Source: Parcubacteria group bacterium Greene0416_36 (GTDB taxonomy: Bacteria > Patescibacteriota > Patescibacteriia > VMEV01). From it: a DNA stretch of 64,000 bases. The translations under genes were made by a program, and so were the position numbers. The stretch covers positions 5,021 to 69,020 of the forward strand of contig VMEV01000004.1 of NCBI GenBank assembly GCA_007375725.1, given 5' to 3'. Of the stretch, positions 1 to 64,000 are shown piece after piece. How positions within the stretch are numbered: the stretch's first letter is position 1; the number at the start of each line of letters is the position of its first letter. The notes beneath the pieces were generated by a model. That model made no database searches, had not been told where the DNA came from, and worked only from the letters and a program-made list of their open reading frames with translations.

Positions 1-147
1 ACAATACCATTTTTTAGAACTTTGTCAAGACCTCATCCAAAAAAATAAAAACACCTGCTGTATATTTTGATACAACAAGTGTTTTTTATATTTCGATTAG
101 CTATCTTCCGGCTATCATTCATGAAAACAATAGCGGGATGAAGAAGG

Positions 148-927
148 CTATTTTGCCTTCAGAGTCACCGCAACTCCGTCAGTCGCATGAAATCCGTAAA
201 TATCTTCCGATATAACAATCATGATTTTTGGTTCGACCCCAGATTCGATCAGAGTGAGGGTCTTACATTGCCCCTTTTCACCCACCAGCATGACTTTACG
301 CAATAAACCTTTCTCTTTCTGATCATTCTGTTGAACAATAAACACATATTTACCGGGAGAATAAACATCCTTTTTGTTTTCCCCATCAAAACCTGTTTTT
401 ATATCGGTCCACCGCGCGCAGAAAGGAGCCCATTTATTGGCTTCCGGAGCGATCTTAGGGTTTTTGGGATTGACGTAACAATTGATCGCATCCCATGCTG
501 TCATTTTTGTGACCACATAACTCGGTTTATTGAGCCAATCGAATAAAACCTTCCCATCCGCACAATCAGATATCTCAATGCTTTTATCATAAGGTTTGGA
601 CCAATTTTTATCTATTTCATAAAATAAAACACCATCGCTGACAACATACGCCAAAACGACGTTGCCTTGGTCGAAAGTTCCGGTCATCGATACAACAGCA
701 TAAAAAGAAACCTTCCGTGTTCCAATTGACGCACAATTAAGTGTACCTTGGTCAAACGTAATCGTATCTGTTTTGGGGTTGTATTTATCACCAAAAAATG
801 TCTTCAATTTACTGACTTGATAAGGGGGACAAATGGACGATTTATCGTCGGCTTTGTCTTCCGCCATGATCCCAGAAAAAAAGGCAATAATAACAAAAGA
901 CAATAGACAAAAAAATAATTTATTCAT
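148..927 (-). CDS. hypothetical secreted protein
   Basis: 259-aa ORF with N-terminal signal-like hydrophobic segment MNKLFFCLLSFVIIAFFSGIMA; no catalytic motif recognised. Confidence 0.5.
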   Translation of the reverse strand: MNKLFFCLLSFVIIAFFSGIMAEDKADDKSSICPPYQVSKLKTFFGDKYNPKTDTITFDQGTLNCASIGTRKVSFYAVVSMTGTFDQGNVVLAYVVSDGVLFYEIDKNWSKPYDKSIEISDCADGKVLFDWLNKPSYVVTKMTAWDAINCYVNPKNPKIAPEANKWAPFCARWTDIKTGFDGENKKDVYSPGKYVFIVQQNDQKEKGLLRKVMLVGEKGQCKTLTLIESGVEPKIMIVISEDIYGFHATDGVAVTLKAK

Positions 928-1033
928 GACAAAGAACCTTTCTAAAACGACTTGCTCTATCCAAAATCACCGTGATTTTTTCAAGAGCTCAATAATCTAG
1001 CGAATTTCCATTATTTTGTCAACTCAAATGCGA

Positions 1034-2538
1034 GTAACTGCTCACTGACCCCCTAATTTGCTGGGGATAAAGCAGATTGATAGCTGGAAAAGAAAGTTTC
1101 TTTAGAACGATGCCAAAGAGACATAACCACGGAATAAAGCACGCTAAAAACTTCAGCTCCCTTGTGAGTTTTAGACCCGAAAGACTTTTTTCTTTTAATA
1201 ATCAAATGCCTCAAAGCTCTTTCCGCTTTATTATTATCCGGAGGAATATTGGGCTCGGTTATACAGATAAAATAACAGTGTTTTTGTACTTTCAACCCAT
1301 TTTTTATTTGTTTCAATTTGATCGGATCATTCAAATGGAGTTCCGTGATTTGATCGAATTCTCTTTCCAATTCTGTCGATTTTTCCAAACGATTTTCTCG
1401 GTTAAATTCTTGCTGGTTTGTCTCTCTGACCTTTCGATATAACTCAGCAAATTCCCGATACGTGTTTTTCGCATTTTCTTTTTTTTCTTCTGATAGCCCA
1501 TCAGAATCTTTTAAATCCCTCAATTTCCTATGCGGATGTGCCCAGCAAAGCGCGTGTTTTCCTTTTAAAAAAGCATTTTTGTAGGCTCCGTAATTATCGC
1601 TGATTCCTATCCCCTCATATTGCTCGCCTGCCATTTCTGCAATATTTCCTTTGCCTCGACTTTTTCCAAAAAGATACAGGACATCCTTATTTTCTATTCC
1701 ACACATAGCCCACACAAAATCTCCCAGTCCCCCTCTTGATGTTTTCCATCCTGTCTCATCAAAATGAGCTCCTTTTTGATTCCGAATATTCTTTTTTAAA
1801 TCTTCAAATGCTGGCTTTAATCGATTTGCCTGATTCTTTAAAATATTGGCGATTTCTCCATCCGAAATGTTGATCCTCAAGCACACATTGGCAAATTCTT
1901 TTATTTGGCTGTAGCTCAATTGTTGAATGGTTGATTGGAAAACGATTAATTCTCGAATATTTTCTCCCAAAGTGACTCTTTGTTTGGGGATAGGCACTTG
2001 GCTGACTTTTTTTTTACAATTTGGACAAAATCCTATTGAAATTTGTTTTCGAATCACTTTTTTTAAAATTTTGAACCATTCGTCTGGTGAAAGAATATCT
2101 TCTTGGAAAAATTCTACTATTTTTATTCGTCTTAATTCATTCTGACAATCCGGACAATTATCAGCATGATGAATTTCTGTATCCGTTATATCTTCCGGTT
2201 TTGGCACTGCTCGACGATAAGATTCGGCTGAACGGTTACCACCACCTCCTTTTTGTCCTTGATTTAAAGGATCATCATCTTTTCCCTTCTGTTTATGTTT
2301 TTTTCTGAAAACCACCCTCTGCAATTCCTCAATGTATAGCATCGCTTTTTCTAACTTTTCCTTCAAAAATTTGTTTTCTGCTTCCAATATCACCACACGT
2401 TCCCTCAGCTTCCGATTTTCATTCGTCAGCCTTATTATTACCTGCCTTTGCCTTTGTTCGATTGTTTGTATCCCTCTTTTTCCTGTCTCCATATGCTCCC
2501 ATATTACCACATCCTTTCAGGGGTCAGTGAGCAGTTAC
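1034..2538 (-). mobile_element. IS66-family insertion sequence (single-ORF ISBst12-like type), apparently intact
   Basis: Perfect 19-bp terminal inverted repeats GTAACTGCTCACTGACCCC (1034-1052) and GGGGTCAGTGAGCAGTTAC (2520-2538), starting 5'-GTAA as in IS66-family ends. Flanked by 8-bp direct repeat AAATGCGA (1026-1033 and 2539-2546), the target-duplication size typical of IS66. Encloses a single transposase ORF. Confidence 0.8.
1053..2510 (-). CDS. IS66-family transposase
   Basis: 485 aa. Coiled-coil/leucine-zipper-like N-terminus, CxxC..CxxC zinc finger (CPDCQ, CPNCKK), and DDE region with HFDETGWK and CWAHPHRKL motifs (IS66 TnpC hallmarks ADET and CWAH.RRKF). Confidence 0.85.
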   Translation of the reverse strand: MVIWEHMETGKRGIQTIEQRQRQVIIRLTNENRKLRERVVILEAENKFLKEKLEKAMLYIEELQRVVFRKKHKQKGKDDDPLNQGQKGGGGNRSAESYRRAVPKPEDITDTEIHHADNCPDCQNELRRIKIVEFFQEDILSPDEWFKILKKVIRKQISIGFCPNCKKKVSQVPIPKQRVTLGENIRELIVFQSTIQQLSYSQIKEFANVCLRINISDGEIANILKNQANRLKPAFEDLKKNIRNQKGAHFDETGWKTSRGGLGDFVWAMCGIENKDVLYLFGKSRGKGNIAEMAGEQYEGIGISDNYGAYKNAFLKGKHALCWAHPHRKLRDLKDSDGLSEEKKENAKNTYREFAELYRKVRETNQQEFNRENRLEKSTELEREFDQITELHLNDPIKLKQIKNGLKVQKHCYFICITEPNIPPDNNKAERALRHLIIKRKKSFGSKTHKGAEVFSVLYSVVMSLWHRSKETFFSSYQSALSPAN

Positions 2539-2545
2539 AAATGCG

Positions 2546-2571
2546 AAAACGACATTTAGAAATGTCGTTTT
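2546..2571 (-). terminator. hairpin AAAACGACATTT-AGA-AATGTCGTTTT downstream of the 2610..3359 gene
   Basis: 11-bp perfect inverted repeat with A/T runs. Lies between the stop of the minus-strand gene and the IS66 right end. Confidence 0.4.
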
Positions 2572-2609
2572 CAGAAAAATCCGTAATCAAAAGATTTCAA
2601 TAAATCCTC

Positions 2610-3359
2610 CTACACCACCGGTATCACCGGCTTCTCCTCCGCCCCGCGCGCGGGCATAACCTTCGCTACGGCCATAGGATGAGTGAAGGCTCCGCCCATG
2701 GACATGTTTGACGATCCGGGCCCATTAGTTCCAGAAGAAGGCTTAGGGACGGAACCAAACATCGATCCGCCCTCCTCGCCAAAGACATATACTAGCCCCA
2801 CGCCCGCCATCAGACCCAGTATGGCGCCAATGGCCAAGTTAAGCCATACATTAGGATATACGGGCGCCGTAGAGGTCAAAGGAGCATCAATAAGACTCAC
2901 GCGGGTGGATTCGAGGCCAAAACCCAGTGGCTCAGCAGTGAGCAAAACCTTGGCCACTCCATTGGCCCACTGGTCCGCCTGTACTTGATTGGGATGAAAC
3001 ACGGAAATTTCGAGTATTCCGGTATTGGGGAAAATCGTGGTGCGGATCATTTTTTTCCATTCCATGTCTCTCTTGAGAGGATCATCGTTGAAATCCGCCT
3101 CCAGAGCGAAACCCGATTTCTGAACCTTATCCAAAAATGAGGAAGAATAAATAAGTTTGCTGATAATCCCGCTCGCATAATCATTGAACCGCGCGGCGCT
3201 ATAAGCATCCGGCGCGCCCTCTTTCTGATAAACCAATACACGGATACGGCTCTCATATTTGGATTCCTGCACCAAGCTCAAAACCAAAGAAATACCCACG
3301 AACAGAAGGATCATGGACAGAATCGTCTTGAATGTTTGGCCGCGAAGGAAGGAAAACAT
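2610..3359 (-). CDS. bitopic membrane protein, Wzz/chain-length-determinant-like (tentative)
   Basis: 249 aa. N-terminal TM (ILSMILLFVGISLVLSLV), large soluble middle, C-terminal TM (LNLAIGAILGLMAGVGLVYVF), Gly/Ser-rich tail. Topology resembles polysaccharide co-polymerase proteins; no sequence motif confirmed. Confidence 0.35.
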   Translation of the reverse strand: MFSFLRGQTFKTILSMILLFVGISLVLSLVQESKYESRIRVLVYQKEGAPDAYSAARFNDYASGIISKLIYSSSFLDKVQKSGFALEADFNDDPLKRDMEWKKMIRTTIFPNTGILEISVFHPNQVQADQWANGVAKVLLTAEPLGFGLESTRVSLIDAPLTSTAPVYPNVWLNLAIGAILGLMAGVGLVYVFGEEGGSMFGSVPKPSSGTNGPGSSNMSMGGAFTHPMAVAKVMPARGAEEKPVIPVV

Positions 3360-3682
3360 ATAAAATTAGGGTTCAGGAATAAGGAGCTAGGATTCAGGGA
3401 ACAACAAAAAATCCAAGCTTAATTAAATAATTGTAACAAAAATACAGGAAAAAGGGAATTTGTGACCCAAAAAATAGTAGGGGCGCACCTGTGTGTGCGC
3501 CCTACCCTGTTTCCGTGCCCGACCCATAAATCCATCCCCGTTTTCCCCACCCTATCCCCACTCTGCACTTGATCGATTTTTTTATCTCGTGTATTATTGA
3601 TTTTAGGAGGACAGGGAAATTATTTCCGGCCTTCTTTGTTTTTTAGAAAAACAAGACAAAAAATCAATATTCGACACCGGTA

Positions 3683-3710
3683 TTGACATTTTTTTTATGG
3701 ATGGTATAAT
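3683..3710 (+). promoter_or_regulatory. near-consensus sigma70-type promoter TTGACA-16-TGgTATAAT
   Basis: TTGACA at 3683-3688, 16-nt spacer, extended -10 TGGTATAAT at 3702-3710. No protein gene follows for about 430 bp (clpP starts at 4140). Confidence 0.4.
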
Positions 3711-3906
3711 ACTTTGTCTTCATTAACAAATTGCTTTCCACTGGTTCATCAACCACTTAGAATTCTGCAGTCACGACAAGCATGGAAATTTATTGTTAGG
3801 CAGGGCGGTACTTGTACTTCCCGGCTCTATCGATTGATTTTCTTGACTGCAGAATTTTGGGTGGTTTTTAGTTGGGGAGGGGAAAATAGACGCATAGAAA
3901 CTATCA

Positions 3907-3995
3907 AACAACAAATCCCTCCCCAACCCTCCCTTTGACAAGGGAAGGCGCAGTTACCTCCCCCTTGTCAAAGGGGGACTGAGGGGGATTTGTTG
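3907..3995 (+). repeat. composite double-hairpin palindromic repeat (TTGACAAGGG family), copy 1
   Basis: CAACAAATCCCTCCCCAA-CCCTCCCTTTGACAAGGGAAGG-spacer-CCCCCTTGTCAAAGGGGGA-CTGAGGGGGATTTGTTG. An outer stem encloses two hairpins. Confidence 0.8.
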
Positions 3996-4139
3996 TTTGC
4001 ATTCCACCCCATCCATAAAGTACGATGGTATTGAAATTAACATAATTAGCACTAAGATGAGATTGCTTCGTCTTCGCTAAGACGTGAACCCTCACAATGA
4101 CAAGCACTAAAAAAACTATTTTCTAAAAACTCTAACCCT

Positions 4140-4724
4140 ATGAATTTAATCCCCACCGTCATCGAAAAAACCGCCAATGGCGAACGCGCGTACGACATCT
4201 ATTCGCGCCTCCTTAAGGACCGCATTATTTTCTTGGGCGGACAGGTCAATGACGCGGTGGCAAACACCATCGTGGCACAGTTCCTGTTTCTCGAAAGCCA
4301 GGACAAAGACAAAGATATCAAGCTCTACATCAACAGCCCCGGAGGATCGGTATCCGCGGGACTGGCGATCTATGACACCATGAATTATCTCAAATGCGAT
4401 GTCTCCACCATCTGCGTGGGACTCGCCGCTTCGATGGGAGCATTCTTGCTCTCCGCGGGTGCCAAGGGCAAACGATTTGCGCTTCCGCATGCCAAAGTCA
4501 TGATCCACCAAGTCATGGGCGGCGCCGAAGGCCAGGCCTCGGACATCAAGATCCAGGCTGAGGAAATCCTCCGCGTCAAAGCAGTGCTGAGTGATATCAT
4601 GGCCAAAAACACCGGCAAACCCCTCCGACAAATCGAAAAAGATACGGATCGTGATTATTATATGACGGCCGAGGACGCTCTGGCGTATGGCCTGATCGAT
4701 AAAGTGATTTCGAAGCAGACGTAA
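4140..4724 (+). CDS. clpP: ATP-dependent Clp protease proteolytic subunit
   Basis: 194 aa. Full-length ClpP signature region ([18 protein letters not shown], catalytic Ser context [17 protein letters not shown]). Confidence 0.95.
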
Positions 4725-4740
4725 ACACATCGCACCCGCA

Positions 4741-4785
4741 AAAAGCAGTAAGGGCGTATTGCAATACGCCCTTACTGCTTTTTGC
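4741..4785 (+). terminator. intrinsic terminator after clpP (GTAAGGGC palindrome family)
   Basis: AAAAGCAGTAAGGGCGTATTGCAATACGCCCTTACTGCTTTTTG: perfect palindrome flanked by an A-run and a T-run. Confidence 0.75.
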
Positions 4786-5039
4786 CCCCATATTTTAGCT
4801 ACTAGTAGCCAAAAGCTATTTATGTTATAGTCGATTTAGGATATTTCTATTGTAATATTGGCAACAAACTTCTCCCCTGTTAAGGGGAGACCGAGAGGGG
4901 TTCGGCTGTTCTCCATATCCTGTTTAATCAACCGTTAATGCTTGTTTTGGCACTATCAAAAAATACAAAAATATTTTATGATTCGATAATTTTCATATGA
5001 TTATTTTTTGAAACAAAAAGCCGGAACACGGATCTTAAT

Positions 5040-6557
5040 ATGGAACCATGGATTGCTATCGCTCTCACTTTGATTATCTCTCTTCCAGCAGGCTACTATA
5101 TCCGCAAAAAACAGGGAGAACAAGAACTGGAGTCCGCGGAAAACAAAGCGCAGAAAATCATAGACCAAGCAAGGACAGAAGAAAAAGAAATCACTCATGA
5201 GGCTAAAGAAAAGACTTTCCGAATGATCGAAGAAGCCAAAAAAGACGAAACCGCCAGACGCCAAGAAGTGAGACATATGCAGGAACGCCTCGAAAAACGC
5301 GAGTCTCTTTTTGATAAAAAAATCAGTGACCTTGAAATAAAGCAGCAGCAGCTCGCTGAAAAAACACAGAAGCTGGAAGTCGCCAAACAGGAAATACTGG
5401 ATATCAAGGCCCAGCAGCACGAAAAACTACAAAAAATCGCGGGGCTCTCCAGAGATCAGGCCAAAACGATTTTGATGGAATCGACCGAAACGGAAATGAG
5501 GGGAGAATTGCTCACCCGAATCAAAAAAATACAGGAAGAATCCTCCGAAACGCTCGAACGCGAGGCTAAAAAATTGCTCACGGACGTGATTCTCCGATAC
5601 TCCAATTCTCAAGTGGTCGAAGTGTCAACCAGCACCGTAGCGCTTCCCAATGACGAGATGAAGGGCCGCATCATCGGCAAAGAAGGCCGCAATATCAAGA
5701 CGATAGAACAGCTGACCGGAGTCGAGATACTCATTGACGATACCCCCGAGGCCATCACCATTTCCGGATTCAATCCCCTGCGCCGCCAGGTGGCCAAAAA
5801 ATCCATCGAGGCCCTCATGAAAGACGGGCGCATCCATCCAGGACGCATCGAGGAAGCCGTGGAGCAGGCCAAAAAAGAAATCGCCATCGATGTCAAAAAA
5901 GCGGGTGAAGCCGCGGCCTACGAAGCTGGAGTGGCCGGGCTGGATCCAAAGCTCTTGCAGATCTTAGGGCGGCTCAAATACCGCACCAGCTACGCCCAAA
6001 ATGTGCTCAACCATTCCGTAGAAGTGGCGCATCTTTCCGCCATGCTTGCTTCCGAACTGGGGGCCGACCCTCATATCGCCCGAAAAGGCGGACTGCTTCA
6101 CGATATCGGAAAAGCCCTTGACCATGAAGTCCCGGGCACGCACACGGAAATCGGACGAGATATCGCCAAAAAATTCAATCTGCCGCCGGAGATCATCGCT
6201 CCTATTTACGAGCATCATGACGATCATCCCTCCACTCCGGAAGCTCTTATTGTCAAAATTGCTGACGCCATTTCAGCTTCACGGCCCGGAGCACGCAATA
6301 TTTCCCATGATTTCTATATTCAGAGACTCAAAGAGCTCGAAGATTTGGCCACCTCATTCCCGGGAGTCGATAAGGCCTACGCGATTGCCGCCGGACGAGA
6401 AATCCGAGTATTCATCAATCCCGACAGCCAAGACGATCTGGCCACTCTCAAAACCGCCAAAGATATTGCCGGCAAAATCCAAGAAGAGCTCGTTTACCCC
6501 GGAGAAATCAAAGTCAGCGTGATTCGGGAGAAGAGGGTGATTGAGTACGCGAGATAG
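5040..6557 (+). CDS. rny: ribonuclease Y
   Basis: 505 aa. N-terminal TM, long coiled coil, KH domain (GRIIGKEGRNIKTIEQLTGVEILIDD), HD domain (HSVEVAHLSAMLASELG...LLHDIGK). Confidence 0.9.
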   Translation: MEPWIAIALTLIISLPAGYYIRKKQGEQELESAENKAQKIIDQARTEEKEITHEAKEKTFRMIEEAKKDETARRQEVRHMQERLEKRESLFDKKISDLEIKQQQLAEKTQKLEVAKQEILDIKAQQHEKLQKIAGLSRDQAKTILMESTETEMRGELLTRIKKIQEESSETLEREAKKLLTDVILRYSNSQVVEVSTSTVALPNDEMKGRIIGKEGRNIKTIEQLTGVEILIDDTPEAITISGFNPLRRQVAKKSIEALMKDGRIHPGRIEEAVEQAKKEIAIDVKKAGEAAAYEAGVAGLDPKLLQILGRLKYRTSYAQNVLNHSVEVAHLSAMLASELGADPHIARKGGLLHDIGKALDHEVPGTHTEIGRDIAKKFNLPPEIIAPIYEHHDDHPSTPEALIVKIADAISASRPGARNISHDFYIQRLKELEDLATSFPGVDKAYAIAAGREIRVFINPDSQDDLATLKTAKDIAGKIQEELVYPGEIKVSVIREKRVIEYAR

Positions 6558-6577
6558 GAAGTAGGAGTCTCTAAAAA

Positions 6578-6657
6578 AAATCCCCCTTAATCCCCCTTTG
6601 ACAAGGGGGAGACTGCTCCCTCCCTTGTCAAAGGGAGGGTTGGGGAGGGATTTGTTG
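6578..6657 (-). repeat. composite double-hairpin palindromic repeat, copy 2 (inverted orientation)
   Basis: AAATCCCCCTTAATCCCCCTTTGACAAGGGGGAG-spacer-CTCCCTCCCTTGTCAAAGGGAGGGTTGGGGAGGGATTTGTTG. Lies immediately after the rny stop. Confidence 0.8.
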
Positions 6658-6768
6658 CTTGCATTACATCAAAACAATAATACATCCAACATTAACTAGG
6701 ACATAAGGAGAAAATGGAAGGGAAATTTTTCCTGAATCCTAGATCCTGAATCCTAAAGCCTAAAAAAT

Positions 6769-7113
6769 ATGAACAAAGCCTCTCTCATCGAATCCATCGC
6801 TCAAAAAACGGGATTGCCGATGGATCAAGTAGAAAAAACAGTTGAAGTGATGGTCGATTTAATTATCGAATCACTCAAACAAAAAGAAGAAGTCACCATC
6901 ACCAGCTTCGGCACATTCTCGGCGCGGGTACGTTCCGCAAGAATGGGCGTCAATCCGCAAAAACCCACAGAAAGAATCACCATTCCCGAAGTCGTAGTCC
7001 CCAAATTCAAAGCGGGCAAAAGACTCAAGCAGGAATTGAAGAAGAAAGAAGAGCCTCCGGCGACGCAGACACCGGTGGCCGCACCCATTATGCCGACGAA
7101 TCCGCAGATTTAA
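6769..7113 (+). CDS. hup: HU-family DNA-binding protein with C-terminal Pro/Lys-rich extension
   Basis: 114 aa; MNKASLIESIAQKTGL...FGTFSARVRSARMGVNPQKPTERITIPEVVVPKFKAGKRLK matches HU/IHF fold signature. Confidence 0.85.
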   Translation: MNKASLIESIAQKTGLPMDQVEKTVEVMVDLIIESLKQKEEVTITSFGTFSARVRSARMGVNPQKPTERITIPEVVVPKFKAGKRLKQELKKKEEPPATQTPVAAPIMPTNPQI

Positions 7114-7122
7114 ATGAAACAT

Positions 7123-7166
7123 AAAACAAAAACTACAGTATTTCGAAATACTGTAGTTTTTGTTTT
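7123..7166 (+). terminator. intrinsic terminator after hup
   Basis: AAAACAAAAACTACAGTATTTCGAAATACTGTAGTTTTTGTTTT: 15-bp perfect stem with a T-run. Confidence 0.75.
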
Positions 7167-7188
7167 GCGTCTTGATCAGTCGAATAAA

Positions 7189-7275
7189 AACAACAAATCC
7201 CTCCCCACCCCTCCCTTTGACAAGGGAGGGCGCTTATGTCCCCCTTGTCAAAGGGGGATTAAGGGGGATTTGTTG
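7189..7275 (+). repeat. composite double-hairpin palindromic repeat, copy 3
   Basis: CAACAAATCCCTCCCCACCCCTCCCTTTGACAAGGGAGGG-CGCTTATGT-CCCCCTTGTCAAAGGGGGATTAAGGGGGATTTGTTG. Lies between the convergent gene ends of hup and the SpoIID-like gene. Confidence 0.8.
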
Positions 7276-7279
7276 CCCC

Positions 7280-8662
7280 CTAATAAAACCTCTCTATCTC
7301 CACCCCCGTATAAAAATGTTTGAGTATCTCCACATACGTTTTTTTGTCGTTCTTGGCAAGCAGATAGGCGCCTTGGACGGACATGCCGACGCCGTGTCCC
7401 AGCATAGGCTTGCCTTTGTTGTGGACATCGGCCACGGGGACGCACCAAGGTTTGGGTTTACCACCCCACACGGATTCCCAGGATCGTGTCTTGCCGTCGC
7501 TTTGAGTGAAATACGGAGTGATGGCGATATCTCCCGAATAGGTCACAATCATACCGCGAGTCTCGTCCACGGCCTGACCCATCCTGGGCAAATAGCTCTC
7601 AGCCTGATACCCTTTGTAGACCTGATCATAGTAGGCATCGATATGATATCCCCGTTTGGAATGTTTAGTCTTATCTGAAAAATGATAGTACGCATAGGTA
7701 CGGGCGGCAATCGCCATGGATTTGAGATATTCAATAGGGACATTATTACTCACCTCCACCAGGCCCTTGAGATAGCGCTCCATGCCTATTTCATTGATGA
7801 TCCATAGTTCAGCCTTTTTCTCGTCCCAGAGTAGATCGAGGACTCCGATATACATATTATAATTAACCTTCAAATTCCATTTGGGACGATCTTCCTTGGA
7901 CAAAATCACCAAGGTGCTCTCAGGTGAATCCGGCACCAAACGGACAGAAAAAGGAGTCTCCACATGAGCCGCGGGGCCTGAAACGATATATAATTTTCTG
8001 GCCGCGTCATAGAAAATCGAAAATTTATCGCCTCCATTGGCCAGAGCGAGCACCACGCCATCACGATCCTTGACCGAAAATGACGCATCGGATCCGATAA
8101 TGACAGGCTCTGGAGAACGAAAAAGCCCTACTCGTAGCAATGGTTCCTGGGCTAAAATTCTAGAAGAGACTACGCTTTGGGACAAAGAAGTGTTTTTTAG
8201 AAATTTTGATTGTTCTAAAGTGGTCACCTGAATGGGAATATCGATATTCATGCCGTCCACCCAAGCCGTTTTAGTAGCCACACCGCGGAAAGATTCGCGA
8301 TAATCCCCTTCCGTGTCAGGCGCCAGGAAAGCAAAACGAAAAGTACCGGTCTCTCCTTTTTTGACGCTTTTTTCGAGCAAAGTGGCAGGAGAAAAAATAC
8401 GGGGCCAAAACGTATGACGAAACACACTGGCCCGTTTATCAGGTCCAGCTGTAATCAACTGCAAAAATGGCTGTCCGCTATTGACCCATGTTTGATTTCC
8501 AGTATTCTTAAAGCGCAGCTCTACAGTAACCGCGGCTTTCGGCTTCATTCGGAGCGTCCCCTGGAAATTCTTGCCGACTAATTCCGCGGAATAACCGTCT
8601 TCGGCATGGAGGATGGAGAGAGGGAGGAGGAGTAGGGATAAAAATAGAAAAATACGAAACAT
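7280..8662 (-). CDS. SpoIID/LytB-domain secreted protein
   Basis: 460 aa. Signal peptide. C-terminal SpoIID-like region (IAARTYAYYHF...DQVYKGYQAE...YFTQSDGKTRSWESVWGG...GHGVGMSVQGA). Confidence 0.7.
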   Translation of the reverse strand: MFRIFLFLSLLLLPLSILHAEDGYSAELVGKNFQGTLRMKPKAAVTVELRFKNTGNQTWVNSGQPFLQLITAGPDKRASVFRHTFWPRIFSPATLLEKSVKKGETGTFRFAFLAPDTEGDYRESFRGVATKTAWVDGMNIDIPIQVTTLEQSKFLKNTSLSQSVVSSRILAQEPLLRVGLFRSPEPVIIGSDASFSVKDRDGVVLALANGGDKFSIFYDAARKLYIVSGPAAHVETPFSVRLVPDSPESTLVILSKEDRPKWNLKVNYNMYIGVLDLLWDEKKAELWIINEIGMERYLKGLVEVSNNVPIEYLKSMAIAARTYAYYHFSDKTKHSKRGYHIDAYYDQVYKGYQAESYLPRMGQAVDETRGMIVTYSGDIAITPYFTQSDGKTRSWESVWGGKPKPWCVPVADVHNKGKPMLGHGVGMSVQGAYLLAKNDKKTYVEILKHFYTGVEIERFY

Positions 8663-8767
8663 AAGTTTTTGGGCTTTAGGCTATTAGGCATTAGCTTTTT
8701 AGGTAACAGCCACAAATCTGATGTTATTTTCTAATAAGCTAACAGCCTAATGCCTAATAACCTAATT

Positions 8768-10219
8768 ATGTCAGCCGATCTCGCCAAACAAATCGCCCAC
8801 AATACGTTCTTCCAGGTAGGCTCCAAGCTTATCGGGACGATGTTGGGCGTGGTCACGATCGCCGTGATGACCCGACACCTAGGCACCGAGGGCTTTGGTC
8901 AATATACCACGATCATGGGATATCTGCAGATATTCGGAATCATGGCTGATTTTGGACTCTCTATCACCGCCACGCAAATGCTTTCCCACCCCCATTTGCC
9001 GACACTCAAAATCATGAATAATTTATTTTCTCTCAGAATTATTTCCTCGATTATCTTCTTCCTCCCCGCGCCATTGCTCCTAGCTTTTTTTCCCTACAGC
9101 CCGGAAGTGAAGATGGGGATACTCATCAATACCCTCTCTTTTCTCTGCCTGACCATCTTCCCAATATTCTTAAGCGTATTCCAAAAATACCTAGCTACTT
9201 TTCGCTTTGCCATATCCGAAATCACCAATAGGGTCATCCTTCTAACCCTAGTACTCGCCAGTATTTTCTATGGCTGGGGAATTCTGGGAATTGTCTGGGC
9301 CATGGTCGCGGGGAACGCGGTGCAGATGATTTTGGCCTATCGCTGGAGCCGAAAATATATCCCCTTCACCTGGGAAATCGATTGGAATGTCTGGAAACAA
9401 ATACTCTCCCAAAGCTGGCCCGTAGGAGTCTCCATTTTCTTCAATCTTCTCTATTTCAAAGCAGATACGCTGATTTTATCCGTAGTGGCTGACCCGCATG
9501 ATGTGGGAATATATGGAGCGAGTTACAAAGTTTTGGAGGTATTAGTCGCCCTCCCCTATCTCTTCTCCGGCCTAATTTTGCCGATCCTGACTCAAAATTG
9601 GGCGAGTGGAAACCATGCTTTTTTCCGGACCGTGTTTCAAAAATCCTTCGATGCAATGACCTTGGTTACCCTGCCTATGGTTGCGGGAGGAATTCTCTTG
9701 GCCAAGCCGATTATAGGGGTTGTCGCGGGACCTGAATTCGAAGAGTCCGCTTTCATTTTACAAATACTGCTTGTGGCCGCGGGTGTGATTTATATGTGCA
9801 ACCTTTTCTCGCACGCCATCGTGGCTATCGGAGAACAAAAAAGCGTGATCACCAGCTATATCGTCACCTCGATTTTCGCCCTGGTCACCTATACCTATTT
9901 CATCCCCCGCTACACCACCCTCGCCGCAGCCATACTCACCATCGCCAGTGAATTGATGATCTCCTATCTCGTCATTCGGATCGTGTACAAAAAAACGAAT
10001 TTTTTCCCAAATCTGCATATGTGGCTTCCCTCTATTTTGGGCTCGCTTGGCATGTGCGGCGCCATTTTATCCTGGCAATATTTTATCAGTTCAGAGCTCG
10101 GACTTCTCAATCTCCTGGTCCAATTGGGCCTAGGCATATCCGTATATTTCACCTTACTTCTCTATCAAGGAATGATGTCGAAAAAGATGATTGTGGATTT
10201 GATCCGAGTAAAAAAATAA
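8768..10219 (+). CDS. polysaccharide-biosynthesis flippase-like membrane protein (MOP/Wzx superfamily)
   Basis: About 483 aa polytopic membrane protein with a typical MOP flippase N-terminus (FFQVGSKLIGTMLGVVTIAVMTRHLGTEGFGQY). The ORF track starts at 8750. I place the start at the second ATG (8768) because the CCTAA-rich leader seen at other starts abuts it. Confidence 0.6.
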   Translation: MSADLAKQIAHNTFFQVGSKLIGTMLGVVTIAVMTRHLGTEGFGQYTTIMGYLQIFGIMADFGLSITATQMLSHPHLPTLKIMNNLFSLRIISSIIFFLPAPLLLAFFPYSPEVKMGILINTLSFLCLTIFPIFLSVFQKYLATFRFAISEITNRVILLTLVLASIFYGWGILGIVWAMVAGNAVQMILAYRWSRKYIPFTWEIDWNVWKQILSQSWPVGVSIFFNLLYFKADTLILSVVADPHDVGIYGASYKVLEVLVALPYLFSGLILPILTQNWASGNHAFFRTVFQKSFDAMTLVTLPMVAGGILLAKPIIGVVAGPEFEESAFILQILLVAAGVIYMCNLFSHAIVAIGEQKSVITSYIVTSIFALVTYTYFIPRYTTLAAAILTIASELMISYLVIRIVYKKTNFFPNLHMWLPSILGSLGMCGAILSWQYFISSELGLLNLLVQLGLGISVYFTLLLYQGMMSKKMIVDLIRVKK

Positions 10220-10223
10220 TTCC

Positions 10224-10266
10224 AAAAATGTAGGGGCAGGTGTGAAACCTGCTCCTACATTTTTTA
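10224..10266 (+). terminator. hairpin terminator after flippase gene (GTAGGGGC palindrome family)
   Basis: AAAAATGTAGGGGCAGGTGTGAAACCTGCTCCTACATTTTTT. Confidence 0.6.
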
Positions 10267-10446
10267 AAAAAAAGAACATCTCCCGCGAGAAAACCCGCAA
10301 AAGATGCCCCTTTTTGTGTACCGGATTTACAAAACCTTTATTTAAAGACTTTCTAAATCCAAATACAAATTTTAGAGAAAAAGAACAAGTACAAAAGGAT
10401 TATATAAAATTTGGATTTTCTGTCAATAAAGAATGGACATAGTCGC

Positions 10447-10488
10447 AAAAAGTGTAGGGGCACAGCGCGCTGTGCCCCTACACTTTTT
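10447..10488. terminator. palindromic hairpin AAAAGTGTAGGGGCACAGCGCGCTGTGCCCCTACACTTTT (bidirectional terminator-like)
   Basis: 40-bp perfect palindrome flanked by A and T runs. An identical 40-mer recurs at 52307-52346 inside an ORF. Confidence 0.55.
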
Positions 10489-10635
10489 ACATACCTGTAG
10501 CCCTTCACAAAACCCTACTTTTCGTATATATTGAAACAATATCTTCTAGGCTTTTGGCCATTGGGTCTTAGCTTATTAGTAAACAACCCATTTTTTCTAA
10601 AAAGCTAATGGCCTAAAGGCCTAACGCCTAATCTT

Positions 10636-11178
10636 ATGATCCTAAGCATCATCGTTCTCGTTATTTTATTCTGGAGCGTACTCTCCTACAACGGCCTAGT
10701 CCGCCTAGTCACACAAAGTGATGAAGCGTGGTCGGATATTGATGTTCAGCTCAAGCGCCGATATGACCTTGTTCCCAATCTCGTAGAAACCGTGAAAGGA
10801 TACGCAAAACATGAAAGCCAGACCCTCGAGAATGTCATTGCCGCCCGAAATTCTGCGATGAACGCGCACGGTATGCAAGACAAGGCCAGTGCGGAAAATG
10901 CGCTTTCTGCCGGACTCAAGAGCATCATCGCCTTATCCGAAAATTATCCGGATTTGAAAGCCTCCGGAAACTTTCTCAAACTCCAAGATGAATTGTCGGA
11001 CACTGAGAATAAAATCCAGGCCGCGCGCCGATTCTACAATGGCAATGTGCGCGATCTCAATATCAAACTCCAAGTATTCCCCGACAATATCATCGCCCGC
11101 ATGTTCGCCTTCACCCAAAAAGAATTTTTCGAATTGACCGAACCCGCGGCGAAGGAAGTGGTGAAAGTGCAGTTTTAG
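10636..11178 (+). CDS. lemA: LemA family membrane protein
   Basis: 180 aa; N-terminal TM then LemA signature (YNGLVRLVTQSDEAWSDIDVQLKRRYDLVPNLVETVKGYAKHE). Confidence 0.85.
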   Translation: MILSIIVLVILFWSVLSYNGLVRLVTQSDEAWSDIDVQLKRRYDLVPNLVETVKGYAKHESQTLENVIAARNSAMNAHGMQDKASAENALSAGLKSIIALSENYPDLKASGNFLKLQDELSDTENKIQAARRFYNGNVRDLNIKLQVFPDNIIARMFAFTQKEFFELTEPAAKEVVKVQF

Positions 11179-11180
11179 GT

Positions 11181-12056
11181 ATGTATTCCCAAATCGCCTC
11201 CAATCAGCGAAAAACCTATTTGCTCATGGGGATTTTCATCTCCTTCGTTTTGGCTGTGGGGTATTTTTTAGGAGCCAGCCAGGGAAACGGATATCTGGGA
11301 CTAGGTTTTGCGGCAATACTTTCCGCGGTCATGACCCTCGGGTCTTATTATCAAGGAGATAAAATGGCACTCTGGAGCGCGGGCGCCGTCAGGATCAAAA
11401 AGGAAGACAACCCCTATGTCTGGAGAATGGTCGAAAATCTCTCTATCACCGCGGGACTTCCCATGCCGGCCGTCCACATCATTCCCTCCAACGCGCTCAA
11501 TGCTTTTGCCACCGGCCGAGACCCCCAGCACGCGTCCATTGCGGTCACAATCGGACTGATCAATACCCTAGAGAATGAAGAGCTGGAAGGAGTCCTTGCC
11601 CACGAACTCTCGCATGTCCAAAACTACGATATCCGCATCATGACTATAGTATTGGTGCTCGTGGGAATCGTGGGAATCCTGTCCGATTTTTTCACTCACC
11701 GATTATTCTGGTCCAGCCGCGATGACCGAGAAAACATGAACCCATTTTTTATGATCGCGGGAATTATTTTGGCCATTCTCTCTCCCATCATCGCCATGCT
11801 GATCCAGCTGGCCATCTCACGAAAACGCGAATTTCTGGCCGATGCCAGCGCCGCGCTGCTCACCCGCTATCCGGACGGACTCGCCAGCGCTCTCCGGAAA
11901 ATCTCCGGCAGTGATATCCCCCTCGAAACCGCCAACTCCTCCACCGCGCATCTCTTCATTTCAAACCCCTTCGGCAAAAAATTCTCCATATCCTCTCTCT
12001 TTTCCACTCACCCGCCGATTGAAGAGAGGATTAAAGAGTTAGAAAAGATGTTATGA
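11181..12056 (+). CDS. htpX: M48-family zinc metalloprotease HtpX
   Basis: 291 aa; TM segments plus HEXXH (AHELSHVQNYD). Downstream of lemA as in the common lemA-htpX pair. Confidence 0.85.
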   Translation: MYSQIASNQRKTYLLMGIFISFVLAVGYFLGASQGNGYLGLGFAAILSAVMTLGSYYQGDKMALWSAGAVRIKKEDNPYVWRMVENLSITAGLPMPAVHIIPSNALNAFATGRDPQHASIAVTIGLINTLENEELEGVLAHELSHVQNYDIRIMTIVLVLVGIVGILSDFFTHRLFWSSRDDRENMNPFFMIAGIILAILSPIIAMLIQLAISRKREFLADASAALLTRYPDGLASALRKISGSDIPLETANSSTAHLFISNPFGKKFSISSLFSTHPPIEERIKELEKML

Positions 12057-14566
12057 TTGTCGATAAATTCACACGCCATCTCAAAGAAAGCCTCAGGCTG
12101 GCTTACAAAACAGCATGGACATCCAGACATCCTCAAATTTCTCTGGAGCATTTATTATACGGATTATCCAGCCAAAAAGGGTCCATCGCGAGCCGAATTT
12201 TGGAAAAAAACAATTTTGTCTCTGACTTTTTTCTGACAAAAATACAAGAAATCAATCATAAACTGGCAGTCAACCTTCCTGAGAATGCCATATTACTACC
12301 TTTGCCATCCGAACTGACAAAAAAAATACTCAAAAAAACTATTCTATTGGCCCATAAATACACTCACTCCTATATCAGCACCGAACATGTTCTATCGGTC
12401 ATTTGGGATGAAAAAGCGTGGATCCTAGAGGCGCAAATAGTCGCCGGGGATCAGCAATACGACCTGATAAAAAATCAAATCAAATCCATACTCGACACAA
12501 CCACCAAATTTCCTGAAATAACCGAAAATTTCGTCACGGCGGATGATGAGGGAGAAGCCGAAAGCGACGGAGAAACTGACCCGGCATGGGAAATTTATGA
12601 CAATAACCGAGCCTTATCGCTTTTCGGCACCGATCTCACCTCAGAAAAAACTCAAAAACATATCGACCCGGTTATTGGCCGCGAAAAAGAAATTGAGCGT
12701 ATCACGGAAATATTATCAAGGCGAACCAAAAACAACCCGCTCCTGGTCGGTGAACCCGGAGTCGGCAAAACCGCCATCGTGGAAGGATTAGCCAAAAAGA
12801 TCCAAGAAGGAAAGGTTCCTCCCGTGCTTTGGGGCAGAAAAATAATCTCGATCGATATGGCGGCCGTGCTCAGCGGTACGATTTATCGAGGAGAATTCGA
12901 GGCGAGGCTCAAACAAATCATCGAGGAGGCGCAAAGAGACCCTGAAATTATTTTATTTATCGACGAACTCCATATGATCGTAGGAGCCGGCTCCTCTTCC
13001 GGATCCATGGACGCGGCCAATATCCTCAAACCCGCTCTGGCTCGAGGCGAGATCCACTGCATCGGATCCACCACCTTTGGCGAATACCAAAAACATATTC
13101 AGAGCGATCCCGCGCTATCCCGACGCTTCCAAACTTTGATCATCGAAGAACCCACGGAAGAAGCGACCCTCTCCATATTAAAAGGACTCCGCGCCCAATA
13201 CGAGCAGTTCCACCGAGCCTTATTACCTGATGAAATACTCGCCTCCACGGTTCAATGGGCCTCAAAATACTTGCCGGCGCGATTATTTCCAGACAAGGCA
13301 ATCGACATCATGGACGAAGCCGCGGCCAAAAGCCAAATACGGAGAGAAATCACCCCGCTCGAACAAAAACTCGAGGCCGTTTATCAAAAACAGGAGAAAA
13401 TTCAGAGACAAAAACATAAGGCGGTCCTAGAAGAGAAATATGAAGCCGCGGTTTTGCTACGCGATCAAGAAGCCATTCTGAATAAAAATATCAAAAAACT
13501 GGAGGACCTCTATGACCGCGAGCAAAAAAACATCACCGACCAAGTCACGGAGCAGGATATAGCCCAAGCGATCTCGTCGCAGTCCGGCATTCCAGTTTCA
13601 AAAATCCTCCAAGAAGACAATGAGTCACTCATATCTTTGGAAAGAATCCTCCGCGCGGAAATTTTAGGACAAGAAACCGCTATCACGGCCATCACTGACG
13701 CCATCCGGCGGTTCTTGGCTCTGGGAAATACAAAAGGAGGACTCTTATCCCTCTTGCTCGCAGGCCCTTCCGGAGTGGGCAAAACGGAGTCCGCGAAGAT
13801 AATCGCCCGAGAACTATTTGGAAGCGACAAAAAACTGATTCGCTTGGACATGTCAGAATATTCCGACAAGTTCAATTTATCAAAATTACTGGGGGCACCT
13901 CCCGGCTATGTTGGATATGGGGAGGGAAGCATTTTATCGACCAAGCTCCTCCAAAATCCGCATTCCGTAATCTTGTTCGATGAGATGGAAAAAGCGCATC
14001 CGGATATCACCAGCATACTCTTAGGAATGCTGGAAAATGGAGAGATTATAGATTCCTCCGGCCGAAAAATCTCCCTTAAAAACAATATTATCATTCTCGC
14101 CGCCAATACGAACTCGGCTTCTTTTGGGCAGAGCGGCATTGGTTTTGGCATGGGAGAAAAATCCAAAAACGCGGATGCCTCGCAACGAGTGCATGAGAAT
14201 TTGAAAGAAATATTCAAGCCTGAATTATTAGGCCGAATCAATGCCAAAATCATTTTCCAAACTCTAACCCAAGAAACACTTGCCCAAATCGCGTGGAATG
14301 CGGCGCAAAATTTCTGCCGAGGGATACAAAAAGAAAAAAATATCCAAATCATGCTCACTCAAAAAGAGCTGCTCGATTTAATCGGCCCCATGGCAGAAGA
14401 AAAAAATGCCCGAGATATTCTCCACAAAATAGATGCCAAGCTGGGCAATATATTGACAGATTATTTACGAAATCAAAAGACTACAAAAAGTGGTATAATA
14501 AAACTGGACAAGAAAAAAGATCAATGGTTTTTTCTCGATCACGGAGGAAAAATTCCAAAAGTATAA
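12053..14566 (+). CDS. clpC: ClpC-like AAA+ ATPase (Clp protease ATP-binding subunit)
   Basis: 837 aa. Clp_N-like N-terminus, two AAA+ modules (Walker A GEPGVGKT and GPSGVGKT), UVR-like linker (YEAAVLLRDQEA), IGF loop (GIGFGMG) for ClpP docking. Start overlaps htpX stop (ATGA). Confidence 0.85.
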   Translation: MIVDKFTRHLKESLRLAYKTAWTSRHPQISLEHLLYGLSSQKGSIASRILEKNNFVSDFFLTKIQEINHKLAVNLPENAILLPLPSELTKKILKKTILLAHKYTHSYISTEHVLSVIWDEKAWILEAQIVAGDQQYDLIKNQIKSILDTTTKFPEITENFVTADDEGEAESDGETDPAWEIYDNNRALSLFGTDLTSEKTQKHIDPVIGREKEIERITEILSRRTKNNPLLVGEPGVGKTAIVEGLAKKIQEGKVPPVLWGRKIISIDMAAVLSGTIYRGEFEARLKQIIEEAQRDPEIILFIDELHMIVGAGSSSGSMDAANILKPALARGEIHCIGSTTFGEYQKHIQSDPALSRRFQTLIIEEPTEEATLSILKGLRAQYEQFHRALLPDEILASTVQWASKYLPARLFPDKAIDIMDEAAAKSQIRREITPLEQKLEAVYQKQEKIQRQKHKAVLEEKYEAAVLLRDQEAILNKNIKKLEDLYDREQKNITDQVTEQDIAQAISSQSGIPVSKILQEDNESLISLERILRAEILGQETAITAITDAIRRFLALGNTKGGLLSLLLAGPSGVGKTESAKIIARELFGSDKKLIRLDMSEYSDKFNLSKLLGAPPGYVGYGEGSILSTKLLQNPHSVILFDEMEKAHPDITSILLGMLENGEIIDSSGRKISLKNNIIILAANTNSASFGQSGIGFGMGEKSKNADASQRVHENLKEIFKPELLGRINAKIIFQTLTQETLAQIAWNAAQNFCRGIQKEKNIQIMLTQKELLDLIGPMAEEKNARDILHKIDAKLGNILTDYLRNQKTTKSGIIKLDKKKDQWFFLDHGGKIPKV

Positions 14567-14572
14567 AGATTT

Positions 14573-15223
14573 ATGGCGGAAATCACTCCAAGTCAGGATT
14601 CGGAAATACAGCCCCAAATGAACCCAAAATCGTACCAGGCAAATCCCCTGCCCCAAACTTCGATATTCGAAAATGAAAATCCCTCCGCGCCTGCTGATTC
14701 CGAATACCCCAACCCCGCCAAAATTCCTGATCGGAATATTTCAAAAAGAAAGACGCTCCAAGATAAAAAGCAAGGCGATGGAACGATTCCGGGCGCCGAA
14801 AAAAACCAAACCCCTTACGCGAAAAAACAGGCACAGCTCGCGGAACAAGAGGGAGAGATGGATACAGACGCAAAAAAATCAAAAGGAATGGGTGGAATTG
14901 CGGCAAAAATGATAGGCAAAAACGTTGGACAGAGCCTGCTACGAATCACGGTTTCGGCGGTTGTCGCTTCATGGCCAATCTTAGCAGGACTATTTTTTGG
15001 CTTCATGGTGATCATTATTGTCACGCAAATTACCGCACCGATTTCCGACGTTGTCCAAACCGTTGCCAATACTCCACGCGATCTCAAACAAGGAGCTGGC
15101 CAAGTCGGATCCACCCTCCAAAAAGGAACCAGTCGCGCCATTTCTGACATCCAGACCGGCAAAGTCTTTTCCGACCTTGAGCAAGATATTGGAGCTGTCG
15201 TTTCCGGTGCCCTTGGCGACTAA
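14573..15223 (+). CDS. hypothetical membrane protein with disordered Gln/Pro/Lys-rich N-terminus
   Basis: 216 aa; low-complexity N-terminal 110 aa, single TM (VVASWPILAGLFFGFMVIIIV), short C-terminal domain. Confidence 0.45.
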   Translation: MAEITPSQDSEIQPQMNPKSYQANPLPQTSIFENENPSAPADSEYPNPAKIPDRNISKRKTLQDKKQGDGTIPGAEKNQTPYAKKQAQLAEQEGEMDTDAKKSKGMGGIAAKMIGKNVGQSLLRITVSAVVASWPILAGLFFGFMVIIIVTQITAPISDVVQTVANTPRDLKQGAGQVGSTLQKGTSRAISDIQTGKVFSDLEQDIGAVVSGALGD

Positions 15224-15285
15224 AATCATAAGAAATCCACGCCAAAGGCAAATCCGCCTCTGGTGAAGAAACAAAGACAAATAAT

Positions 15286-16557
15286 ATGAATTTTACAAAA
15301 AAACAAATAGCCTGGGCCCTCGGATTTATCACTCTCATCATCCTCATGGGCTGGGCGATTTATGCGGTATTCCTCCGACCCCTTCTACCTGTCGAGCCAA
15401 TACTTCCCGAAGAAGTGCCGATTGTAGGAGAGGGACTGCCGGGCGCAGGAGTTGGCGGACCCAAACCGCTGCTTGGTATTCCAGGAGAAACACCCGGATT
15501 GGCTTTGGCTCCCGACTTACCGGAGCCCGCCGCAAAACAGGATCAGGAAAGTTATGTGTCCGATGTCGCGGTCGGCGGCCCGACTCGAACAAAAGCCCTA
15601 ACTGACAAACCCTCCTATTCCGTCACTCTCTCCGGAGACAAACGATCTCTCAATTTTTACGACCGCGAAAGCGCGCAGTTTTATCGCGTCAATGATCAGG
15701 GGCAGTCCATCAAACTTTCCGATAAACAATTCTACGAAGTACAGGAAGCCAACTGGGCTCCCAATAAAAATGAAACCATCATGGAATTTCCCGATGGCAA
15801 TAAACTTTATTATAATTTTCAGACAGACAAACAAGTGACCCTCCCCTCCCACTGGGATGACTTCAGCTTCGCGCCGTCCAGCGGAGAAATGGCGTTCAAA
15901 AGCATCACCGATTCCGTAGAAGACAACTGGATGGCCATCTCATCCCCCGACGGCTCGTCTCCTGAAGCCATACAGCCTCTGGGAGCCAATGGAAATCAAG
16001 TAACTCTCTCTTGGTCGCCCAACAATCAAGTCATCGGCATGTTCACCAAACCTATTTCCAATAATAAACAAGAGGTGTATTTTCTAGGCCGAAATGACGA
16101 AAATTTCAAGCTTGCCGTGGTGGAAGGCCGAGATTTTCGTCCCAACTGGTTCCCCGACGGATCCAAAATGCTCTATAGCGTGTACAATAGCAATGACAAT
16201 TTCAATCCCTCGCTCTGGGTCGTGGACGCGGTCGGCGACACCATCGGCGAGAATCGCGTGCCCCTCGAGGTCAATACTTGGGCAGACCGCTGTACTTTCA
16301 ACCGCGATGGCTCCTCGCTCTACTGTTCCCGTCCTAAAGATATCCCCGCAGGAGCCGGCCTTTTCCCCGATCTCCTCACGCGCCGCAATGTCCCCTCCGA
16401 ACTCATCAAGGTCAATACCGTCTCCGGAGGCATCACTATCCTCGGCGAACCCGAAACCAGCATGGATATCGCCCAAGTCTTCGTCAATGACGCCGAAGAC
16501 AAACTCTTTTTCCAAAACAGCCAAGACCTGACCATCCAGTCGATGAGGATTAAATAG
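15286..16557 (+). CDS. membrane-anchored PD40/TolB-like beta-propeller repeat protein
   Basis: 423 aa. N-terminal TM, Pro/Gly-rich linker, repeated W-x-P-D/N-G-S blades (WAPNKNETIM, FAPSSGEMAF, WSPNNQVIG, WFPDGSKMLY). Confidence 0.5.
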   Translation: MNFTKKQIAWALGFITLIILMGWAIYAVFLRPLLPVEPILPEEVPIVGEGLPGAGVGGPKPLLGIPGETPGLALAPDLPEPAAKQDQESYVSDVAVGGPTRTKALTDKPSYSVTLSGDKRSLNFYDRESAQFYRVNDQGQSIKLSDKQFYEVQEANWAPNKNETIMEFPDGNKLYYNFQTDKQVTLPSHWDDFSFAPSSGEMAFKSITDSVEDNWMAISSPDGSSPEAIQPLGANGNQVTLSWSPNNQVIGMFTKPISNNKQEVYFLGRNDENFKLAVVEGRDFRPNWFPDGSKMLYSVYNSNDNFNPSLWVVDAVGDTIGENRVPLEVNTWADRCTFNRDGSSLYCSRPKDIPAGAGLFPDLLTRRNVPSELIKVNTVSGGITILGEPETSMDIAQVFVNDAEDKLFFQNSQDLTIQSMRIK

Positions 16558-16748
16558 TCGTCATCCCCGACGACCCTGACCCTATTCTTGCCATAAACAT
16601 ATACGATCGGGGATCCAGACAAATCAAATATGTAAGAAGGACATCAATACCAAAAACCCTTTAAATAGTTAGAGGGTAATAAAAAATTTAAATACTTTAA
16701 TTTATTATTCGGCCTGGATCCCCGACTCGCCCTACGGGGCTCTCGGGG

Positions 16749-17618
16749 ATGACAAAACATCCTATGAAACGTCTTCTCTATTCCCTACTCATCTGTTTAT
16801 TTTTCCTCCCCTTCAGCCTCCTCGCCGCGGACACCAATATCACCCCTCAGATGAATGTCCCGATACCGTTTATAAATATAACGGACAATGTCGCGCAGGG
16901 CTCGCCGATTCCTTGGATTTCTGACTATATCACCGGCCTCTACACCCTCAGCTACACCGTTGCGGGACTCTTGGCCATCATTATGATCCTCCTCGGCGGC
17001 TTTCTCTGGGCCTCCTCCGCCGGCAACCAGAACCAAGTCGGCAAAGGCAAAGAAATGATCACCTCCGCCATCGCTGGAATCGTGGTCATTCTGTGCAGTT
17101 ATTTGATTTTGTATTTAATCGGAGGGGCAAGATTGACGACGATTACGGAGTTGACTGCAACCAAAATTTACACTACCGAAGAACGCAATAAAGCCTACGA
17201 AAAAACTATAGCTGAACGCACTCCAATATTAACAAAACTCCGCGAGACTAAGAATCAAACTCTTTTGGCATCGGTGAAAGCCTACGATGCCAGTGCAAAA
17301 ACTTATGAAGACTTAAAAACAGCCAAATTAACATTCGATGAAGTTTATGCAAAATACTCAAAAATAGCCCTAGAATACATCGAAAACCCAGACGATATCC
17401 CCACAAAACAAGCATATGAACAAGCCAAACTAGCTAACAAACAAGCAGCTAGTGATCTTACTGCAGCCGAAAATGCCAATAGGCAAGCTTATGATGCATA
17501 TCTCAAAGCCGCAGCAATTTATAAACAAGCTTATGATGCATATCCCGAAACAGCTGCCAGTGAACAGGCCGAAGCTGAAGCTTTTGACGAAGCATTCAAC
17601 AGAAATTTAGCACAATAA
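16749..17618 (+). CDS. TrbC/VirB2-like pilin paralog with long Ala/Tyr/Lys-rich coiled-coil C-terminal extension
   Basis: 289 aa. Signal peptide, then the family core (PQMNVPIPFI...GLLAIIMILLGGFLWASSAGNQNQVGKGKEMITSAIAGIVVILCSYLILYLIGG), then about 170 aa with repeated QAYDAY motifs. Confidence 0.6.
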   Translation: MTKHPMKRLLYSLLICLFFLPFSLLAADTNITPQMNVPIPFINITDNVAQGSPIPWISDYITGLYTLSYTVAGLLAIIMILLGGFLWASSAGNQNQVGKGKEMITSAIAGIVVILCSYLILYLIGGARLTTITELTATKIYTTEERNKAYEKTIAERTPILTKLRETKNQTLLASVKAYDASAKTYEDLKTAKLTFDEVYAKYSKIALEYIENPDDIPTKQAYEQAKLANKQAASDLTAAENANRQAYDAYLKAAAIYKQAYDAYPETAASEQAEAEAFDEAFNRNLAQ

Positions 17619-17752
17619 AGTCGCTCAAAAGTGATCTGCTTCAAAGTCCGTAATGATCATGGCTTCTTTTTGGTCATTTCCAGATGCTCTATTGATCAAA
17701 ATCCATGAATTTTGTTCAGTGGGCATGTTTCTATTGGACAAAATTAGAATCC

Positions 17753-18952
17753 CTAAATCAATCCGCTCAAAAACTTATCAGCGCTGATCAGGCGAACAGT
17801 GCCTTTGAGCAAATCCACTCCGGATTCGCCCACCACTTGATAGGCAAAAGGAACCTTGTCTCCTTTGGCAGATAATCGCTCCTGAAAATATAATAAATGG
17901 CTCGAAATGGACTGGTCTGTGGATTTCACTTCCACCATAAACCAAGGTTTATTATCAATCGTCACCAAAAAGTCTACTTCACGGCCCTGCTTCTCTCGGA
18001 GAAAAAATAACTCCGCCTTATATCCCTGATTATCATAAAGATAATGCACCATTTTCAATAATCCGGAAGCTACCATATTCTCCAATCGATTTGCGCGATC
18101 CTCAATTTGCGACCAATCCCATAAATAGAGCTTCGGTTCTTTTTTTAAAGCCCGAAACAATTTGCTCTGAAATGGATAAATACGAAAATGATAGTAAAAA
18201 CGATCAAGTGTCTCCACCCAATTGGCAATAGTATTGTGATTAACTGATAAATCCAATGCAATCGAATTAAGAGATAATAAAGAACCGACTTTATGGGGCA
18301 GCATTTGTGCCATTATCTGCAAAGAAGAAAGGTCTCGAATTGAAGACAAATCCCGAATATCTTCACGAACCAAACGATCCAATCGCTGGAGGTGAAAACG
18401 ACGCAAAGCGACCTTATCTTTATTCACAAATGCTTCAGGAAATCCACCAAAATCAAATAAATCAGAATAAAACTTACGGATGGATTCAGGCTCCAAGGAT
18501 TGTGAAAATTTCAGCTTCTCAAATGGATTGGTATTAAAAGAATGACCTAAAAGTTCGGCCACGGACAAAGGGTGCAAACGATAATAATGATAACGTCCCA
18601 TCATGGAGTCGCCCCCCCTTCTATAAATATCCAACCGAGCACTTCCTGTCACCAATATCTTCAAATAATCTTTGTGAATATCGTAAAGTCCTTTGATAAA
18701 ATTTTTCCATCGGGCATATTTGTGGATCTCATCAAAAATAAGCAGCTCCGCCTCAGGATCAAACGACTGACTCAAAATTCGTTTACGGTGCAAAAGATCA
18801 TCCCAATTCAAATAAACAATTTTTTTAAACTTGTCAGCACTCAAACGATGGACTAAAGTAGTCTTGCCCACTTGTCTGGGTCCTCCCAAAAACACCATTT
18901 TATTTTTCAGATCCTTTTGGATAGCATTATTTAAATATCGATCTATCAACAT
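17753..18952 (-). CDS. AAA+ ATPase (AAA_14 / DUF4143-type)
   Basis: 399 aa; Walker A GGPRQVGKTTL, Walker B LLIFDEIH, C-terminal DUF4143-like region. Confidence 0.7.
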   Translation of the reverse strand: MLIDRYLNNAIQKDLKNKMVFLGGPRQVGKTTLVHRLSADKFKKIVYLNWDDLLHRKRILSQSFDPEAELLIFDEIHKYARWKNFIKGLYDIHKDYLKILVTGSARLDIYRRGGDSMMGRYHYYRLHPLSVAELLGHSFNTNPFEKLKFSQSLEPESIRKFYSDLFDFGGFPEAFVNKDKVALRRFHLQRLDRLVREDIRDLSSIRDLSSLQIMAQMLPHKVGSLLSLNSIALDLSVNHNTIANWVETLDRFYYHFRIYPFQSKLFRALKKEPKLYLWDWSQIEDRANRLENMVASGLLKMVHYLYDNQGYKAELFFLREKQGREVDFLVTIDNKPWFMVEVKSTDQSISSHLLYFQERLSAKGDKVPFAYQVVGESGVDLLKGTVRLISADKFLSGLI

Positions 18953-19052
18953 AAATTTATCCTATTTTATTAGATGACCAGATTATACCATACTATCAAA
19001 AAGTTGCAACCTTTTGTTAGTACGGTATAAAAAAGTACTAATCAATTTTCTT

Positions 19053-20477
19053 ATGTTCCTCTGCTCTTCCTGCAACAAAATATCCCAAAAATGGTCGGGA
19101 AGATGTCTCCTTTGCCAGGCTTGGGGAACTCTCGAGGCAAGGCCGGATATGGAAGAAAATGTCCATGGACGAAGGTCAAAAACAATGACATTTGAAAACA
19201 CGCCCAAACCCTTTCTGCTCTCAAGCGTCGAATCAACCGCAAATCAAAAACATAAAACCGGATTTGGAGAACTCGACGCAATACTAGGAGGGGGCCTGGC
19301 TATGGGCTCTCTTCTGCTTTTGGGCGGAGAGCCGGGAATCGGAAAGTCGACAATCGCCCTGCAGTTGGCGGACAGTATGGTGAAGACCAGAGATCCCCGC
19401 CTCCGAGGGGATGACGTTTATAAAATTCTCTACGTCTCCGGCGAAGAAAATCCGCATCAAATCAAAAATCGGGCGGAGCGATTAGGCGTGGACACAAACA
19501 GAATTCAAATTCTCGCCACCACTTGCATTGAAGAAATACTCGAAGTCGCGAAAATGGAAAAACCCATAATGGTGATACTGGATTCCATCCAAACCCTCTA
19601 CAGCCTAGATATTCCGTCCGAAATCGGATCGCCCAATCAAATCCGCGGAGTCGCGCAAAAAATCCTGGATACACTCAAACCGCTGGGCATCAGCGCCCTG
19701 ATCTTGGGACAAATCACCAAGGAGGGCAATTTGGCCGGACCCAAAATGCTCGAGCATTTGGTCGACGCGGTTCTGTATCTCGAGGGCGAAAAAGACTCGG
19801 CCATCCGCATTTTGCGCGTGCCCAAAAATCGCTTTGGGACCACCAGTGAGATACTGCTATTCAAGATGGACGAAAAAGGACTGCGGCCCATCAGTAATAT
19901 CAATGAAGAAGCGATATCCAATCTGGAAACCCAGGCCATCTCTGGATCCGCTTTCACCTTTATCTCAGACAGCGGGAAGAATTTTCTATTAGAGGTGCAG
20001 TCGCTGGTGACCAAAACTCTCTTCGGATACCCCCAGAGAAAAGCAATTGGCATTGATCCCAATCGCCTCCAAATTCTCTCGGCCGTGATGTCCAAATATA
20101 CCCGAACCCAGCTGCAGGGAGCCGATATCCACCTCTCGACCGCGGGAGCCATCAAATCCTATGACACAGCCTCGGATCTTGCCATTGCCGCGGCGATTCT
20201 CTCGTCGGCGCACAATATCCCATTGGACCGAAAAACACTGTTTATAGGGGAAATCGGGCTCGGAGGCGAGCTCAAAAACACGCGCAATCTGCAGTCAAAA
20301 CTCAAAGAAGCCGAAAAACTTGGATTCAATCAAGCTTGGATTCCCGAAACAGGAAAGCATACTCTCTCCGATAAATCACAACTAAAAATATACCCAATCC
20401 GAACAATCGCCGAGCTAGAAGCTCATCATTTTAAAAATAACAAAATACAAAGGGCCGTGGAGAATGGATTGGATTAA
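19053..20477 (+). CDS. radA: DNA repair protein RadA/Sms
   Basis: C4 zinc finger (CSSCNKIS...CLLCQAW), RecA-like ATPase (LLLLGGEPGIGKSTIALQ), KNRFG motif, C-terminal Lon-protease-like domain. ORF track starts at 19014; start chosen at the Met preceding the zinc finger. Confidence 0.85.
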   Translation: MFLCSSCNKISQKWSGRCLLCQAWGTLEARPDMEENVHGRRSKTMTFENTPKPFLLSSVESTANQKHKTGFGELDAILGGGLAMGSLLLLGGEPGIGKSTIALQLADSMVKTRDPRLRGDDVYKILYVSGEENPHQIKNRAERLGVDTNRIQILATTCIEEILEVAKMEKPIMVILDSIQTLYSLDIPSEIGSPNQIRGVAQKILDTLKPLGISALILGQITKEGNLAGPKMLEHLVDAVLYLEGEKDSAIRILRVPKNRFGTTSEILLFKMDEKGLRPISNINEEAISNLETQAISGSAFTFISDSGKNFLLEVQSLVTKTLFGYPQRKAIGIDPNRLQILSAVMSKYTRTQLQGADIHLSTAGAIKSYDTASDLAIAAAILSSAHNIPLDRKTLFIGEIGLGGELKNTRNLQSKLKEAEKLGFNQAWIPETGKHTLSDKSQLKIYPIRTIAELEAHHFKNNKIQRAVENGLD

Positions 20478-20563
20478 CAACAAATCCCCCTCAATCCCCC
20501 TTTGACAAGGGGGAAGTGGCTGTTGCTCCCTCCCTTGTCAAAGGGAGGGTTGGGGAGGGATTT
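20477..20563 (-). repeat. composite double-hairpin palindromic repeat, copy 4 (inverted orientation)
   Basis: CAACAAATCCCCCTCAATCCCCCTTTGACAAGGGGGAAG-spacer-CTCCCTCCCTTGTCAAAGGGAGGGTTGGGGAGGGATTT directly after the radA stop. Confidence 0.8.
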
Positions 20564-20589
20564 ACTTTACAAAACAGATCGAATCTGAT

Positions 20590-21534
20590 ATGATTTTTTA
20601 TCTAAAAAACTGGCTTAATTATCTGTTTTTTCGTATGAAAAGATATCTAATATCAGCTTTTTTCGCACTAGTAGCCATCAGCATGGCTCTACTTCCTGTT
20701 GCAACAAAGGCCGAATTAACCGTGATAGTACCACAAATGAATGTCCCCCTTCCATTTATTGGTCCCTTCTCAGCTCCAGATGAAAAAGGAGAAGTGCTTC
20801 AATTCGCCTGGATTGCGGAATATATTATTGGTCTCTACAAAATCATCATCGCGATCTCAGGGTTCTTGGCGATCATCATTATTCTTGTCGCCGGATTTCT
20901 CTGGGTCTCAAGCATGGGAAATCATAGCCAAATCGCTCAGGCCCACAGCATGATACAGGGCGCCCTAGCTGGAATCGTCGTGATTATGAGCTCGTACCTG
21001 CTCTTGTCTCTCATCAATCCAGCACTCTTGAAGCCAGGTACCCTCACGATTTCCAAAGCATTAGCCAAGAATACCCCTTTTGACGATAATGGCAGTAAGG
21101 CCCGCATCGAAGAAACCGAAGCTCAATTCATTCGAGCATTTGCGGATTGCGCCAATAAGCCAAATCCTGAACTCTGCCGAAATATTGCCAGAGAAATACT
21201 CGTGGATACTTTAATCGTAATGGCGGACGAAAAAAAATTACCTTTCCCTGCTGGAACCATTCAAGTCTCAAAAAACGCCCCCCAAAGAGTCAATGACCTG
21301 CTCAAAGCAAACCCGACAATGACCACGAAAGAAGCAATTGACATTGCCATCAAATGCCAAGAATATGATATGGATATGGTCTATCTACGACTCAATCACC
21401 TCTACAATGCCGACGAGACTTTCAATACGACAGTAAACCCAAATCTTTACCCTCATAAAAGTTACCGCGAACAAAGCCCTCACGATGCCTTTGTTTACGT
21501 CTTCCAAGAAGCACAAAAAAAGGGATGTTACTAA
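20590..21534 (+). CDS. TrbC/VirB2-like pilin paralog with C-terminal globular extension
   Basis: 314 aa. Shares the PQMNVPLPFI motif and core (GFLAIIIILVAGFLWVSSMGNHSQIAQAHSMIQGALAGIVVIMSSYLLLSLINP) with the 16749 gene and the 40.5-48 kb array. Alternative start at Met16 (20635). Confidence 0.55.
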   Translation: MIFYLKNWLNYLFFRMKRYLISAFFALVAISMALLPVATKAELTVIVPQMNVPLPFIGPFSAPDEKGEVLQFAWIAEYIIGLYKIIIAISGFLAIIIILVAGFLWVSSMGNHSQIAQAHSMIQGALAGIVVIMSSYLLLSLINPALLKPGTLTISKALAKNTPFDDNGSKARIEETEAQFIRAFADCANKPNPELCRNIAREILVDTLIVMADEKKLPFPAGTIQVSKNAPQRVNDLLKANPTMTTKEAIDIAIKCQEYDMDMVYLRLNHLYNADETFNTTVNPNLYPHKSYREQSPHDAFVYVFQEAQKKGCY

Positions 21535-21538
21535 AAAT

Positions 21539-23647
21539 TTACTCAAAAAATATCCCCTTTGCCTCACTCTCAAAATGGGCAACGATATCTCCATATCGCC
21601 CCGTTTTTTGATTCTCGGCAAAAATACTCTCCACATCCGCCCGCACACCCTCCACCCACTCTGAACGTTCCAGCACGCTGTAATCATTATTCCCGTCTCC
21701 GAACACCGCCTCGAAATCACCGGACTGTCGGGTACCGTAGACATCTCCGGCTCCACGAAGCTCCAAATCTTGCTGAGCTAATTCCAAGCCATTGTGAGTA
21801 TTTTCCATGATCAGAAGGCGTGCGTAATCACGCGAGGAATCCGTGGGAAATAAAAAACAATACGACTGATCCTCCGCCCGCCCTACACGGCCGCGAAACT
21901 GGTGCAGTTGGGAGAGGCCAAACCGCTCGGCCCCCTCAATCATCATGATCGTCGCATTGGGAATATCCACGCCCACTTCGACTACCGAGGTTGAAACCAG
22001 AATTGGAAATTTATTCTGTTTAAAATCAGACATAATCACGTCCTTTTCTTTGGCTTTCAATTTTCCATGAAGCGAGCGGATATCCAGATCCGGAAAAGCG
22101 TCTTTTTTGAGATGTTCGAGAGATTCCTCCACAGACAAAACCCCTAATTTATCCGAGGGTGAAATGAGAGGACAAATCACAAATATTTGTTTGCTCTTCG
22201 CTATCTGGGATCGGATAAAATCATAAGTTTTCTCGCGATCCTCATCCCCAACGACATGAGTGGCGACCGGCTTCCGGCCCGGAGGCAGTTCACCAATCAT
22301 CGACACATCCAAATCCCCATACAGAAATAGGGCCAAAGACCGCGGAATCGGCGTGGCCGTCATGGAAATATAATGCGGATATAGTCCGCCTTTGGCAAAT
22401 CGGCTACGCAAAATTCCCCGCTGACGTACGCCGAAACGGTGCTGTTCGTCGACAATAATTAAATTCAAATTTAAAAACCTCACCTTCTCTTCCAAAATAG
22501 TATGCGTGCCAATGACTAATAGGTTTGGAGTCTCTTTAATGAGAAACAAAGCCTCTTTTTCCGATATTTTTTGATCTGCCGACTCTTTCGGATCAAAAAA
22601 AATTTTATCCGATCTGGTTAACAGCAAAATCGGCATTTCCAAACCGCCCAGTATGTTCTTGGCCGAGCTGAAATGCTGTTTGGCCAAAATTTCAGTCGGA
22701 GCCAAGAGGACGCTCTCGAATCCTCCCCAAAAGGCATTGGCAATAGCCATAAACGCCACCACGGTCTTGCCACTGCCCACATCTCCCTGCACAAGACGAT
22801 TGGCCGGAATCGCGCGCCCGAGATCCTGCAAAATCCGCCAAGACACCTTTTTCTGCGCATCGGTCAGAGTAAAAGGCAAGGTCCCCACCCATTTTTTGGT
22901 ATTTTCCTCATGAAATGGAATCGGCATGGCACCTAAAGTCTCCAAATTCTTTTTAAGATACGCCACGCGGCCTTGTATCCAAAACCATTTTTCATATTCG
23001 ATTCGCTCTCGGCCACGCGCAATTTCTTCGTCATTCTCGGGGAAATGCACCGCGCGAATCGCATCAGCTAGGGGCAGAAAATGACGATCCTTCTGAATAA
23101 ATTCAGGCAAGCCTTCTTCCAGATTTCCGACACTTTTAAGCGCCAGGCTCACCAGAAAACGAATCTGTTTGGGAGAAATCCCCTCGGTAGCCGGATAAAT
23201 GGGAATTTTCCCGCCAGTATGAATCGATTCGTGCCCCTCTTTCGCAGGCTCAAAAACAGGCTTCATGAAGGTTTTATTGTAATATTTATGCTCAACAGTC
23301 CCAGAAAAATAAAATTTCCCGCCAATGGGCAGAGAATTTTTGAGGAACGGCTGATTGAACCAAATAGCCTTGATTTGTCCGCTGTCATCGGACAGAACGG
23401 CTTCAGTCAGGGTCATTCTCTTCCCCCGAACTCGTATCGTGCGAAGCAATTCGACCATGGCTAGCACCGTCGCCGTGTCCCCCACATTCAAATCCGCAAT
23501 TTGCTTCTCACTGGAAAAATCATCATATCGAAAAGGCAAATAAAAAAGCAGATCCCGAACCGTCCGGATTTCTAATTTTTGCATCCTAGTCCCCAGCGCC
23601 TTTGCCATGCGATGGAGTTGGGTGATGGGTGTTGAGAGAGGAAGCAT
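21539..23647 (-). CDS. recG: ATP-dependent DNA helicase RecG
   Basis: 702 aa. N-terminal wedge/OB region, helicase motifs (GDVGSGKTVVA, DEQHRFGV, TATPIPRS, HQFRGRVGR). Confidence 0.9.
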   Translation of the reverse strand: MLPLSTPITQLHRMAKALGTRMQKLEIRTVRDLLFYLPFRYDDFSSEKQIADLNVGDTATVLAMVELLRTIRVRGKRMTLTEAVLSDDSGQIKAIWFNQPFLKNSLPIGGKFYFSGTVEHKYYNKTFMKPVFEPAKEGHESIHTGGKIPIYPATEGISPKQIRFLVSLALKSVGNLEEGLPEFIQKDRHFLPLADAIRAVHFPENDEEIARGRERIEYEKWFWIQGRVAYLKKNLETLGAMPIPFHEENTKKWVGTLPFTLTDAQKKVSWRILQDLGRAIPANRLVQGDVGSGKTVVAFMAIANAFWGGFESVLLAPTEILAKQHFSSAKNILGGLEMPILLLTRSDKIFFDPKESADQKISEKEALFLIKETPNLLVIGTHTILEEKVRFLNLNLIIVDEQHRFGVRQRGILRSRFAKGGLYPHYISMTATPIPRSLALFLYGDLDVSMIGELPPGRKPVATHVVGDEDREKTYDFIRSQIAKSKQIFVICPLISPSDKLGVLSVEESLEHLKKDAFPDLDIRSLHGKLKAKEKDVIMSDFKQNKFPILVSTSVVEVGVDIPNATIMMIEGAERFGLSQLHQFRGRVGRAEDQSYCFLFPTDSSRDYARLLIMENTHNGLELAQQDLELRGAGDVYGTRQSGDFEAVFGDGNNDYSVLERSEWVEGVRADVESIFAENQKTGRYGDIVAHFESEAKGIFFE

Positions 23648-23711
23648 AAAAATAAAAAAACACCCCTAAAATGAAGCGCCTGTTGCTCATTCTTAATTCT
23701 TAATTTTGAAG

Positions 23712-24194
23712 TTATAATTTCATCCATCTCGCCAGCGCTTCCGCCACCGTCTCATTGTCTGTACCTAAATCTTCCGCGACAAAAGGGAGGAGTGCCTCGC
23801 GGATCTCCACGGGATCGTTATCTTCCATGGGAACAATCAAAAGCCCGTTCATCAGGGCATCTTTTTCAAAATAAATTTTGCTCACATGCGGAGGGTCATA
23901 CACCATCCAGAAACGCTTGAGATTCTGGTGAGGAATAAAGTCTCGATCCAGCAGAATCCCGCGATCCGTGACAGAAAATTGCAAATTCTTAGGCTCTTTA
24001 TTGTACCGCAAAAATAAAATAAAAAGCACGAGTACTATAATCAAGGCAAATAAAAAATTAGTGTTCCAGAGCGCATACACCATGAGGAGTCCTGAAATAA
24101 TGCCCAAAATCAAAAACCACCGGCCCGTCCGCTCCTGGCGAACATGCTCTCTAAAATTCCACTGAGCCAATAAGTTTCCGTAAAACGAGTCCAT
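23712..24194 (-). CDS. hypothetical membrane protein
   Basis: 160 aa; two TM segments (WFLILGIISGLLMVYALW, FLFALIIVLVLFILFL). Confidence 0.4.
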   Translation of the reverse strand: MDSFYGNLLAQWNFREHVRQERTGRWFLILGIISGLLMVYALWNTNFLFALIIVLVLFILFLRYNKEPKNLQFSVTDRGILLDRDFIPHQNLKRFWMVYDPPHVSKIYFEKDALMNGLLIVPMEDNDPVEIREALLPFVAEDLGTDNETVAEALARWMKL

Positions 24195-24273
24195 ATAAGT
24201 TTATTCTACCACCTCCGACAAAAAACGAAAACCGGTCCGACGTAAAGTCGGACCGGTTTTTCTCACTGAAAAC

Positions 24274-25854
24274 TCAATTGAATCCTCCAAAATGATCCTT
24301 GCGGCGATTATCTCCCTTAAAATTACCAAATGATTTGGGCTTAGAGAATCCCGTTTTTTTGGCACCATCAGAACTGGAGGCTCCGTATTTCGAATCTCGT
24401 TTATCCTTGGTGAAAAAACGCTTTTTCGGAAAAACACTGGCCTTATGCTGACCGCCCTCACTTTTGAAAAAAGTTTTATCACTGGAAAAAGGATCTTCTT
24501 GCCGGGTTGAATCTGGTTTATATCCTCCATTATCTTTTGGCGTTGAAAATCTACTTCTCGGCGCAAATTTATCAGTCGAAAAGCCGCCTCCGTAGGATTT
24601 ATGTCCTCCGTAAGACTTGCCGCCGCCAAAGGATCGGCCGCCGCGGGAAGGGTAACTCCCTCCAGCAGGCCTCTGCCCTCGAGGAGAGAACTCTCTGGTA
24701 TCTGCAGGCATGGGTCGAGGAGCGGGCAATACTGGGGGGAGCCCCACAATGGGAATAGGCTTTCGCATCAAACGCTCGATCTGCCGCAGATCAGATTTTT
24801 CATGATGCGAAGCAAAAGAAATAGCTTTGCCGAAACTGCCCGCGCGGCCCGTTCGGCCGATACGATGCACATAATCATCATTATTATCCGGCAAATCAAA
24901 GTTGATCACCAAAGAAATATCTTTGACGTCAATTCCCCTAGAAGCAATATCCGTGCATACTAGCACTCGATATTTTCCGGATTTAAACCCAGCCAAGGAG
25001 TCACGGCGCTGAGCCAGCGATCGGTTGGAATGGAGTTCCGTCACCCAGTGGCCCATGGAACGGATGGCCGTGGTGATTCGTTTGGCCGAATGCTTGGTGC
25101 GCACGAAAACGAGAACCGTTCCCTTATGTTCACCCAGCATATGATCCAAGAGCTGCATTTTTTTCTCGCGGTCAATCATGTAAGCACTTTGATGGATGAG
25201 ATCTACCGTAGAGCCCTGCGGAGCCACTTCCACGCGAACGGGAGCCCGAAGATACCTTGAAGCCACGGCCGACAAATCCGCGGACAAAGTCGCGGAAAAG
25301 AGCAAGGTCTGGCGTTCTTTCGGACAAGCGTCCAAAATGCGCTTGATTTCCGGACCAAAGCCGATATCAAACATGCGGTCCGCTTCATCGAGCACCACGA
25401 TTTTGAGCGGATTCAAACTATAAGTTCTCTGCTTCAAATGATCCGCTAATCGGCCAGGAGTAGCAATCACAATCGTAGCTCCGGCTTTCAAAGCCTTGAT
25501 CTGATTGTAAATGGGCATGCCGCCGATGAGCACCGCGGTTTTGAAACCCACCGCGCGAGCCAGGCGATTAATCATTTCTTCTACCTGAATGGCCAACTCT
25601 CGAGTGGGAACCAAAATCAGAGCCTGTCCTTTTTCCAAAAACAAACGCTGAATCATGGGGATTCCAAAGGCTAAAGTCTTACCTGTACCCGTCTGGGCAA
25701 TGCCCACCACGTCCTTGCCGCCAAAAGCAATCGGAATAACCTTCTCCTGAATAGGCGTCGGCGTCACAAAACGGCTCCCCAGAGCCGATAAAATCTCGGG
25801 CAAAATGCCCAATTCACTAAAAAGCTTAGGGCTTTTGGGTTCATTATTCATCAT
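24274..25854 (-). CDS. DEAD-box ATP-dependent RNA helicase with Gly/Ser/Arg-rich C-terminal tail
   Basis: 526 aa. Q-motif, AQTGTGKT, PTRELA, DEAD, SAT, HRIGRTGRAG. About 150-aa low-complexity RGG/SYGG tail. Confidence 0.9.
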   Translation of the reverse strand: MMNNEPKSPKLFSELGILPEILSALGSRFVTPTPIQEKVIPIAFGGKDVVGIAQTGTGKTLAFGIPMIQRLFLEKGQALILVPTRELAIQVEEMINRLARAVGFKTAVLIGGMPIYNQIKALKAGATIVIATPGRLADHLKQRTYSLNPLKIVVLDEADRMFDIGFGPEIKRILDACPKERQTLLFSATLSADLSAVASRYLRAPVRVEVAPQGSTVDLIHQSAYMIDREKKMQLLDHMLGEHKGTVLVFVRTKHSAKRITTAIRSMGHWVTELHSNRSLAQRRDSLAGFKSGKYRVLVCTDIASRGIDVKDISLVINFDLPDNNDDYVHRIGRTGRAGSFGKAISFASHHEKSDLRQIERLMRKPIPIVGLPPVLPAPRPMPADTREFSPRGQRPAGGSYPSRGGRSFGGGKSYGGHKSYGGGFSTDKFAPRSRFSTPKDNGGYKPDSTRQEDPFSSDKTFFKSEGGQHKASVFPKKRFFTKDKRDSKYGASSSDGAKKTGFSKPKSFGNFKGDNRRKDHFGGFN

Positions 25855-26076
25855 AAATCACGCTATTTCTTCCTTTTTCAGCCCCAATACTTACTCAAAA
25901 AGCCTATAATTGGCCTTAAAATTGAAGCTAGATTGAAAAGTTATATTTAAATTAATAAAAAAGTCCTATAATAATACACTAAAATAAGCAAAAAAGCAAA
26001 CTGTCAGGGAGGAACAATCCCTGCTATTATAGAAAGAGTTTCCAGTTGAAGAAAAAATATTTAGAACAAAACACTT

Positions 26077-26463
26077 ATGTTGATTCTGTTGTATTTTGTA
26101 ATATTCGGCATCCTTGGATGGTTTCTGGATATGCTGTATCGGAGTCTCGTGATCCAAAAATGGAATTCGGGCACACATATTCCCGGTTTTTCCGTTATTC
26201 ATGCCATGGGCGCCTTATGGCTTTATTTCTTTATTCCATTTATATCCGATTTTTCTCTGATTGGGCGTTTCTTATTATATGCGGGAACCTTGACCTTGGT
26301 CGAATTTTTAGGGGCTCTTTTCAGCATTTATGTCATGAAAAAACGTTTCTGGAATTATTCGAATAATTTCCTCAATTTCCGAGGACATATCGATTTCGTA
26401 CATACTTTTTATTGGGGAATTCTAGCCTTGATTTTCGAACAAATCATTTATCCTCTCTTGTAA
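26077..26463 (+). CDS. hypothetical 4-TM membrane protein
   Basis: 128 aa; four hydrophobic helices; no motif recognised. Confidence 0.4.
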   Translation: MLILLYFVIFGILGWFLDMLYRSLVIQKWNSGTHIPGFSVIHAMGALWLYFFIPFISDFSLIGRFLLYAGTLTLVEFLGALFSIYVMKKRFWNYSNNFLNFRGHIDFVHTFYWGILALIFEQIIYPLL

Positions 26464-26526
26464 CCAAATAAATTCCAACCCGGCAAAAAAAGGCTATTTG
26501 ATAATAGCCTCTTTTTTTAAAAACAA

Positions 26527-26772
26527 TTATTTCACGAATAATCGTTTTTTCTGATCTCGCGACAATCGCTTAATTTCAGCTTCTCTGGAAAGCGCCGTCC
26601 CCCAAGTCGCACAATTCTCGGAGTAAACCAATTCGACCGGCCTGCGATTTTTGGTATATCGGGCCGCCTTTGGAGAATGATTATGTTCCTCAATTCGACG
26701 ATCTAAATCATGGGTCGACCCGGTATACAAAGACCCATCACAACAACACACGATATAAACCCAGTACGACAT
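26527..26772 (-). CDS. GIY-YIG nuclease-family protein
   Basis: 81 aa. WVYIVCCCDGSLYTGSTHDLDRRIEEHN ... RGTALSREAEIKRLSRDQK matches the GIY-YIG core (GIY...YTG...R...E...N). Confidence 0.8.
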   Translation of the reverse strand: MSYWVYIVCCCDGSLYTGSTHDLDRRIEEHNHSPKAARYTKNRRPVELVYSENCATWGTALSREAEIKRLSRDQKKRLFVK

Positions 26773-26831
26773 ATTTTGCGAATTTAGTCATAACCGAAAG
26801 TTCGCCTACGCAAAGCTACGGCGAACGAAGG

Positions 26832-26920
26832 CGGAGAGGGCGAGATTCGAACTCGCGAGGGTTTTTTAGACCCTGCCACGTTAGCAGTGTGGTGCCTTAG
26901 ACCAGCTCGGCCACCTCTCC
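26832..26920 (-). tRNA. tRNA-Ser (anticodon GCU), long variable arm
   Basis: Reverse complement reads GGAGAGGTGGCCGAGCTGGTCTAAGGCACCACACTGCTAACGTGGCAGGGTCTAAAAAACCCTCGCGAGTTCGAATCTCGCCCTCTCCG. 7-bp acceptor stem, anticodon loop CTGCTAA, T-loop TTCGAAT, long extra arm typical of Ser. CCA not encoded. Confidence 0.75.
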
Positions 26921-27032
26921 AAAGAATAGTTTTTTCAAATAAATATTAGATTTTATGGTATGTATTGTCAATTATTCATTGACTTTTTGCTTCAAAAAGC
27001 CTATTATACCTAATACTTTTTGCACAATCCTT

Positions 27033-27596
27033 ATGCACCCAAAAGCCAAAATCCTTCTTTATTCCAGCAATCTCTGGAATTTCGCGGACGGAATGCTCGG
27101 TCCGCTTTTTGCCGTGTTCGCGGAAAAAATAGGCGGAGATATACTGGACGTGACATGGGCATGGGCGATTTATCTGATTATCACCGGAGTTTTTGTCATT
27201 TTGGTCGGCAAATATTCCGATTATTACAGCAAAGAAAAAATCATGATCGCGGGTTACGCCCTCACCGCTCTGTGCACATTCAGCTATATATTCGTAGAAA
27301 CGCCCCTGCACCTCTTTATTGTCCAAGCAATTCTGGGGCTTGCGGTCGCTTTGTGCAACCCCACTTGGTACGCACTCTACTCCAAATACTCACCTAAAGA
27401 CTCGGGGTTCACATGGGGACTGGCTGACGGCCAAGCCAAGATTTTAATCGGACTGGCAATACTCGCGGGCGGTTTTATTGTTGAAAACTATTCTTTCGAC
27501 ACTCTTTTCATCATCATGGGCACTCTACAAGTCGCCGCGACACTCTATCAGATAAAAATTTTAAATAACCCAGGGGACCCAGGCATGGTTCGATGA
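27033..27596 (+). CDS. six-TM MFS-like membrane protein (half-size; possibly truncated)
   Basis: Start chosen at Met27 of the track ORF (MHPKAK...). Six hydrophobic helices. Loop VGKYSDYYSKEK resembles MFS motif A. At about 187 aa it is only half a canonical 12-TM MFS. Confidence 0.35.
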   Translation: MHPKAKILLYSSNLWNFADGMLGPLFAVFAEKIGGDILDVTWAWAIYLIITGVFVILVGKYSDYYSKEKIMIAGYALTALCTFSYIFVETPLHLFIVQAILGLAVALCNPTWYALYSKYSPKDSGFTWGLADGQAKILIGLAILAGGFIVENYSFDTLFIIMGTLQVAATLYQIKILNNPGDPGMVR

Positions 27597-27674
27597 CACA
27601 TACGGTGTGGCCCCAGCGATTTTTGCATTATTGAAAAATCCACACAAATAATCTATTCTGATATCGTTCAAAAC

Positions 27675-28130
27675 TTGAAATTGTTCTTAACAAGAAAGAG
27701 AATCCAAATGGAAGCTCAAGTATATGTTTCTGGAGCACTCACCAATATCCAAGAAGAAACCAAATTATTTTATGAAAAAATAGGCGCACTTTTTACCAAA
27801 AACGGACGATTTGCCTATATTCCTCACAAAAAATCCGATCCGATAGAATTCGCGAGCCTAGATCCGGGGGCCGTATATCAAATGGATTCTATGGCCATAT
27901 TGAATTCCAAACTCATAGTGGTCTATCTGGGACAGCCTTCCACAGGCGTGGGGATTGAAATGGAAATTGCCAAAAGCCGCGACATCCCCATGGTTTTACT
28001 ATACGAACAAACCAAAACCGTCTCCAGAATGGCTTTGGGCATGCCCAATATCAAAAAAATCATCAAATTCACAAATTTTGATGATGCTCTCGAGCAACTG
28101 GAACAAGGACTGCAGCAAAGACTTTTTTAG
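27675..28130 (+). CDS. nucleoside 2-deoxyribosyltransferase-like protein
   Basis: 151 aa. VYVSGALT N-terminal motif and DSMAIL..VVYLGQPSTGVGIEMEIAKSRDIPMVLLYE resemble the NDT/DUF4406 Rossmann-like family. The likely start is the internal Met11 (MEAQ, position 27705), about 141 aa. Confidence 0.4.
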   Translation: MKLFLTRKRIQMEAQVYVSGALTNIQEETKLFYEKIGALFTKNGRFAYIPHKKSDPIEFASLDPGAVYQMDSMAILNSKLIVVYLGQPSTGVGIEMEIAKSRDIPMVLLYEQTKTVSRMALGMPNIKKIIKFTNFDDALEQLEQGLQQRLF

Positions 28131-28171
28131 ATTTTTCTTTTAAAAAAAATTACTCAAAAAAAAATTTGAGG

Positions 28172-28200
28172 CCAGATATAATTATCTGGTTTTTATTTTT
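28172..28200 (+). terminator. intrinsic terminator after the 27675 gene
   Basis: CCAGATATAATTATCTGG hairpin followed by TTTTTATTTTT. Confidence 0.65.
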
Positions 28201-28228
28201 CCAACTAAAAAATCATCCCGACCAATGA

Positions 28229-28660
28229 TTGAAAGCCTCATTTCACTTCCAACTCTCATATTCCCGAAAGTCCAGCTTTATTATTATCGACAATAAACCG
28301 CATTTAAACGAAACAGGTGTAGATTATTTTTTGAGACGTAGCAAAAAACTTTTTTTGGTGACCACGAATAAAAACCACCCCGCTTTTTCGAGAAAAAATA
28401 CAGACAATCTCGAAATTATTTTTTACGAAAAAGAAATCGATTTCACGGATCTATTTTCCATTTTAAAAGAAAAATATCACGTGGATCGCATGACCATCCA
28501 AACCGGAGGAACGCTCAATGCCATTTTACTGCGAAAAAATTTGATTGATCATCTCTCTCTAGTGGTAGCGCCTGCACTGATCGGCGGTAAAAAAACCTCA
28601 TCATTAGTCGATGGAGAATCTCTGCACTCGATCGCTGGACTAAATCCATTTTTCCCATAA
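28229..28660 (+). pseudogene. RibD C-terminal (dihydrofolate-reductase-like) domain remnant, apparently N-terminally truncated
   Basis: 143-aa ORF whose C-terminal half (DRMTIQTGGTLNAILLRKNLIDHLSLVVAPALIGGKK) matches the second half of the RibD_C reductase domain. The expected N-terminal NADPH-binding half is absent and upstream frames are closed. Confidence 0.35.
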
Positions 28661-28677
28661 AAAACAAGCTTTAAAAG

Positions 28678-29280
28678 TTATGCTTTTATTTTTTTCATCA
28701 TCTCCAATAGTTTTCCCGCGTCGATCCCCTCTTTCTTCCCCCCTTCGGTAAAATCAATCAAAGTTTTCCATTTTTCTTTTTTTATAACGGGTTGTTTTTT
28801 GATTTTTTCGTTCAATAAAACAGGCGTCGTCTCAAAAATGGCCTCATGCCTCACCAGCCACTCCTTCTTCTCCAATCCCCCCGCATACCCAATCATCGAC
28901 CCATTTTTTCCAATAACCCGATGACATGGAACAATAATGCCGATGGGATTGCGGTTATTCGCCATACCCACGGCGCGGGAGGCGTTTTTGTTTCCAATAG
29001 AATCGGCTAATTCACCATAACTACGAGTCTCGCCATACGGAATTTTGCGAAGTTCGGCCCACACTTTTTTTTGGAAATCCGTGCCATCGAGATCCAATGG
29101 CAGATCGAAATCACGGCGATGGCCATGAAAATATTCGTCGATTTGCCCGAGCGCCAACTCCAAAACCGGACACGGTTGATTTTCTCCAGCTTTTTCGACA
29201 AAATTAAGGCCAATTACAGATCGTCCGTCTGATTTTATTTCTAATATACCGATAGGAGAATGGTAATAGACATGATACAT
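28678..29280 (-). CDS. ogt: methylated-DNA--protein-cysteine methyltransferase with C-terminal Lys-rich extension
   Basis: 200 aa; active site IIVPCHRVIG, upstream RAVGMANNRNP helix-turn-helix region. Confidence 0.85.
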   Translation of the reverse strand: MYHVYYHSPIGILEIKSDGRSVIGLNFVEKAGENQPCPVLELALGQIDEYFHGHRRDFDLPLDLDGTDFQKKVWAELRKIPYGETRSYGELADSIGNKNASRAVGMANNRNPIGIIVPCHRVIGKNGSMIGYAGGLEKKEWLVRHEAIFETTPVLLNEKIKKQPVIKKEKWKTLIDFTEGGKKEGIDAGKLLEMMKKIKA

Positions 29281-29392
29281 ATTTTTTGATCCACAATACT
29301 CTTTTTTATGACATTACAAGAAACCATGCAAAAACTCGAGAGTTTAGGCTAAAAAACCATTGAAATAGCCGATCGTTTGATTTACGATGAAC

Positions 29393-29469
29393 ATGAGATT
29401 GCCACGCTTTTCTCTGCAAATTTATTTAACAAAAACAAAGATATTAGTTCAAAATCGCTCGCAATGACA
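29393..29469 (+). promoter_or_regulatory. conserved UTR element ATGAGATTGCCACG...CTCGCAATGACA (copy with long insert) about 50 nt upstream of pgi/pmi
   Basis: Same conserved flanks as the elements at 43354-43398 and 46993-47035 (both on the minus strand upstream of pilin genes). The flanks can pair (TG..ATTGC with GCAAT..CA). Confidence 0.3.
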
Positions 29470-29521
29470 TCCAAACCACGGCTCCATTCTTAATTCCTAA
29501 TTCTTCATTCTTAATTCATCT

Positions 29522-30490
29522 ATGAAATCCTCTATTCTCAACTTCCCCAAACAATTCGAGTACGAGCCAAAAATCGAAAATCCGAAAAAAAATCATCCCA
29601 AGTATGAGCATTTTATTGTCTCCGGAATGGGGGGATCCCATTTGGCGGCGGATTTGCTCTCGCTGGCCAAACCGGAATATAAACTGACTATTCATTCAGA
29701 CTACGGCATTCCCGAATGGATCCAAAAATCCGACAAAAGCCTCCTCTGGATAGCCAGTTCTTATTCAGGCAATACGGAAGAAGTACTGGATTCTCTCTCA
29801 CTGGCCCGCGCCAAAAATATCGACTGTGTGGCCATCGCAGTAGCAGGGCAACTGATTGAATATGCCAAACAGAATGGCATCCCTTACATCCAAATGCCCA
29901 ATACCGGGATTCAGCCCCGCTCGGCCATCGGATACAGTCTCCGCTCATTACTCCGTCTCTTGGAAGAAGAAAAAGGACTATCTGAAAGCGCCTTATTATC
30001 TTCATCCCTCAAATCGGAATCTTTGGAATCATCAGGGGAAAATTTAGCCGGAATTCTGGCAAATAAAATCCCCGTCATCTATTCGTCCAACAATAATCGC
30101 GCCATTGCCTATAATTGGAAAATAAAATTCAACGAGAACACAAAAATCCCCGCATTCTACAATGTCCTGCCCGAACTGAATCACAATGAAATGAACGGCT
30201 TTGATGTCGTTAACGCCACAAAAATACTCTCGGACAAATTTCATTTTATATTTTTGGAAGATTCCAGCGACCACCCGCAAAACCAAAAGCGCATGCGGGT
30301 TTTAAAGGATCTTTACGCCAAACGAAATCTCCCCGTCACTTCAATCGCTCTCTCTGGCAAAAATATCTGGGAGAAAATTTTCGCCAATCTTCTCGTCGCT
30401 GACTGGACCTCATACCATCTCGCCCTCTCCTACGGAATAGAACCGGAACCCGTGCCGATGGTGGAAGAGTTTAAAGAGTTGATAAAATAA
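29522..30490 (+). CDS. bifunctional phosphoglucose/phosphomannose isomerase (SIS-domain, archaeal-type PGI/PMI)
   Basis: 322 aa; SIS motif HFIVSGMGGSHLAADLL, second SIS-like half, size and layout of the PGI/PMI family. Confidence 0.7.
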   Translation: MKSSILNFPKQFEYEPKIENPKKNHPKYEHFIVSGMGGSHLAADLLSLAKPEYKLTIHSDYGIPEWIQKSDKSLLWIASSYSGNTEEVLDSLSLARAKNIDCVAIAVAGQLIEYAKQNGIPYIQMPNTGIQPRSAIGYSLRSLLRLLEEEKGLSESALLSSSLKSESLESSGENLAGILANKIPVIYSSNNNRAIAYNWKIKFNENTKIPAFYNVLPELNHNEMNGFDVVNATKILSDKFHFIFLEDSSDHPQNQKRMRVLKDLYAKRNLPVTSIALSGKNIWEKIFANLLVADWTSYHLALSYGIEPEPVPMVEEFKELIK

Positions 30491-30542
30491 TAGAAGCAAC
30501 AAACACCCTCATCTGACGGTGTTTGTTTGTTCTTATAAATAA

Positions 30543-31466
30543 TTATTCTTTCTTATTTTTCGACCCCACCGCATTCCCCGTGATCACCGCATTCCTCATC
30601 TGTTCGGCGAGTTCCCCCATGTGGCCCGGAGAATGAGGGATCATAATCGTATTGTTGTGAGCTCCGGACCCGAGATCTTTGAGCGTATCGAAGTATTGAG
30701 TCATGAGCACCAAATTCATCACGTCCTGCGACGTAGTACCCTCCACCGAGCGCTTAAAATCATCGACAGACTCTCGAAGCCCCTCGATAATGGCCTTACG
30801 CTGATTGGCGATGCCTTGTCCCTGCAGAGCCTTGCTTTCAGCCTCGGCTTGAGCGGCTTTGACCTTCATGATGCGGTCAGCTTCTCCCTTCTCCGCCGCG
30901 GCAATACGCTGGCGCTGAGCCGCGTTGATATCGTTCATGGCCTCTTTGACCCGGGCATCGGGTTCAATGTCCGTTACCAAGGCTTTGAGGATGCCGAGAC
31001 CAAACTCATCCATGGTCGCGTCCAGTTCGCTTTTGACCGCATCCGCGATCTCATCTTTTTTCTCGAACAAATGATCGAGCGTGATTTTCGGAACGCGCGC
31101 GCGGACGACATCGAACACGAAAGACGTAATCTGCCCCTGAGGATCCTGAAGCTTATAAAACGCATCGTAGATTTTGGTGGGCTGAACAAAATACTGCACG
31201 GAAATGACCAAATGAACGAACACATTATCCTCGGTCTTGGTCTCGACTTTGACCGACAATTGCTGAACGCGCACATTCACGCGCCCCACCACCCATTCGA
31301 TCCAAGGGATTTTGATTCCCAACCCGGGCCCCACCACTCGGACAAACTTCCCAAAACGCTGAATGACTCCGTACGTCTGCTGTTCGATGGTAAAAAATAA
31401 CGCGAACAAAGAAAAAAACAGAAATATCCCTCCCAGCCAATATAGAAATAACATAATAGGATCCAT
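30543..31466 (-). CDS. SPFH/Band-7 (stomatin/prohibitin-like) membrane protein
   Basis: 307 aa; N-terminal TM, SPFH core (YGVIQRFGKFVRVVGPGLGIKIPWIEWV...VFVHLVISVQYFV), C-terminal coiled coil. Confidence 0.85.
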   Translation of the reverse strand: MDPIMLFLYWLGGIFLFFSLFALFFTIEQQTYGVIQRFGKFVRVVGPGLGIKIPWIEWVVGRVNVRVQQLSVKVETKTEDNVFVHLVISVQYFVQPTKIYDAFYKLQDPQGQITSFVFDVVRARVPKITLDHLFEKKDEIADAVKSELDATMDEFGLGILKALVTDIEPDARVKEAMNDINAAQRQRIAAAEKGEADRIMKVKAAQAEAESKALQGQGIANQRKAIIEGLRESVDDFKRSVEGTTSQDVMNLVLMTQYFDTLKDLGSGAHNNTIMIPHSPGHMGELAEQMRNAVITGNAVGSKNKKE

Positions 31467-31614
31467 AAATAATTACTTAAATAGATAAAATTCTCCCTAG
31501 AACTTACAATACTTAAATTACAAATTAAATGAAATCGGGTCCGTCATTTTAGCCGTACCCGATCAATCCTTTCAAAATAGACAAAAACTCACACAAATCA
31601 TCCCTCAACAGTAA

Positions 31615-32061
31615 TCAGTCCTTAAAATACTGTTTTCGCAGTTCATAACCCATAATCGTAGGGATATAAAAAATCAAATCTGCGGCTAATTTTCCAACAA
31701 AGATTCCAAGTAAAAATGGACTGATCATCAGAGGGAAAAAATACAAGCAAAACGGACGCACAAAAAAACTATCGAGGATTTCCGCCGAGCTGAACTCTAA
31801 AAAGATATTTCGAATATCCTTCAAAAAATCCCACCGATTGATTGTCCGATGATCAGCACGAACAAGAACCTGTCTCGCGCGGATATCTCTCCATGCAATC
31901 GTTCCATAATAAAAAATAGATTCCCCAAAAGCCCCCACAAAAGCAGCCAAAACCCGATTATCCGTGGCAAAAAACACCAATCCCGCCGCCGCCATTGCGC
32001 CCGCGGTTCCCATGATTTCTGCAGGCAGATACCGGCTGACCCACTCCTTCATTTTAGACAT
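31615..32061 (-). CDS. hypothetical membrane protein
   Basis: 148 aa with at least three hydrophobic helices. Confidence 0.4.
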   Translation of the reverse strand: MSKMKEWVSRYLPAEIMGTAGAMAAAGLVFFATDNRVLAAFVGAFGESIFYYGTIAWRDIRARQVLVRADHRTINRWDFLKDIRNIFLEFSSAEILDSFFVRPFCLYFFPLMISPFLLGIFVGKLAADLIFYIPTIMGYELRKQYFKD

Positions 32062-32257
32062 AGAAACGAACTCCTATATCAACAATAAACTCCTACCTCA
32101 AAAAGAACCGAATCTCTATAAAGTACGTCAAAAACGATACTATTGCAATAAGGAACACGTCAAAAAAACTCCCTCTTAAAACTATGCATTTATATTCCCA
32201 TTTTTTTGTGAGAAAAACAAAAAATATCGGCCGATTCGATCCTGGCGATATTTTGTC

Positions 32258-32653
32258 CTACAAAATTCCAGAATATTCAGGGTAATTGTCTCTAACCAGA
32301 TTTTTCCAGCTTGCCGTTTCATTACTGCCAGTCAAATCATTTTTATGATACACAAGCAAAACAGACACTCTATTTATATTTTTATGGATAGCGACAATGC
32401 ACCTATTGCCAGAACCATGACGAGATTCTTGGGTACCCGAAATCTTGAATTCTGTTTTACAAATTTTTATATCAGCAGAATCAATAATCGTCTGGGCCAT
32501 GTTTTTATTAAACAAAACATCAAAAACACCGAACTCTTCTACCAAAAAGGAATATGTCAGATCCCAAGCACTTTTATATTTTCTGGCAAATGTTTTGATA
32601 AAATGCCTTTCCGTAAAAGACTCAAAGACAACTTCATATTTAGTAATATTCAT
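32258..32653 (-). CDS. RelE/ParE-superfamily-like toxin (putative Panacea-associated toxin)
   Basis: 131 aa. C-terminal EFKISGTQESRHGSGNRCIVAIHKNINRVSVLLVYHKNDL parallels the RelE pattern YKIKLRSSGYRLVYQVIDEKVVVFVISVGKREDVY. The gene overlaps the upstream antitoxin gene by 14 nt. Confidence 0.45.
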   Translation of the reverse strand: MNITKYEVVFESFTERHFIKTFARKYKSAWDLTYSFLVEEFGVFDVLFNKNMAQTIIDSADIKICKTEFKISGTQESRHGSGNRCIVAIHKNINRVSVLLVYHKNDLTGSNETASWKNLVRDNYPEYSGIL

Positions 32654-33314
32654 GAGGATCTTCTTGAGTTATCAAACCCAAAGAAATAATATCATTATCA
32701 TCAGCACACAAATATGGAAGCTGATTGTGCGTGAATTCGACAATCTCTTTTGTTTTTTTGCCTTTCCATTTTTTCTCAATATTCTTGATAAGTTCCAATT
32801 CTTCCCTTTTCATTTCAGATAAATCTTTTTTTGATCCTGCCCGAGTTTGTGATATGAGCATCGCACCCTCTTTTGTCTGATTTATTCCAATTTGACCATT
32901 TTCATAGAGCTCATCTATCACTCTGAAATAAGGATCCGCTACTGGACCATATTGGATTTTTCTATATTGCACTCCACTCATACTATGCAGGTGGTAATAA
33001 AACCAACCCGCATCAGCAAGATACACAAGCTTAGCCAGTTTCGTTTTTGGAATTTTGTCTCCTCCTCGCAAAAAAGCCAAGATCATTTGTTTATATTTTT
33101 CGTAATTGGGAGATTCTCCGCCTCCAAGCTCTTCAAATGACACGCCCAAAATACTAGAAAGCTTTTCAAACTCTCCCATGGTCAACTCTCTCTTCCCCTG
33201 TTCGATGCCAATATAAGAAGATCTAGAAATACCCAACTTCTCCGCTATAAAAGCCTGAGAAAACCCGCGAGCCACCCGAAAAGCACGGACAGATTGTGTA
33301 TATTTATTATTCAT
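32640..33314 (-). CDS. HTH (XRE) - Panacea/DUF4065 domain antitoxin (PanA-like)
   Basis: 224 aa. N-terminal XRE HTH (RGFSQAFIAEKLGISRSSYIGIEQGKRELT). C-terminal DUF4065 signature (KTKLAKLVYLADAGWFYY...YRKIQYGPVADPYF). Confidence 0.7.
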   Translation of the reverse strand: MNNKYTQSVRAFRVARGFSQAFIAEKLGISRSSYIGIEQGKRELTMGEFEKLSSILGVSFEELGGGESPNYEKYKQMILAFLRGGDKIPKTKLAKLVYLADAGWFYYHLHSMSGVQYRKIQYGPVADPYFRVIDELYENGQIGINQTKEGAMLISQTRAGSKKDLSEMKREELELIKNIEKKWKGKKTKEIVEFTHNQLPYLCADDNDIISLGLITQEDPHEYY

Positions 33315-33433
33315 ATGACCAGATCATATCAAATAATGTCGAAAAATCAAACATATTGTGTCAAAAGTTATGACACTCGGCATTATATTGATTTTTAATC
33401 ATTTTTATATATACTAACCCTAGCATAAAATTC

Positions 33434-33518
33434 GGAGAGGTGGCCGAGTGGTTTAAGGCACCAGTCTTGAAAACTGGCACCCCGCAAGGGGTCGTGGGTT
33501 CAAATCCCACCTTCTCCG
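33434..33518 (+). tRNA. tRNA-Ser (anticodon UGA), long variable arm
   Basis: GGAGAGGTGGCCGAGTGGTTTAAGGCACCAGTCTTGAAAACTGGCACCCCGCAAGGGGTCGTGGGTTCAAATCCCACCTTCTCCG. Anticodon loop CTTGAAA, T-loop TTCAAAT. Confidence 0.8.
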
Positions 33519-33559
33519 CCTATACAAAACAGACGCAATAACTAAAAGTTTTCCCAACA

Positions 33560-33598
33560 AAAATGTAAGGGCACAGAATTCTGTGCCCTTACATTTTT
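33560..33598. terminator. palindromic terminator AAAAATGTAAGGGCACAGAATTCTGTGCCCTTACATTTTT serving tRNA-Ser (+) and the convergent helicase gene (-)
   Basis: Perfect palindrome with A/T-run flanks; overlaps the last codons and stop of the minus-strand helicase ORF. Confidence 0.65.
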
Positions 33599-35238
33599 GG
33601 CACCCCCTTCATCTCCAAAATCCTATCCACCCTAAACGCCCGATCTTCTTTGCGCTCCATGCAATACGCCTGCATGCCGATATATTTCTTGCCGAGATAG
33701 ACCATTTCGCCCACGCGGTGGGGGATGATTTCGCGGCAGGATTTTTCGTCCGAGCCTTTTAAATAGACAATTTTGAGACTTTTTTCATTATCAATCGCTT
33801 CCTGAATCATCCGGACTTTATCTTCCAAACTTAACAATTTCTCCGATTTTCCATATTGAAACTGTGTGACAAATTTCACCACATTCCAGTCGAGCCAGAT
33901 ATGTCGCTTGGCAACCGGCTTTTTGAGCACGAGGCCTTCAATCGAAGTGCACCGCGAGAGGGCCACGTACAGCTGGCCATGAGCGAAAGTGCCTCGGCCG
34001 ATATCCACTATCACGCGGTCGAAAGTTTTTCCCTGGCTTTTGTGAATGGTGACAGCCCACGCAAGTTTGAGCGGGTATTGATTGAATGATCCGATTTTCC
34101 GCGAATCCACATGTCCTTTTTCGAAAACATATTCGAACATGTCCCAGGTATGACGTCCCACAACCACTTCCTCCCCGCTGTTCAATTTCACGATAATGGC
34201 CGTATCTTTTTCACCCGCGTCATTTTCTTCGTCCACGAAATTGATGATCTGGCCGATGGTTCCATTGACCCAGCGGCCCATGATTTCATTGTTGAGCATC
34301 ATGATCTGCGAACCGATTTTAAGTTCGAGATTTTCGGTAGTGGGCAAAGCATTTCTCTCGAATTTACCGGAAACCCGGCTCGAAAAGGAATAATTTTTTC
34401 CAGCTAAACGTAACAATGCCGCCGCATTGATCTCATCCGCCGCGGCGTTAGTCGTGGTGAGATAGATATAAAATTCCTTTTTCGGAGGGACGAAATCAGG
34501 CTCGTATCTCTCGTTGAGTATTTGGAGATCCGCAGGCGTCGCCGAATTATTGCGAATCGAGTTCAGCAGTCTGACAAAGTCCGCGTCTTTCTGGCGATAG
34601 ACTTTGGACAGTTCCAGAAATTCCATATCCAAAGATTCAAACACTTTCGCACTGAAAAAATAAGGCGTCAGATAGGTGAGCGCGAAAATTTTCTTTTCCT
34701 CGGCACTCACTACCGGAGGCAATTGATAGAGGTCGCCGATAAAAACCATCTGCACCCCGCCAAACGGCAGCTTCCGTGTTTTCCCGTTGAGACGCAAAAA
34801 TTTATCCACGCAGTCGAGCAAATCCGCACGGACCATCGATATTTCATCGATCACGATCAAATCCAATTTCTCGTACATCTCCGGATCCGACACTTTTTTT
34901 ACCTTTGAAACCAAAATATTGGGCTTGAAATGAAAAAAGGAGTGAATGGTTTGCCCAGAAATATTAACCGCCGCCACCCCCGTGGGAGCCAGCACGACCA
35001 TCTCTTTTTTCGAATGCTCACGAAAATATTTGAGAAACGTCGATTTTCCGGTTCCCGCCTTCCCTGTCAAAAACAAATTCTTTCCCAACTCGACCATCCC
35101 GATCGCTTTCTTAAAATCGTCATTGAGCTCAATAGAATCTTTCGCTTGTATTTTAGCTTTCCTCGCCTTCTTCTCTTTCTTCATTTTTTTCGCCAGAGTC
35201 ATAAAAATTATGTAAACAAATACTCCATCTCTCCCCAA
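33589..35238 (-). CDS. Pif1/RecD-family ATP-dependent DNA helicase
   Basis: 549 aa. Walker A LTGKAGTGKST, Walker B LIVIDEISMV, motifs GDLYQLPPV and C-terminal AVTIHKSQG..VALSR (SF1B Pif1/RecD pattern). Likely true start at Met (MTLAKK) 13 codons inside. Confidence 0.7.
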   Translation of the reverse strand: MGRDGVFVYIIFMTLAKKMKKEKKARKAKIQAKDSIELNDDFKKAIGMVELGKNLFLTGKAGTGKSTFLKYFREHSKKEMVVLAPTGVAAVNISGQTIHSFFHFKPNILVSKVKKVSDPEMYEKLDLIVIDEISMVRADLLDCVDKFLRLNGKTRKLPFGGVQMVFIGDLYQLPPVVSAEEKKIFALTYLTPYFFSAKVFESLDMEFLELSKVYRQKDADFVRLLNSIRNNSATPADLQILNERYEPDFVPPKKEFYIYLTTTNAAADEINAAALLRLAGKNYSFSSRVSGKFERNALPTTENLELKIGSQIMMLNNEIMGRWVNGTIGQIINFVDEENDAGEKDTAIIVKLNSGEEVVVGRHTWDMFEYVFEKGHVDSRKIGSFNQYPLKLAWAVTIHKSQGKTFDRVIVDIGRGTFAHGQLYVALSRCTSIEGLVLKKPVAKRHIWLDWNVVKFVTQFQYGKSEKLLSLEDKVRMIQEAIDNEKSLKIVYLKGSDEKSCREIIPHRVGEMVYLGKKYIGMQAYCMERKEDRAFRVDRILEMKGVPKM

Positions 35239-37961
35239 TTCTTGCCTGATTTGATGTCCACAAGAATCGGAACTGAGAGCGAGATCCGGCCTGTATCTTC
35301 CATGGCAGGCTTTATTTTTTTGGAAAACTCCAAAACCGAATCCTCTTTCACCTCAAAAACCAATTCATCATGCACCTGGAGAAGCATTCTCACTTCTTCT
35401 TTTTTATAAATCTCTCGAATCATTGAGTCCACTCGAATCATGGCCATTTTCACGAGATCTGCGGCCGTACCCTGCACGGGCATATTGATGGCCATGCGCT
35501 CGGCCTGGGCGCGGAGCATGGGGACATTTGAGTGAATATCGGGGAGATATCGGATGCGCCCATACAATGTCTCCACATATCCCTGCTTTTTGGCGAGTTC
35601 TCTCGTCTCGTTCAAATATTCTCGAACACGCGGACGCACTTTGAAATATTTTTCGATGAATTCTTTGGCTTCGGCGAAGGTCATGCCCGTCGCTCGTCCC
35701 AGAGCATAGGCCCCCTGGCCATATAAAATGCCAAAATTGATGGTTTTCGCGGCCGAACGCATGGACGGGGTCACTTCTTCAAGGCCGATCCCATGAATTT
35801 CCGCGGCCGTGCGGCGGTGAATATCCTCGCCTCGTTTGAAAGCCTCGATCATGGCCTCATCCTCGGCCATCGCCGCCACAAGCCGCAGCTCGATCTGCGA
35901 ATAATCGGCGGACACCAGCACATATCCTTTCTCCGCCACAAAAGCCTTGCGGATCTCCCGCCCCCAGTCGGTCCTTGTCGGAATATTCTGCAAATTCGGA
36001 TCCATCGACGAAAGCCGGCCGGTCGCCGCAATAGTCTGATTAAAATTGGTGTGAATTCTCCCCGTCGTCGGCGACACCAGTTCCGGAAGCGATTTGATAT
36101 AGGTCGAAAGCAATTTTGAAAATTCGCGATACTCGACAATGAGGGGAATCATCGGACTGCGATCCTCGATTTTTTCAAGTTCTCCTGCGGCCAGGGACAA
36201 TCCCGTTTTGATTTTCTTGATTCCCTCTTTCGAAACCTTCAACTTTTCAAACAAAATAAAAGCCAATTGCTGACTGGATAAAATATTAAACGGCTCGCCC
36301 GAATAGTCGTAAATTTTTTTCTCGAGTCTGGCCATCTCCTTCTCGACCTGCCCTTCCAAGACCTTGAGAATATCTGTATCCAAAGCAATGCCATAACGCT
36401 CCATTCTCCCTAAAACCGGAACGAGAGGCAGTTCCATTTCCGCAAATAATCGCGATAATTCTTTTTCATCTAATCTTTTACGAAAAATCTCCACCAACGA
36501 AAAACACAAATCCGCGTCTCCGGCCGCGTACGGCGCGATTTCCTCGGCCGACAATTCTGACATAGATTTCTGGTCCTTTCCGGAACCAATGAGGGTCTCT
36601 ATTTCCTGCTTCTGGCGCCCCAATTCCGAAAAAGCCACAGCCCCGAGGCTATGCGCGCGGCTCCCAGGATTGCACAGATACGAAGCGATCATGGTATCGA
36701 AAGACAGAGGATATAAATGAACTCCCAACGTTTGTAAAACATGCCAGTCAAACTTAATATTATGCCCGTATTTGAAGATATTTGGATTCTCCAATAATTT
36801 TTTCAGCTTTTCCAAGTGGCCATATCCCGGATTCTTCGAGTCCCAGTGAATATAATAGCCCTCATGACTTTTCCAAGAAAAACTCATGCCCACGCATTTG
36901 GAGTCAATCGGGTGTAAAGACGATGTCTCCGTGTCAAAAGCAAAGGCCGTTTGTTTCTCCGCCAAAGCTAAAAATCGCGCCATTTTCTCCGGAGAGTCCA
37001 CCAAATAATAGGTTGAAACGACTTTTGCGGCAGAAACCGGAACCTCTCCGCCGCTTTCTCCGGCCAAAGCATTAAATTTTGGAAGCAAAGACTTAAATTC
37101 GTATTTTGAAAATACCGAAAATACGGCCGACTGGTCCCAGAGTCCCAACTTGCACTTTTCCAAGTCGAATTCAATCGGGACATCCCGCGCAATCGTGACC
37201 AATTTTTTAGACAAAATCGCGTCCTCTTTTCCCGCCCCGAGCATTTTCCGAATCCTCGGCGAAAAAGCCAAAATCTTGGAAGGCGGAACATCGGCCTCGA
37301 GTGCCTCGTAAATTTTCTCGACCGATCCAAAAGCCTTCACCAATCCGGTAGCAGTCTTCTCGCCAATGCCCTTGATTCCTTTGATATTATCTGAAGCGTC
37401 GCCGGAAAAGGCCTTCATATCGAGAAGCTGTAAGGGTTCCAATCCATATTTTTCCATGACGGCGACCGAATCAAAAATCGTTGTATCGCTGATTCCTTTT
37501 TTGAAGGTGTACACTTTCACGCGGTCATCCACCAGCTGCAGCGCATCGCGGTCGCCGGTCACAATCACTGCCTCGATCTTTTTTTCTATAAGGGCCGGAT
37601 GATGACTCAAAGTCCCGATAATGTCATCCGCCTCAAAGCCTTCTTTCTCAAAAAAAACCATTCCCAATGAACCCAGAACTTCCTTGATCATCGGAATTTG
37701 ATCATATAATTCCTGCGGCTGTTGGGTGCGCGTGGCCTTGTATTCCTTGTACATCTTGTGCCGGAATGTAGGCCCTCTCAAATCAAAAGCCACTGCCAAA
37801 TAATCCGGCTTTAAATCCTTGATCGCTTTGAGTAAAATGCTCGTGAATCCATACGCTGCATTCACCATCTTGCCATCCTTTGTCTGTAAACTCGGTATCG
37901 CATGCCACGCGCGGTGAAGCAGCGCATTTCCATCCACCAACATAAATTTTGGGTGTTTCAT
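35208..37961 (-). CDS. polA: DNA polymerase I
   Basis: 917 aa. 5'-3' exonuclease N-terminus, 3'-5' exo region, polymerase motifs (DYSQIELRLVAAMA, RRTAAEIHGI..., KTINFGILYG, LLQVHDELVFE). Confidence 0.9.
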   Translation of the reverse strand: MKHPKFMLVDGNALLHRAWHAIPSLQTKDGKMVNAAYGFTSILLKAIKDLKPDYLAVAFDLRGPTFRHKMYKEYKATRTQQPQELYDQIPMIKEVLGSLGMVFFEKEGFEADDIIGTLSHHPALIEKKIEAVIVTGDRDALQLVDDRVKVYTFKKGISDTTIFDSVAVMEKYGLEPLQLLDMKAFSGDASDNIKGIKGIGEKTATGLVKAFGSVEKIYEALEADVPPSKILAFSPRIRKMLGAGKEDAILSKKLVTIARDVPIEFDLEKCKLGLWDQSAVFSVFSKYEFKSLLPKFNALAGESGGEVPVSAAKVVSTYYLVDSPEKMARFLALAEKQTAFAFDTETSSLHPIDSKCVGMSFSWKSHEGYYIHWDSKNPGYGHLEKLKKLLENPNIFKYGHNIKFDWHVLQTLGVHLYPLSFDTMIASYLCNPGSRAHSLGAVAFSELGRQKQEIETLIGSGKDQKSMSELSAEEIAPYAAGDADLCFSLVEIFRKRLDEKELSRLFAEMELPLVPVLGRMERYGIALDTDILKVLEGQVEKEMARLEKKIYDYSGEPFNILSSQQLAFILFEKLKVSKEGIKKIKTGLSLAAGELEKIEDRSPMIPLIVEYREFSKLLSTYIKSLPELVSPTTGRIHTNFNQTIAATGRLSSMDPNLQNIPTRTDWGREIRKAFVAEKGYVLVSADYSQIELRLVAAMAEDEAMIEAFKRGEDIHRRTAAEIHGIGLEEVTPSMRSAAKTINFGILYGQGAYALGRATGMTFAEAKEFIEKYFKVRPRVREYLNETRELAKKQGYVETLYGRIRYLPDIHSNVPMLRAQAERMAINMPVQGTAADLVKMAMIRVDSMIREIYKKEEVRMLLQVHDELVFEVKEDSVLEFSKKIKPAMEDTGRISLSVPILVDIKSGKNWGEMEYLFT

Positions 37962-38028
37962 AAAATATATTATTTCACTGCGATTCTTTCTTTAACACTA
38001 GCCAAAAACCAAGCAAATATCAAAAGAA

Positions 38029-38106
38029 ATCCCTCCCAAACCCTCCCTTTGACAAGGGAGGGAGTTATCTCCCCCTTGTCAAAGGGGGACTAAGGGGGAT
38101 TTGTTG
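38029..38106 (+). repeat. composite double-hairpin palindromic repeat, copy 5
   Basis: AAATCCCTCCCAAACCCTCCCTTTGACAAGGGAGGGAGTTATCTCCCCCTTGTCAAAGGGGGACTAAGGGGGATTTGTTG in the divergent region between polA and the 38145 gene. Confidence 0.8.
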
Positions 38107-38144
38107 CTTTCACTCCACTCATTAAAATTTATAACTTCTAATTT

Positions 38145-39527
38145 GTGACTTGTAACTTTCTTTTTTACATTTTTATACTCCTAACCTTCCTCCTTCCCCT
38201 CGAACGCCTGGGTTCTTTTGAATTCTGGGGTATCACTATACGATTTTCACAACTCATATTATTGGTAATCTTAGCATTACTGCCCTTCTGCATCCCTTTT
38301 TCAAAAATCAAAAACCTCTACTTTTCCAATAAAAAACTTTATTTTTCACTCATTTTATTTATCACTATTGCCGCTTTCTCAATCATCCAGAGCATAAATG
38401 TTGCTCGCTCATTATTTATTTTTTTCGCCACCCTTTTCACCGCCTCCCTCGCCTTCGTTATCCCCCTCGTCATCGACACCGAAGCCAAACTCCGCCAAAC
38501 TATCGGCGCGTTATTCATCACCACGACTCTCGCCTGTCTCTTCGGCCTCTACCAATTCACCGCCGACATGCTCGGCGCGCCCACTTCATGGACCGGCCTC
38601 CTCCCTCGCTACGCCCACGAAATCCTCGGCTTCTCCCGCATCCAGTCCACCTTCGCCGAACCCCTCTACTTCGCCAATTTTTTATTCCTCCCATTTTTTC
38701 TAGCCCTCGCTTATTTTCTAAACCAACCCCGTCATCCTCGAGAGCCCGGAGGGCTCATCGGGGATCCAGACCCTCAACTACTAAAAAAAAATACATCCCC
38801 TTTCACCGATCCACACCTATTGATGGGTTTGTTGCTCACCTCCCTCCTCCTCACCACCTCCCGCGGCGCTTATCTCGGCCTCCTCGCCGGATGCGCCTTC
38901 TTCCTCATTTTCGCCTACCGCAAAATCTTCTCAAAACATTATTTCTTCTCTCTATTCAAAATCGGCTTGGCCTCAATCATCCTCTCTTTCTCACTTCTCC
39001 AAATAGGATCCTCCACTCAAACAAAATCATTCTTCGAACACACCCAAATCCCCACCGACTCCGGATCGTTCCTCGAGCGCAAAGAGACCTTCACCAAGGC
39101 TTGGCAATTATTTCTCCAAAAACCTCTCCTTGGCCACGGCATCGGATCTTTCGGGCCTCATCTGTCCGCAGATCCTCAAATTCCGCCGGCAGGAGGCTTT
39201 AAAATCGTAAACAATCAATATCTGGAACTAATGGCCGAAGTGGGAATATTAGGAATCGTGCCCATCACCGTCTTTTTTATTCTGCTCATCACCCAAGCAA
39301 TTTCTCTTTTAAAAACACAAACTCAAATTTCTTCCCATAGCCCCTTAAATCCTTCCACAAACGACCGGCGCAGATTACTTCTTCTTGGACTAACCAGCGC
39401 CATTATCGCGATCCTTGCTCAATACATGACCCTTAGCACACTTTATATGATGCAGATGTGGTTCGCGATAGGACTTCTCATCGCCGCCATACGGATATTG
39501 TCATCCAAAACAAATGTGTTAGGTTGA
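38145..39527 (+). CDS. O-antigen ligase (Wzy_C)-family polytopic membrane protein
   Basis: 460 aa, at least 10 TM helices. Wzy_C-like loop (LLTTSRGAYLGLLAGCAFFL) followed by a large periplasmic loop. Locally C-rich composition (38.4-39.2 kb) compared with the rest of the window. Confidence 0.55.
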   Translation: MTCNFLFYIFILLTFLLPLERLGSFEFWGITIRFSQLILLVILALLPFCIPFSKIKNLYFSNKKLYFSLILFITIAAFSIIQSINVARSLFIFFATLFTASLAFVIPLVIDTEAKLRQTIGALFITTTLACLFGLYQFTADMLGAPTSWTGLLPRYAHEILGFSRIQSTFAEPLYFANFLFLPFFLALAYFLNQPRHPREPGGLIGDPDPQLLKKNTSPFTDPHLLMGLLLTSLLLTTSRGAYLGLLAGCAFFLIFAYRKIFSKHYFFSLFKIGLASIILSFSLLQIGSSTQTKSFFEHTQIPTDSGSFLERKETFTKAWQLFLQKPLLGHGIGSFGPHLSADPQIPPAGGFKIVNNQYLELMAEVGILGIVPITVFFILLITQAISLLKTQTQISSHSPLNPSTNDRRRLLLLGLTSAIIAILAQYMTLSTLYMMQMWFAIGLLIAAIRILSSKTNVLG

Positions 39528-39584
39528 AAATAGTGTTTCTTATTTCGTTCTTTTTTATATTTATACAAAAAAAGAGAGTTAAAA

Positions 39585-40334
39585 ATGACTAATTCTGAAA
39601 GAGAACAGAAACTAAATTTCTGGGATCTCATTGCCTCCATATTCTGGCTCCTGATGGAGTCTTTCTGGATGATGCAGTGGAATACGATGGCCCAATGGAT
39701 GATTCCATTTGCCATCATCACCGGACTATACACGTTCCGATACATCCAAAGAACCATCGCCGCTTTCTTCTCGAGTCTGACCATGTTCTTATGGGTCACA
39801 AGAGCTGCTTTTTGGGTGGTCTCCGACATCAACAAAATCATGCCCCTAGAAATAGTAGCCAAAGTACTATTCGGGATAGGAACCATCACGCTCGTGGTCC
39901 TTATCCTTACAAATTCCTTAGAGCATTTCTCCCGCTTCAAAGGAACCAGCCACAATGATCAATCGCATAAACTTAATCTCGCCGAGCAAAGCGGTTCCGT
40001 GGTGTGGTTTCTAATGGATGGACTCTGGCTCATGAAATTGACATTCTGGGCGTACATCCTAATCATCCCCGCACTCGTCCTTAATTTGACCATCTTTCGT
40101 TATACCGAAAGAAAAGCCTCTGGCATGATAGTAACCACAATCATCAACTTGTGGCTGCTCTTCGCCATCAGCTGGATGATTTCTGACCTGGGAGGCATCA
40201 CGGTATTTTACACAGTCTCTCAAGTTTGTTTCGGATGTATGGGTGTGTCTATTATCGCTCTAATCATCAGCCTCAAACCCGCCACACAAAGCAATCAAAT
40301 TTCCAACCCCGAAATAGCCAAAGGTTTTATTTAG
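39585..40334 (+). CDS. hypothetical polytopic membrane protein
   Basis: 249 aa, about 7 TM helices, Trp-rich; no motif recognised. Confidence 0.4.
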   Translation: MTNSEREQKLNFWDLIASIFWLLMESFWMMQWNTMAQWMIPFAIITGLYTFRYIQRTIAAFFSSLTMFLWVTRAAFWVVSDINKIMPLEIVAKVLFGIGTITLVVLILTNSLEHFSRFKGTSHNDQSHKLNLAEQSGSVVWFLMDGLWLMKLTFWAYILIIPALVLNLTIFRYTERKASGMIVTTIINLWLLFAISWMISDLGGITVFYTVSQVCFGCMGVSIIALIISLKPATQSNQISNPEIAKGFI

Positions 40335-40400
40335 CTATTCGAGAAAGGATAAAACAAAAAGCAGGCCAAGAAAAAAATTTCCGACCTGCTTTTATAATAA

Positions 40401-40488
40401 ACAACAAATCCCCCTCAGTCCCCCTTTGACAAGGGGGAGGTAACAGCCCCCTCCCTTGTCAAAGGGAGGGTTGGGGAGGGATTTGTTG
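40401..40488 (-). repeat. composite double-hairpin palindromic repeat, copy 6 (inverted orientation)
   Basis: CAACAAATCCCCCTCAGTCCCCCTTTGACAAGGGGGAGG-TAACAGCC-CCCTCCCTTGTCAAAGGGAGGGTTGGGGAGGGATTTGTTG at convergent gene ends. Confidence 0.8.
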
Positions 40489-40497
40489 TTATTTCCC

Positions 40498-40902
40498 CTA
40501 TACCAATTCCCCCGCCCCCGCTGCCAGGGCCAAGGCCACGATCAGATACGAAATAGACACCACGATAATACCGATAACCGCGTTCTTGATAATTTCCTTC
40601 GCCTCATCCACCTGCGACGAATTCCCAGCCGCCGTGATCCAACGGAAGCCGCCATATACTGAGTAGAGCACCGCCAAGGTGCCGATCACCCCCAAACACA
40701 ATTTCACAATGGCACCCACTCTGGTCGATAAAGTGGAAGTATCTCCTTTTGTACGCAAACCCGCTTGCTCTGAAGAAGCATCAAGCGTTTTCCCAATCGC
40801 TTGAATTCCGGTTTTGGGTTGGGCATAGGCAAACCCCATTGGCATCAAAAATACAGATGCCATCAAGATGAAACTCAAGAATATTTTTTTTAAAAAAGTC
40901 AT
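40498..40902 (-). CDS. TrbC/VirB2-like pilin paralog 1 (signal peptide + two-TM core)
   Basis: 134 aa. Signal peptide ending AYA-QP. Core LCLGVIGTLAVLYSVYGGFRWITAAGNSSQVDEAKEIIKNAVIGIIVVSISYLIV. Confidence 0.65.
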   Translation of the reverse strand: MTFLKKIFLSFILMASVFLMPMGFAYAQPKTGIQAIGKTLDASSEQAGLRTKGDTSTLSTRVGAIVKLCLGVIGTLAVLYSVYGGFRWITAAGNSSQVDEAKEIIKNAVIGIIVVSISYLIVALALAAGAGELV

Positions 40903-40911
40903 ATAATTTGA

Positions 40912-41331
40912 TTATTTACCGCCACTCGATAGCTGAATCGCCACCGCAATAATAATATAGGCAAATGTAACTATTGCCAAGCCAATGCAGGCATTTGTCA
41001 CGGTCTGTTTGGCCGCATCCACCTTCCCCGAATCCCCCCCCGCCGTAACCCACTGAAACCCGCCGTAGATGATGAAAATGACCGTCACCGTACCGATGAG
41101 CATGATGAAAAATTGGATGACTTCACCAAAACGAGAAGTGATATCTATGATAGTTTGACTGCGTCCACCCTGAGAGGTGACTTGAGACCCTTCAGTCATG
41201 CCACTCGAAGTTGTAGTCTCTAACAATTCCCCTGAGGCTTTTTGGAAACCCTTCTTTTCTTCCGCCAATACAAAAAGCGGACTGAGTAAAGCCATCAAAG
41301 AAAATAGAATTGGGAGAAGTGATCGAAACAT
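40912..41331 (-). CDS. TrbC/VirB2-like pilin paralog 2
   Basis: 139 aa. Signal peptide. Core IGTVTVIFIIYGGFQWVTAGGDSGKVDAAKQTVTNACIGLAIVTFAYIII. Confidence 0.65.
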   Translation of the reverse strand: MFRSLLPILFSLMALLSPLFVLAEEKKGFQKASGELLETTTSSGMTEGSQVTSQGGRSQTIIDITSRFGEVIQFFIMLIGTVTVIFIIYGGFQWVTAGGDSGKVDAAKQTVTNACIGLAIVTFAYIIIAVAIQLSSGGK

Positions 41332-41424
41332 AGGGGAAAAAGTTGGATAAAAAGACAGGAGATCCCCGATCCGCCTGACGGCTCTCGGGGATGATTTAAA
41401 TTTCGCTTGGGGGCTAAATTTAAA

Positions 41425-41853
41425 TCATTTGAATACCGTATCAATCGCACTCTTGAGCGCGAACGAGCTGATCGAATAGGCGGAAATCACGATAATAAGG
41501 CCGATCACGGCATTCTTAAGCCAAGCCTTAGCTTCGTCAATCTGAGCAGAATCACCTCCGGCAGTCATGTATTTCCATCCGGCCCAGAGGATGATCAAAG
41601 TCAGAACCGTCCCCAAAAAGGTAAGGATGATCTTGATGATATTGACCACCGTATCAATGAGATCCGCCTGGGTCTGGTCCTCACTAGTGGCGGCATATCC
41701 CGCCCCCGTCGCCACCTTCTCCGCGTCCAACACCGCCTGATCCAGAAAACGCTGAGCAGACACGGGAGCCAGAGGCAAAGCGACTAAGCCGAGACTGACT
41801 AGAAATAGAGATATTTTTCGAAACATAACAAAATAAATTAAATATACAGCCAA
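41425..41853 (-). CDS. TrbC/VirB2-like pilin paralog 3
   Basis: 142 aa. Core LGTVLTLIILWAGWKYMTAGGDSAQIDEAKAWLKNAVIGLIIVISAYSI. Confidence 0.65.
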   Translation of the reverse strand: MAVYLIYFVMFRKISLFLVSLGLVALPLAPVSAQRFLDQAVLDAEKVATGAGYAATSEDQTQADLIDTVVNIIKIILTFLGTVLTLIILWAGWKYMTAGGDSAQIDEAKAWLKNAVIGLIIVISAYSISSFALKSAIDTVFK

Positions 41854-41857
41854 ACAA

Positions 41858-41947
41858 CAAACCCATCCCCAACCCTTCCCTTAACAAGGAAGGGAGAACT
41901 CGCAAATGCCTCCCCTGTTAAAGGGAGGTTAGGTGGAGTTTGTTGCT
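41858..41947 (+). repeat. variant copy of the composite repeat (TTAACAAGGAAGGG subtype) inside the pilin array
   Basis: CAACAAACCCATCCCCAACCCTTCCCTTAACAAGGAAGGGAG...CCTCCCCTGTTAAAGGGAGGTTAGGTGGAGTTTGTTG. Same architecture with diverged hairpin sequences. A second copy of this subtype is at 61688-61790. Confidence 0.7.
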
Positions 41948-42450
41948 TACCCATTCAAAAACTCACTCGTCCTAAGCGAATTGAGCACAAAACTGGTAAT
42001 CAGCCAAGCAAATGAGACAATCAGGACTCCCATGACGGCATTGAAAATTAGGGCCTTTGCCTTGGAAACATCTTCCTCATTTCCTCCGGCCAAAAACCAA
42101 GTATAACCCGCATAGATCACAACTAGAAGCAAGACTGTACCGAGTGCGCTGAGCAAAGTCTGGAGTATCTGCCCGATATAAATATAAATATTGACCCTGC
42201 CGGTATTTTCTTTGTATCGAGGATCAATCGCGGGACCCAAATTTCCTAAGGCCTCACGAGTTCCTGCCAATCCAGGACGGTGTTGGCCGCTGGGTCCCAC
42301 AACCGGGTTCAAAGCACCTCCCATATCAAACAATCCAGGATCTTCCGCTTTGCCTATAGGAGCAAAAGACAATACCAACGAAAAAACAATCATACAAACT
42401 GCCACTATTCTTTTTACTAGCATTCCGGTTTTATTCATATTCGTATTCAA
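41947..42450 (-). CDS. TrbC/VirB2-like pilin paralog 4
   Basis: 167 aa. Core LSALGTVLLLVVIYAGYTWFLAGGNEEDVSKAKALIFNAVMGVLIVSFAWLI. Track start overlaps the upstream paralog by 20 nt, so the true start may be an internal Met (MNKTGML or MLVKRIV). Confidence 0.6.
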   Translation of the reverse strand: MNTNMNKTGMLVKRIVAVCMIVFSLVLSFAPIGKAEDPGLFDMGGALNPVVGPSGQHRPGLAGTREALGNLGPAIDPRYKENTGRVNIYIYIGQILQTLLSALGTVLLLVVIYAGYTWFLAGGNEEDVSKAKALIFNAVMGVLIVSFAWLITSFVLNSLRTSEFLNG

Positions 42451-42910
42451 TAGTGGATTGCTTGATCGAACTCAACACAAAGGCCGTAATGCCCCAAGAC
42501 AACATAATGATCATAAGGCCGATAAATCCATTGATCAGCCATTTTTTTGCGGTCTCTACCTGATCCGCATTGCCCCCAGCCATAGCCCAGAGATAACCGG
42601 CGTAGAGAGTCATGGATAAAAATATAATTCCCAGAAACCCCAAAGCAATGCGCACGATCTGCACGATCAATTCAGTGAGGCCCGCTTTTCCTTCCTTCCG
42701 AATATCATACGACCCTCCGGCGATAAACTTCATGCGGCTGCGCGATAATTCATTTGACCCCGCCCTGCCTTCCGGATTTTGGGTGATGGATTCAGCATCG
42801 CCTGGGGTGACCGTTTTACCTGTTCCCGACGGCTGAGCCATAGCTGGAGTAGAAAAACCACCCCAACCCATAGCGACCGCCAAGAATAATAAAACTATTT
42901 TCCGAATCAT
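42431..42910 (-). CDS. TrbC/VirB2-like pilin paralog 5
   Basis: 159 aa. Core LGFLGIIFLSMTLYAGYLWAMAGGNADQVETAKKWLINGFIGLMIIMLSWGI. Confidence 0.65.
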   Translation of the reverse strand: MIRKIVLLFLAVAMGWGGFSTPAMAQPSGTGKTVTPGDAESITQNPEGRAGSNELSRSRMKFIAGGSYDIRKEGKAGLTELIVQIVRIALGFLGIIFLSMTLYAGYLWAMAGGNADQVETAKKWLINGFIGLMIIMLSWGITAFVLSSIKQSTIEYEYE

Positions 42911-42915
42911 AAAAA

Positions 42916-43341
42916 TTAATCAAACAAACTCGTAGGGATATCCACGGGATTGAGAGAGGCCACAATGAAATCAGTGATGAAATACGCGGCGGTAATAAGA
43001 ATCATACCGATGATGCCATTGGCAATCCATTTTCTCGCTTGATCTACCTGATCCGTATTGCCTCCAGCAGTCAGCCATAGAAACCCCGCGTAAATCACCA
43101 CGGCAAGCAAAATAAAACCCACAAAGGAGAGAATCGTCTTGATGATAAAACCCAAGGTCAGGTTCAGCTGGCGTTCCGATTCCGCTGCATCTGCCACCTT
43201 TTTTCCATAGCCTACCTGGGTCACGACTTGTACCCCGCCAAAGGGATCCGGCTTATCTTCCGCGAGCACAGGAATCGCAAAAAATCCGGCAAACAAAACC
43301 GCGGTAAACCCCATCAATAACATTTTCCTAAAAAAAATCAT
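42916..43341 (-). CDS. TrbC/VirB2-like pilin paralog 6
   Basis: 141 aa. Core LSFVGFILLAVVIYAGFLWLTAGGNTDQVDQARKWIANGIIGMILITAAYFI. Confidence 0.65.
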   Translation of the reverse strand: MIFFRKMLLMGFTAVLFAGFFAIPVLAEDKPDPFGGVQVVTQVGYGKKVADAAESERQLNLTLGFIIKTILSFVGFILLAVVIYAGFLWLTAGGNTDQVDQARKWIANGIIGMILITAAYFITDFIVASLNPVDIPTSLFD

Positions 43342-43353
43342 AAATTTCTACCT

Positions 43354-43398
43354 GTCATTGCGAGCCACCGCATTCTAGCGGTGGCGTGGCAATCTCAT
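43354..43398 (-). promoter_or_regulatory. conserved leader hairpin element (minus strand: ATGAGATTGCCACG-[GCCACCGC..GCGGTGGC]-TCGCAATGACA) directly upstream of pilin paralog 6
   Basis: Shares its flanks with the 46993-47035 element. The inner stem differs there but remains complementary (compensatory change). Confidence 0.4.
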
Positions 43399-43408
43399 GA
43401 ATAAACCC

Positions 43409-43840
43409 CTACCCCCTTTGCAAAAAAGCTCCGATCAAAAATCCCACAATCAAATAAGCTGTGGCGATAATAAAAATACCGATAGTCCCATTGGTCACCC
43501 ATTTCTTCGCCTGATCCACCTGATCGGAATTCCCTCCGGCCGTGAGCCACAGGAACCCTGCGTAAATGATCACCAAAAGCAAAATCACGCCCACCACTCG
43601 CAATATCCAAAATACCACCACACCCACAATGAAAAAAAAAGTGAATTCTTCCCTCCCCGCCTGATAATCCGTATCACCAAATCCCTCTCGAGCGATATCT
43701 TGTAGATATCCAGCTCCAGTAGCCCCAGGATCATTTCTACCTCCAGTTCCAGGTTCTACCGCAAAAACTATTACAGGAATAAATAACAAAAAAAAGCAGA
43801 TAAGTAATAAATTCAATTGATATATAATTTTTTTCCACAT
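43409..43840 (-). CDS. TrbC/VirB2-like pilin paralog 7
   Basis: 143 aa. Core VVGVILLLVIIYAGFLWLTAGGNSDQVDQAKKWVTNGTIGIFIIATAYLI. Confidence 0.65.
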   Translation of the reverse strand: MWKKIIYQLNLLLICFFLLFIPVIVFAVEPGTGGRNDPGATGAGYLQDIAREGFGDTDYQAGREEFTFFFIVGVVVFWILRVVGVILLLVIIYAGFLWLTAGGNSDQVDQAKKWVTNGTIGIFIIATAYLIVGFLIGAFLQRG

Positions 43841-43845
43841 AAAAA

Positions 43846-44271
43846 TTATGAAGCAATACGAGTCAGAGACTCAATAAACCCAGCTATAACATAGGAGGCC
43901 CCGACAATAATCGCGCCAATAGTACAATTAGTGATGATCGTTTTTGCTTTCTCCACTTGATCAGAATTACCTCCAGCAGTAAGCCACAGAATACCTGAGT
44001 AGATAATAAGAATCAACAATATTACTCCAACTAAAGACAAAAGTATTTTTACATAGCGAATAATTGTGCTGACCAAAATTAAATTGACAACTCCTCGAGT
44101 CTGCAATCCTTCTGTTGTTACTTTTATACCGCTAGTATTAACACTAGTATTGCTTAAAGCCGCATCCAACAACTTCCCTCCGCGTACTTTATCTTTCGTT
44201 GTATCTTGAGCAAAAACAAAACTAGGAACCAACAAAATCGACAGTAATAATGCAATCAAAATCTTTCTCAT
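43846..44271 (-). CDS. TrbC/VirB2-like pilin paralog 8
   Basis: 141 aa. Core LVGVILLILIIYSGILWLTAGGNSDQVEKAKTIITNCTIGAIIVGASYVI. Confidence 0.65.
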   Translation of the reverse strand: MRKILIALLLSILLVPSFVFAQDTTKDKVRGGKLLDAALSNTSVNTSGIKVTTEGLQTRGVVNLILVSTIIRYVKILLSLVGVILLILIIYSGILWLTAGGNSDQVEKAKTIITNCTIGAIIVGASYVIAGFIESLTRIAS

Positions 44272-44278
44272 ACGATTT

Positions 44279-44692
44279 TTAACTTGTAGTTTGAGTCGCG
44301 AGCAAGATAAAGGCCGTTATCGCATAGGCCGTGCCAATAATCAGGGCACCCATAAAGGCATTGAATATAAGCGTCCGCGCCTCGGCGGCCTTGTCCGTAT
44401 TGCCCCCAGCCGTGAGCCACAAAAATCCGCCGTAGATAATGATGATCAAAATCACGAGACCTAGAAACTGCAGGGCCTGCTCAATCAATTTACCAATACG
44501 CTGGGCTAACCCAGTGGCAGTGGCATCATCTTTTTTTTCTGACAAAGAAGCTTTTTCCATGGTTGTACTAAAAAAACCATCTCCCTTCATAATAGTCTCC
44601 GAAACCGAAGCCGATACAAAACCAACATTGACCCCGAATAACATCACCAGAGCCATGGAACTTAAAAATAATTTTTTGAAAAATGAAGGCAT
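44279..44692 (-). CDS. TrbC/VirB2-like pilin paralog 9
   Basis: 137 aa. Core LGLVILIIIIYGGFLWLTAGGNTDKAAEARTLIFNAFMGALIIGTAYAI. Confidence 0.65.
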   Translation of the reverse strand: MPSFFKKLFLSSMALVMLFGVNVGFVSASVSETIMKGDGFFSTTMEKASLSEKKDDATATGLAQRIGKLIEQALQFLGLVILIIIIYGGFLWLTAGGNTDKAAEARTLIFNAFMGALIIGTAYAITAFILLATQTTS

Positions 44693-44697
44693 AAAGT

Positions 44698-44934
44698 TTA
44701 AAATTTTCCTAAAGCTTTTAGAAATTCTTCAACCGAGATTTTCGATTGTTTCAATACACCCATCAACATTCCCCTTTTTAAATCCTTGCTATGATAAGGC
44801 AAAATAACTCTCCTCGTGGCATCTAACGAATGTATCAATTTAATATGGCTTCCCTTCTGCGAAATCACTTTAAATCCCAAACTGAGGAGCAATTGTAACA
44901 CTTCCTTTGCCTTCAAAATCGGAATAATACTCAT
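44698..44934 (-). CDS. hicA: HicA-family toxin (mRNA interferase)
   Basis: 78 aa. KAKEVLQLLLSLGFKVISQKGSHIKLIH matches the HicA/YcfA K..L...GF....KGSH..H core. Immediately downstream of hicB. Confidence 0.65.
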   Translation of the reverse strand: MSIIPILKAKEVLQLLLSLGFKVISQKGSHIKLIHSLDATRRVILPYHSKDLKRGMLMGVLKQSKISVEEFLKALGKF

Positions 44935-44937
44935 ACA

Positions 44938-45138
44938 TTACCTTGAGGTCTCCAAAGCAAATTCTATTGCCTCTCTTGCCATATACTTTGCCTCTACCAG
45001 ACTATCTCCCCCAGTCACAATTTCAGGAATTTTCATCACTCGAACAATATAGCCTTTTTCATCATTGTTCCTTTCAAAACGAGTATCAAAAACCCCTTTT
45101 TTCGTCTTCAATCTGAATTTTTTTATTTTTCTTAACAT
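44938..45138 (-). CDS. hicB: HicB-family antitoxin (UPF0150/HicB N-terminal-domain-like)
   Basis: Start chosen at internal Met (MLRKIKK...), giving 66 aa. GYIVRVMKIPEIVTGGDSLVEAKYMAREAIEFALE is a typical HicB RNase-H-fold antitoxin segment. The longer track ORF (to 45294) would overlap the upstream pilin gene on the same strand. Confidence 0.55.
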   Translation of the reverse strand: MLRKIKKFRLKTKKGVFDTRFERNNDEKGYIVRVMKIPEIVTGGDSLVEAKYMAREAIEFALETSR

Positions 45139-45140
45139 AT

Positions 45141-45587
45141 TTATAAAGGTGTAATCAAAGCCGTGGTAAGACCCTTTGTGATGAAGCTTATCAAGACATA
45201 CGAACTGCCGCAAATCACAATCGCAATCACCGAGTTCACCAATATCCTCTTCCCTTCCCCCGCCTGATCCGAATTCCCCGCCGCCGTAGTCCACAAATAC
45301 CCTCCGTAGACCACATATCCCAATGCCACGGTACCAATGATGGACAGGGCAATGCCCATGTAGCGGCCGATTTGATTGACTACCACTAAACGAGCATCGG
45401 AGAGAACGTCTGTTCCTTCTTCTCTTGATATAGTCTCATCTAAATTTGTCTGCGATAAACCACCACCTTCATTGTCTGCTCCTAACATTTTATTGACAAG
45501 TGTAGGATTAAGTTGTGCATACAATAAAATAGGAAGACAAAATACTAAACTTACAGAAACAGATAAAATCGAAACAATTCGCTTCAT
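45141..45587 (-). CDS. TrbC/VirB2-like pilin paralog 10
   Basis: 148 aa. Core IALSIIGTVALGYVVYGGYLWTTAAGNSDQAGEGKRILVNSVIAIVICGSSYVLI. Confidence 0.65.
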   Translation of the reverse strand: MKRIVSILSVSVSLVFCLPILLYAQLNPTLVNKMLGADNEGGGLSQTNLDETISREEGTDVLSDARLVVVNQIGRYMGIALSIIGTVALGYVVYGGYLWTTAAGNSDQAGEGKRILVNSVIAIVICGSSYVLISFITKGLTTALITPL

Positions 45588-45593
45588 AAATTT

Positions 45594-45983
45594 CTATCCA
45601 GCTAAAGCCAATACTACAAAATTAGTCAGTGTATACGCACCCATTAAAATCACCATCCCAATCACCGCGCTGGAGATAATTTCCTTGGACTCATCTATTT
45701 TCGCCTGATCGCCTTTTGCCGTGAGCCACAGAAATCCAGCATATACTACATAACCAAGAGCAATCACACCCAAAAACCCATAGATAACAGACAAAACCTG
45801 GCCGATATAGACGGCGGGGCTTTTGGCACCTTCTGCGGTTATCTCATATCCGGATTTCTCAGCAAATATGTTCAGTTTCCCAACAGGATCTGGGTTTTCG
45901 GCGGCCAATACCCAAAAAGGCAACATTAAAAATATTACACTCGATAAAAAAATAAAAGTTTTTTGAAAAAATGAGTGTCTCAT
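45594..45983 (-). CDS. TrbC/VirB2-like pilin paralog 11
   Basis: 129 aa. Core GFLGVIALGYVVYAGFLWLTAKGDQAKIDESKEIISSAVIGMVILMGAYTL. Confidence 0.65.
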   Translation of the reverse strand: MRHSFFQKTFIFLSSVIFLMLPFWVLAAENPDPVGKLNIFAEKSGYEITAEGAKSPAVYIGQVLSVIYGFLGVIALGYVVYAGFLWLTAKGDQAKIDESKEIISSAVIGMVILMGAYTLTNFVVLALAG

Positions 45984-45986
45984 AAT

Positions 45987-46409
45987 TTATTTAACTTCTA
46001 CACCCGTAATCACATTGGTACCCAGCTGACTGATCGCGAAATTGGCTAGGGAATAAGCCCCAAAAATAATCACAAGGCCGATACCCCCATACAATAAAAT
46101 CTTCTTGGCAGTATCAACCTTCGAGGAATCTCCCGCGGCCGTGAGATACAAAAATCCGGCATAAATGATAATAAGCAATGCAAAAATACCTAGGATACCA
46201 AGGATAGATTGGATAATACCTCCGGAATATTGAATGAAGGCTTCTTGTTCCACCTTGCCTCCTCCTTCAAAGGCTTGCGAAGCCTTTCCTGTTTCCATTA
46301 GCCCCGTTGACAATGGATCAGCAGCCAAAATATTCGAACCCAAACCAAAAGACAGGACTCCGACTAGGATTCCCGACAATAAAATTTTATTTCGGAGAAA
46401 ATTTCGCAT
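45987..46409 (-). CDS. TrbC/VirB2-like pilin paralog 12
   Basis: 140 aa. Core LGILGIFALLIIIYAGFLYLTAAGDSSKVDTAKKILLYGGIGLVIIFGAYSL. Confidence 0.65.
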   Translation of the reverse strand: MRNFLRNKILLSGILVGVLSFGLGSNILAADPLSTGLMETGKASQAFEGGGKVEQEAFIQYSGGIIQSILGILGIFALLIIIYAGFLYLTAAGDSSKVDTAKKILLYGGIGLVIIFGAYSLANFAISQLGTNVITGVEVK

Positions 46410-46453
46410 ATAAAATCTTCGTTTGAAGAAGTAGAAAAAAGATATCCCTATTT

Positions 46454-46487
46454 GTCTGTAGGGGCGCAGCGCGCTGCGCCCCTACAG
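46454..46487. repeat. GTAGGGGC-family palindrome TCTGTAGGGGCGCAGCGCGCTGCGCCCCTACAGA in an intergenic gap of the pilin array
   Basis: Perfect 34-bp palindrome. Unlike other family members it lacks flanking A/T runs. Confidence 0.6.
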
Positions 46488-46583
46488 ACAACATGTCCTT
46501 TTTCTGCTTCTTCCTCCGAGCCCTTCAGCTCGGAGAGAAGAAAAGATTATAGATATAACAATTAGCTAGCTTATTGCTATCTC

Positions 46584-46982
46584 CTATCCTTGTAAACCTG
46601 TAGCAACGGTGAGTTGCTGGAGCACGAAAGTCGTGATCGCAAACGCGGACAAAATGATCACCAAACCGATAATACCGGCCTGAATGAGCTTTTTAGCTTC
46701 GTCTGTCTTATCGCTGGAACCTCCGGCAGTCATCCATTTGAAACCACCCATGAGGATGATCACCACGGCGACAGTACCCAAAAATCCCATGATAATGCGG
46801 ATCAAAGCGGCAATCGTTTCACGTGGATCGCGCTGTCCGAGTCCGGTATTTTTCTGAAAATTGATGCCGAATACGTCCTCAGCTGCGCCCACAGCCACGG
46901 GGACCGCCAGCATATTGAGAGACATAATCACCGACATGATTCCTACACCTAATTTTTTCATCATAATATCACCCCCTTTCAT
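46584..46982 (-). CDS. TrbC/VirB2-like pilin paralog 13
   Basis: 132 aa. Core MGFLGTVAVVIILMGGFKWMTAGGSSDKTDEAKKLIQAGIIGLVIILSAFAI. Confidence 0.65.
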   Translation of the reverse strand: MKGGDIMMKKLGVGIMSVIMSLNMLAVPVAVGAAEDVFGINFQKNTGLGQRDPRETIAALIRIIMGFLGTVAVVIILMGGFKWMTAGGSSDKTDEAKKLIQAGIIGLVIILSAFAITTFVLQQLTVATGLQG

Positions 46983-46992
46983 TTTTTATAGT

Positions 46993-47035
46993 GTCATTGA
47001 GAGTCCTGCGTTTTAGCAGGACGTGGCAATCTCAT
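46993..47035 (-). promoter_or_regulatory. conserved leader hairpin element (minus strand: ATGAGATTGCCACG-[TCCTGC..GCAGGA]-CTCTCAATGACA) upstream of pilin paralog 13
   Basis: Second copy of the 43354 element. The inner stem sequence differs but remains complementary. Confidence 0.4.
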
Positions 47036-47097
47036 ATAAAACATCAATACATTATTAGCCTAAGTATAGAAAAAAGACGAATTTTTGCAAATCTTTC

Positions 47098-47466
47098 TTA
47101 CTTGGCACCGATGCTGGCAAGCACATAACTGAGAATCGCGTAACTGCCAAACGCCACGATAATCCCGATCACGGCCCATACCAAGGTATCTATCCCCTTC
47201 TTCACCTTCTCCGAATTACCCCCCGAAGTCAAAAAATAAAACCCTCCGATGATAAAAAACACGAGCGACAATATACCCACAAGCCCCAGCATAGCCTGCA
47301 CTACTTGACCAACCAATTGGGGAACAGATGTTATACCCTCGAGAGGATTTGGCAATTGATTTTTTGGATCTGGTTTAGCTGTCATCAAAAGAGGCAATGA
47401 CCAGACAATCAAAGATGAATATAATATTCTAAAAAACGATTTCATATTTATAAATATCTTAATCAT
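47098..47466 (-). CDS. TrbC/VirB2-like pilin paralog 14
   Basis: 122 aa. Core LGLVGILSLVFFIIGGFYFLTSGGNSEKVKKGIDTLVWAVIGIIVAFGSYAI. Confidence 0.6.
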   Translation of the reverse strand: MIKIFINMKSFFRILYSSLIVWSLPLLMTAKPDPKNQLPNPLEGITSVPQLVGQVVQAMLGLVGILSLVFFIIGGFYFLTSGGNSEKVKKGIDTLVWAVIGIIVAFGSYAILSYVLASIGAK

Positions 47467-48029
47467 TATTTAGTGAAATCCCCTGCCTTGCCTTCCTGAA
47501 TCGTACCATCCGTAGGGTGTTTATAAGGTTCGACGATAGGACACTTGCACTTATCAAAAATAGGCTTAAAATTCCAGACCCCGTTTTCCCAAACACCTTC
47601 AAATTTAAGAGCTTCTGTCTTTTCCTCACTAACGGACCCCAAAAGCAAACTCGCAAATACAAATCCTACTATCTGATAGGCGGCTAACATGATGAATAAA
47701 CCAATAAAAGCTGATTTTATGATCTCTTTTCCTTTTTCTACTTGGCTTGAATTTCCAGCGGAAGTCACCCAGAAAAATGCCCCCACCACAATCATGAAAA
47801 CAACAATTCCTCCAACCAAAGTCCAGAGAACATTAGCAAGGCTAATGCCCACTTTAAAAAAATCACAAAAACCATATTCAGTATTTGGCACTGATCTACC
47901 ACCAACATAACTGGGACATGACGGAGTGGGAATAATCTGAGCTTTGACAGGCATAGGAGCCACACATAATCCCACAGAGATCAAAATCGAAAATACCGTA
48001 AATATAATTTGTATCAATTTTTTACGCAT
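47466..48029 (-). CDS. TrbC/VirB2-like pilin paralog 15 with Cys-rich N-terminal insert and C-terminal extension
   Basis: 187 aa. Core LWTLVGGIVVFMIVVGAFFWVTSAGNSSQVEKGKEIIKSAFIGLFIMLAAYQIV. Extra 60-aa tail with a CKCP motif. Confidence 0.6.
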   Translation of the reverse strand: MRKKLIQIIFTVFSILISVGLCVAPMPVKAQIIPTPSCPSYVGGRSVPNTEYGFCDFFKVGISLANVLWTLVGGIVVFMIVVGAFFWVTSAGNSSQVEKGKEIIKSAFIGLFIMLAAYQIVGFVFASLLLGSVSEEKTEALKFEGVWENGVWNFKPIFDKCKCPIVEPYKHPTDGTIQEGKAGDFTK

Positions 48030-48031
48030 AA

Positions 48032-49435
48032 TTATTCGACAATTCTCGATACCGTAGTCTGTTCCACCTTATCCGCGGCATTTCCGATGATATCTTTCAG
48101 TTTATACTCCCCTTTATTCGCTTGGTCAATCATATCACGGAAAATGGATTCCACGGCGAGAGGCTCGTAGCCCTTGTACCAGCTTTTCGCGGTCAGAATT
48201 TGCTCGGCAAAGGGCCCCATTTCGACATCTTCGATCTGAGAGAGAACCAAGGATCGCAGAGCCGTGGGCTTTTTGGCTTTTGCGAGATAGCCTTTGGCGG
48301 CATCCGCGGAACTGATGAATTTGAGGAGATCCCAGGCTTCATTTTGAAAACGCGATTTTTTTGATACCACTTCTACGAAATAATTCGCGAAATTGACTTC
48401 TGGATTGCCGGGAATCTGGGGGACCTTGCCGATAGCGTAGTTGAGCTTCGGCGCGCGCTGTTTGACGACAGGTATATGATAGGAATACCCAAAGAAAAAT
48501 GCCAGCCGGCCGGAGATAAAGGCGTCCAGAGAGTTCGGCATGTCCGGAGTCCAGGTGTACACCTCTTTGACCGGAGAAGAAAAATCGGTATAAAAACGCA
48601 CGGCCTCTTCGCCGGGGGCGATCACGCGCTTCTCGGCCAGTTCCTGAGGCATCTCATGAAATTTGATGTCGCGGTCCAGGGTTTCCATCACCGCGCCGTT
48701 TTGCATCATCAGAAGCGACAAAATATCGCTGGAACGCTCGACATTTGAAGCTGTCCCCAAGGCGGCGCCCGAGAGAATTATACGGCCACTATCATCCACA
48801 CGGACGATTTTTTTGACCGCCTGCTGGAACTCGCTCCAGGTGGCGGGCGGAGTCGGGATACCCGCATTGTTGAGAATATCTTTATTATAAAACATGACCA
48901 GGGTATCGAAGCCCAAGGGCGCGCCAAAAATCTTCTGAGCCCCGGTCGTCCTATCTTCCCATATCACGTCATAGGCGACCTGATCCACAAAATTATTGAG
49001 AATATGAGGAACCGTAATGCCTCGACTGGTCTGGAGTTCAATCACCTGTTCTTTTTTTATCGTGCCTCGCATCACGGGAATGGGGAGCGTGGTAGTCTCC
49101 GGAGCCGTTGCCAGCTTCGGAATATATTCACCCACCCAGGTATTGTGCAGCGTGAACATATCCGGCCCGCGATCCTCAGCAAAAGCATTAAGCAGTTCAT
49201 CCCGATACTCTTCGAAACGAAACTTTTTATATTCCACACTGATATTGGGATGCATTTGCTTATAGGCGGCAAATGCGTCCGTGAGCATATCCTCATCCTC
49301 AAAGACTCTCCAATACTTAAGCGTCACAGGAGTAAAAGCCTGCTTGGCCTCTTCCGACCCACCCTTGCAGCCAATCCCTGTAGTGACGAGGAGTGCAAGT
49401 ATTAAAAATAATGGAAGTAGTCGAGCGAATGGCAT
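48032..49435 (-). CDS. extracellular solute-binding lipoprotein (ABC-transporter SBP family 1-like), orphan
   Basis: 467 aa. Lipobox LVTTGIGC. SBP-like core (TLKYWRVFEDEDMLTDAFAAYKQMHPNISVEY...GAPLGFDTLVMFYNKDILNNAGI..PPATWSEF). No permease or ATPase genes adjacent. Ends 2 bp before the first pilin paralog. Confidence 0.65.
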   Translation of the reverse strand: MPFARLLPLFLILALLVTTGIGCKGGSEEAKQAFTPVTLKYWRVFEDEDMLTDAFAAYKQMHPNISVEYKKFRFEEYRDELLNAFAEDRGPDMFTLHNTWVGEYIPKLATAPETTTLPIPVMRGTIKKEQVIELQTSRGITVPHILNNFVDQVAYDVIWEDRTTGAQKIFGAPLGFDTLVMFYNKDILNNAGIPTPPATWSEFQQAVKKIVRVDDSGRIILSGAALGTASNVERSSDILSLLMMQNGAVMETLDRDIKFHEMPQELAEKRVIAPGEEAVRFYTDFSSPVKEVYTWTPDMPNSLDAFISGRLAFFFGYSYHIPVVKQRAPKLNYAIGKVPQIPGNPEVNFANYFVEVVSKKSRFQNEAWDLLKFISSADAAKGYLAKAKKPTALRSLVLSQIEDVEMGPFAEQILTAKSWYKGYEPLAVESIFRDMIDQANKGEYKLKDIIGNAADKVEQTTVSRIVE

Positions 49436-49443
49436 AAATAAAG

Positions 49444-49524
49444 CAACAAATCCCCCTTAGTCCCCCTTTGACAAGGGGGAAACAACGCCCTCCCTTGTCA
49501 AAGGGAGGGTTGGGGAGGGATTTA
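49444..49524 (-). repeat. composite double-hairpin palindromic repeat, copy 8 (inverted orientation)
   Basis: CAACAAATCCCCCTTAGTCCCCCTTTGACAAGGGGGAAACAACGCCCTCCCTTGTCAAAGGGAGGGTTGGGGAGGGATTT between galU and the SBP gene. Confidence 0.8.
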
Positions 49525-49528
49525 GTAG

Positions 49529-50401
49529 TTATAACTTCAACCCCTTCAAATACTCTCGGAGACCCTTCGCCACTTCCGGATGCTTAAGCCCGTAATCCAC
49601 CGTAGCCTTTACATATCCCAACTTATCTCCGCAATCATAACGCACTCCTTCAAATTCACATCCATAGAGAGGCTTGGTTTTGATCCATTCATTGAAAGCT
49701 CCGGCCAGGCGAATCTCGCCGCCGCTATCAGGTTCAATATCCTCCAGCATGGACAATACCCCAGGAGTCAGAATATATTTGCCCACCACAATCAAATTGC
49801 TGGGAGCTTCTTCGACTTTTGGCTTTTCGGCAAACTGTTGAATTTCATGAACCCGGCCCCCTAATTCAACTGACCCCACCACCCCGTAACGAGACACCTC
49901 TTCTTTCGGGACTCGCATAAGGGCCACCACTGGATCTCCATATTTTTCATATACTTCCATCAATTGGCCAATGCATGGAACCTTCGAATCCACCACATCA
50001 TCGCCAAACAAAACAGCCACCGCTTCATTTTTTCCGACCAGATTGCGAGCCATCAAAACCGCGTGCCCGTCTCCCAGAGGCTGAGGCTGGCGCACATACG
50101 CAAACGCAGCCAAAGATGACACATGCCTGACTATTTCCATCAAATCTTTTTTGCCTTTTGCCTCCAGCTTCTGCATGAGTTCATACGAATAATCAAAGTG
50201 ATCCTCAATCGCACGTTTGCCGATGCTGGTGATAAAAATAATTTCCTCAATGCCGGACGCCACAGCTTCCTCCACCAGATACTGGATCACCGGTTTATCA
50301 ACAATCGGAAGCATTTCTTTTGGCTGGGCCTTTGTCGCGGGCAGAAATCGCGTTCCCATCCCCGCCACCGGAATAATCGCTTTTTTAATTTTCATAGTCA
50401 T
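49529..50401 (-). CDS. galU: UTP--glucose-1-phosphate uridylyltransferase
   Basis: 290 aa; KAIIPVAGMGTRFLPATKAQPKEMLPIVDKPVIQY N-terminal signature and overall GalU layout. Confidence 0.9.
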   Translation of the reverse strand: MTMKIKKAIIPVAGMGTRFLPATKAQPKEMLPIVDKPVIQYLVEEAVASGIEEIIFITSIGKRAIEDHFDYSYELMQKLEAKGKKDLMEIVRHVSSLAAFAYVRQPQPLGDGHAVLMARNLVGKNEAVAVLFGDDVVDSKVPCIGQLMEVYEKYGDPVVALMRVPKEEVSRYGVVGSVELGGRVHEIQQFAEKPKVEEAPSNLIVVGKYILTPGVLSMLEDIEPDSGGEIRLAGAFNEWIKTKPLYGCEFEGVRYDCGDKLGYVKATVDYGLKHPEVAKGLREYLKGLKL

Positions 50402-50502
50402 AGATATTGTACCCTCCCTATTTGCCTGTTTAAAAAAAATAAAATGACAAGCATTGATAAAATATTAGCATAGAAGCCCCTAAAAATTCAAAGAAAATTC
50501 CC

Positions 50503-50542
50503 AAAAACGTAAGGGCACGGTGCACCGTGCCCTTACGTTTTT
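50503..50542. terminator. palindromic terminator AAAAACGTAAGGGCACGGTGCACCGTGCCCTTACGTTTTT at the 3' end of the 50533..51762 gene
   Basis: Perfect palindrome flanked by A and T runs. Identical core to the dnaN terminator at 62590-62631. The gene's TAA stop lies inside the GTAAGG arm. Confidence 0.65.
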
Positions 50543-51762
50543 GAGGTCATGCCCAATCCATACACCACCCAAAACAAAACCGCCAAATCATTTTTGAAAT
50601 ACGCCACATCGACCATCCCGTGGGCCAATAAAACAAGCATCATGATAAAAACAGGGAGGATAAATGGACTCTTTTCGGCACGAATAGATGGCCAGCAAAA
50701 AACACAAAAAAAGACGACCAGCAAAATAAAAGAAACCATGCCCAAGAGGCCCATCTCAATCCAAAAATTAAAAAATAACTGATGGGGGTAGAGTAAAATT
50801 TCTGTATGCTCGGGGAGTTTGTATTTTTCATAATTACGGGAAAAGCCTCCGAGACCAAAACCCTCAATCGGATGATCGGCAATCATCTTCCAAGAGCCGA
50901 TCCACAATTTATGACGCACATCCGTGGACGGATCCACCGATATCCGCGCTCCCGCAAAAACAAGAAACACAATCAAAGCCGGAATGAATAGAAAATAATT
51001 TTTTGAAAAACGATTTTTTTCACGCATCAAAATAAATGCACCCAGAGAACACATCCCCGCCATCAAGGCCAATGCTCCGCCGTCAGAACCCGATAAAAAA
51101 AGAGCAGCCGAAGTAAACGCAAGCACGGTTATTTTCCAGAAGCGATCCAAAAAAAACGAAGAAAACAAAGGGATGTTCCGGGCAAATAAAACAAGATAGG
51201 CTCCGAGAATCGGGGTGACGACGAGAGACAGAGCATTGGGATAGGGATAGAACGAAGTGATTCGCAGGTCTCCCTGATTCCACGGAGCGGGAATCCAGCT
51301 AAAGGCGTATTGCAAGAGTCCATACAGAGCCAAATAAAAAGACAAAATTCCGAGTGTAATAAACACTCCGCGAATATTTTTTTCGGTTCGAATCGTTTTT
51401 ATAAAAACCCAGAAAAACAAAATAGGCTCTATAAAATAGGCTTTCCATTGACCCAGGGCCGCGCGCAAATCCGGACTCAAAATCACAGCCACAGTTGCGG
51501 AAAGTAAAAATAGCAGGACCGGAAAGGTAAGGGCGTATTGCGATACGCCCTTACCTTTCCGGTCAAGTAGAAATCTTTCCCGAATCAAAAACACACAAAA
51601 TAAAACCAGAATCATCGACTCCAGGAGCGTCATGGGGATATTAAACATCGAGAAACGAATTTGGTATGCGGGCAAAAACAAGAGAATCAAATAAATGCCC
51701 CAGGAAATTTTTCGGGAGGAAAGATAAGCGAATAAAGATAGAAATAGGATGAGAATAAACAT
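50533..51762 (-). CDS. O-antigen-ligase-like polytopic membrane protein carrying an in-frame palindromic insertion
   Basis: 409 aa, at least 10 TM helices. Wzy_C-like segment (SGSDGGALALMAGMCSLGAFIL). Residues KGKGVSQYALTFP are encoded by the palindrome at 51521-51560. Confidence 0.5.
   Translation of the reverse strand: MFILILFLSLFAYLSSRKISWGIYLILLFLPAYQIRFSMFNIPMTLLESMILVLFCVFLIRERFLLDRKGKGVSQYALTFPVLLFLLSATVAVILSPDLRAALGQWKAYFIEPILFFWVFIKTIRTEKNIRGVFITLGILSFYLALYGLLQYAFSWIPAPWNQGDLRITSFYPYPNALSLVVTPILGAYLVLFARNIPLFSSFFLDRFWKITVLAFTSAALFLSGSDGGALALMAGMCSLGAFILMREKNRFSKNYFLFIPALIVFLVFAGARISVDPSTDVRHKLWIGSWKMIADHPIEGFGLGGFSRNYEKYKLPEHTEILLYPHQLFFNFWIEMGLLGMVSFILLVVFFCVFCWPSIRAEKSPFILPVFIMMLVLLAHGMVDVAYFKNDLAVLFWVVYGLGMTSKT
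51521..51560. repeat. GTAAGGGC-family palindrome inside the 50533..51762 ORF
   Basis: GGAAAGGTAAGGGCGTATTGCGATACGCCCTTACCTTTCC. Read in frame as KGKGVSQYALTFP without interrupting the ORF. Confidence 0.7.
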
Positions 51763-51842
51763 AAATCCCCCTCAATCCCCCTTTGACAAGGGGGAGGTCG
51801 CTACGCCCTCCCTTGTCAAAGGGAGGGTTGGGGAGGGATTTA
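51762..51842 (-). repeat. composite double-hairpin palindromic repeat, copy 9 (inverted orientation)
   Basis: AAATCCCCCTCAATCCCCCTTTGACAAGGGGGAGGTCGCTACGCCCTCCCTTGTCAAAGGGAGGGTTGGGGAGGGATTT. Provides the last codons and stop of the upstream ORF 51772..53208 and abuts the start codon of the 50533..51762 gene. Confidence 0.8.
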
Positions 51843-53208
51843 TTCGCCACACCCACCCCACTCCAAATAAAACCACCCCCGCCGGCACAAAATATGTCAG
51901 CAAAAATAGAGCCGACATAATCAAATAGGCCCCGAGATACTTTTCCTCCAAAAGCAAAAAAGGCAGAATAATCAAAGCGTACCAAGGTTGGACCCAGGTG
52001 GCCACCAGAAACAAAAAGAAAAAGAAAAATGCGGAGCCGAATAAATACGGATCTATTTTCCCGCGAATCATTCGAACAAAAATAACGATGGAAACGACAA
52101 TCCATAACCCCAAACACAAAACTCTCCATAGGTTAAAAGTCTCTGGAACCAGCCAAAATCCGATCAAAGATCCGGACCCAAAATAAAAAGGATAGTCCAT
52201 ACGACCAGCTTGAATCAAAACACTGGAGAGAAGAGCGGGCCAGTGATCCCAATCCCAGAATGGGGCCCAGGCCACGAGCGTTACAATGATTCCAGCTACC
52301 AGCGCCAAAAGTGTAGGGGCACAGCGCGCTGTGCCCCTACACTTTTGGCCCTCCCGCCACCACAAAAAAAACCAAGCCGGAATAAAAAATACGGCCCAAT
52401 ATTTTATCCAGAAAGCGATAGCCAAGAACACAAAAGAAAAAACAGTAAGGGCGTATTGCGATACGCCCTTACTGTTTTTTCTGGACAAAAAATAAAACGA
52501 AGCCAGGAGAAAAAATAAAAGAGCGGCTTCATTGTGACCACTAGAAATTCCTTCCAGGAGAATCAGAGGATTCCACAGAAACAAAACCAATGAACGGGAG
52601 GCTAATCCCGCTTTCTTTTCCAAAATCCGAAACAAAATCAATCCCGATCCCGCGATAAAAAAAATATTGGCCAGGCGAAATAAAAATAAATTAAGAGGCA
52701 GATCGGTTCCGGCAAGACGAGTAATCATCATCGAGAACGAAGTCCAAACCGGACCATATGGAGTGACTTGATCCCTCCAATTAGCAATCGTAGTCTCCAA
52801 AAAGGGATCGGATCTAAAAAAATTAAAATGATAAAGATATGGATTAAGCTCATATCCATTGCCAATCCGCGCGCTAAAAATATAATTATATAGATCTTGC
52901 GACAGAACCGGAGGAATCAAAATGAGAATAAAAGAAAACAAAAAAAATCCCGCCCAAATTATTTTTAAAAAAGCAGGAGCTTGATTTAAATTAGGATGAG
53001 CATTACCCAGCAGAGATTTCGCGAAAAAAATAAAACTAATACCAGCCAAAATCATCCAAAATAATAAAAGCCAGTAAGCAAGGCCTGATGAAGGAGGCGT
53101 GGTTCCCCCGGAAGTGAAGTTTAATAAGCCAATCAAAAAAAACGCTGAATACAAAACACAAAGATAAAACAGATACGGTTTAACTTTTAACAAAGAGTCA
53201 GTAAACAT
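51772..53208 (-). CDS. large polytopic membrane protein (GT-C-like glycosyltransferase fold, tentative) with two in-frame palindromic insertions
   Basis: 478 aa, about 13 TM helices. Insertion-derived peptides GQKCRGTARCAPTLL (52307-52346) and KNSKGVSQYALTV (52437-52480). C-terminal 24 codons are read from the composite repeat. Confidence 0.45.
   Translation of the reverse strand: MFTDSLLKVKPYLFYLCVLYSAFFLIGLLNFTSGGTTPPSSGLAYWLLLFWMILAGISFIFFAKSLLGNAHPNLNQAPAFLKIIWAGFFLFSFILILIPPVLSQDLYNYIFSARIGNGYELNPYLYHFNFFRSDPFLETTIANWRDQVTPYGPVWTSFSMMITRLAGTDLPLNLFLFRLANIFFIAGSGLILFRILEKKAGLASRSLVLFLWNPLILLEGISSGHNEAALLFFLLASFYFLSRKNSKGVSQYALTVFSFVFLAIAFWIKYWAVFFIPAWFFLWWREGQKCRGTARCAPTLLALVAGIIVTLVAWAPFWDWDHWPALLSSVLIQAGRMDYPFYFGSGSLIGFWLVPETFNLWRVLCLGLWIVVSIVIFVRMIRGKIDPYLFGSAFFFFFLFLVATWVQPWYALIILPFLLLEEKYLGAYLIMSALFLLTYFVPAGVVLFGVGWVWRINPSPTLPLTREGVATSPLSKGD
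52307..52346. repeat. GTAGGGGC-family palindrome inside ORF 51772..53208 (identical to the intergenic copy at 10447-10488)
   Basis: AAAAGTGTAGGGGCACAGCGCGCTGTGCCCCTACACTTTT, translated in frame as KCRGTARCAPTLL. Confidence 0.7.
52437..52480. repeat. GTAAGGGC-family palindrome inside ORF 51772..53208
   Basis: AAAACAGTAAGGGCGTATTGCGATACGCCCTTACTGTTTTTT, translated in frame as KGVSQYALT. Same core as the 51521-51560 copy and the clpP terminator. Confidence 0.7.
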
Positions 53209-53216
53209 AACTGCTG

Positions 53217-54776
53217 TTATTCCAAAATATAAATACTCGCCTCACTGTCCTGATATCCCACTTTCGCTCTAGGATCTTTGGCCAAATTCTCGTCCAGCAA
53301 TTTTTGATCCGTTCGGTCGACAAAAACGGTGTGGGAGCCGAGCTTACCAACAATATCTCTGGAAATATCAGAAGTCTGTTCACCCGATGAAATCTTTCGC
53401 CAAACTTCATATTTCTCGGAACTGTAGCGATACATGAAGGTCGGATCGAGGCCCGTCATGTAGTAAAAATCTTTGCCTCGGTAATAAAGAATCGGAAAAT
53501 CATCCCAGTCGCTGTTGAAAACAAGCGAACCTTTCGGAATATTCTCGCTGATCCACAACGACGCATGGCTATAGCGGTCCCATCGAAACCCTCCAACCGC
53601 ATCTTTCAAAAAAAGAAATTGATACAAGGCCCAGAGAATGGAAAAACATAAGATATACAAAACAATTTTTTTATTGATGGCGCGGCGGACATCGTTCCAG
53701 GTAAAATTCCAATCGCGAAAAACAAAGGCGCCAAAGAGAACACCAAACGGCACAGCATATTCGATATAGCGGCGCGACTTGAGAGTTAGAATAAAAAACA
53801 GCGCCGAGACTAAAAAGAAAAACAAAGACTCCTTCGACATCTTTTTGATTCCCATCGCCAAAAGAGGCACAAAAACAAAAAGCAAGAAAAAGTAAAAAAT
53901 ATTGCCATTGAATAAAGTGCTAAAAGTATAGGGATACCACTCCGCGCCCACCCCAATAGCCTCGGAATAGTTAAACAAAGCGATTTCAACAGTCTGGATC
54001 CAATAAAAATAGAGATTATCTGGGAAAAATGGGTTAATCACTAGCCCCAAAGACATTCCCAAAAAAATCAAAATTCCCGAACCCAAAACCGAAGAATCCA
54101 TCCAATTTTTTTTATCAGAAACTAGATGGGCCGCTCTCTCTCGAAAAGATCCTGGTTCCTGAATTATTTTATAGATCATACGAGAGACCCAATATAAAAA
54201 CCATACGGCCGGCATGATCAAGAATCCGCCATACAGCCACACATATAAGAATGAAAGAAAAAACAAAGCCCATTTTTTGTCACGGATAAGCAGATAACAA
54301 AAAATAAGCAGGAATAAAATCGACAAGCCAACCGCTTTGACCAAATGAATTCTAAAAACAAAAGCAGGCATTAAAAACAAAAAGAGGGTCCAAATAAGCG
54401 GATAGCGCACATTGAAAAAACGGAGAAATAAATAAAAAAAAGCCGGAAATAAAGCAGCAAAAAATATAGCGGAGAGGCGCGCTCCTTCAAAATCTCCAAA
54501 TAAAAAAATAAAAGGCCAGAGCAGAATATGATAGAGAAAATGATGGTCCGTGAATGCGCCGGCAAGATGGGTGTAGAGGAGTGAGGGAAAAGTATCCGGA
54601 ATTCCGAGGGAGGCCAAATTTCGGGTTATAGCGATGTGATAAAAACTGTCAGGATCCGAAAAAGAACCAAACGGAGCCAGGATCCAAAAAAAAGCAAAAG
54701 ACAATAAGAAAACCAAGAAAGCCACCCCAAAAGGATGGCTGAATACAGTGCGAATAAAAATAAAAATTCTATTCAT
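53217..54776 (-). CDS. large polytopic membrane protein (GT-C/ArnT-PMT-like glycosyltransferase fold, tentative)
   Basis: 519 aa, at least 12 TM helices. First periplasmic loop motif SDPDSFYHIA resembles the Asp-rich loop of GT-C enzymes. Large C-terminal soluble domain. Confidence 0.4.
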   Translation of the reverse strand: MNRIFIFIRTVFSHPFGVAFLVFLLSFAFFWILAPFGSFSDPDSFYHIAITRNLASLGIPDTFPSLLYTHLAGAFTDHHFLYHILLWPFIFLFGDFEGARLSAIFFAALFPAFFYLFLRFFNVRYPLIWTLFLFLMPAFVFRIHLVKAVGLSILFLLIFCYLLIRDKKWALFFLSFLYVWLYGGFLIMPAVWFLYWVSRMIYKIIQEPGSFRERAAHLVSDKKNWMDSSVLGSGILIFLGMSLGLVINPFFPDNLYFYWIQTVEIALFNYSEAIGVGAEWYPYTFSTLFNGNIFYFFLLFVFVPLLAMGIKKMSKESLFFFLVSALFFILTLKSRRYIEYAVPFGVLFGAFVFRDWNFTWNDVRRAINKKIVLYILCFSILWALYQFLFLKDAVGGFRWDRYSHASLWISENIPKGSLVFNSDWDDFPILYYRGKDFYYMTGLDPTFMYRYSSEKYEVWRKISSGEQTSDISRDIVGKLGSHTVFVDRTDQKLLDENLAKDPRAKVGYQDSEASIYILE

Positions 54777-54779
54777 ATA

Positions 54780-57728
54780 TTACTCCACCACCACACTCAC
54801 CGATGGCCCATCAAGGATGGTTTTGTCCTTCATTTGAAGTTTGGTTGTCAGCGTGTACTTCCCTTTTTCAGCAAAGTGCCAGTCGAGAGCCATGAGCGCT
54901 CCTGTTGGGGATGTGATAATGCCTAGGATTTTCTGTCCGCCGAAATCGCGCTCGCCAAATACCTCAACCTTGTCGATTTCCACAAAACGATTGGAAAGCA
55001 AGGTGATTTTGTAGGGAAAAGCAGAGAGCGAAATCAAATCACCAGCTAAAGGCCGCATCCACTGTGCGAGTCCAAAAGCCTTAGTTCTGGATACCTGAAA
55101 AAAAATCGAAGATTTCGCGCTATTTCCAATATCATCCTTAGCTACGGCTTTGGCAGTATAAAAACCATTCGGCAATTCGCCAAGCTGATAAAGGAAATCA
55201 AAGGGGGAAGACTTTACCGTTCCCACTAAATTATCACCGATATAATATTCGACCGACGCAATGGCACGCGATCCTCCGGCTCCAGCGCGGAAAAAAATTT
55301 CATCTTGAGTGATCACGCTTCCCTGCCCTGGAGATAAAATCGAAACAATCGGAAAATTCTCCACGACATGAATATTATCATATTCCGTGGGAATATCTCC
55401 CCACAAAATCTCGAGATCGCGGCAAGATTCCACGACCGTTCCATCCTCGGCCGGAAGGGAAGAACATATTTTCTCCGTCTTGGGCAAAGTCGATGCTTTC
55501 TTGGGATCCGTTACTGGCTCTTTCAATTTGGCTTTTTCCCGTTCCACCCAGCGAGCAATCCCCTGTTCCCACCCAAGATACGCAGAATCTGCTTTAGCTG
55601 GATCCGCAGGCGCTTCGCCTCGAGGATCGTCTTTTTTGAGATAATGCAAAATGGAATGGTGAGTACGGTAAATTTTTTGAATCACCAGTTCCGGCGGAGT
55701 CAGAGGGGTGGCCAATAACCCGCTGACCGAGTCGATATCGATCAATTTATAATCCGGCAGGATTCCACGAAGGATGGGTTTCAATGTTAAAGAAGAAGAT
55801 TTTTCAGAAACTTTGGGGAACTCGCTTGTTTTTTTCCCGGACAAAACACTTTCCATAAACGACTGCCAAATCGGAGCGGCGATCACGCTTCCATCTGCGC
55901 CTTGTTTCATCTTGTCATTGTTATTATTGCCAACCCACACTCCGGCCGCCAATTCCGGAACAAAACCAACGGTCCAAGCATCCCGATTATCATTGGTGGT
56001 TCCCGTTTTAGCGGCGACCACTCGATTTTTGAGGGTCAGGCGGTTATTCATTCCAAACACAAATGATCGGGCCTCGTTGTCAGACATCACGCTGACGAGG
56101 ACACGGACCGGCTCCGGATCCATAGCCTTTTTCTTGACCACGGCAAATTCCTCCAGAAGCTTTCCATTATTGTCTTCCACAGACAAAATCGACCGAGGAA
56201 TAGACCTCACCCCGTCCTGAGCGAAGGCCGTATAAGCTCCTACATGCTCGAGCAAGGTCACTTCGCCGCCGCCCAAAACCAAGGACAAACCAAAACGGCT
56301 TCGGTCTCCCAAGGTTGTATAACCCAGCCTCTCGGCAAAATCCAAAACATTAGAGACGCCCGTCAAATACAGTACTTTCACCGCCGCAATATTGAGCGAC
56401 CCCGCCAAAGCCCGCCGCAGAGTGACCGGACCATATTCTCGGAGATTATAGTTTTTGGGAATATAATCCTTGGTATCGGTTTCAAAAATCGTTTCCACGT
56501 CATATACAATGGTCTCCGGAGTGTAGCCCTTCGAAAAAGCACCCGCATATACAATCGGCTTAAAAGAAGAGCCGGGCTGGCGCGGACGAGTGGACACATT
56601 CACATTTCCATCATGCTCGAGATCAAAATAATCACGGGACCCAACCATGGCTAGGATATCACCAGTGACAGGATCGATGGAGACTAAGGCCGCATTGGTC
56701 GCTCCAAATGAAGAGGCTTTTCCAAAATTTTTTTCAATGGACTCCTCCGCTTTTTTCTGGATATCATAATCCAAAGTAGTCCGAACGCGAAGTCCGCCCT
56801 CTTCCACTAATTTTTCTCCATATTTGTCCGTGAGAAACTCGCGGACAAAAAATACAAAATGAGGCGCTTCGATTTTCTCGATTTTATTTTTAAATTTAAG
56901 TCCATAATCGCGGGCCTCAGAATATTCCAAATCGTCAATATATCCCTGCTCTTTCATCAGGCCAAGTACCAAATTTTTTCTGGCCAGCAGTTCGTCCAAA
57001 TGAGATCCATAAGGCGAAAAATAAGTAGGCCGCTGAATAATAGCAGCGAGTAGCGCGCTCTCAGCCAAAACAAGATCCTTGGCAGGTTTTCCAAAATAAT
57101 AAAGCGATGCGGACTCAATGCCATAAGCCGTGCCGCCATAAGGAATTTCGTTGAAATACATCTGTAATATTTCATCCTTATTGAATTTTCGCTCGATTTG
57201 GACCGTGAGAATCCACTCCCTGATTTTTCGAGAAATTGTTTTTTCCGGACCTAAAATAGCATTCTTGATCAGTTGTTGAGTGAGTCCCGATCCGCCGGCA
57301 CCTCCGCCGCCGCGTCCGGTTATCTTTCCGAATCCATATTGAAATACCGCAAATACCGTTCGGCCAAAAGAAAGCCCCAATTTCTTCTCCAAAAAATCTT
57401 TATCCTCTAGGGCAATCACGGACCAGACAACATGCTTGGGCACCTCTTCCAGCTTGACTATGGTTCTGGAGCGGTCACCATGAATTTCGTAGAGCAAATG
57501 CTCGCCAGTTCGGTCATAAATCTTAGTACTTTCCACCACGCGGCGATCCGCCAGACGGTTAGGATCGGGCAGATCACGGCCAAAATAAATAAACAATCCC
57601 ACTAGAGCAAAAATTCCCAGCGATACAGCAAAAATAATCCCGTAAACGAATACGGACCAAAAATTCGAAGAAAAGGCTAATTTATATTTAGATCCTCTCC
57701 ATTTATTGGGAGAACGTAAAACGGACAT
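54780..57728 (-). CDS. class A penicillin-binding protein (PBP1A-type transglycosylase/transpeptidase) with about 250-aa C-terminal extension
   Basis: 982 aa. N-terminal TM, GT51 motifs (ALEDKDF, RKIRE), transpeptidase SxxK (GSSFKP), SxN (GSLN), KTG (AAKTGTTND). Confidence 0.9.
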   Translation of the reverse strand: MSVLRSPNKWRGSKYKLAFSSNFWSVFVYGIIFAVSLGIFALVGLFIYFGRDLPDPNRLADRRVVESTKIYDRTGEHLLYEIHGDRSRTIVKLEEVPKHVVWSVIALEDKDFLEKKLGLSFGRTVFAVFQYGFGKITGRGGGGAGGSGLTQQLIKNAILGPEKTISRKIREWILTVQIERKFNKDEILQMYFNEIPYGGTAYGIESASLYYFGKPAKDLVLAESALLAAIIQRPTYFSPYGSHLDELLARKNLVLGLMKEQGYIDDLEYSEARDYGLKFKNKIEKIEAPHFVFFVREFLTDKYGEKLVEEGGLRVRTTLDYDIQKKAEESIEKNFGKASSFGATNAALVSIDPVTGDILAMVGSRDYFDLEHDGNVNVSTRPRQPGSSFKPIVYAGAFSKGYTPETIVYDVETIFETDTKDYIPKNYNLREYGPVTLRRALAGSLNIAAVKVLYLTGVSNVLDFAERLGYTTLGDRSRFGLSLVLGGGEVTLLEHVGAYTAFAQDGVRSIPRSILSVEDNNGKLLEEFAVVKKKAMDPEPVRVLVSVMSDNEARSFVFGMNNRLTLKNRVVAAKTGTTNDNRDAWTVGFVPELAAGVWVGNNNNDKMKQGADGSVIAAPIWQSFMESVLSGKKTSEFPKVSEKSSSLTLKPILRGILPDYKLIDIDSVSGLLATPLTPPELVIQKIYRTHHSILHYLKKDDPRGEAPADPAKADSAYLGWEQGIARWVEREKAKLKEPVTDPKKASTLPKTEKICSSLPAEDGTVVESCRDLEILWGDIPTEYDNIHVVENFPIVSILSPGQGSVITQDEIFFRAGAGGSRAIASVEYYIGDNLVGTVKSSPFDFLYQLGELPNGFYTAKAVAKDDIGNSAKSSIFFQVSRTKAFGLAQWMRPLAGDLISLSAFPYKITLLSNRFVEIDKVEVFGERDFGGQKILGIITSPTGALMALDWHFAEKGKYTLTTKLQMKDKTILDGPSVSVVVE

Positions 57729-57731
57729 AAT

Positions 57732-58886
57732 TTATTTTTTTCCAAATTCCTCCCAATGCCTCTGCCAAAGGAGCATCTTGAGAGTATGGTAGCTCTTTTC
57801 GTGGCGGATTTTAACAGATGAAGGGAGGGTTCCCAGAGAACGGGACACTTTGACTAACTCCAAAAGTCCCTTCTCTATTTCATCGGGGTTCCAAGTAATC
57901 GGACAAAAGGGACTGGGCCGCTTGGCCGAACACCACCAAAAGGCACAGCTGGCCAGCCCGCGGTCCAAATGAAATTGGGCCGAATCCAAGTTCGGGTCTT
58001 GGGGATACTTATCCAAAATTTTACACATGACTTGTGCAAAACTCCACAGCTTTTGGTGAAAAATATTTTTCGGATCTTTCCATAATGGAAAAGAATTTTT
58101 TTCTTTGAAATCTTCCGGGGTGGTTTCCCAGCTAGACGGCTGAATTTTTATCTCTCGAGTTTGAAAAGGCGCGCACAAATAACGACCAATAGTCCAGGTG
58201 GATACCCGATCCGAGGATAAAACTTTTTCTAATAAATCTTCATGATCGCGGTGATGGTGGCCGTAAAGCTCGGCATCCGTCGCGCTGATGATATACGGCG
58301 CGATATTATTTTTTTTTAAATCGCCAAGAATGGTAAACGGCACATATGTTTTTGACACCTGACGATTCCGAAAAACGAGAGATAACCCGCTTTTGTGTTT
58401 ATAAAACAAAGCAGGCGATACGGGAGAAGCGGCTGAATATTCATCCAGAATCGCCCATTTATATCCCTTCCGAGCAATGAGATCCAAAACCGTATCATCA
58501 ACCGCCATCTCGGGACAAAAAAATCCCTTGGGGGAATACGAGGCCCCCAAAATACGCCGGTTGATCTCATCATTCAAATCGATTTGGCGAAGGGCTTGCT
58601 TGGCGGGAATCAATGGCAAAATTGGATGATACATGGCCGAAGAAACCCATTCAATCTGTCCTCTCTCGGCTAAAAACCGTAAGCCATCAATAATATCTCC
58701 AAATCCATTTTGGAACAATAGCTCGGTCAAAACTCCGGAGATATTAAACGTAAAATTCCAAGACGGATATTTTTTTGCCAAAGCGATAAGCGGCCGATAA
58801 CATTCATCGGCTACCTTGGCCAAAACCTCCGCATCCTGCGAGGGGGGCTGATAGGCGTGTAAAAAATTGATCCAAATGGTTTTCAT
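57732..58886 (-). CDS. glycoside hydrolase family 57-like protein
   Basis: 384 aa; N-terminal FLHAYQP and internal AMYHPILPLIP segments resemble GH57 hallmark motifs (HQP, YYHPILPL); adjacent to the glycogen synthase gene. Confidence 0.55.
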   Translation of the reverse strand: MKTIWINFLHAYQPPSQDAEVLAKVADECYRPLIALAKKYPSWNFTFNISGVLTELLFQNGFGDIIDGLRFLAERGQIEWVSSAMYHPILPLIPAKQALRQIDLNDEINRRILGASYSPKGFFCPEMAVDDTVLDLIARKGYKWAILDEYSAASPVSPALFYKHKSGLSLVFRNRQVSKTYVPFTILGDLKKNNIAPYIISATDAELYGHHHRDHEDLLEKVLSSDRVSTWTIGRYLCAPFQTREIKIQPSSWETTPEDFKEKNSFPLWKDPKNIFHQKLWSFAQVMCKILDKYPQDPNLDSAQFHLDRGLASCAFWWCSAKRPSPFCPITWNPDEIEKGLLELVKVSRSLGTLPSSVKIRHEKSYHTLKMLLWQRHWEEFGKK

Positions 58887-58889
58887 AAT

Positions 58890-60362
58890 TTATTTTCCAA
58901 TCTTATGATATTCAATGGCTGAATAAAATAATTTCTCATATTTTTTGGCCGGAATCTGCCATGAAAAAGATTCCCTCATGCCGCGGCCCACCAAAGAATT
59001 CCACAGGCTTTTGTCGCCATAAGCCACTAGAGCTCTTCGGATGCTGGAGAGAAAATCCGCCGAATCATAATTATAAAACACAAAACCATTCCCGCTTTGA
59101 TCCTCAGCCCCCATCTCAATGACCGTATCGGCAATGCCTCCCGTGGCTCGGGCGATGGGAACAGAACCATATCGGAGACTGATGAGTTGCCCCAGCCCGC
59201 AGGGCTCAAAACGGGAAGGCATCAAAAACATATCCGAACCCGCGTAGACCTTGGTGACATTGAGGGAATCAAATGCCAGATTCGCCGCCATTTTGGTGGA
59301 GAATTTTTTCATGGCTGAGCGAAGCATTTTCTCATAACGCTCTTCTCCGGCTCCAAAAACCACCAGCTGCAAATTTTCCGAGAGCAATTCTCCTAAAATT
59401 TCAAACAAAAGATCAAATCCCTTTTGTTCGGTTATGCGCGTGGCCATTGCCAAAAGCGGAATATCTCCCGAAACGGGAAGATTCATCATCTTTTGCAATT
59501 CAGCCTTATTTACGGCCTTGCTGCTCCAGTCACTGGAATTATATCGGGCAAAAAGGCCAGGGTCAGTGGCGGGATTATAATGTTCATAATCAATCCCGTT
59601 GAGAATTCCGGACAGACGGTTGCGGCGCCTCGACAGCATGCGGCTCAGTCCTTCTCCGGACTCCTCGGTCAGGATTTCATTGGCATAGGTTTCCGAAACC
59701 GTCGAGAGCGCATCGGCCCAAACAATCGCACGCCGTGCGAAATTAATCCGTTCCACCGCTCTTTTGTCCCCAAAACGTGGAAGTGGAGTGCGGCCCGCAT
59801 CCCGATTTTTTTTGTGAATATTCCACCAATTTTTTCCCATTTGAAAAGTAAGATTATGTATAGTAAAAACCGAGGCGATGGATCGTAATTTGTCGTCACT
59901 CTGTCCCTGGCCATGCAATAAGTAAGGGAGCAGTCCACAATGCCAGTCATTGCAGTGGACAATATCCACGCTCTCTTCCAAAAGCCGAATGAGTTCCAAG
60001 ACCGCGACATCAAAAACAAAAAAACGCTGACTATTATCCGAAGCGTTATAAATCGTGGGCCGAGTGGAAAAAAATTTAGGAACATCAATAAAATAAATCG
60101 TGACTCCCTCAAATTCCGAGACATAATAATCTACAAAAATTTGCTTGTTGCCAGGCAAGATACAAGGATGCTGGAGTTTCCACGAGGTAATAGAAGACGA
60201 TTCTTTATTGATCACGCCATATAAAGGGGTAATAGCAAACGCGCGGTGACCCAAAGCCTGCATGGCCCTAGGAAAGGAACGCCCGAAATCGCCCAGTCCT
60301 CCTGCTTTTGAAAAGGGGTCTATTTCAGGAAAAACACAGGCAATAGTAAGAATCTTTTTCAT
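58890..60362 (-). CDS. glgA: glycogen/starch synthase (GT5, GlgA-like)
   Basis: 490 aa; N-terminal KILTIACVFPEIDPFSKAGGLGDF matches the GlgA KxGGL ADP-glucose-binding signature; C-terminal GT-B domain. Confidence 0.8.
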   Translation of the reverse strand: MKKILTIACVFPEIDPFSKAGGLGDFGRSFPRAMQALGHRAFAITPLYGVINKESSSITSWKLQHPCILPGNKQIFVDYYVSEFEGVTIYFIDVPKFFSTRPTIYNASDNSQRFFVFDVAVLELIRLLEESVDIVHCNDWHCGLLPYLLHGQGQSDDKLRSIASVFTIHNLTFQMGKNWWNIHKKNRDAGRTPLPRFGDKRAVERINFARRAIVWADALSTVSETYANEILTEESGEGLSRMLSRRRNRLSGILNGIDYEHYNPATDPGLFARYNSSDWSSKAVNKAELQKMMNLPVSGDIPLLAMATRITEQKGFDLLFEILGELLSENLQLVVFGAGEERYEKMLRSAMKKFSTKMAANLAFDSLNVTKVYAGSDMFLMPSRFEPCGLGQLISLRYGSVPIARATGGIADTVIEMGAEDQSGNGFVFYNYDSADFLSSIRRALVAYGDKSLWNSLVGRGMRESFSWQIPAKKYEKLFYSAIEYHKIGK

Positions 60363-60862
60363 AAGTGACCTAGAGTTGAATCATTAGCGCAACAAATGGC
60401 CGCAGCTAAGGCGTCGGCAGCGTGATTGGGCGAAGGTATCTCCTTAGCCCCGAGCAAAATCTTCACCATAGCCCCTACCTGATCCTTTGACCCCCTTCCA
60501 TACCCGCAGACCGATTGTTTGATCTCGAGGGGAGTATATTCAAAAACCGGCACACTCTGCAAGGAGGCAGACAAAATACACACCCCTCTCGCCTGGCCGA
60601 CCAAAATTGCAGATTTGACATTTTTGCAAAAAAATAAATCTTCGACCGACACACGATCAGGCTGCCATTTTGCGAGACACAGGTTGAGTCCCGTATGGAT
60701 CTCTGAGAGGCGAAGACTAAAATCCTGCCGAGGATCCGTCTCGATACAGCCATACTCCAAAAGAGTATATTGATTGCCGGTATATTCAATCACTCCAAAT
60801 CCCGTATTGGCGAGTCCCGGATCTATCCCCATGACTTTTATTGCCCCTTTTGTATTCAGCAT
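60359..60862 (-). CDS. ruvC: crossover junction endodeoxyribonuclease RuvC
   Basis: 167 aa; VMGIDPGLANTGFGVIE start, catalytic acidic residues in the RNase-H-like fold, C-terminal PNHAADALAAAIC. Confidence 0.9.
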   Translation of the reverse strand: MLNTKGAIKVMGIDPGLANTGFGVIEYTGNQYTLLEYGCIETDPRQDFSLRLSEIHTGLNLCLAKWQPDRVSVEDLFFCKNVKSAILVGQARGVCILSASLQSVPVFEYTPLEIKQSVCGYGRGSKDQVGAMVKILLGAKEIPSPNHAADALAAAICCANDSTLGHL

Positions 60863-60871
60863 GTAAAAGAA

Positions 60872-61618
60872 TCAAGAAAAATCAACATTGATATACAAAT
60901 TGTCGACATCGTCCTCATTGTCCAAAGCCTCCAGCAATGCGCCGAGAGACTGCATCGCCGAAGGAGAAATCGTGATTTTCTCTTTGGCGATATATTCGAT
61001 ATTGAACTCTTTGATCGCGATTTTCTTTCCTTCCAGCGCCGCACGAAAGGAATTCATATCCTCAACCAGAACCGTAATTTTGACATGCGCCGCGCCGTCG
61101 ATCTCTAGGTATTCAATATTTTCCGCTCCGGCACCGATCAAAAACAACTCGCGGTCATCGGCGGACATGGAATCAAAAGCCGAAGTGAGCACCAAAGCAA
61201 CTCCTCGGCGCACAAACATCCATGATACGCTATTGGCCGCCGCCAAATTTCCGCTATTTTTACTCATGATGACCTTGAGATTAGTGAGAGTCCGATTGCG
61301 ATTATCGGTAATGGTCTCGACCAAAATCGCACTGCCTTCGGGTCCAAAAACTTCGTACATGACCCCTTCCATGACCGTTCCGTCATTCAGTTCTCCAGTT
61401 CCCTTCTTGATAGCCTTCTCGATCGTATCTTTGGGCATGCTCATGGCTTTTGCCTTATCGACCGCCATCCTCAATTTGAAATTAGTATCCAAATCTTTGC
61501 CCAATTCTTTGGCGGCCATAGTAATATTGCGGCTGAGTTTGGTGAAGAGCGAACTGCGCTTGGCATCCGCCGCGCCTTTTTTGACTTGTATATTGTGCCA
61601 TTTGGAATGTCCAGACAT
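60872..61618 (-). CDS. yebC: YebC/PmpR-family transcriptional regulator
   Basis: Start chosen at MSGHSKWHNIQVKKGAADAKR (canonical YebC N-terminus); track ORF extends 16 codons further upstream. Confidence 0.9.
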   Translation of the reverse strand: MSGHSKWHNIQVKKGAADAKRSSLFTKLSRNITMAAKELGKDLDTNFKLRMAVDKAKAMSMPKDTIEKAIKKGTGELNDGTVMEGVMYEVFGPEGSAILVETITDNRNRTLTNLKVIMSKNSGNLAAANSVSWMFVRRGVALVLTSAFDSMSADDRELFLIGAGAENIEYLEIDGAAHVKITVLVEDMNSFRAALEGKKIAIKEFNIEYIAKEKITISPSAMQSLGALLEALDNEDDVDNLYINVDFS

Positions 61619-61687
61619 ACAATTGAATCGCTTAATGAATACAAATGAACATACCAAAATTATCAAATTTAGCGTTTTTTTTCAATG

Positions 61688-61790
61688 GTAGAAAGCAACA
61701 AACCCATCCCCAGCCCTTCCCTTAACAAGGAAGGGGGAAACAGCCTCCCACCCCTGATCACAGGAAAGGTTAGAAAAAGATTTGTTGCTT
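61688..61790 (+). repeat. variant copy of the composite repeat (TTAACAAGGAAGGG subtype)
   Basis: GCAACAAACCCATCCCCAGCCCTTCCCTTAACAAGGAAGGGGGAAACAGCCTCCCACCCCTGATCACAGGAAAGGTTAGAAAAAGATTTGTTGC; related to the 41858 copy. Confidence 0.65.
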
Positions 61791-61798
61791 TCTAAAAA

Positions 61799-61825
61799 TA
61801 AAAAAGCAGGTATATTACCTGCTTT
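61799..61825 (-). terminator. intrinsic terminator (minus strand) downstream of the small 61830..62021 ORF
   Basis: Minus strand reads GAAAGCAGGTAATATACCTGCTTTTTTATTTTT: hairpin with a strong T-run. Confidence 0.6.
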
Positions 61826-61829
61826 CACA

Positions 61830-62021
61830 TCATAAAGCCAAAATTATGAAGTATAACTCTATGATATGCTCGAGAAGAAAAAAAATGCCCGCTGTAAAAA
61901 GCCAGCGGGCAAGGCGGGCACGAATATCATCGCCGTCAAATACTTCGCTGGCAAGTATGACGGCGACAAAAATTAATCTGACCGGAATAGCCAGAAGAAT
62001 TTTCAAAAATTCTATTTTCAT
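61830..62021 (-). CDS. small hydrophobic protein (63 aa, two predicted TM helices)
   Basis: ORF MKIEFLKILLAIPVRLIFVAVILASEVF... ends immediately upstream of a good minus-strand terminator; otherwise unsupported. Confidence 0.3.
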   Translation of the reverse strand: MKIEFLKILLAIPVRLIFVAVILASEVFDGDDIRARLARWLFTAGIFFLLEHIIELYFIILAL

Positions 62022-62589
62022 CGGATCTTCCCTTCCCTAAAAATAGAATTTAAAAATCAAAATCCAAGTCAAAGACAGTCTAGAGCAGAAGCCCTAGTAC
62101 CGTCTCTGACTTAGAACCTGATTCCTGGAAATAACGACCACCCTACGCCCCGCCAAAAGGCGGGGCTGCGATCTGGCACGGCAAGCTTTTTATTGTAGAG
62201 AAAACACAAGGTTTTTCAACCGGAGAATAATCCCCATTGTCCCCAAGTTATCCATCACAAAAAATACAGAGCGATCTAACATAAAAAAATCCTATCCACT
62301 TTGGGAGAGAGAAAAAAAAGCATGTCTTTCCGAAGAAAGTGCTATTGGCATCCCTAGAATTGGAAATTTCTTAGCGCGAAGCCAAAAAATATCACGATTC
62401 ATAAGGATGTATTGGAACCCGAAAGTCCCAATAAAAAATCTCTCTCCTCCAAACTAAACAGGATTATGAATAATGTCAACAAAACACTAAGTACTTAAGG
62501 ATCTTATAAGGATATCAGTTCCAATTGTATTTGTCAATAGTACACATACTCTAGGTATTTTGGCCTCATTATTTTATCGAGCTCCATGA

Positions 62590-62631
62590 CAAAACAAGTA
62601 AGGGCACGGTGCACCGTGCCCTTACTTGTTT
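62590..62631. terminator. palindromic terminator AAAACAAGTAAGGGCACGGTGCACCGTGCCCTTACTTGTTTT after dnaN
   Basis: Perfect palindrome with A/T-run flanks; core identical to the 50503 copy. Confidence 0.7.
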
Positions 62632-62651
62632 TGCGCCTGTTTTTATGGATG

Positions 62652-63761
62652 TTATTCCTTAATCGGCATGATCAAGTAAGAGTAATCGAGTGAATTTTCC
62701 GGCCGGAAGATGCCGGCATTTTGACTGTCGATAATCAAAATTTGCACGGACCCAGAGTCCATGACACTTAAGCCATCCAAAAGATAACGGTAGTTGAAAA
62801 TAATTTTATTGGGCTCTCCTTCCACGGGGGTATCAATACTCGAGACATTTTCCCCGATCTGCGAATGAGTGGAGGCAACGGTGATCTTATTTGTCTCTTT
62901 TTCAAAAGTTAGCTCCACATCATTCATTCCTAAACGGCAAAATAAAGACGCGCTTTTGGTGATATTAGCCAATTCAGAAACTGAAACCGTGCTTCGAGTC
63001 CTGAAAGACTGCGGGATAATCTGACGATAATCTGGAAACTGCCCCTCGATCAAACGAGAGACAATTTCAGTTCCCGAAAAAGAAAATAAAATCTGGCTAT
63101 CCCCCATCACGATATCTAAAGTATCGGACTCCAGATTATCCCCCACAGCTCTGACTAGTTCCGTAATGGTTTTAAAAGGCACAATTAAATTCCGTTCAGA
63201 CTCTACATTTTTTTCCAGATGAATGATCTTCTCGGCCAGCCGAAACCCGTCAGTAGCAGCCAAAGTAAGACGATTGGAGGCGAAATCAAAATAAACACCC
63301 GAAATTTCCGGACGAGTATCATCATTGGCCGAAGCAAACAAAACCTGCATCAAGGCTTTTTTGAAACCCAATGCCGCGACCGAGACTACCGACTTTTTTT
63401 CCAACTGAGGGATGAGCGGAAAATCTTCCGCACTCTGCCCGTTGATTTTTGTTTTCTGATTCTTGCATTGAATATGAAGAACATTGTCAATTACTTCCAA
63501 AAAAACCTGATCGGACGGAAGCAAATGAACATAATCGCTGAGCAATTTCGCGTTCACAGTAAAGGCCCCTTCCATTTCGATCCTTCCCCGAACCAAAGAA
63601 TGCATGCCGATTTCCAAGTTAGTGCTGGAAAGTTTTAGAATCCCATTTTCTGTTTTGAGCTGAACGTTATTGAGGATTGGAAGGGTTGTATGTTTAGAAG
63701 CTATATGGGATACGATTCCGAGTGCTTTGGCTAAATTTTCTTGAGTACAGATGAATTTCAT
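62652..63761 (-). CDS. dnaN: DNA polymerase III beta sliding clamp
   Basis: 369 aa. MKFICTQENLAKALGIVSHIASKHTTLPILNNVQLKTENGILKLSSTNLEIGM is a canonical DnaN N-terminus. Three-domain length. Confidence 0.9.
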   Translation of the reverse strand: MKFICTQENLAKALGIVSHIASKHTTLPILNNVQLKTENGILKLSSTNLEIGMHSLVRGRIEMEGAFTVNAKLLSDYVHLLPSDQVFLEVIDNVLHIQCKNQKTKINGQSAEDFPLIPQLEKKSVVSVAALGFKKALMQVLFASANDDTRPEISGVYFDFASNRLTLAATDGFRLAEKIIHLEKNVESERNLIVPFKTITELVRAVGDNLESDTLDIVMGDSQILFSFSGTEIVSRLIEGQFPDYRQIIPQSFRTRSTVSVSELANITKSASLFCRLGMNDVELTFEKETNKITVASTHSQIGENVSSIDTPVEGEPNKIIFNYRYLLDGLSVMDSGSVQILIIDSQNAGIFRPENSLDYSYLIMPIKE

Positions 63762-64000
63762 ATACTTTGTTTATTATGTTTTGTATTTCTATATATAGAC
63801 AAATTAACAATATAGAATAATAAGCGTTGTGGAAAAGCGGAAAAGCGATTTTGAGATTGTTTCTATTTGGGTATTTCAAATCGTTCATTGCGGATAAAAG
63901 GTAAGGTATCTTCTGTATGAGTTGGGACAGAGTGGGGACAAAAAAAGAGAGAAGTTTTTGGGTGTCGATAAGTCCGGTTGTTATTCAGATTTTTTCTGGA

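Follow-up and report, generated by a model that had tools for sequence, protein, structure and literature searches.

A palindrome family along the contig

The window analysed here, a 64,000-nt stretch of a 73.9-kb contig from the CPR bacterium Parcubacteria group bacterium Greene0416_36, contains 11 palindromes of the form GTA(A/G)GGGC-N12-GCCC(C/T)TAC, and a twelfth lies elsewhere on the same contig. The palindrome core is 28 nt long, and copies occur about once per 6 kb. The 8-mer GTARGGGC is found 21 times in the window, compared with 1.78 occurrences expected from shuffles (highest shuffle value 5), and 20 of these 21 are paired arms at a fixed spacing of 12 nt. The unpaired occurrence, at 60471 on the minus strand within a gene, is a lone chance match. 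The non-coding 12% of the window holds eight of the 11 copies, which are listed here with the twelfth and with the folding energies of their RNA hairpins.

3470..3507: degenerate copy, GTAGGGGC...GCCCTAC with a one-base bulge, between a divergently oriented Wzz-like gene (minus strand) and clpP (plus strand); U-tract on the minus strand only; -23 kcal/mol, z -4.3
4738..4785: perfect 48-nt palindrome, 13 nt 3' of the clpP stop codon; core GTAAGGGC GTATTGCAATAC GCCCTTAC, flanks GCAAAAAGCA / TGCTTTTTGC; -38 kcal/mol, z -11.3
10224..10264: imperfect copy, GTAGGGGC...GCTCCTAC, its mismatch a G-U pair in plus-strand RNA; 4 nt beyond the stop of a Polysacc_synt flippase gene (plus strand); -28.3 kcal/mol
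10447..10488: perfect 42-nt palindrome, intergenic; 40 nt identical to intragenic positions 52307-52346
33558..33599: perfect 42-nt palindrome between a converging tRNA-Ser (33434-33520, plus strand) and PIF1-like helicase gene (33589..35238, minus strand); -31 kcal/mol, both strands
46452..46491: perfect 40-nt palindrome between two T4SS-pilin genes, without A/T tracts; -36.5 kcal/mol
50502..50543: perfect 42-nt palindrome at the end of a long minus-strand operon; -37.4 kcal/mol
62590..62633: perfect 44-nt palindrome, 18 nt past the dnaN stop codon (minus strand); -37.4 kcal/mol
Outside the window, same contig: twelfth copy, between convergent DAGK and YidC genes

Of the eight intergenic copies in the window, six either begin no more than 40 nt from a gene or tRNA 3' end or overlap with a stop codon. 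Two copies supply the stop codon itself: the PIF1-like helicase gene ends on a TAA within the GTAAGGGC arm of the 33558..33599 copy, and the Wzy_C gene on a TAA (50533-50535) within an arm of the 50502..50543 copy. The foot is GTAA...TTAC in seven of the 12 contig copies and GTAG...CTAC in five, two of which are imperfect. Immediately inside it, GGG...CCC is present in ten of the 12 copies, the exceptions being those at 10230 (G-U pair) and 3477 (bulge). All ten perfect copies on the contig extend palindromically 6-16 nt past the 28-nt core, with an A-tract in one flank and a T-tract in the opposite flank. The centres vary among copies yet remain self-complementary, which suggests that selection or the underlying mechanism targets the hairpin rather than the sequence. 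RNA hairpin energies range from -28 to -46 kcal/mol (z -6 to -11) outside the degenerate 3470 copy.

On rechecking, the coordinates and sequences given for the family in a preliminary description hold. The 40-mer at 52307, within a gene, is identical to intergenic positions 10448-10487, and the copies at 50509 and 62598 have the same 28-nt core, both as that description had it; the 51527 and 52445 copies likewise have matching cores. Distant sites share near-identical copies, and the family is, as that description proposed, real and recently homogenised. Its 'pilin array' around the 46454 copy needs correction: these are T4SS_pilin genes (PF18895, TrbC/VirB2-like), not type IV pilins.

Terminator anatomy of the intergenic copies

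As the core sits within a longer palindrome bearing an A-tract and a T-tract, transcription in either direction would yield a stable GC-rich RNA hairpin followed by a U-tract. This anatomy is present on both strands at 4738, 10224, 10447, 33558, 50502, 62590 and the twelfth copy. It is present on one strand only at 3470, a copy that sits upstream of genes, and a sequence and folding check found it absent at 46452, where there is no U-tract. Judged by anatomy and position, most intergenic copies most likely act as bidirectional intrinsic terminators. The same role had been proposed for them earlier, and the two-stranded anatomy and terminator-like positions of most copies support it.

Copies within two adjacent membrane-protein genes

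The other three copies in the window fall within 0.97 kb of one another, in the two genes that close a long operon (yebC to Wzy_C).

50533..51762, minus strand: gene 1, O-antigen-ligase family (Wzy_C), polytopic membrane protein, 409 aa
51517..51564, minus strand: gene 1 copy, perfect 48-nt palindrome translated as DRKGKGVSQYALTFPV, residues 67-82; -42.1 kcal/mol
51772..51845: copy of a second, unrelated repeat family at the gene 2/gene 1 junction, CCCTTTGACAAGGG...CCCTTGTCAAAGGG
51772..53208, minus strand: gene 2, MptA/B-like (PF26314) glycosyltransferase-type polytopic membrane protein, 478 aa
52301..52352, minus strand: gene 2 copy B, perfect over 52304-52349 with one outer-arm mismatch, translated as GQKCRGTARCAPTLLA, residues 287-302; -45.8 kcal/mol
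52435..52482, minus strand: gene 2 copy A, perfect 48-nt palindrome translated as RKNSKGVSQYALTVFS, residues 243-258; -33.6 kcal/mol

Translation, hydropathy and an AF2 model agree with the earlier reading that all three copies are in frame and translated within inter-helix loops. The gene 1 peptide DRKGKGVSQYALTFPV lies between two hydrophobic segments by hydropathy, and the AF2 model of gene 2 (pTM 0.79) places loops at residues 243-250 in copy A and 288-292 in copy B. Invariant motifs flank both palindromes of gene 2 on either side. On the mRNA strand, copy A has complete terminator anatomy, a 22-bp stem followed by UGUUUUUUCUUUU (a U6 tract); the U-tracts of the other two copies, CUUUCC and ACUUUUGG, are weak. 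Separately, the unrelated repeat at 51772..51845 encodes the last ~22 residues and stop codon of gene 2, directly upstream of the gene 1 start codon, and residues 441-478 of the gene 2 tail have pLDDT <50 in the AF2 model.

We compared the copies with independent Logan assemblies of other sequencing runs. Two Logan contigs (L127 and L128) span the 52445 copy and one (L249) spans the 51527 copy, with the complete 409-aa gene, all at 100% identity. Thus, an assembly artefact is unlikely for two of the three intragenic sites. Logan contigs break within the copies that are exact repeats of >31 nt (52313, 50509 and 62598); the third intragenic site, at 52313, is therefore not spanned, and the break there fits a true repeat.

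The preliminary description regarded these copies as in-frame insertions, and comparison with homologues upholds this at one site. At site A of gene 2, N226 and K269 stand 43 residues apart; in 11 of 12 homologues the distance is 34-35, which gives a gain of 8-9 residues, smaller than the 16 codons of the palindrome there. The gene 1 loop does not support insertion, as its 36 residues equal the median of 27 homologues (range 28-62), nor does site B of gene 2, which falls in a region of very variable length among homologues. A search of 5.8 billion proteins returned no homologue above 37% identity, and the homologues of genes 1 and 2 have no conserved hairpin at the positions of the intragenic copies. 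Two Falkowbacteria-type Wzy_C homologues carry a different palindromic element of ~90 nt, in frame, in the same loop as gene 1.

The same format in other genomes

A cross-phylum scan of GTDB species genomes for the 28-nt format gave at least 129 matches, and those listed come from many phyla. Among the 129 matches listed, the centre is fully self-complementary in at least 88 (chance 1/4096), and 100 have no extension beyond the 28-nt core. Some of the listed matches have the same centres as copies in the window, and GTAA-foot variants make up ~10% of those listed in the cross-phylum samples.

The sole recurring neighbour in 120 loci, among the matches listed, is an IS200-like Y1 transposase. 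At four loci (L021, L036, L098 and L108) the palindrome lies inside the Y1_Tnp (RayT) gene itself, past the HuH motif, in the frame xRGxxxxAPT, and at L021 a second copy sits just upstream of that gene. The motif [RK]G....A[PL]T is found in 89 of 120 RayT homologues, defined as proteins named in their source 'REP element-mobilizing transposase RayT' or 'REP-associated tyrosine transposase'. Its central dipeptides are MH, LQ, AR or VH, exactly the pairs that self-complementary codons can encode. A tblastn search found no RAYT gene on the 73.9-kb contig. Mobilisation of the contig copies by a resident RAYT is putative, the inspection having covered the contig alone (~74 kb).

Discussion

We consider it probable (roughly 0.7) that the palindromes are REP-type double-foot elements, mostly kept as gene-end terminators, with three tolerated in frame in loops. 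Most copies may have survived at sites where a terminator helps or does no harm: gene, tRNA and operon 3' ends, convergent pairs included. Three would have reached cytoplasmic-type loops in a pair of adjacent polytopic membrane-protein genes, which lie distally in a long cell-envelope operon, either by landing there or through copying by recombination or template switching. The encoded peptide may suit this context, with the A-tract giving Lys/Asn/Gln codons, the core a short polar loop and the T-tract the Phe/Leu/Val codons that open the next helix. The intragenic copies probably persist because they are read in an open frame and alter the length by a multiple of three. We infer that they are tolerated passengers and not functional protein segments.

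Alternatively, the palindromes could be a home-grown terminator family without a transposase, whose hairpins are kept alike and spread by recombination, gene conversion or replication template switching. The likeness of GTAGGGGC to REPs would then be either inherited as a relic or of no relevance, and ectopic conversion at Lys-codon/Phe-codon microhomologies would have brought in the intragenic copies. We think this doubtful, although several observations suit it: the lack of a RAYT on the 73.9-kb contig, the 6-16-nt palindromic flank that every perfect copy has of its own, unlike generic double-foot REPs, and the identical asymmetric cores at 51527 and 52445, which share an orientation and are separated by 918 nt. 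Additionally, site A has gained 8-9 aa net, close to the size of the core rather than of the whole 48-nt palindrome, and the RKN / VFS residues on either side look like the sequence of the homologues themselves, so that conversion fits this site better than insertion of a fixed unit. However, the absence of RAYT covers only ~74 kb of the genome, and the 8-nt foot, stem bottom and 12-nt spacing match exactly those of a family that occurs across phyla and is physically linked to RayT genes; convergence on GTA(G/A)GGGC-N12 is implausible. On a bolder reading, which we regard as unlikely, the double-foot REP became the standard bidirectional terminator of the genome in this CPR lineage, gained A/U-tracts within a symmetrically growing palindrome (for example by intrastrand template switching) and perhaps spreads without a resident RAYT, its in-frame copies serving as translation-dependent attenuators. 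If this were true, the presence of different palindromic families in the same Wzy_C loop across CPR lineages would suggest that hairpin repeats have a general way of reshaping membrane-protein loops in streamlined genomes.

Selection of the intragenic copies as attenuators in their own right, either ending transcription before the distal operon genes if translation becomes uncoupled or pausing ribosomes at loops during membrane insertion, seems very unlikely to us. The 52435-52482 copy does have complete terminator anatomy on the mRNA strand (22-bp stem, -33.6 kcal/mol), and all three copies are perfect palindromes clustered over 0.97 kb of the two genes that end the long operon. However, perfect palindromes are equally expected of young copies, two of the three U-tracts are weak, homologues conserve no hairpin at these positions, and intragenic REPs of other species are generally held to be tolerated passengers (PMC3733652, PMC6006769). 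As for the arms themselves, their strong over-representation, with pairs at gene ends and a few within genes, recalls a DNA-uptake sequence such as those of Neisseria or Haemophilus, an 8-mer often set in inverted pairs that form terminators. CPR bacteria rely on taking up DNA. Such a signal is nonetheless almost certainly not what we see, since the pairing of 20 of 21 arms at a fixed 12-nt spacing makes the palindrome the unit and not the 8-mer. The family is also linked to RayT genes, and the matches listed place the palindrome in many unrelated phyla, unlike a species-specific signal.

We return to double-foot REPs as the preferred reading, which puts REPs, a well-studied class of selfish or domesticated repeats that go with RAYT transposases, into a CPR genome that is ultra-small and streamlined, with about one copy every 6 kb. 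For those who annotate CPR genomes, such hairpins mark likely transcript ends, provide real genes with stop codons and short stretches of peptide, and break short-read assemblies.

Comparison with known systems

Repeated terminator families include the TRIT motifs of Mycobacterium tuberculosis and the paired DNA uptake sequences of Neisseria. These resemble the contig family as conserved, repeated palindromes that double as bidirectional intrinsic terminators at gene ends, but their sequences differ, the contig core has the RAYT-linked REP format, and single arms, a feature of uptake sequences, are almost lacking here. The family had earlier been likened to Rickettsia palindromic elements, which are likewise palindromic repeats tolerated in frame within coding genes. 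RPE-1-type elements are ~100-150 bp long. That comparison was mis-aimed: the contig unit is 28-48 nt, has the GTAG-REP format and belongs to another host lineage, which by description sets it apart, and GTAG-footed double-foot REPs are the closer match. The short RPE-4 and RPE-6 are classed as CGTC-tagged, not GTAG-tagged, REPs (Di Nocera et al., PMC3733652). Assignment as a MITE was rejected, as the flanks are mirror-image complements and not a direct target-site duplication.

GTAG-tagged REPs (Di Nocera et al. 2013, PMC3733652) share more with the contig family. They are short GC-rich palindromes with a GTAG tag, enriched between unidirectional and convergent genes and near 3' ends. Their termini are known to supply stop codons, as the TAA in GTAAGGGC does here for gene 1 and the PIF1-like helicase gene, and intragenic in-frame copies of ~10-30 residues occur, sometimes two per gene. 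However, their tag is unpaired and at one end only, whereas that of the contig family is paired and at both ends, and the stress there is on DNA replication and repair genes as hosts, compared with envelope-biosynthesis membrane-protein genes here.

The closest likeness is to double-foot REPs (subclass 2.4 / RAYT group 4), defined by GT[AG]G...C[TC]AC with three G-C pairs at the stem bottom and tied to the tyrosine (HuH-Y1) transposases of TnpA_REP subclass 2.4 (PMC6006769), whose tnpA_REP genes contain in-frame REPs (Quentin et al. 2018, PMC6006769). The contig family shares a 5' foot (GT[AG]G in five of the 12 copies) that is mirrored by its reverse complement at the 3' end, the three G-C pairs, the variable self-complementary centre, the dispersed multi-copy arrangement and the possibility of in-frame copies; like those elements, it is short (20-40 bp), dispersed and mostly extragenic. 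It differs in the GTAA/TTAC feet of seven of the 12 contig copies, which fall outside GT[AG]G at the fourth base, and in the 6-16-nt A/T-tract palindromic flank of its perfect copies, which the cross-phylum matches listed mostly lack. This extension is no described property of REPs, and cut-and-paste of a fixed unit does not account for it. Density on the contig is high (~1 per 6 kb), compared with the ~14 occurrences per replicon reported for 16-mers flanking group 4 genes (Bertels et al. 2017, PMC5581495). The host, a CPR bacterium, also differs, and the literature searched contains no mention of REPs together with CPR. The double-foot REP phenomenon, including in-frame copies, is already known, and this genome is a further example. 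Particular to it are the GTAA foot in seven of 12 copies and the palindromic A/T-tract flanks on all perfect copies. Together with the three-copy envelope-gene cluster, these features offer a system for understanding how REPs turn into terminators and enter coding regions.

Repeat family and its anatomy

The window, from a candidate-phyla-radiation (CPR) bacterium, covers positions 5061-69060 of a contig of 73,926 bp. The motif GTARGGGC occurs 21 times in the window against 1.78 expected from dinucleotide-preserving shuffles. Twenty of these occurrences belong to ten palindromes whose centre is always 12 nt long, as one or other of the two arms, or are the only arm left intact in an imperfect copy; the last, at 60471 (-), is solitary, intragenic and a chance match. 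With the imperfect palindromes at 3470-3507 and 10224-10264 included, the window holds 11 copies, about one per 6 kb, and a 12th lies just outside it, where the DAGK and YidC genes converge. Each copy consists of a foot, GTA(A/G), followed by GGGC, a 12-nt centre, GCCC and the mirror foot, (C/T)TAC. The centres vary among copies and are self-complementary except for a loop of 0-4 nt. In this genome the palindrome always runs past its 28-nt core: each of the ten perfect copies gains 6-16 perfectly complementary bases, and the flanks usually read C-A(4-6)-N(1-3) at the left with a mirror T-tract at the right. Folded as RNA, each copy forms one hairpin, with energies from -28 to -46 kcal/mol (z-scores -6 to -11); in most copies a U-tract lies 3' of the hairpin on both strands.

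Three copies lie within two adjacent genes, all inside 0.97 kb (copies are named below by the start of their core).

Genes 1 and 2 and their intragenic copies
50533..51762 (-), gene 1, Wzy_C, 409 aa
51772..53208 (-), gene 2, MptA/B-like, 478 aa
51517-51564, copy in gene 1 (51527)
52301-52352, copy in gene 2, site B (52313)
52435-52482, copy in gene 2, site A (52445)

The coordinates, identities and translations of the preliminary description all hold: the 40-mer at 52307 is identical to 10448-10487, and 50509 and 62598 have the same 28-nt core, as do 51527 and 52445. Judged from sequence, the DNA identity of intragenic copies with distant intergenic ones shows that copies were made recently, by whatever route. 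Additionally, 51527 and 52445 share an asymmetric core in the same orientation among three clustered copies, which suggests local copying.

Placement and putative terminator function

The window is about 88% coding, yet eight of its 11 copies are intergenic, and in two cases the TAA within GTAAGGGC is the actual stop codon.

Intergenic copies and their neighbouring genes
13 nt 3' of clpP
4 nt 3' of the Polysacc_synt flippase gene
38 nt 3' of tRNA-Ser, overlapping the stop of a convergent PIF1-like helicase gene
overlapping the stop of gene 1
18 nt 3' of dnaN

The hairpin at 50502-50543 closes a long series of minus-strand genes (yebC, ruvC, glycogen synthase, GH57, PBP1A, a 519-aa membrane protein, gene 2, gene 1), of which genes 2 and 1 come last. 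By anatomy and placement, the copies look like bidirectional intrinsic terminators, a function that we regard as putative. A general terminator scan merges the A/T tracts into the stem, and its calls at the copies are uninformative by themselves.

Reality and loop position of the intragenic copies

Gene 1 encodes a member of the O-antigen-ligase family; NCBI starts it at Met39 (371 aa), and an alignment of 27 homologues favours the 409-aa start. The product of gene 2 (PF26314) is identical (100%) to protein P0001. Residues invariant among homologues flank every palindrome on both sides, and thus each gene is single and not fragmented. The earlier reading of all three intragenic copies as in frame is borne out. 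Hydropathy places the peptide segments that they encode between hydrophobic stretches, and the AlphaFold2 model of gene 2 (pTM 0.79) has loops at 243-250 and 288-292 with a helix after each.

Assembly artefact was checked against independent Logan assemblies. The 52445 copy is reproduced at 100% identity by two contigs from other sequencing runs (L127 and L128), and the whole of gene 1 with its 51527 copy, also at 100% identity, is present in a third (L249; three samples). Logan contigs break within 52313, 50509 and 62598, each of which repeats exactly over more than 31 nt; this is the effect expected of repeats in a k-mer graph, and the breaks thus fit true repeats. We conclude that the intragenic copies are real and located in loops.

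In the frame used, the A-tract supplies Lys, Asn or Gln codons, the core a short stretch of polar loop, and the T-tract Phe, Leu or Val codons, a pattern that appears to fit a cytoplasmic loop leading into a transmembrane helix. This codon fit is a plausible candidate cause of the tolerance of such copies in membrane proteins. Another Wzy_C-family gene in the window, at 38145-39527 (+; 460 aa), carries copies of neither this repeat family nor the second one described below.

Were the copies inserted?

The preliminary description took all three intragenic copies for insertions. No homologue of gene 1 or gene 2 above 37% identity was found among 5.8 billion proteins, and the following loop lengths are compared with distant homologues only. 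Insertion is supported at site A, where invariant N226 and K269 are 43 residues apart; in 11 of 12 homologues this spacing is 34-35, and the gain is thus 8-9 residues. It is not supported in gene 1, whose L66-A102 loop (36 residues) equals the median of 27 homologues (28-62), and the region that holds site B ranges in length from 40 to 188 residues. The gain at site A corresponds roughly to the 28-nt core and not to the full 48-nt palindrome, and the RKN and VFS residues beside it are similar to those of homologues. Together these observations suggest that the palindromic flanks arose by conversion of sequence already present there, not by addition.

Gene 1 has two Falkowbacteria-type homologues (P0045 and P0046) with another imperfect palindrome of about 90 nt, GTCATTGCGAG...CTCGCAATGAC (L250 1203-1294; L251 about 262-380), which lies in frame and in the same TM2-TM3 loop as the gene 1 copy. 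The presence of a different element at this place argues that the Wzy_C TM2-TM3 loop took up palindromic repeats on more than one occasion.

A second repeat family

Nine members of an unrelated family of about 75-85 nt lie on the contig, facing either way.

Second-family copies
3931-3975
6573-6656
7213-7255
20498-20545
38045-38086
40422-40466
49464-49505
51772-51845
one copy outside the window

Each has two small hairpins (CCCTT-TGAC-AAGGG), mutually inverted around a variable spacer of 8-14 nt, and imperfectly inverted ends (AACAACAAATCCCCC... / ...GGGAGGGATTTGTTG), a layout like that of a REPIN or MITE. The family is absent from all of the approximately 240 loci of other genomes and metagenomes. 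The copy at 51772-51845, at the junction of genes 2 and 1, supplies gene 2 with its stop codon and its C-terminal ~22 residues (..INPSPTLPLTREGVATSPLSKGD); this tail has pLDDT <50 in the AlphaFold2 model. On the minus strand the element ends in GAGGGGGATTT, which is Shine-Dalgarno-like and abuts the ATG of gene 1 on the upstream side.

Other features of the window

Between the palindromes 10224-10264 and 10447-10488 lies a perfect sigma-70-type promoter match (10426-10399, -; TTGACA-16-TATAAT, 12/12) that faces the hairpin and U-tract of 10264-10224. The predicted transcript would be roughly 130-170 nt long, with no convincing ORF. At gathering thresholds Rfam returned two tRNAs and nothing else, and permissive searches of 10150-10650 and 61600-62700 gave sub-threshold noise only.

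A cluster of DnaA boxes beside the 62590 copy was ruled out: the gene-poor stretch 61691-62590, downstream of dnaN, holds no DnaA-box-like 9-mers, and three such 9-mers, with one mismatch each, are instead clustered in the dnaA-dnaN spacer (63828-63971, -), which is likely the origin of replication. The 61691-62590 stretch also carries two terminator-like hairpins outside the REP family (61911-61886 and 61826-61802).

A minus-strand run of about 14 small paralogous genes occupies 40498-47466; in this array, which the preliminary description had called a pilin array, the two genes tested belong to T4SS_pilin (PF18895, TrbC/VirB2-like) and are not type IV pilins. An IS66-family DDE transposase gene (1053-2510, -) keeps its surroundings in independent Logan assemblies, and a strain variant differs farther downstream, outside the left edge of the window (genes of 339 versus 328 aa and 526 versus 461 aa; L124 versus L123).

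The same format in other genomes and its link to RAYTs

Scanning one genome per GTDB species for GTARGGGC-N12-GCCCYTAC gave at least 129 matches at no fewer than 120 loci, those listed including Cyanobacteria, Chloroflexota, Bacteroidota, Planctomycetota, Omnitrophota, Patescibacteria and many other phyla. Among the 129 matches listed, the centre is fully self-complementary in 88 (chance 1 in 4096) and has five of six pairs in 32 more; centres recur between phyla, and two of them, GTATTGCAATAC and GCAGCGCGCTGC, are also found in the window. In this unbiased cross-phylum sample, complementarity past the core is absent from 100 of the 129 matches listed, near chance; the palindromic A/T-tract flanks are a lineage feature. 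The GTAA foot, present in 7 of our 12 copies, accounts for about 10% in the cross-phylum samples. Among the cross-phylum loci the palindrome is also found in frame within genes for a glutamate synthase (L035), PurL (L050) and a polytopic membrane protein (L028), all named from translated sequence alone.

A metagenome scan found A/T-flanked copies to be widespread in contigs of ~43% GC, and it yielded neither linkage to a RAYT nor any relative of the window organism. Several sit in the middle of perfect palindromes with 20-46 nt per arm (L174 3720, L239 4623, L209 4138 and others). The very long ones were excluded as probable assembly fold-backs at the hairpin, at least L174 reaching precisely its contig end, and such fold-backs are a warning for counts of long palindromes in metagenomes.

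All-versus-all ORF clustering across the 120 listed loci identified an IS200-like Y1 transposase (Pfam Y1_Tnp) as the sole specific recurrent neighbour; the largest cluster comprised generic response-regulator and kinase genes. In four loci from distant phyla the palindrome lies inside the Y1_Tnp gene, always right after the HuH motif and in the frame xRGxxxxAPT, and L021 has an extra copy directly upstream of the gene.

Y1 transposase genes with an in-frame REP
L021 2668-3434
L036 7456-7998
L098 3420-3770
L108 1-282

A homologue search with one Y1 protein returned a very large family, named at source 'REP element-mobilizing transposase RayT' or 'REP-associated tyrosine transposase'. The motif [RK]G....A[PL]T occurs in 89 of the best 120 homologues, a count possibly inflated by the gathering of candidates through words shared with the query, itself holding RGTMHRAPT. 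The central dipeptides in these homologues, MH, LQ, AR and VH, are exactly the pairs encodable by self-complementary codon pairs, and the VH centre, back-translated as ACGGTGCACCGT, matches that of window copies 50509 and 62598. As the dipeptides vary among self-complementary codon pairs, the hairpin rather than the peptide appears to be what is conserved.

The format is thus tied to RAYTs in other phyla. A search for a RAYT gene in the window and across all 73,926 bp of the contig gave only noise matches; mobilisation by a resident RAYT is a candidate route for the copies studied here, and transposase-free spread through recombination or template switching is a live rival.

Comparison with known systems

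A literature search on GTAGGGGC/GCCCCTAC returned unrelated papers only. Integron attC sites were rejected, as the conserved ends are unlike RYYYAAC/GTTRRRY and the neighbours are housekeeping genes. The TnpA_REP transposases of subclass 2.4, which correspond to RAYT group 4 of Bertels et al. 2017, have REPs in which three G-C pairs form the stem bottom; 'double-foot' REPs carry GT[AG]G at 5' and C[TC]AC at 3', and in-frame REP insertions in RayT-type genes are already known (Quentin, Siguier, Chandler, Fichant 2018, PMC6006769). GTAG-tagged REPs cluster downstream of genes, their termini provide stop codons, and in-frame intragenic copies occur, at times two per gene (Di Nocera et al. 2013, PMC3733652). 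The repeat is therefore of an already published type, with some features specific to the lineage of the window genome. The preliminary description had looked to Rickettsia palindromic elements; the nearest known system is instead the double-foot REP of RAYT subclass 2.4.
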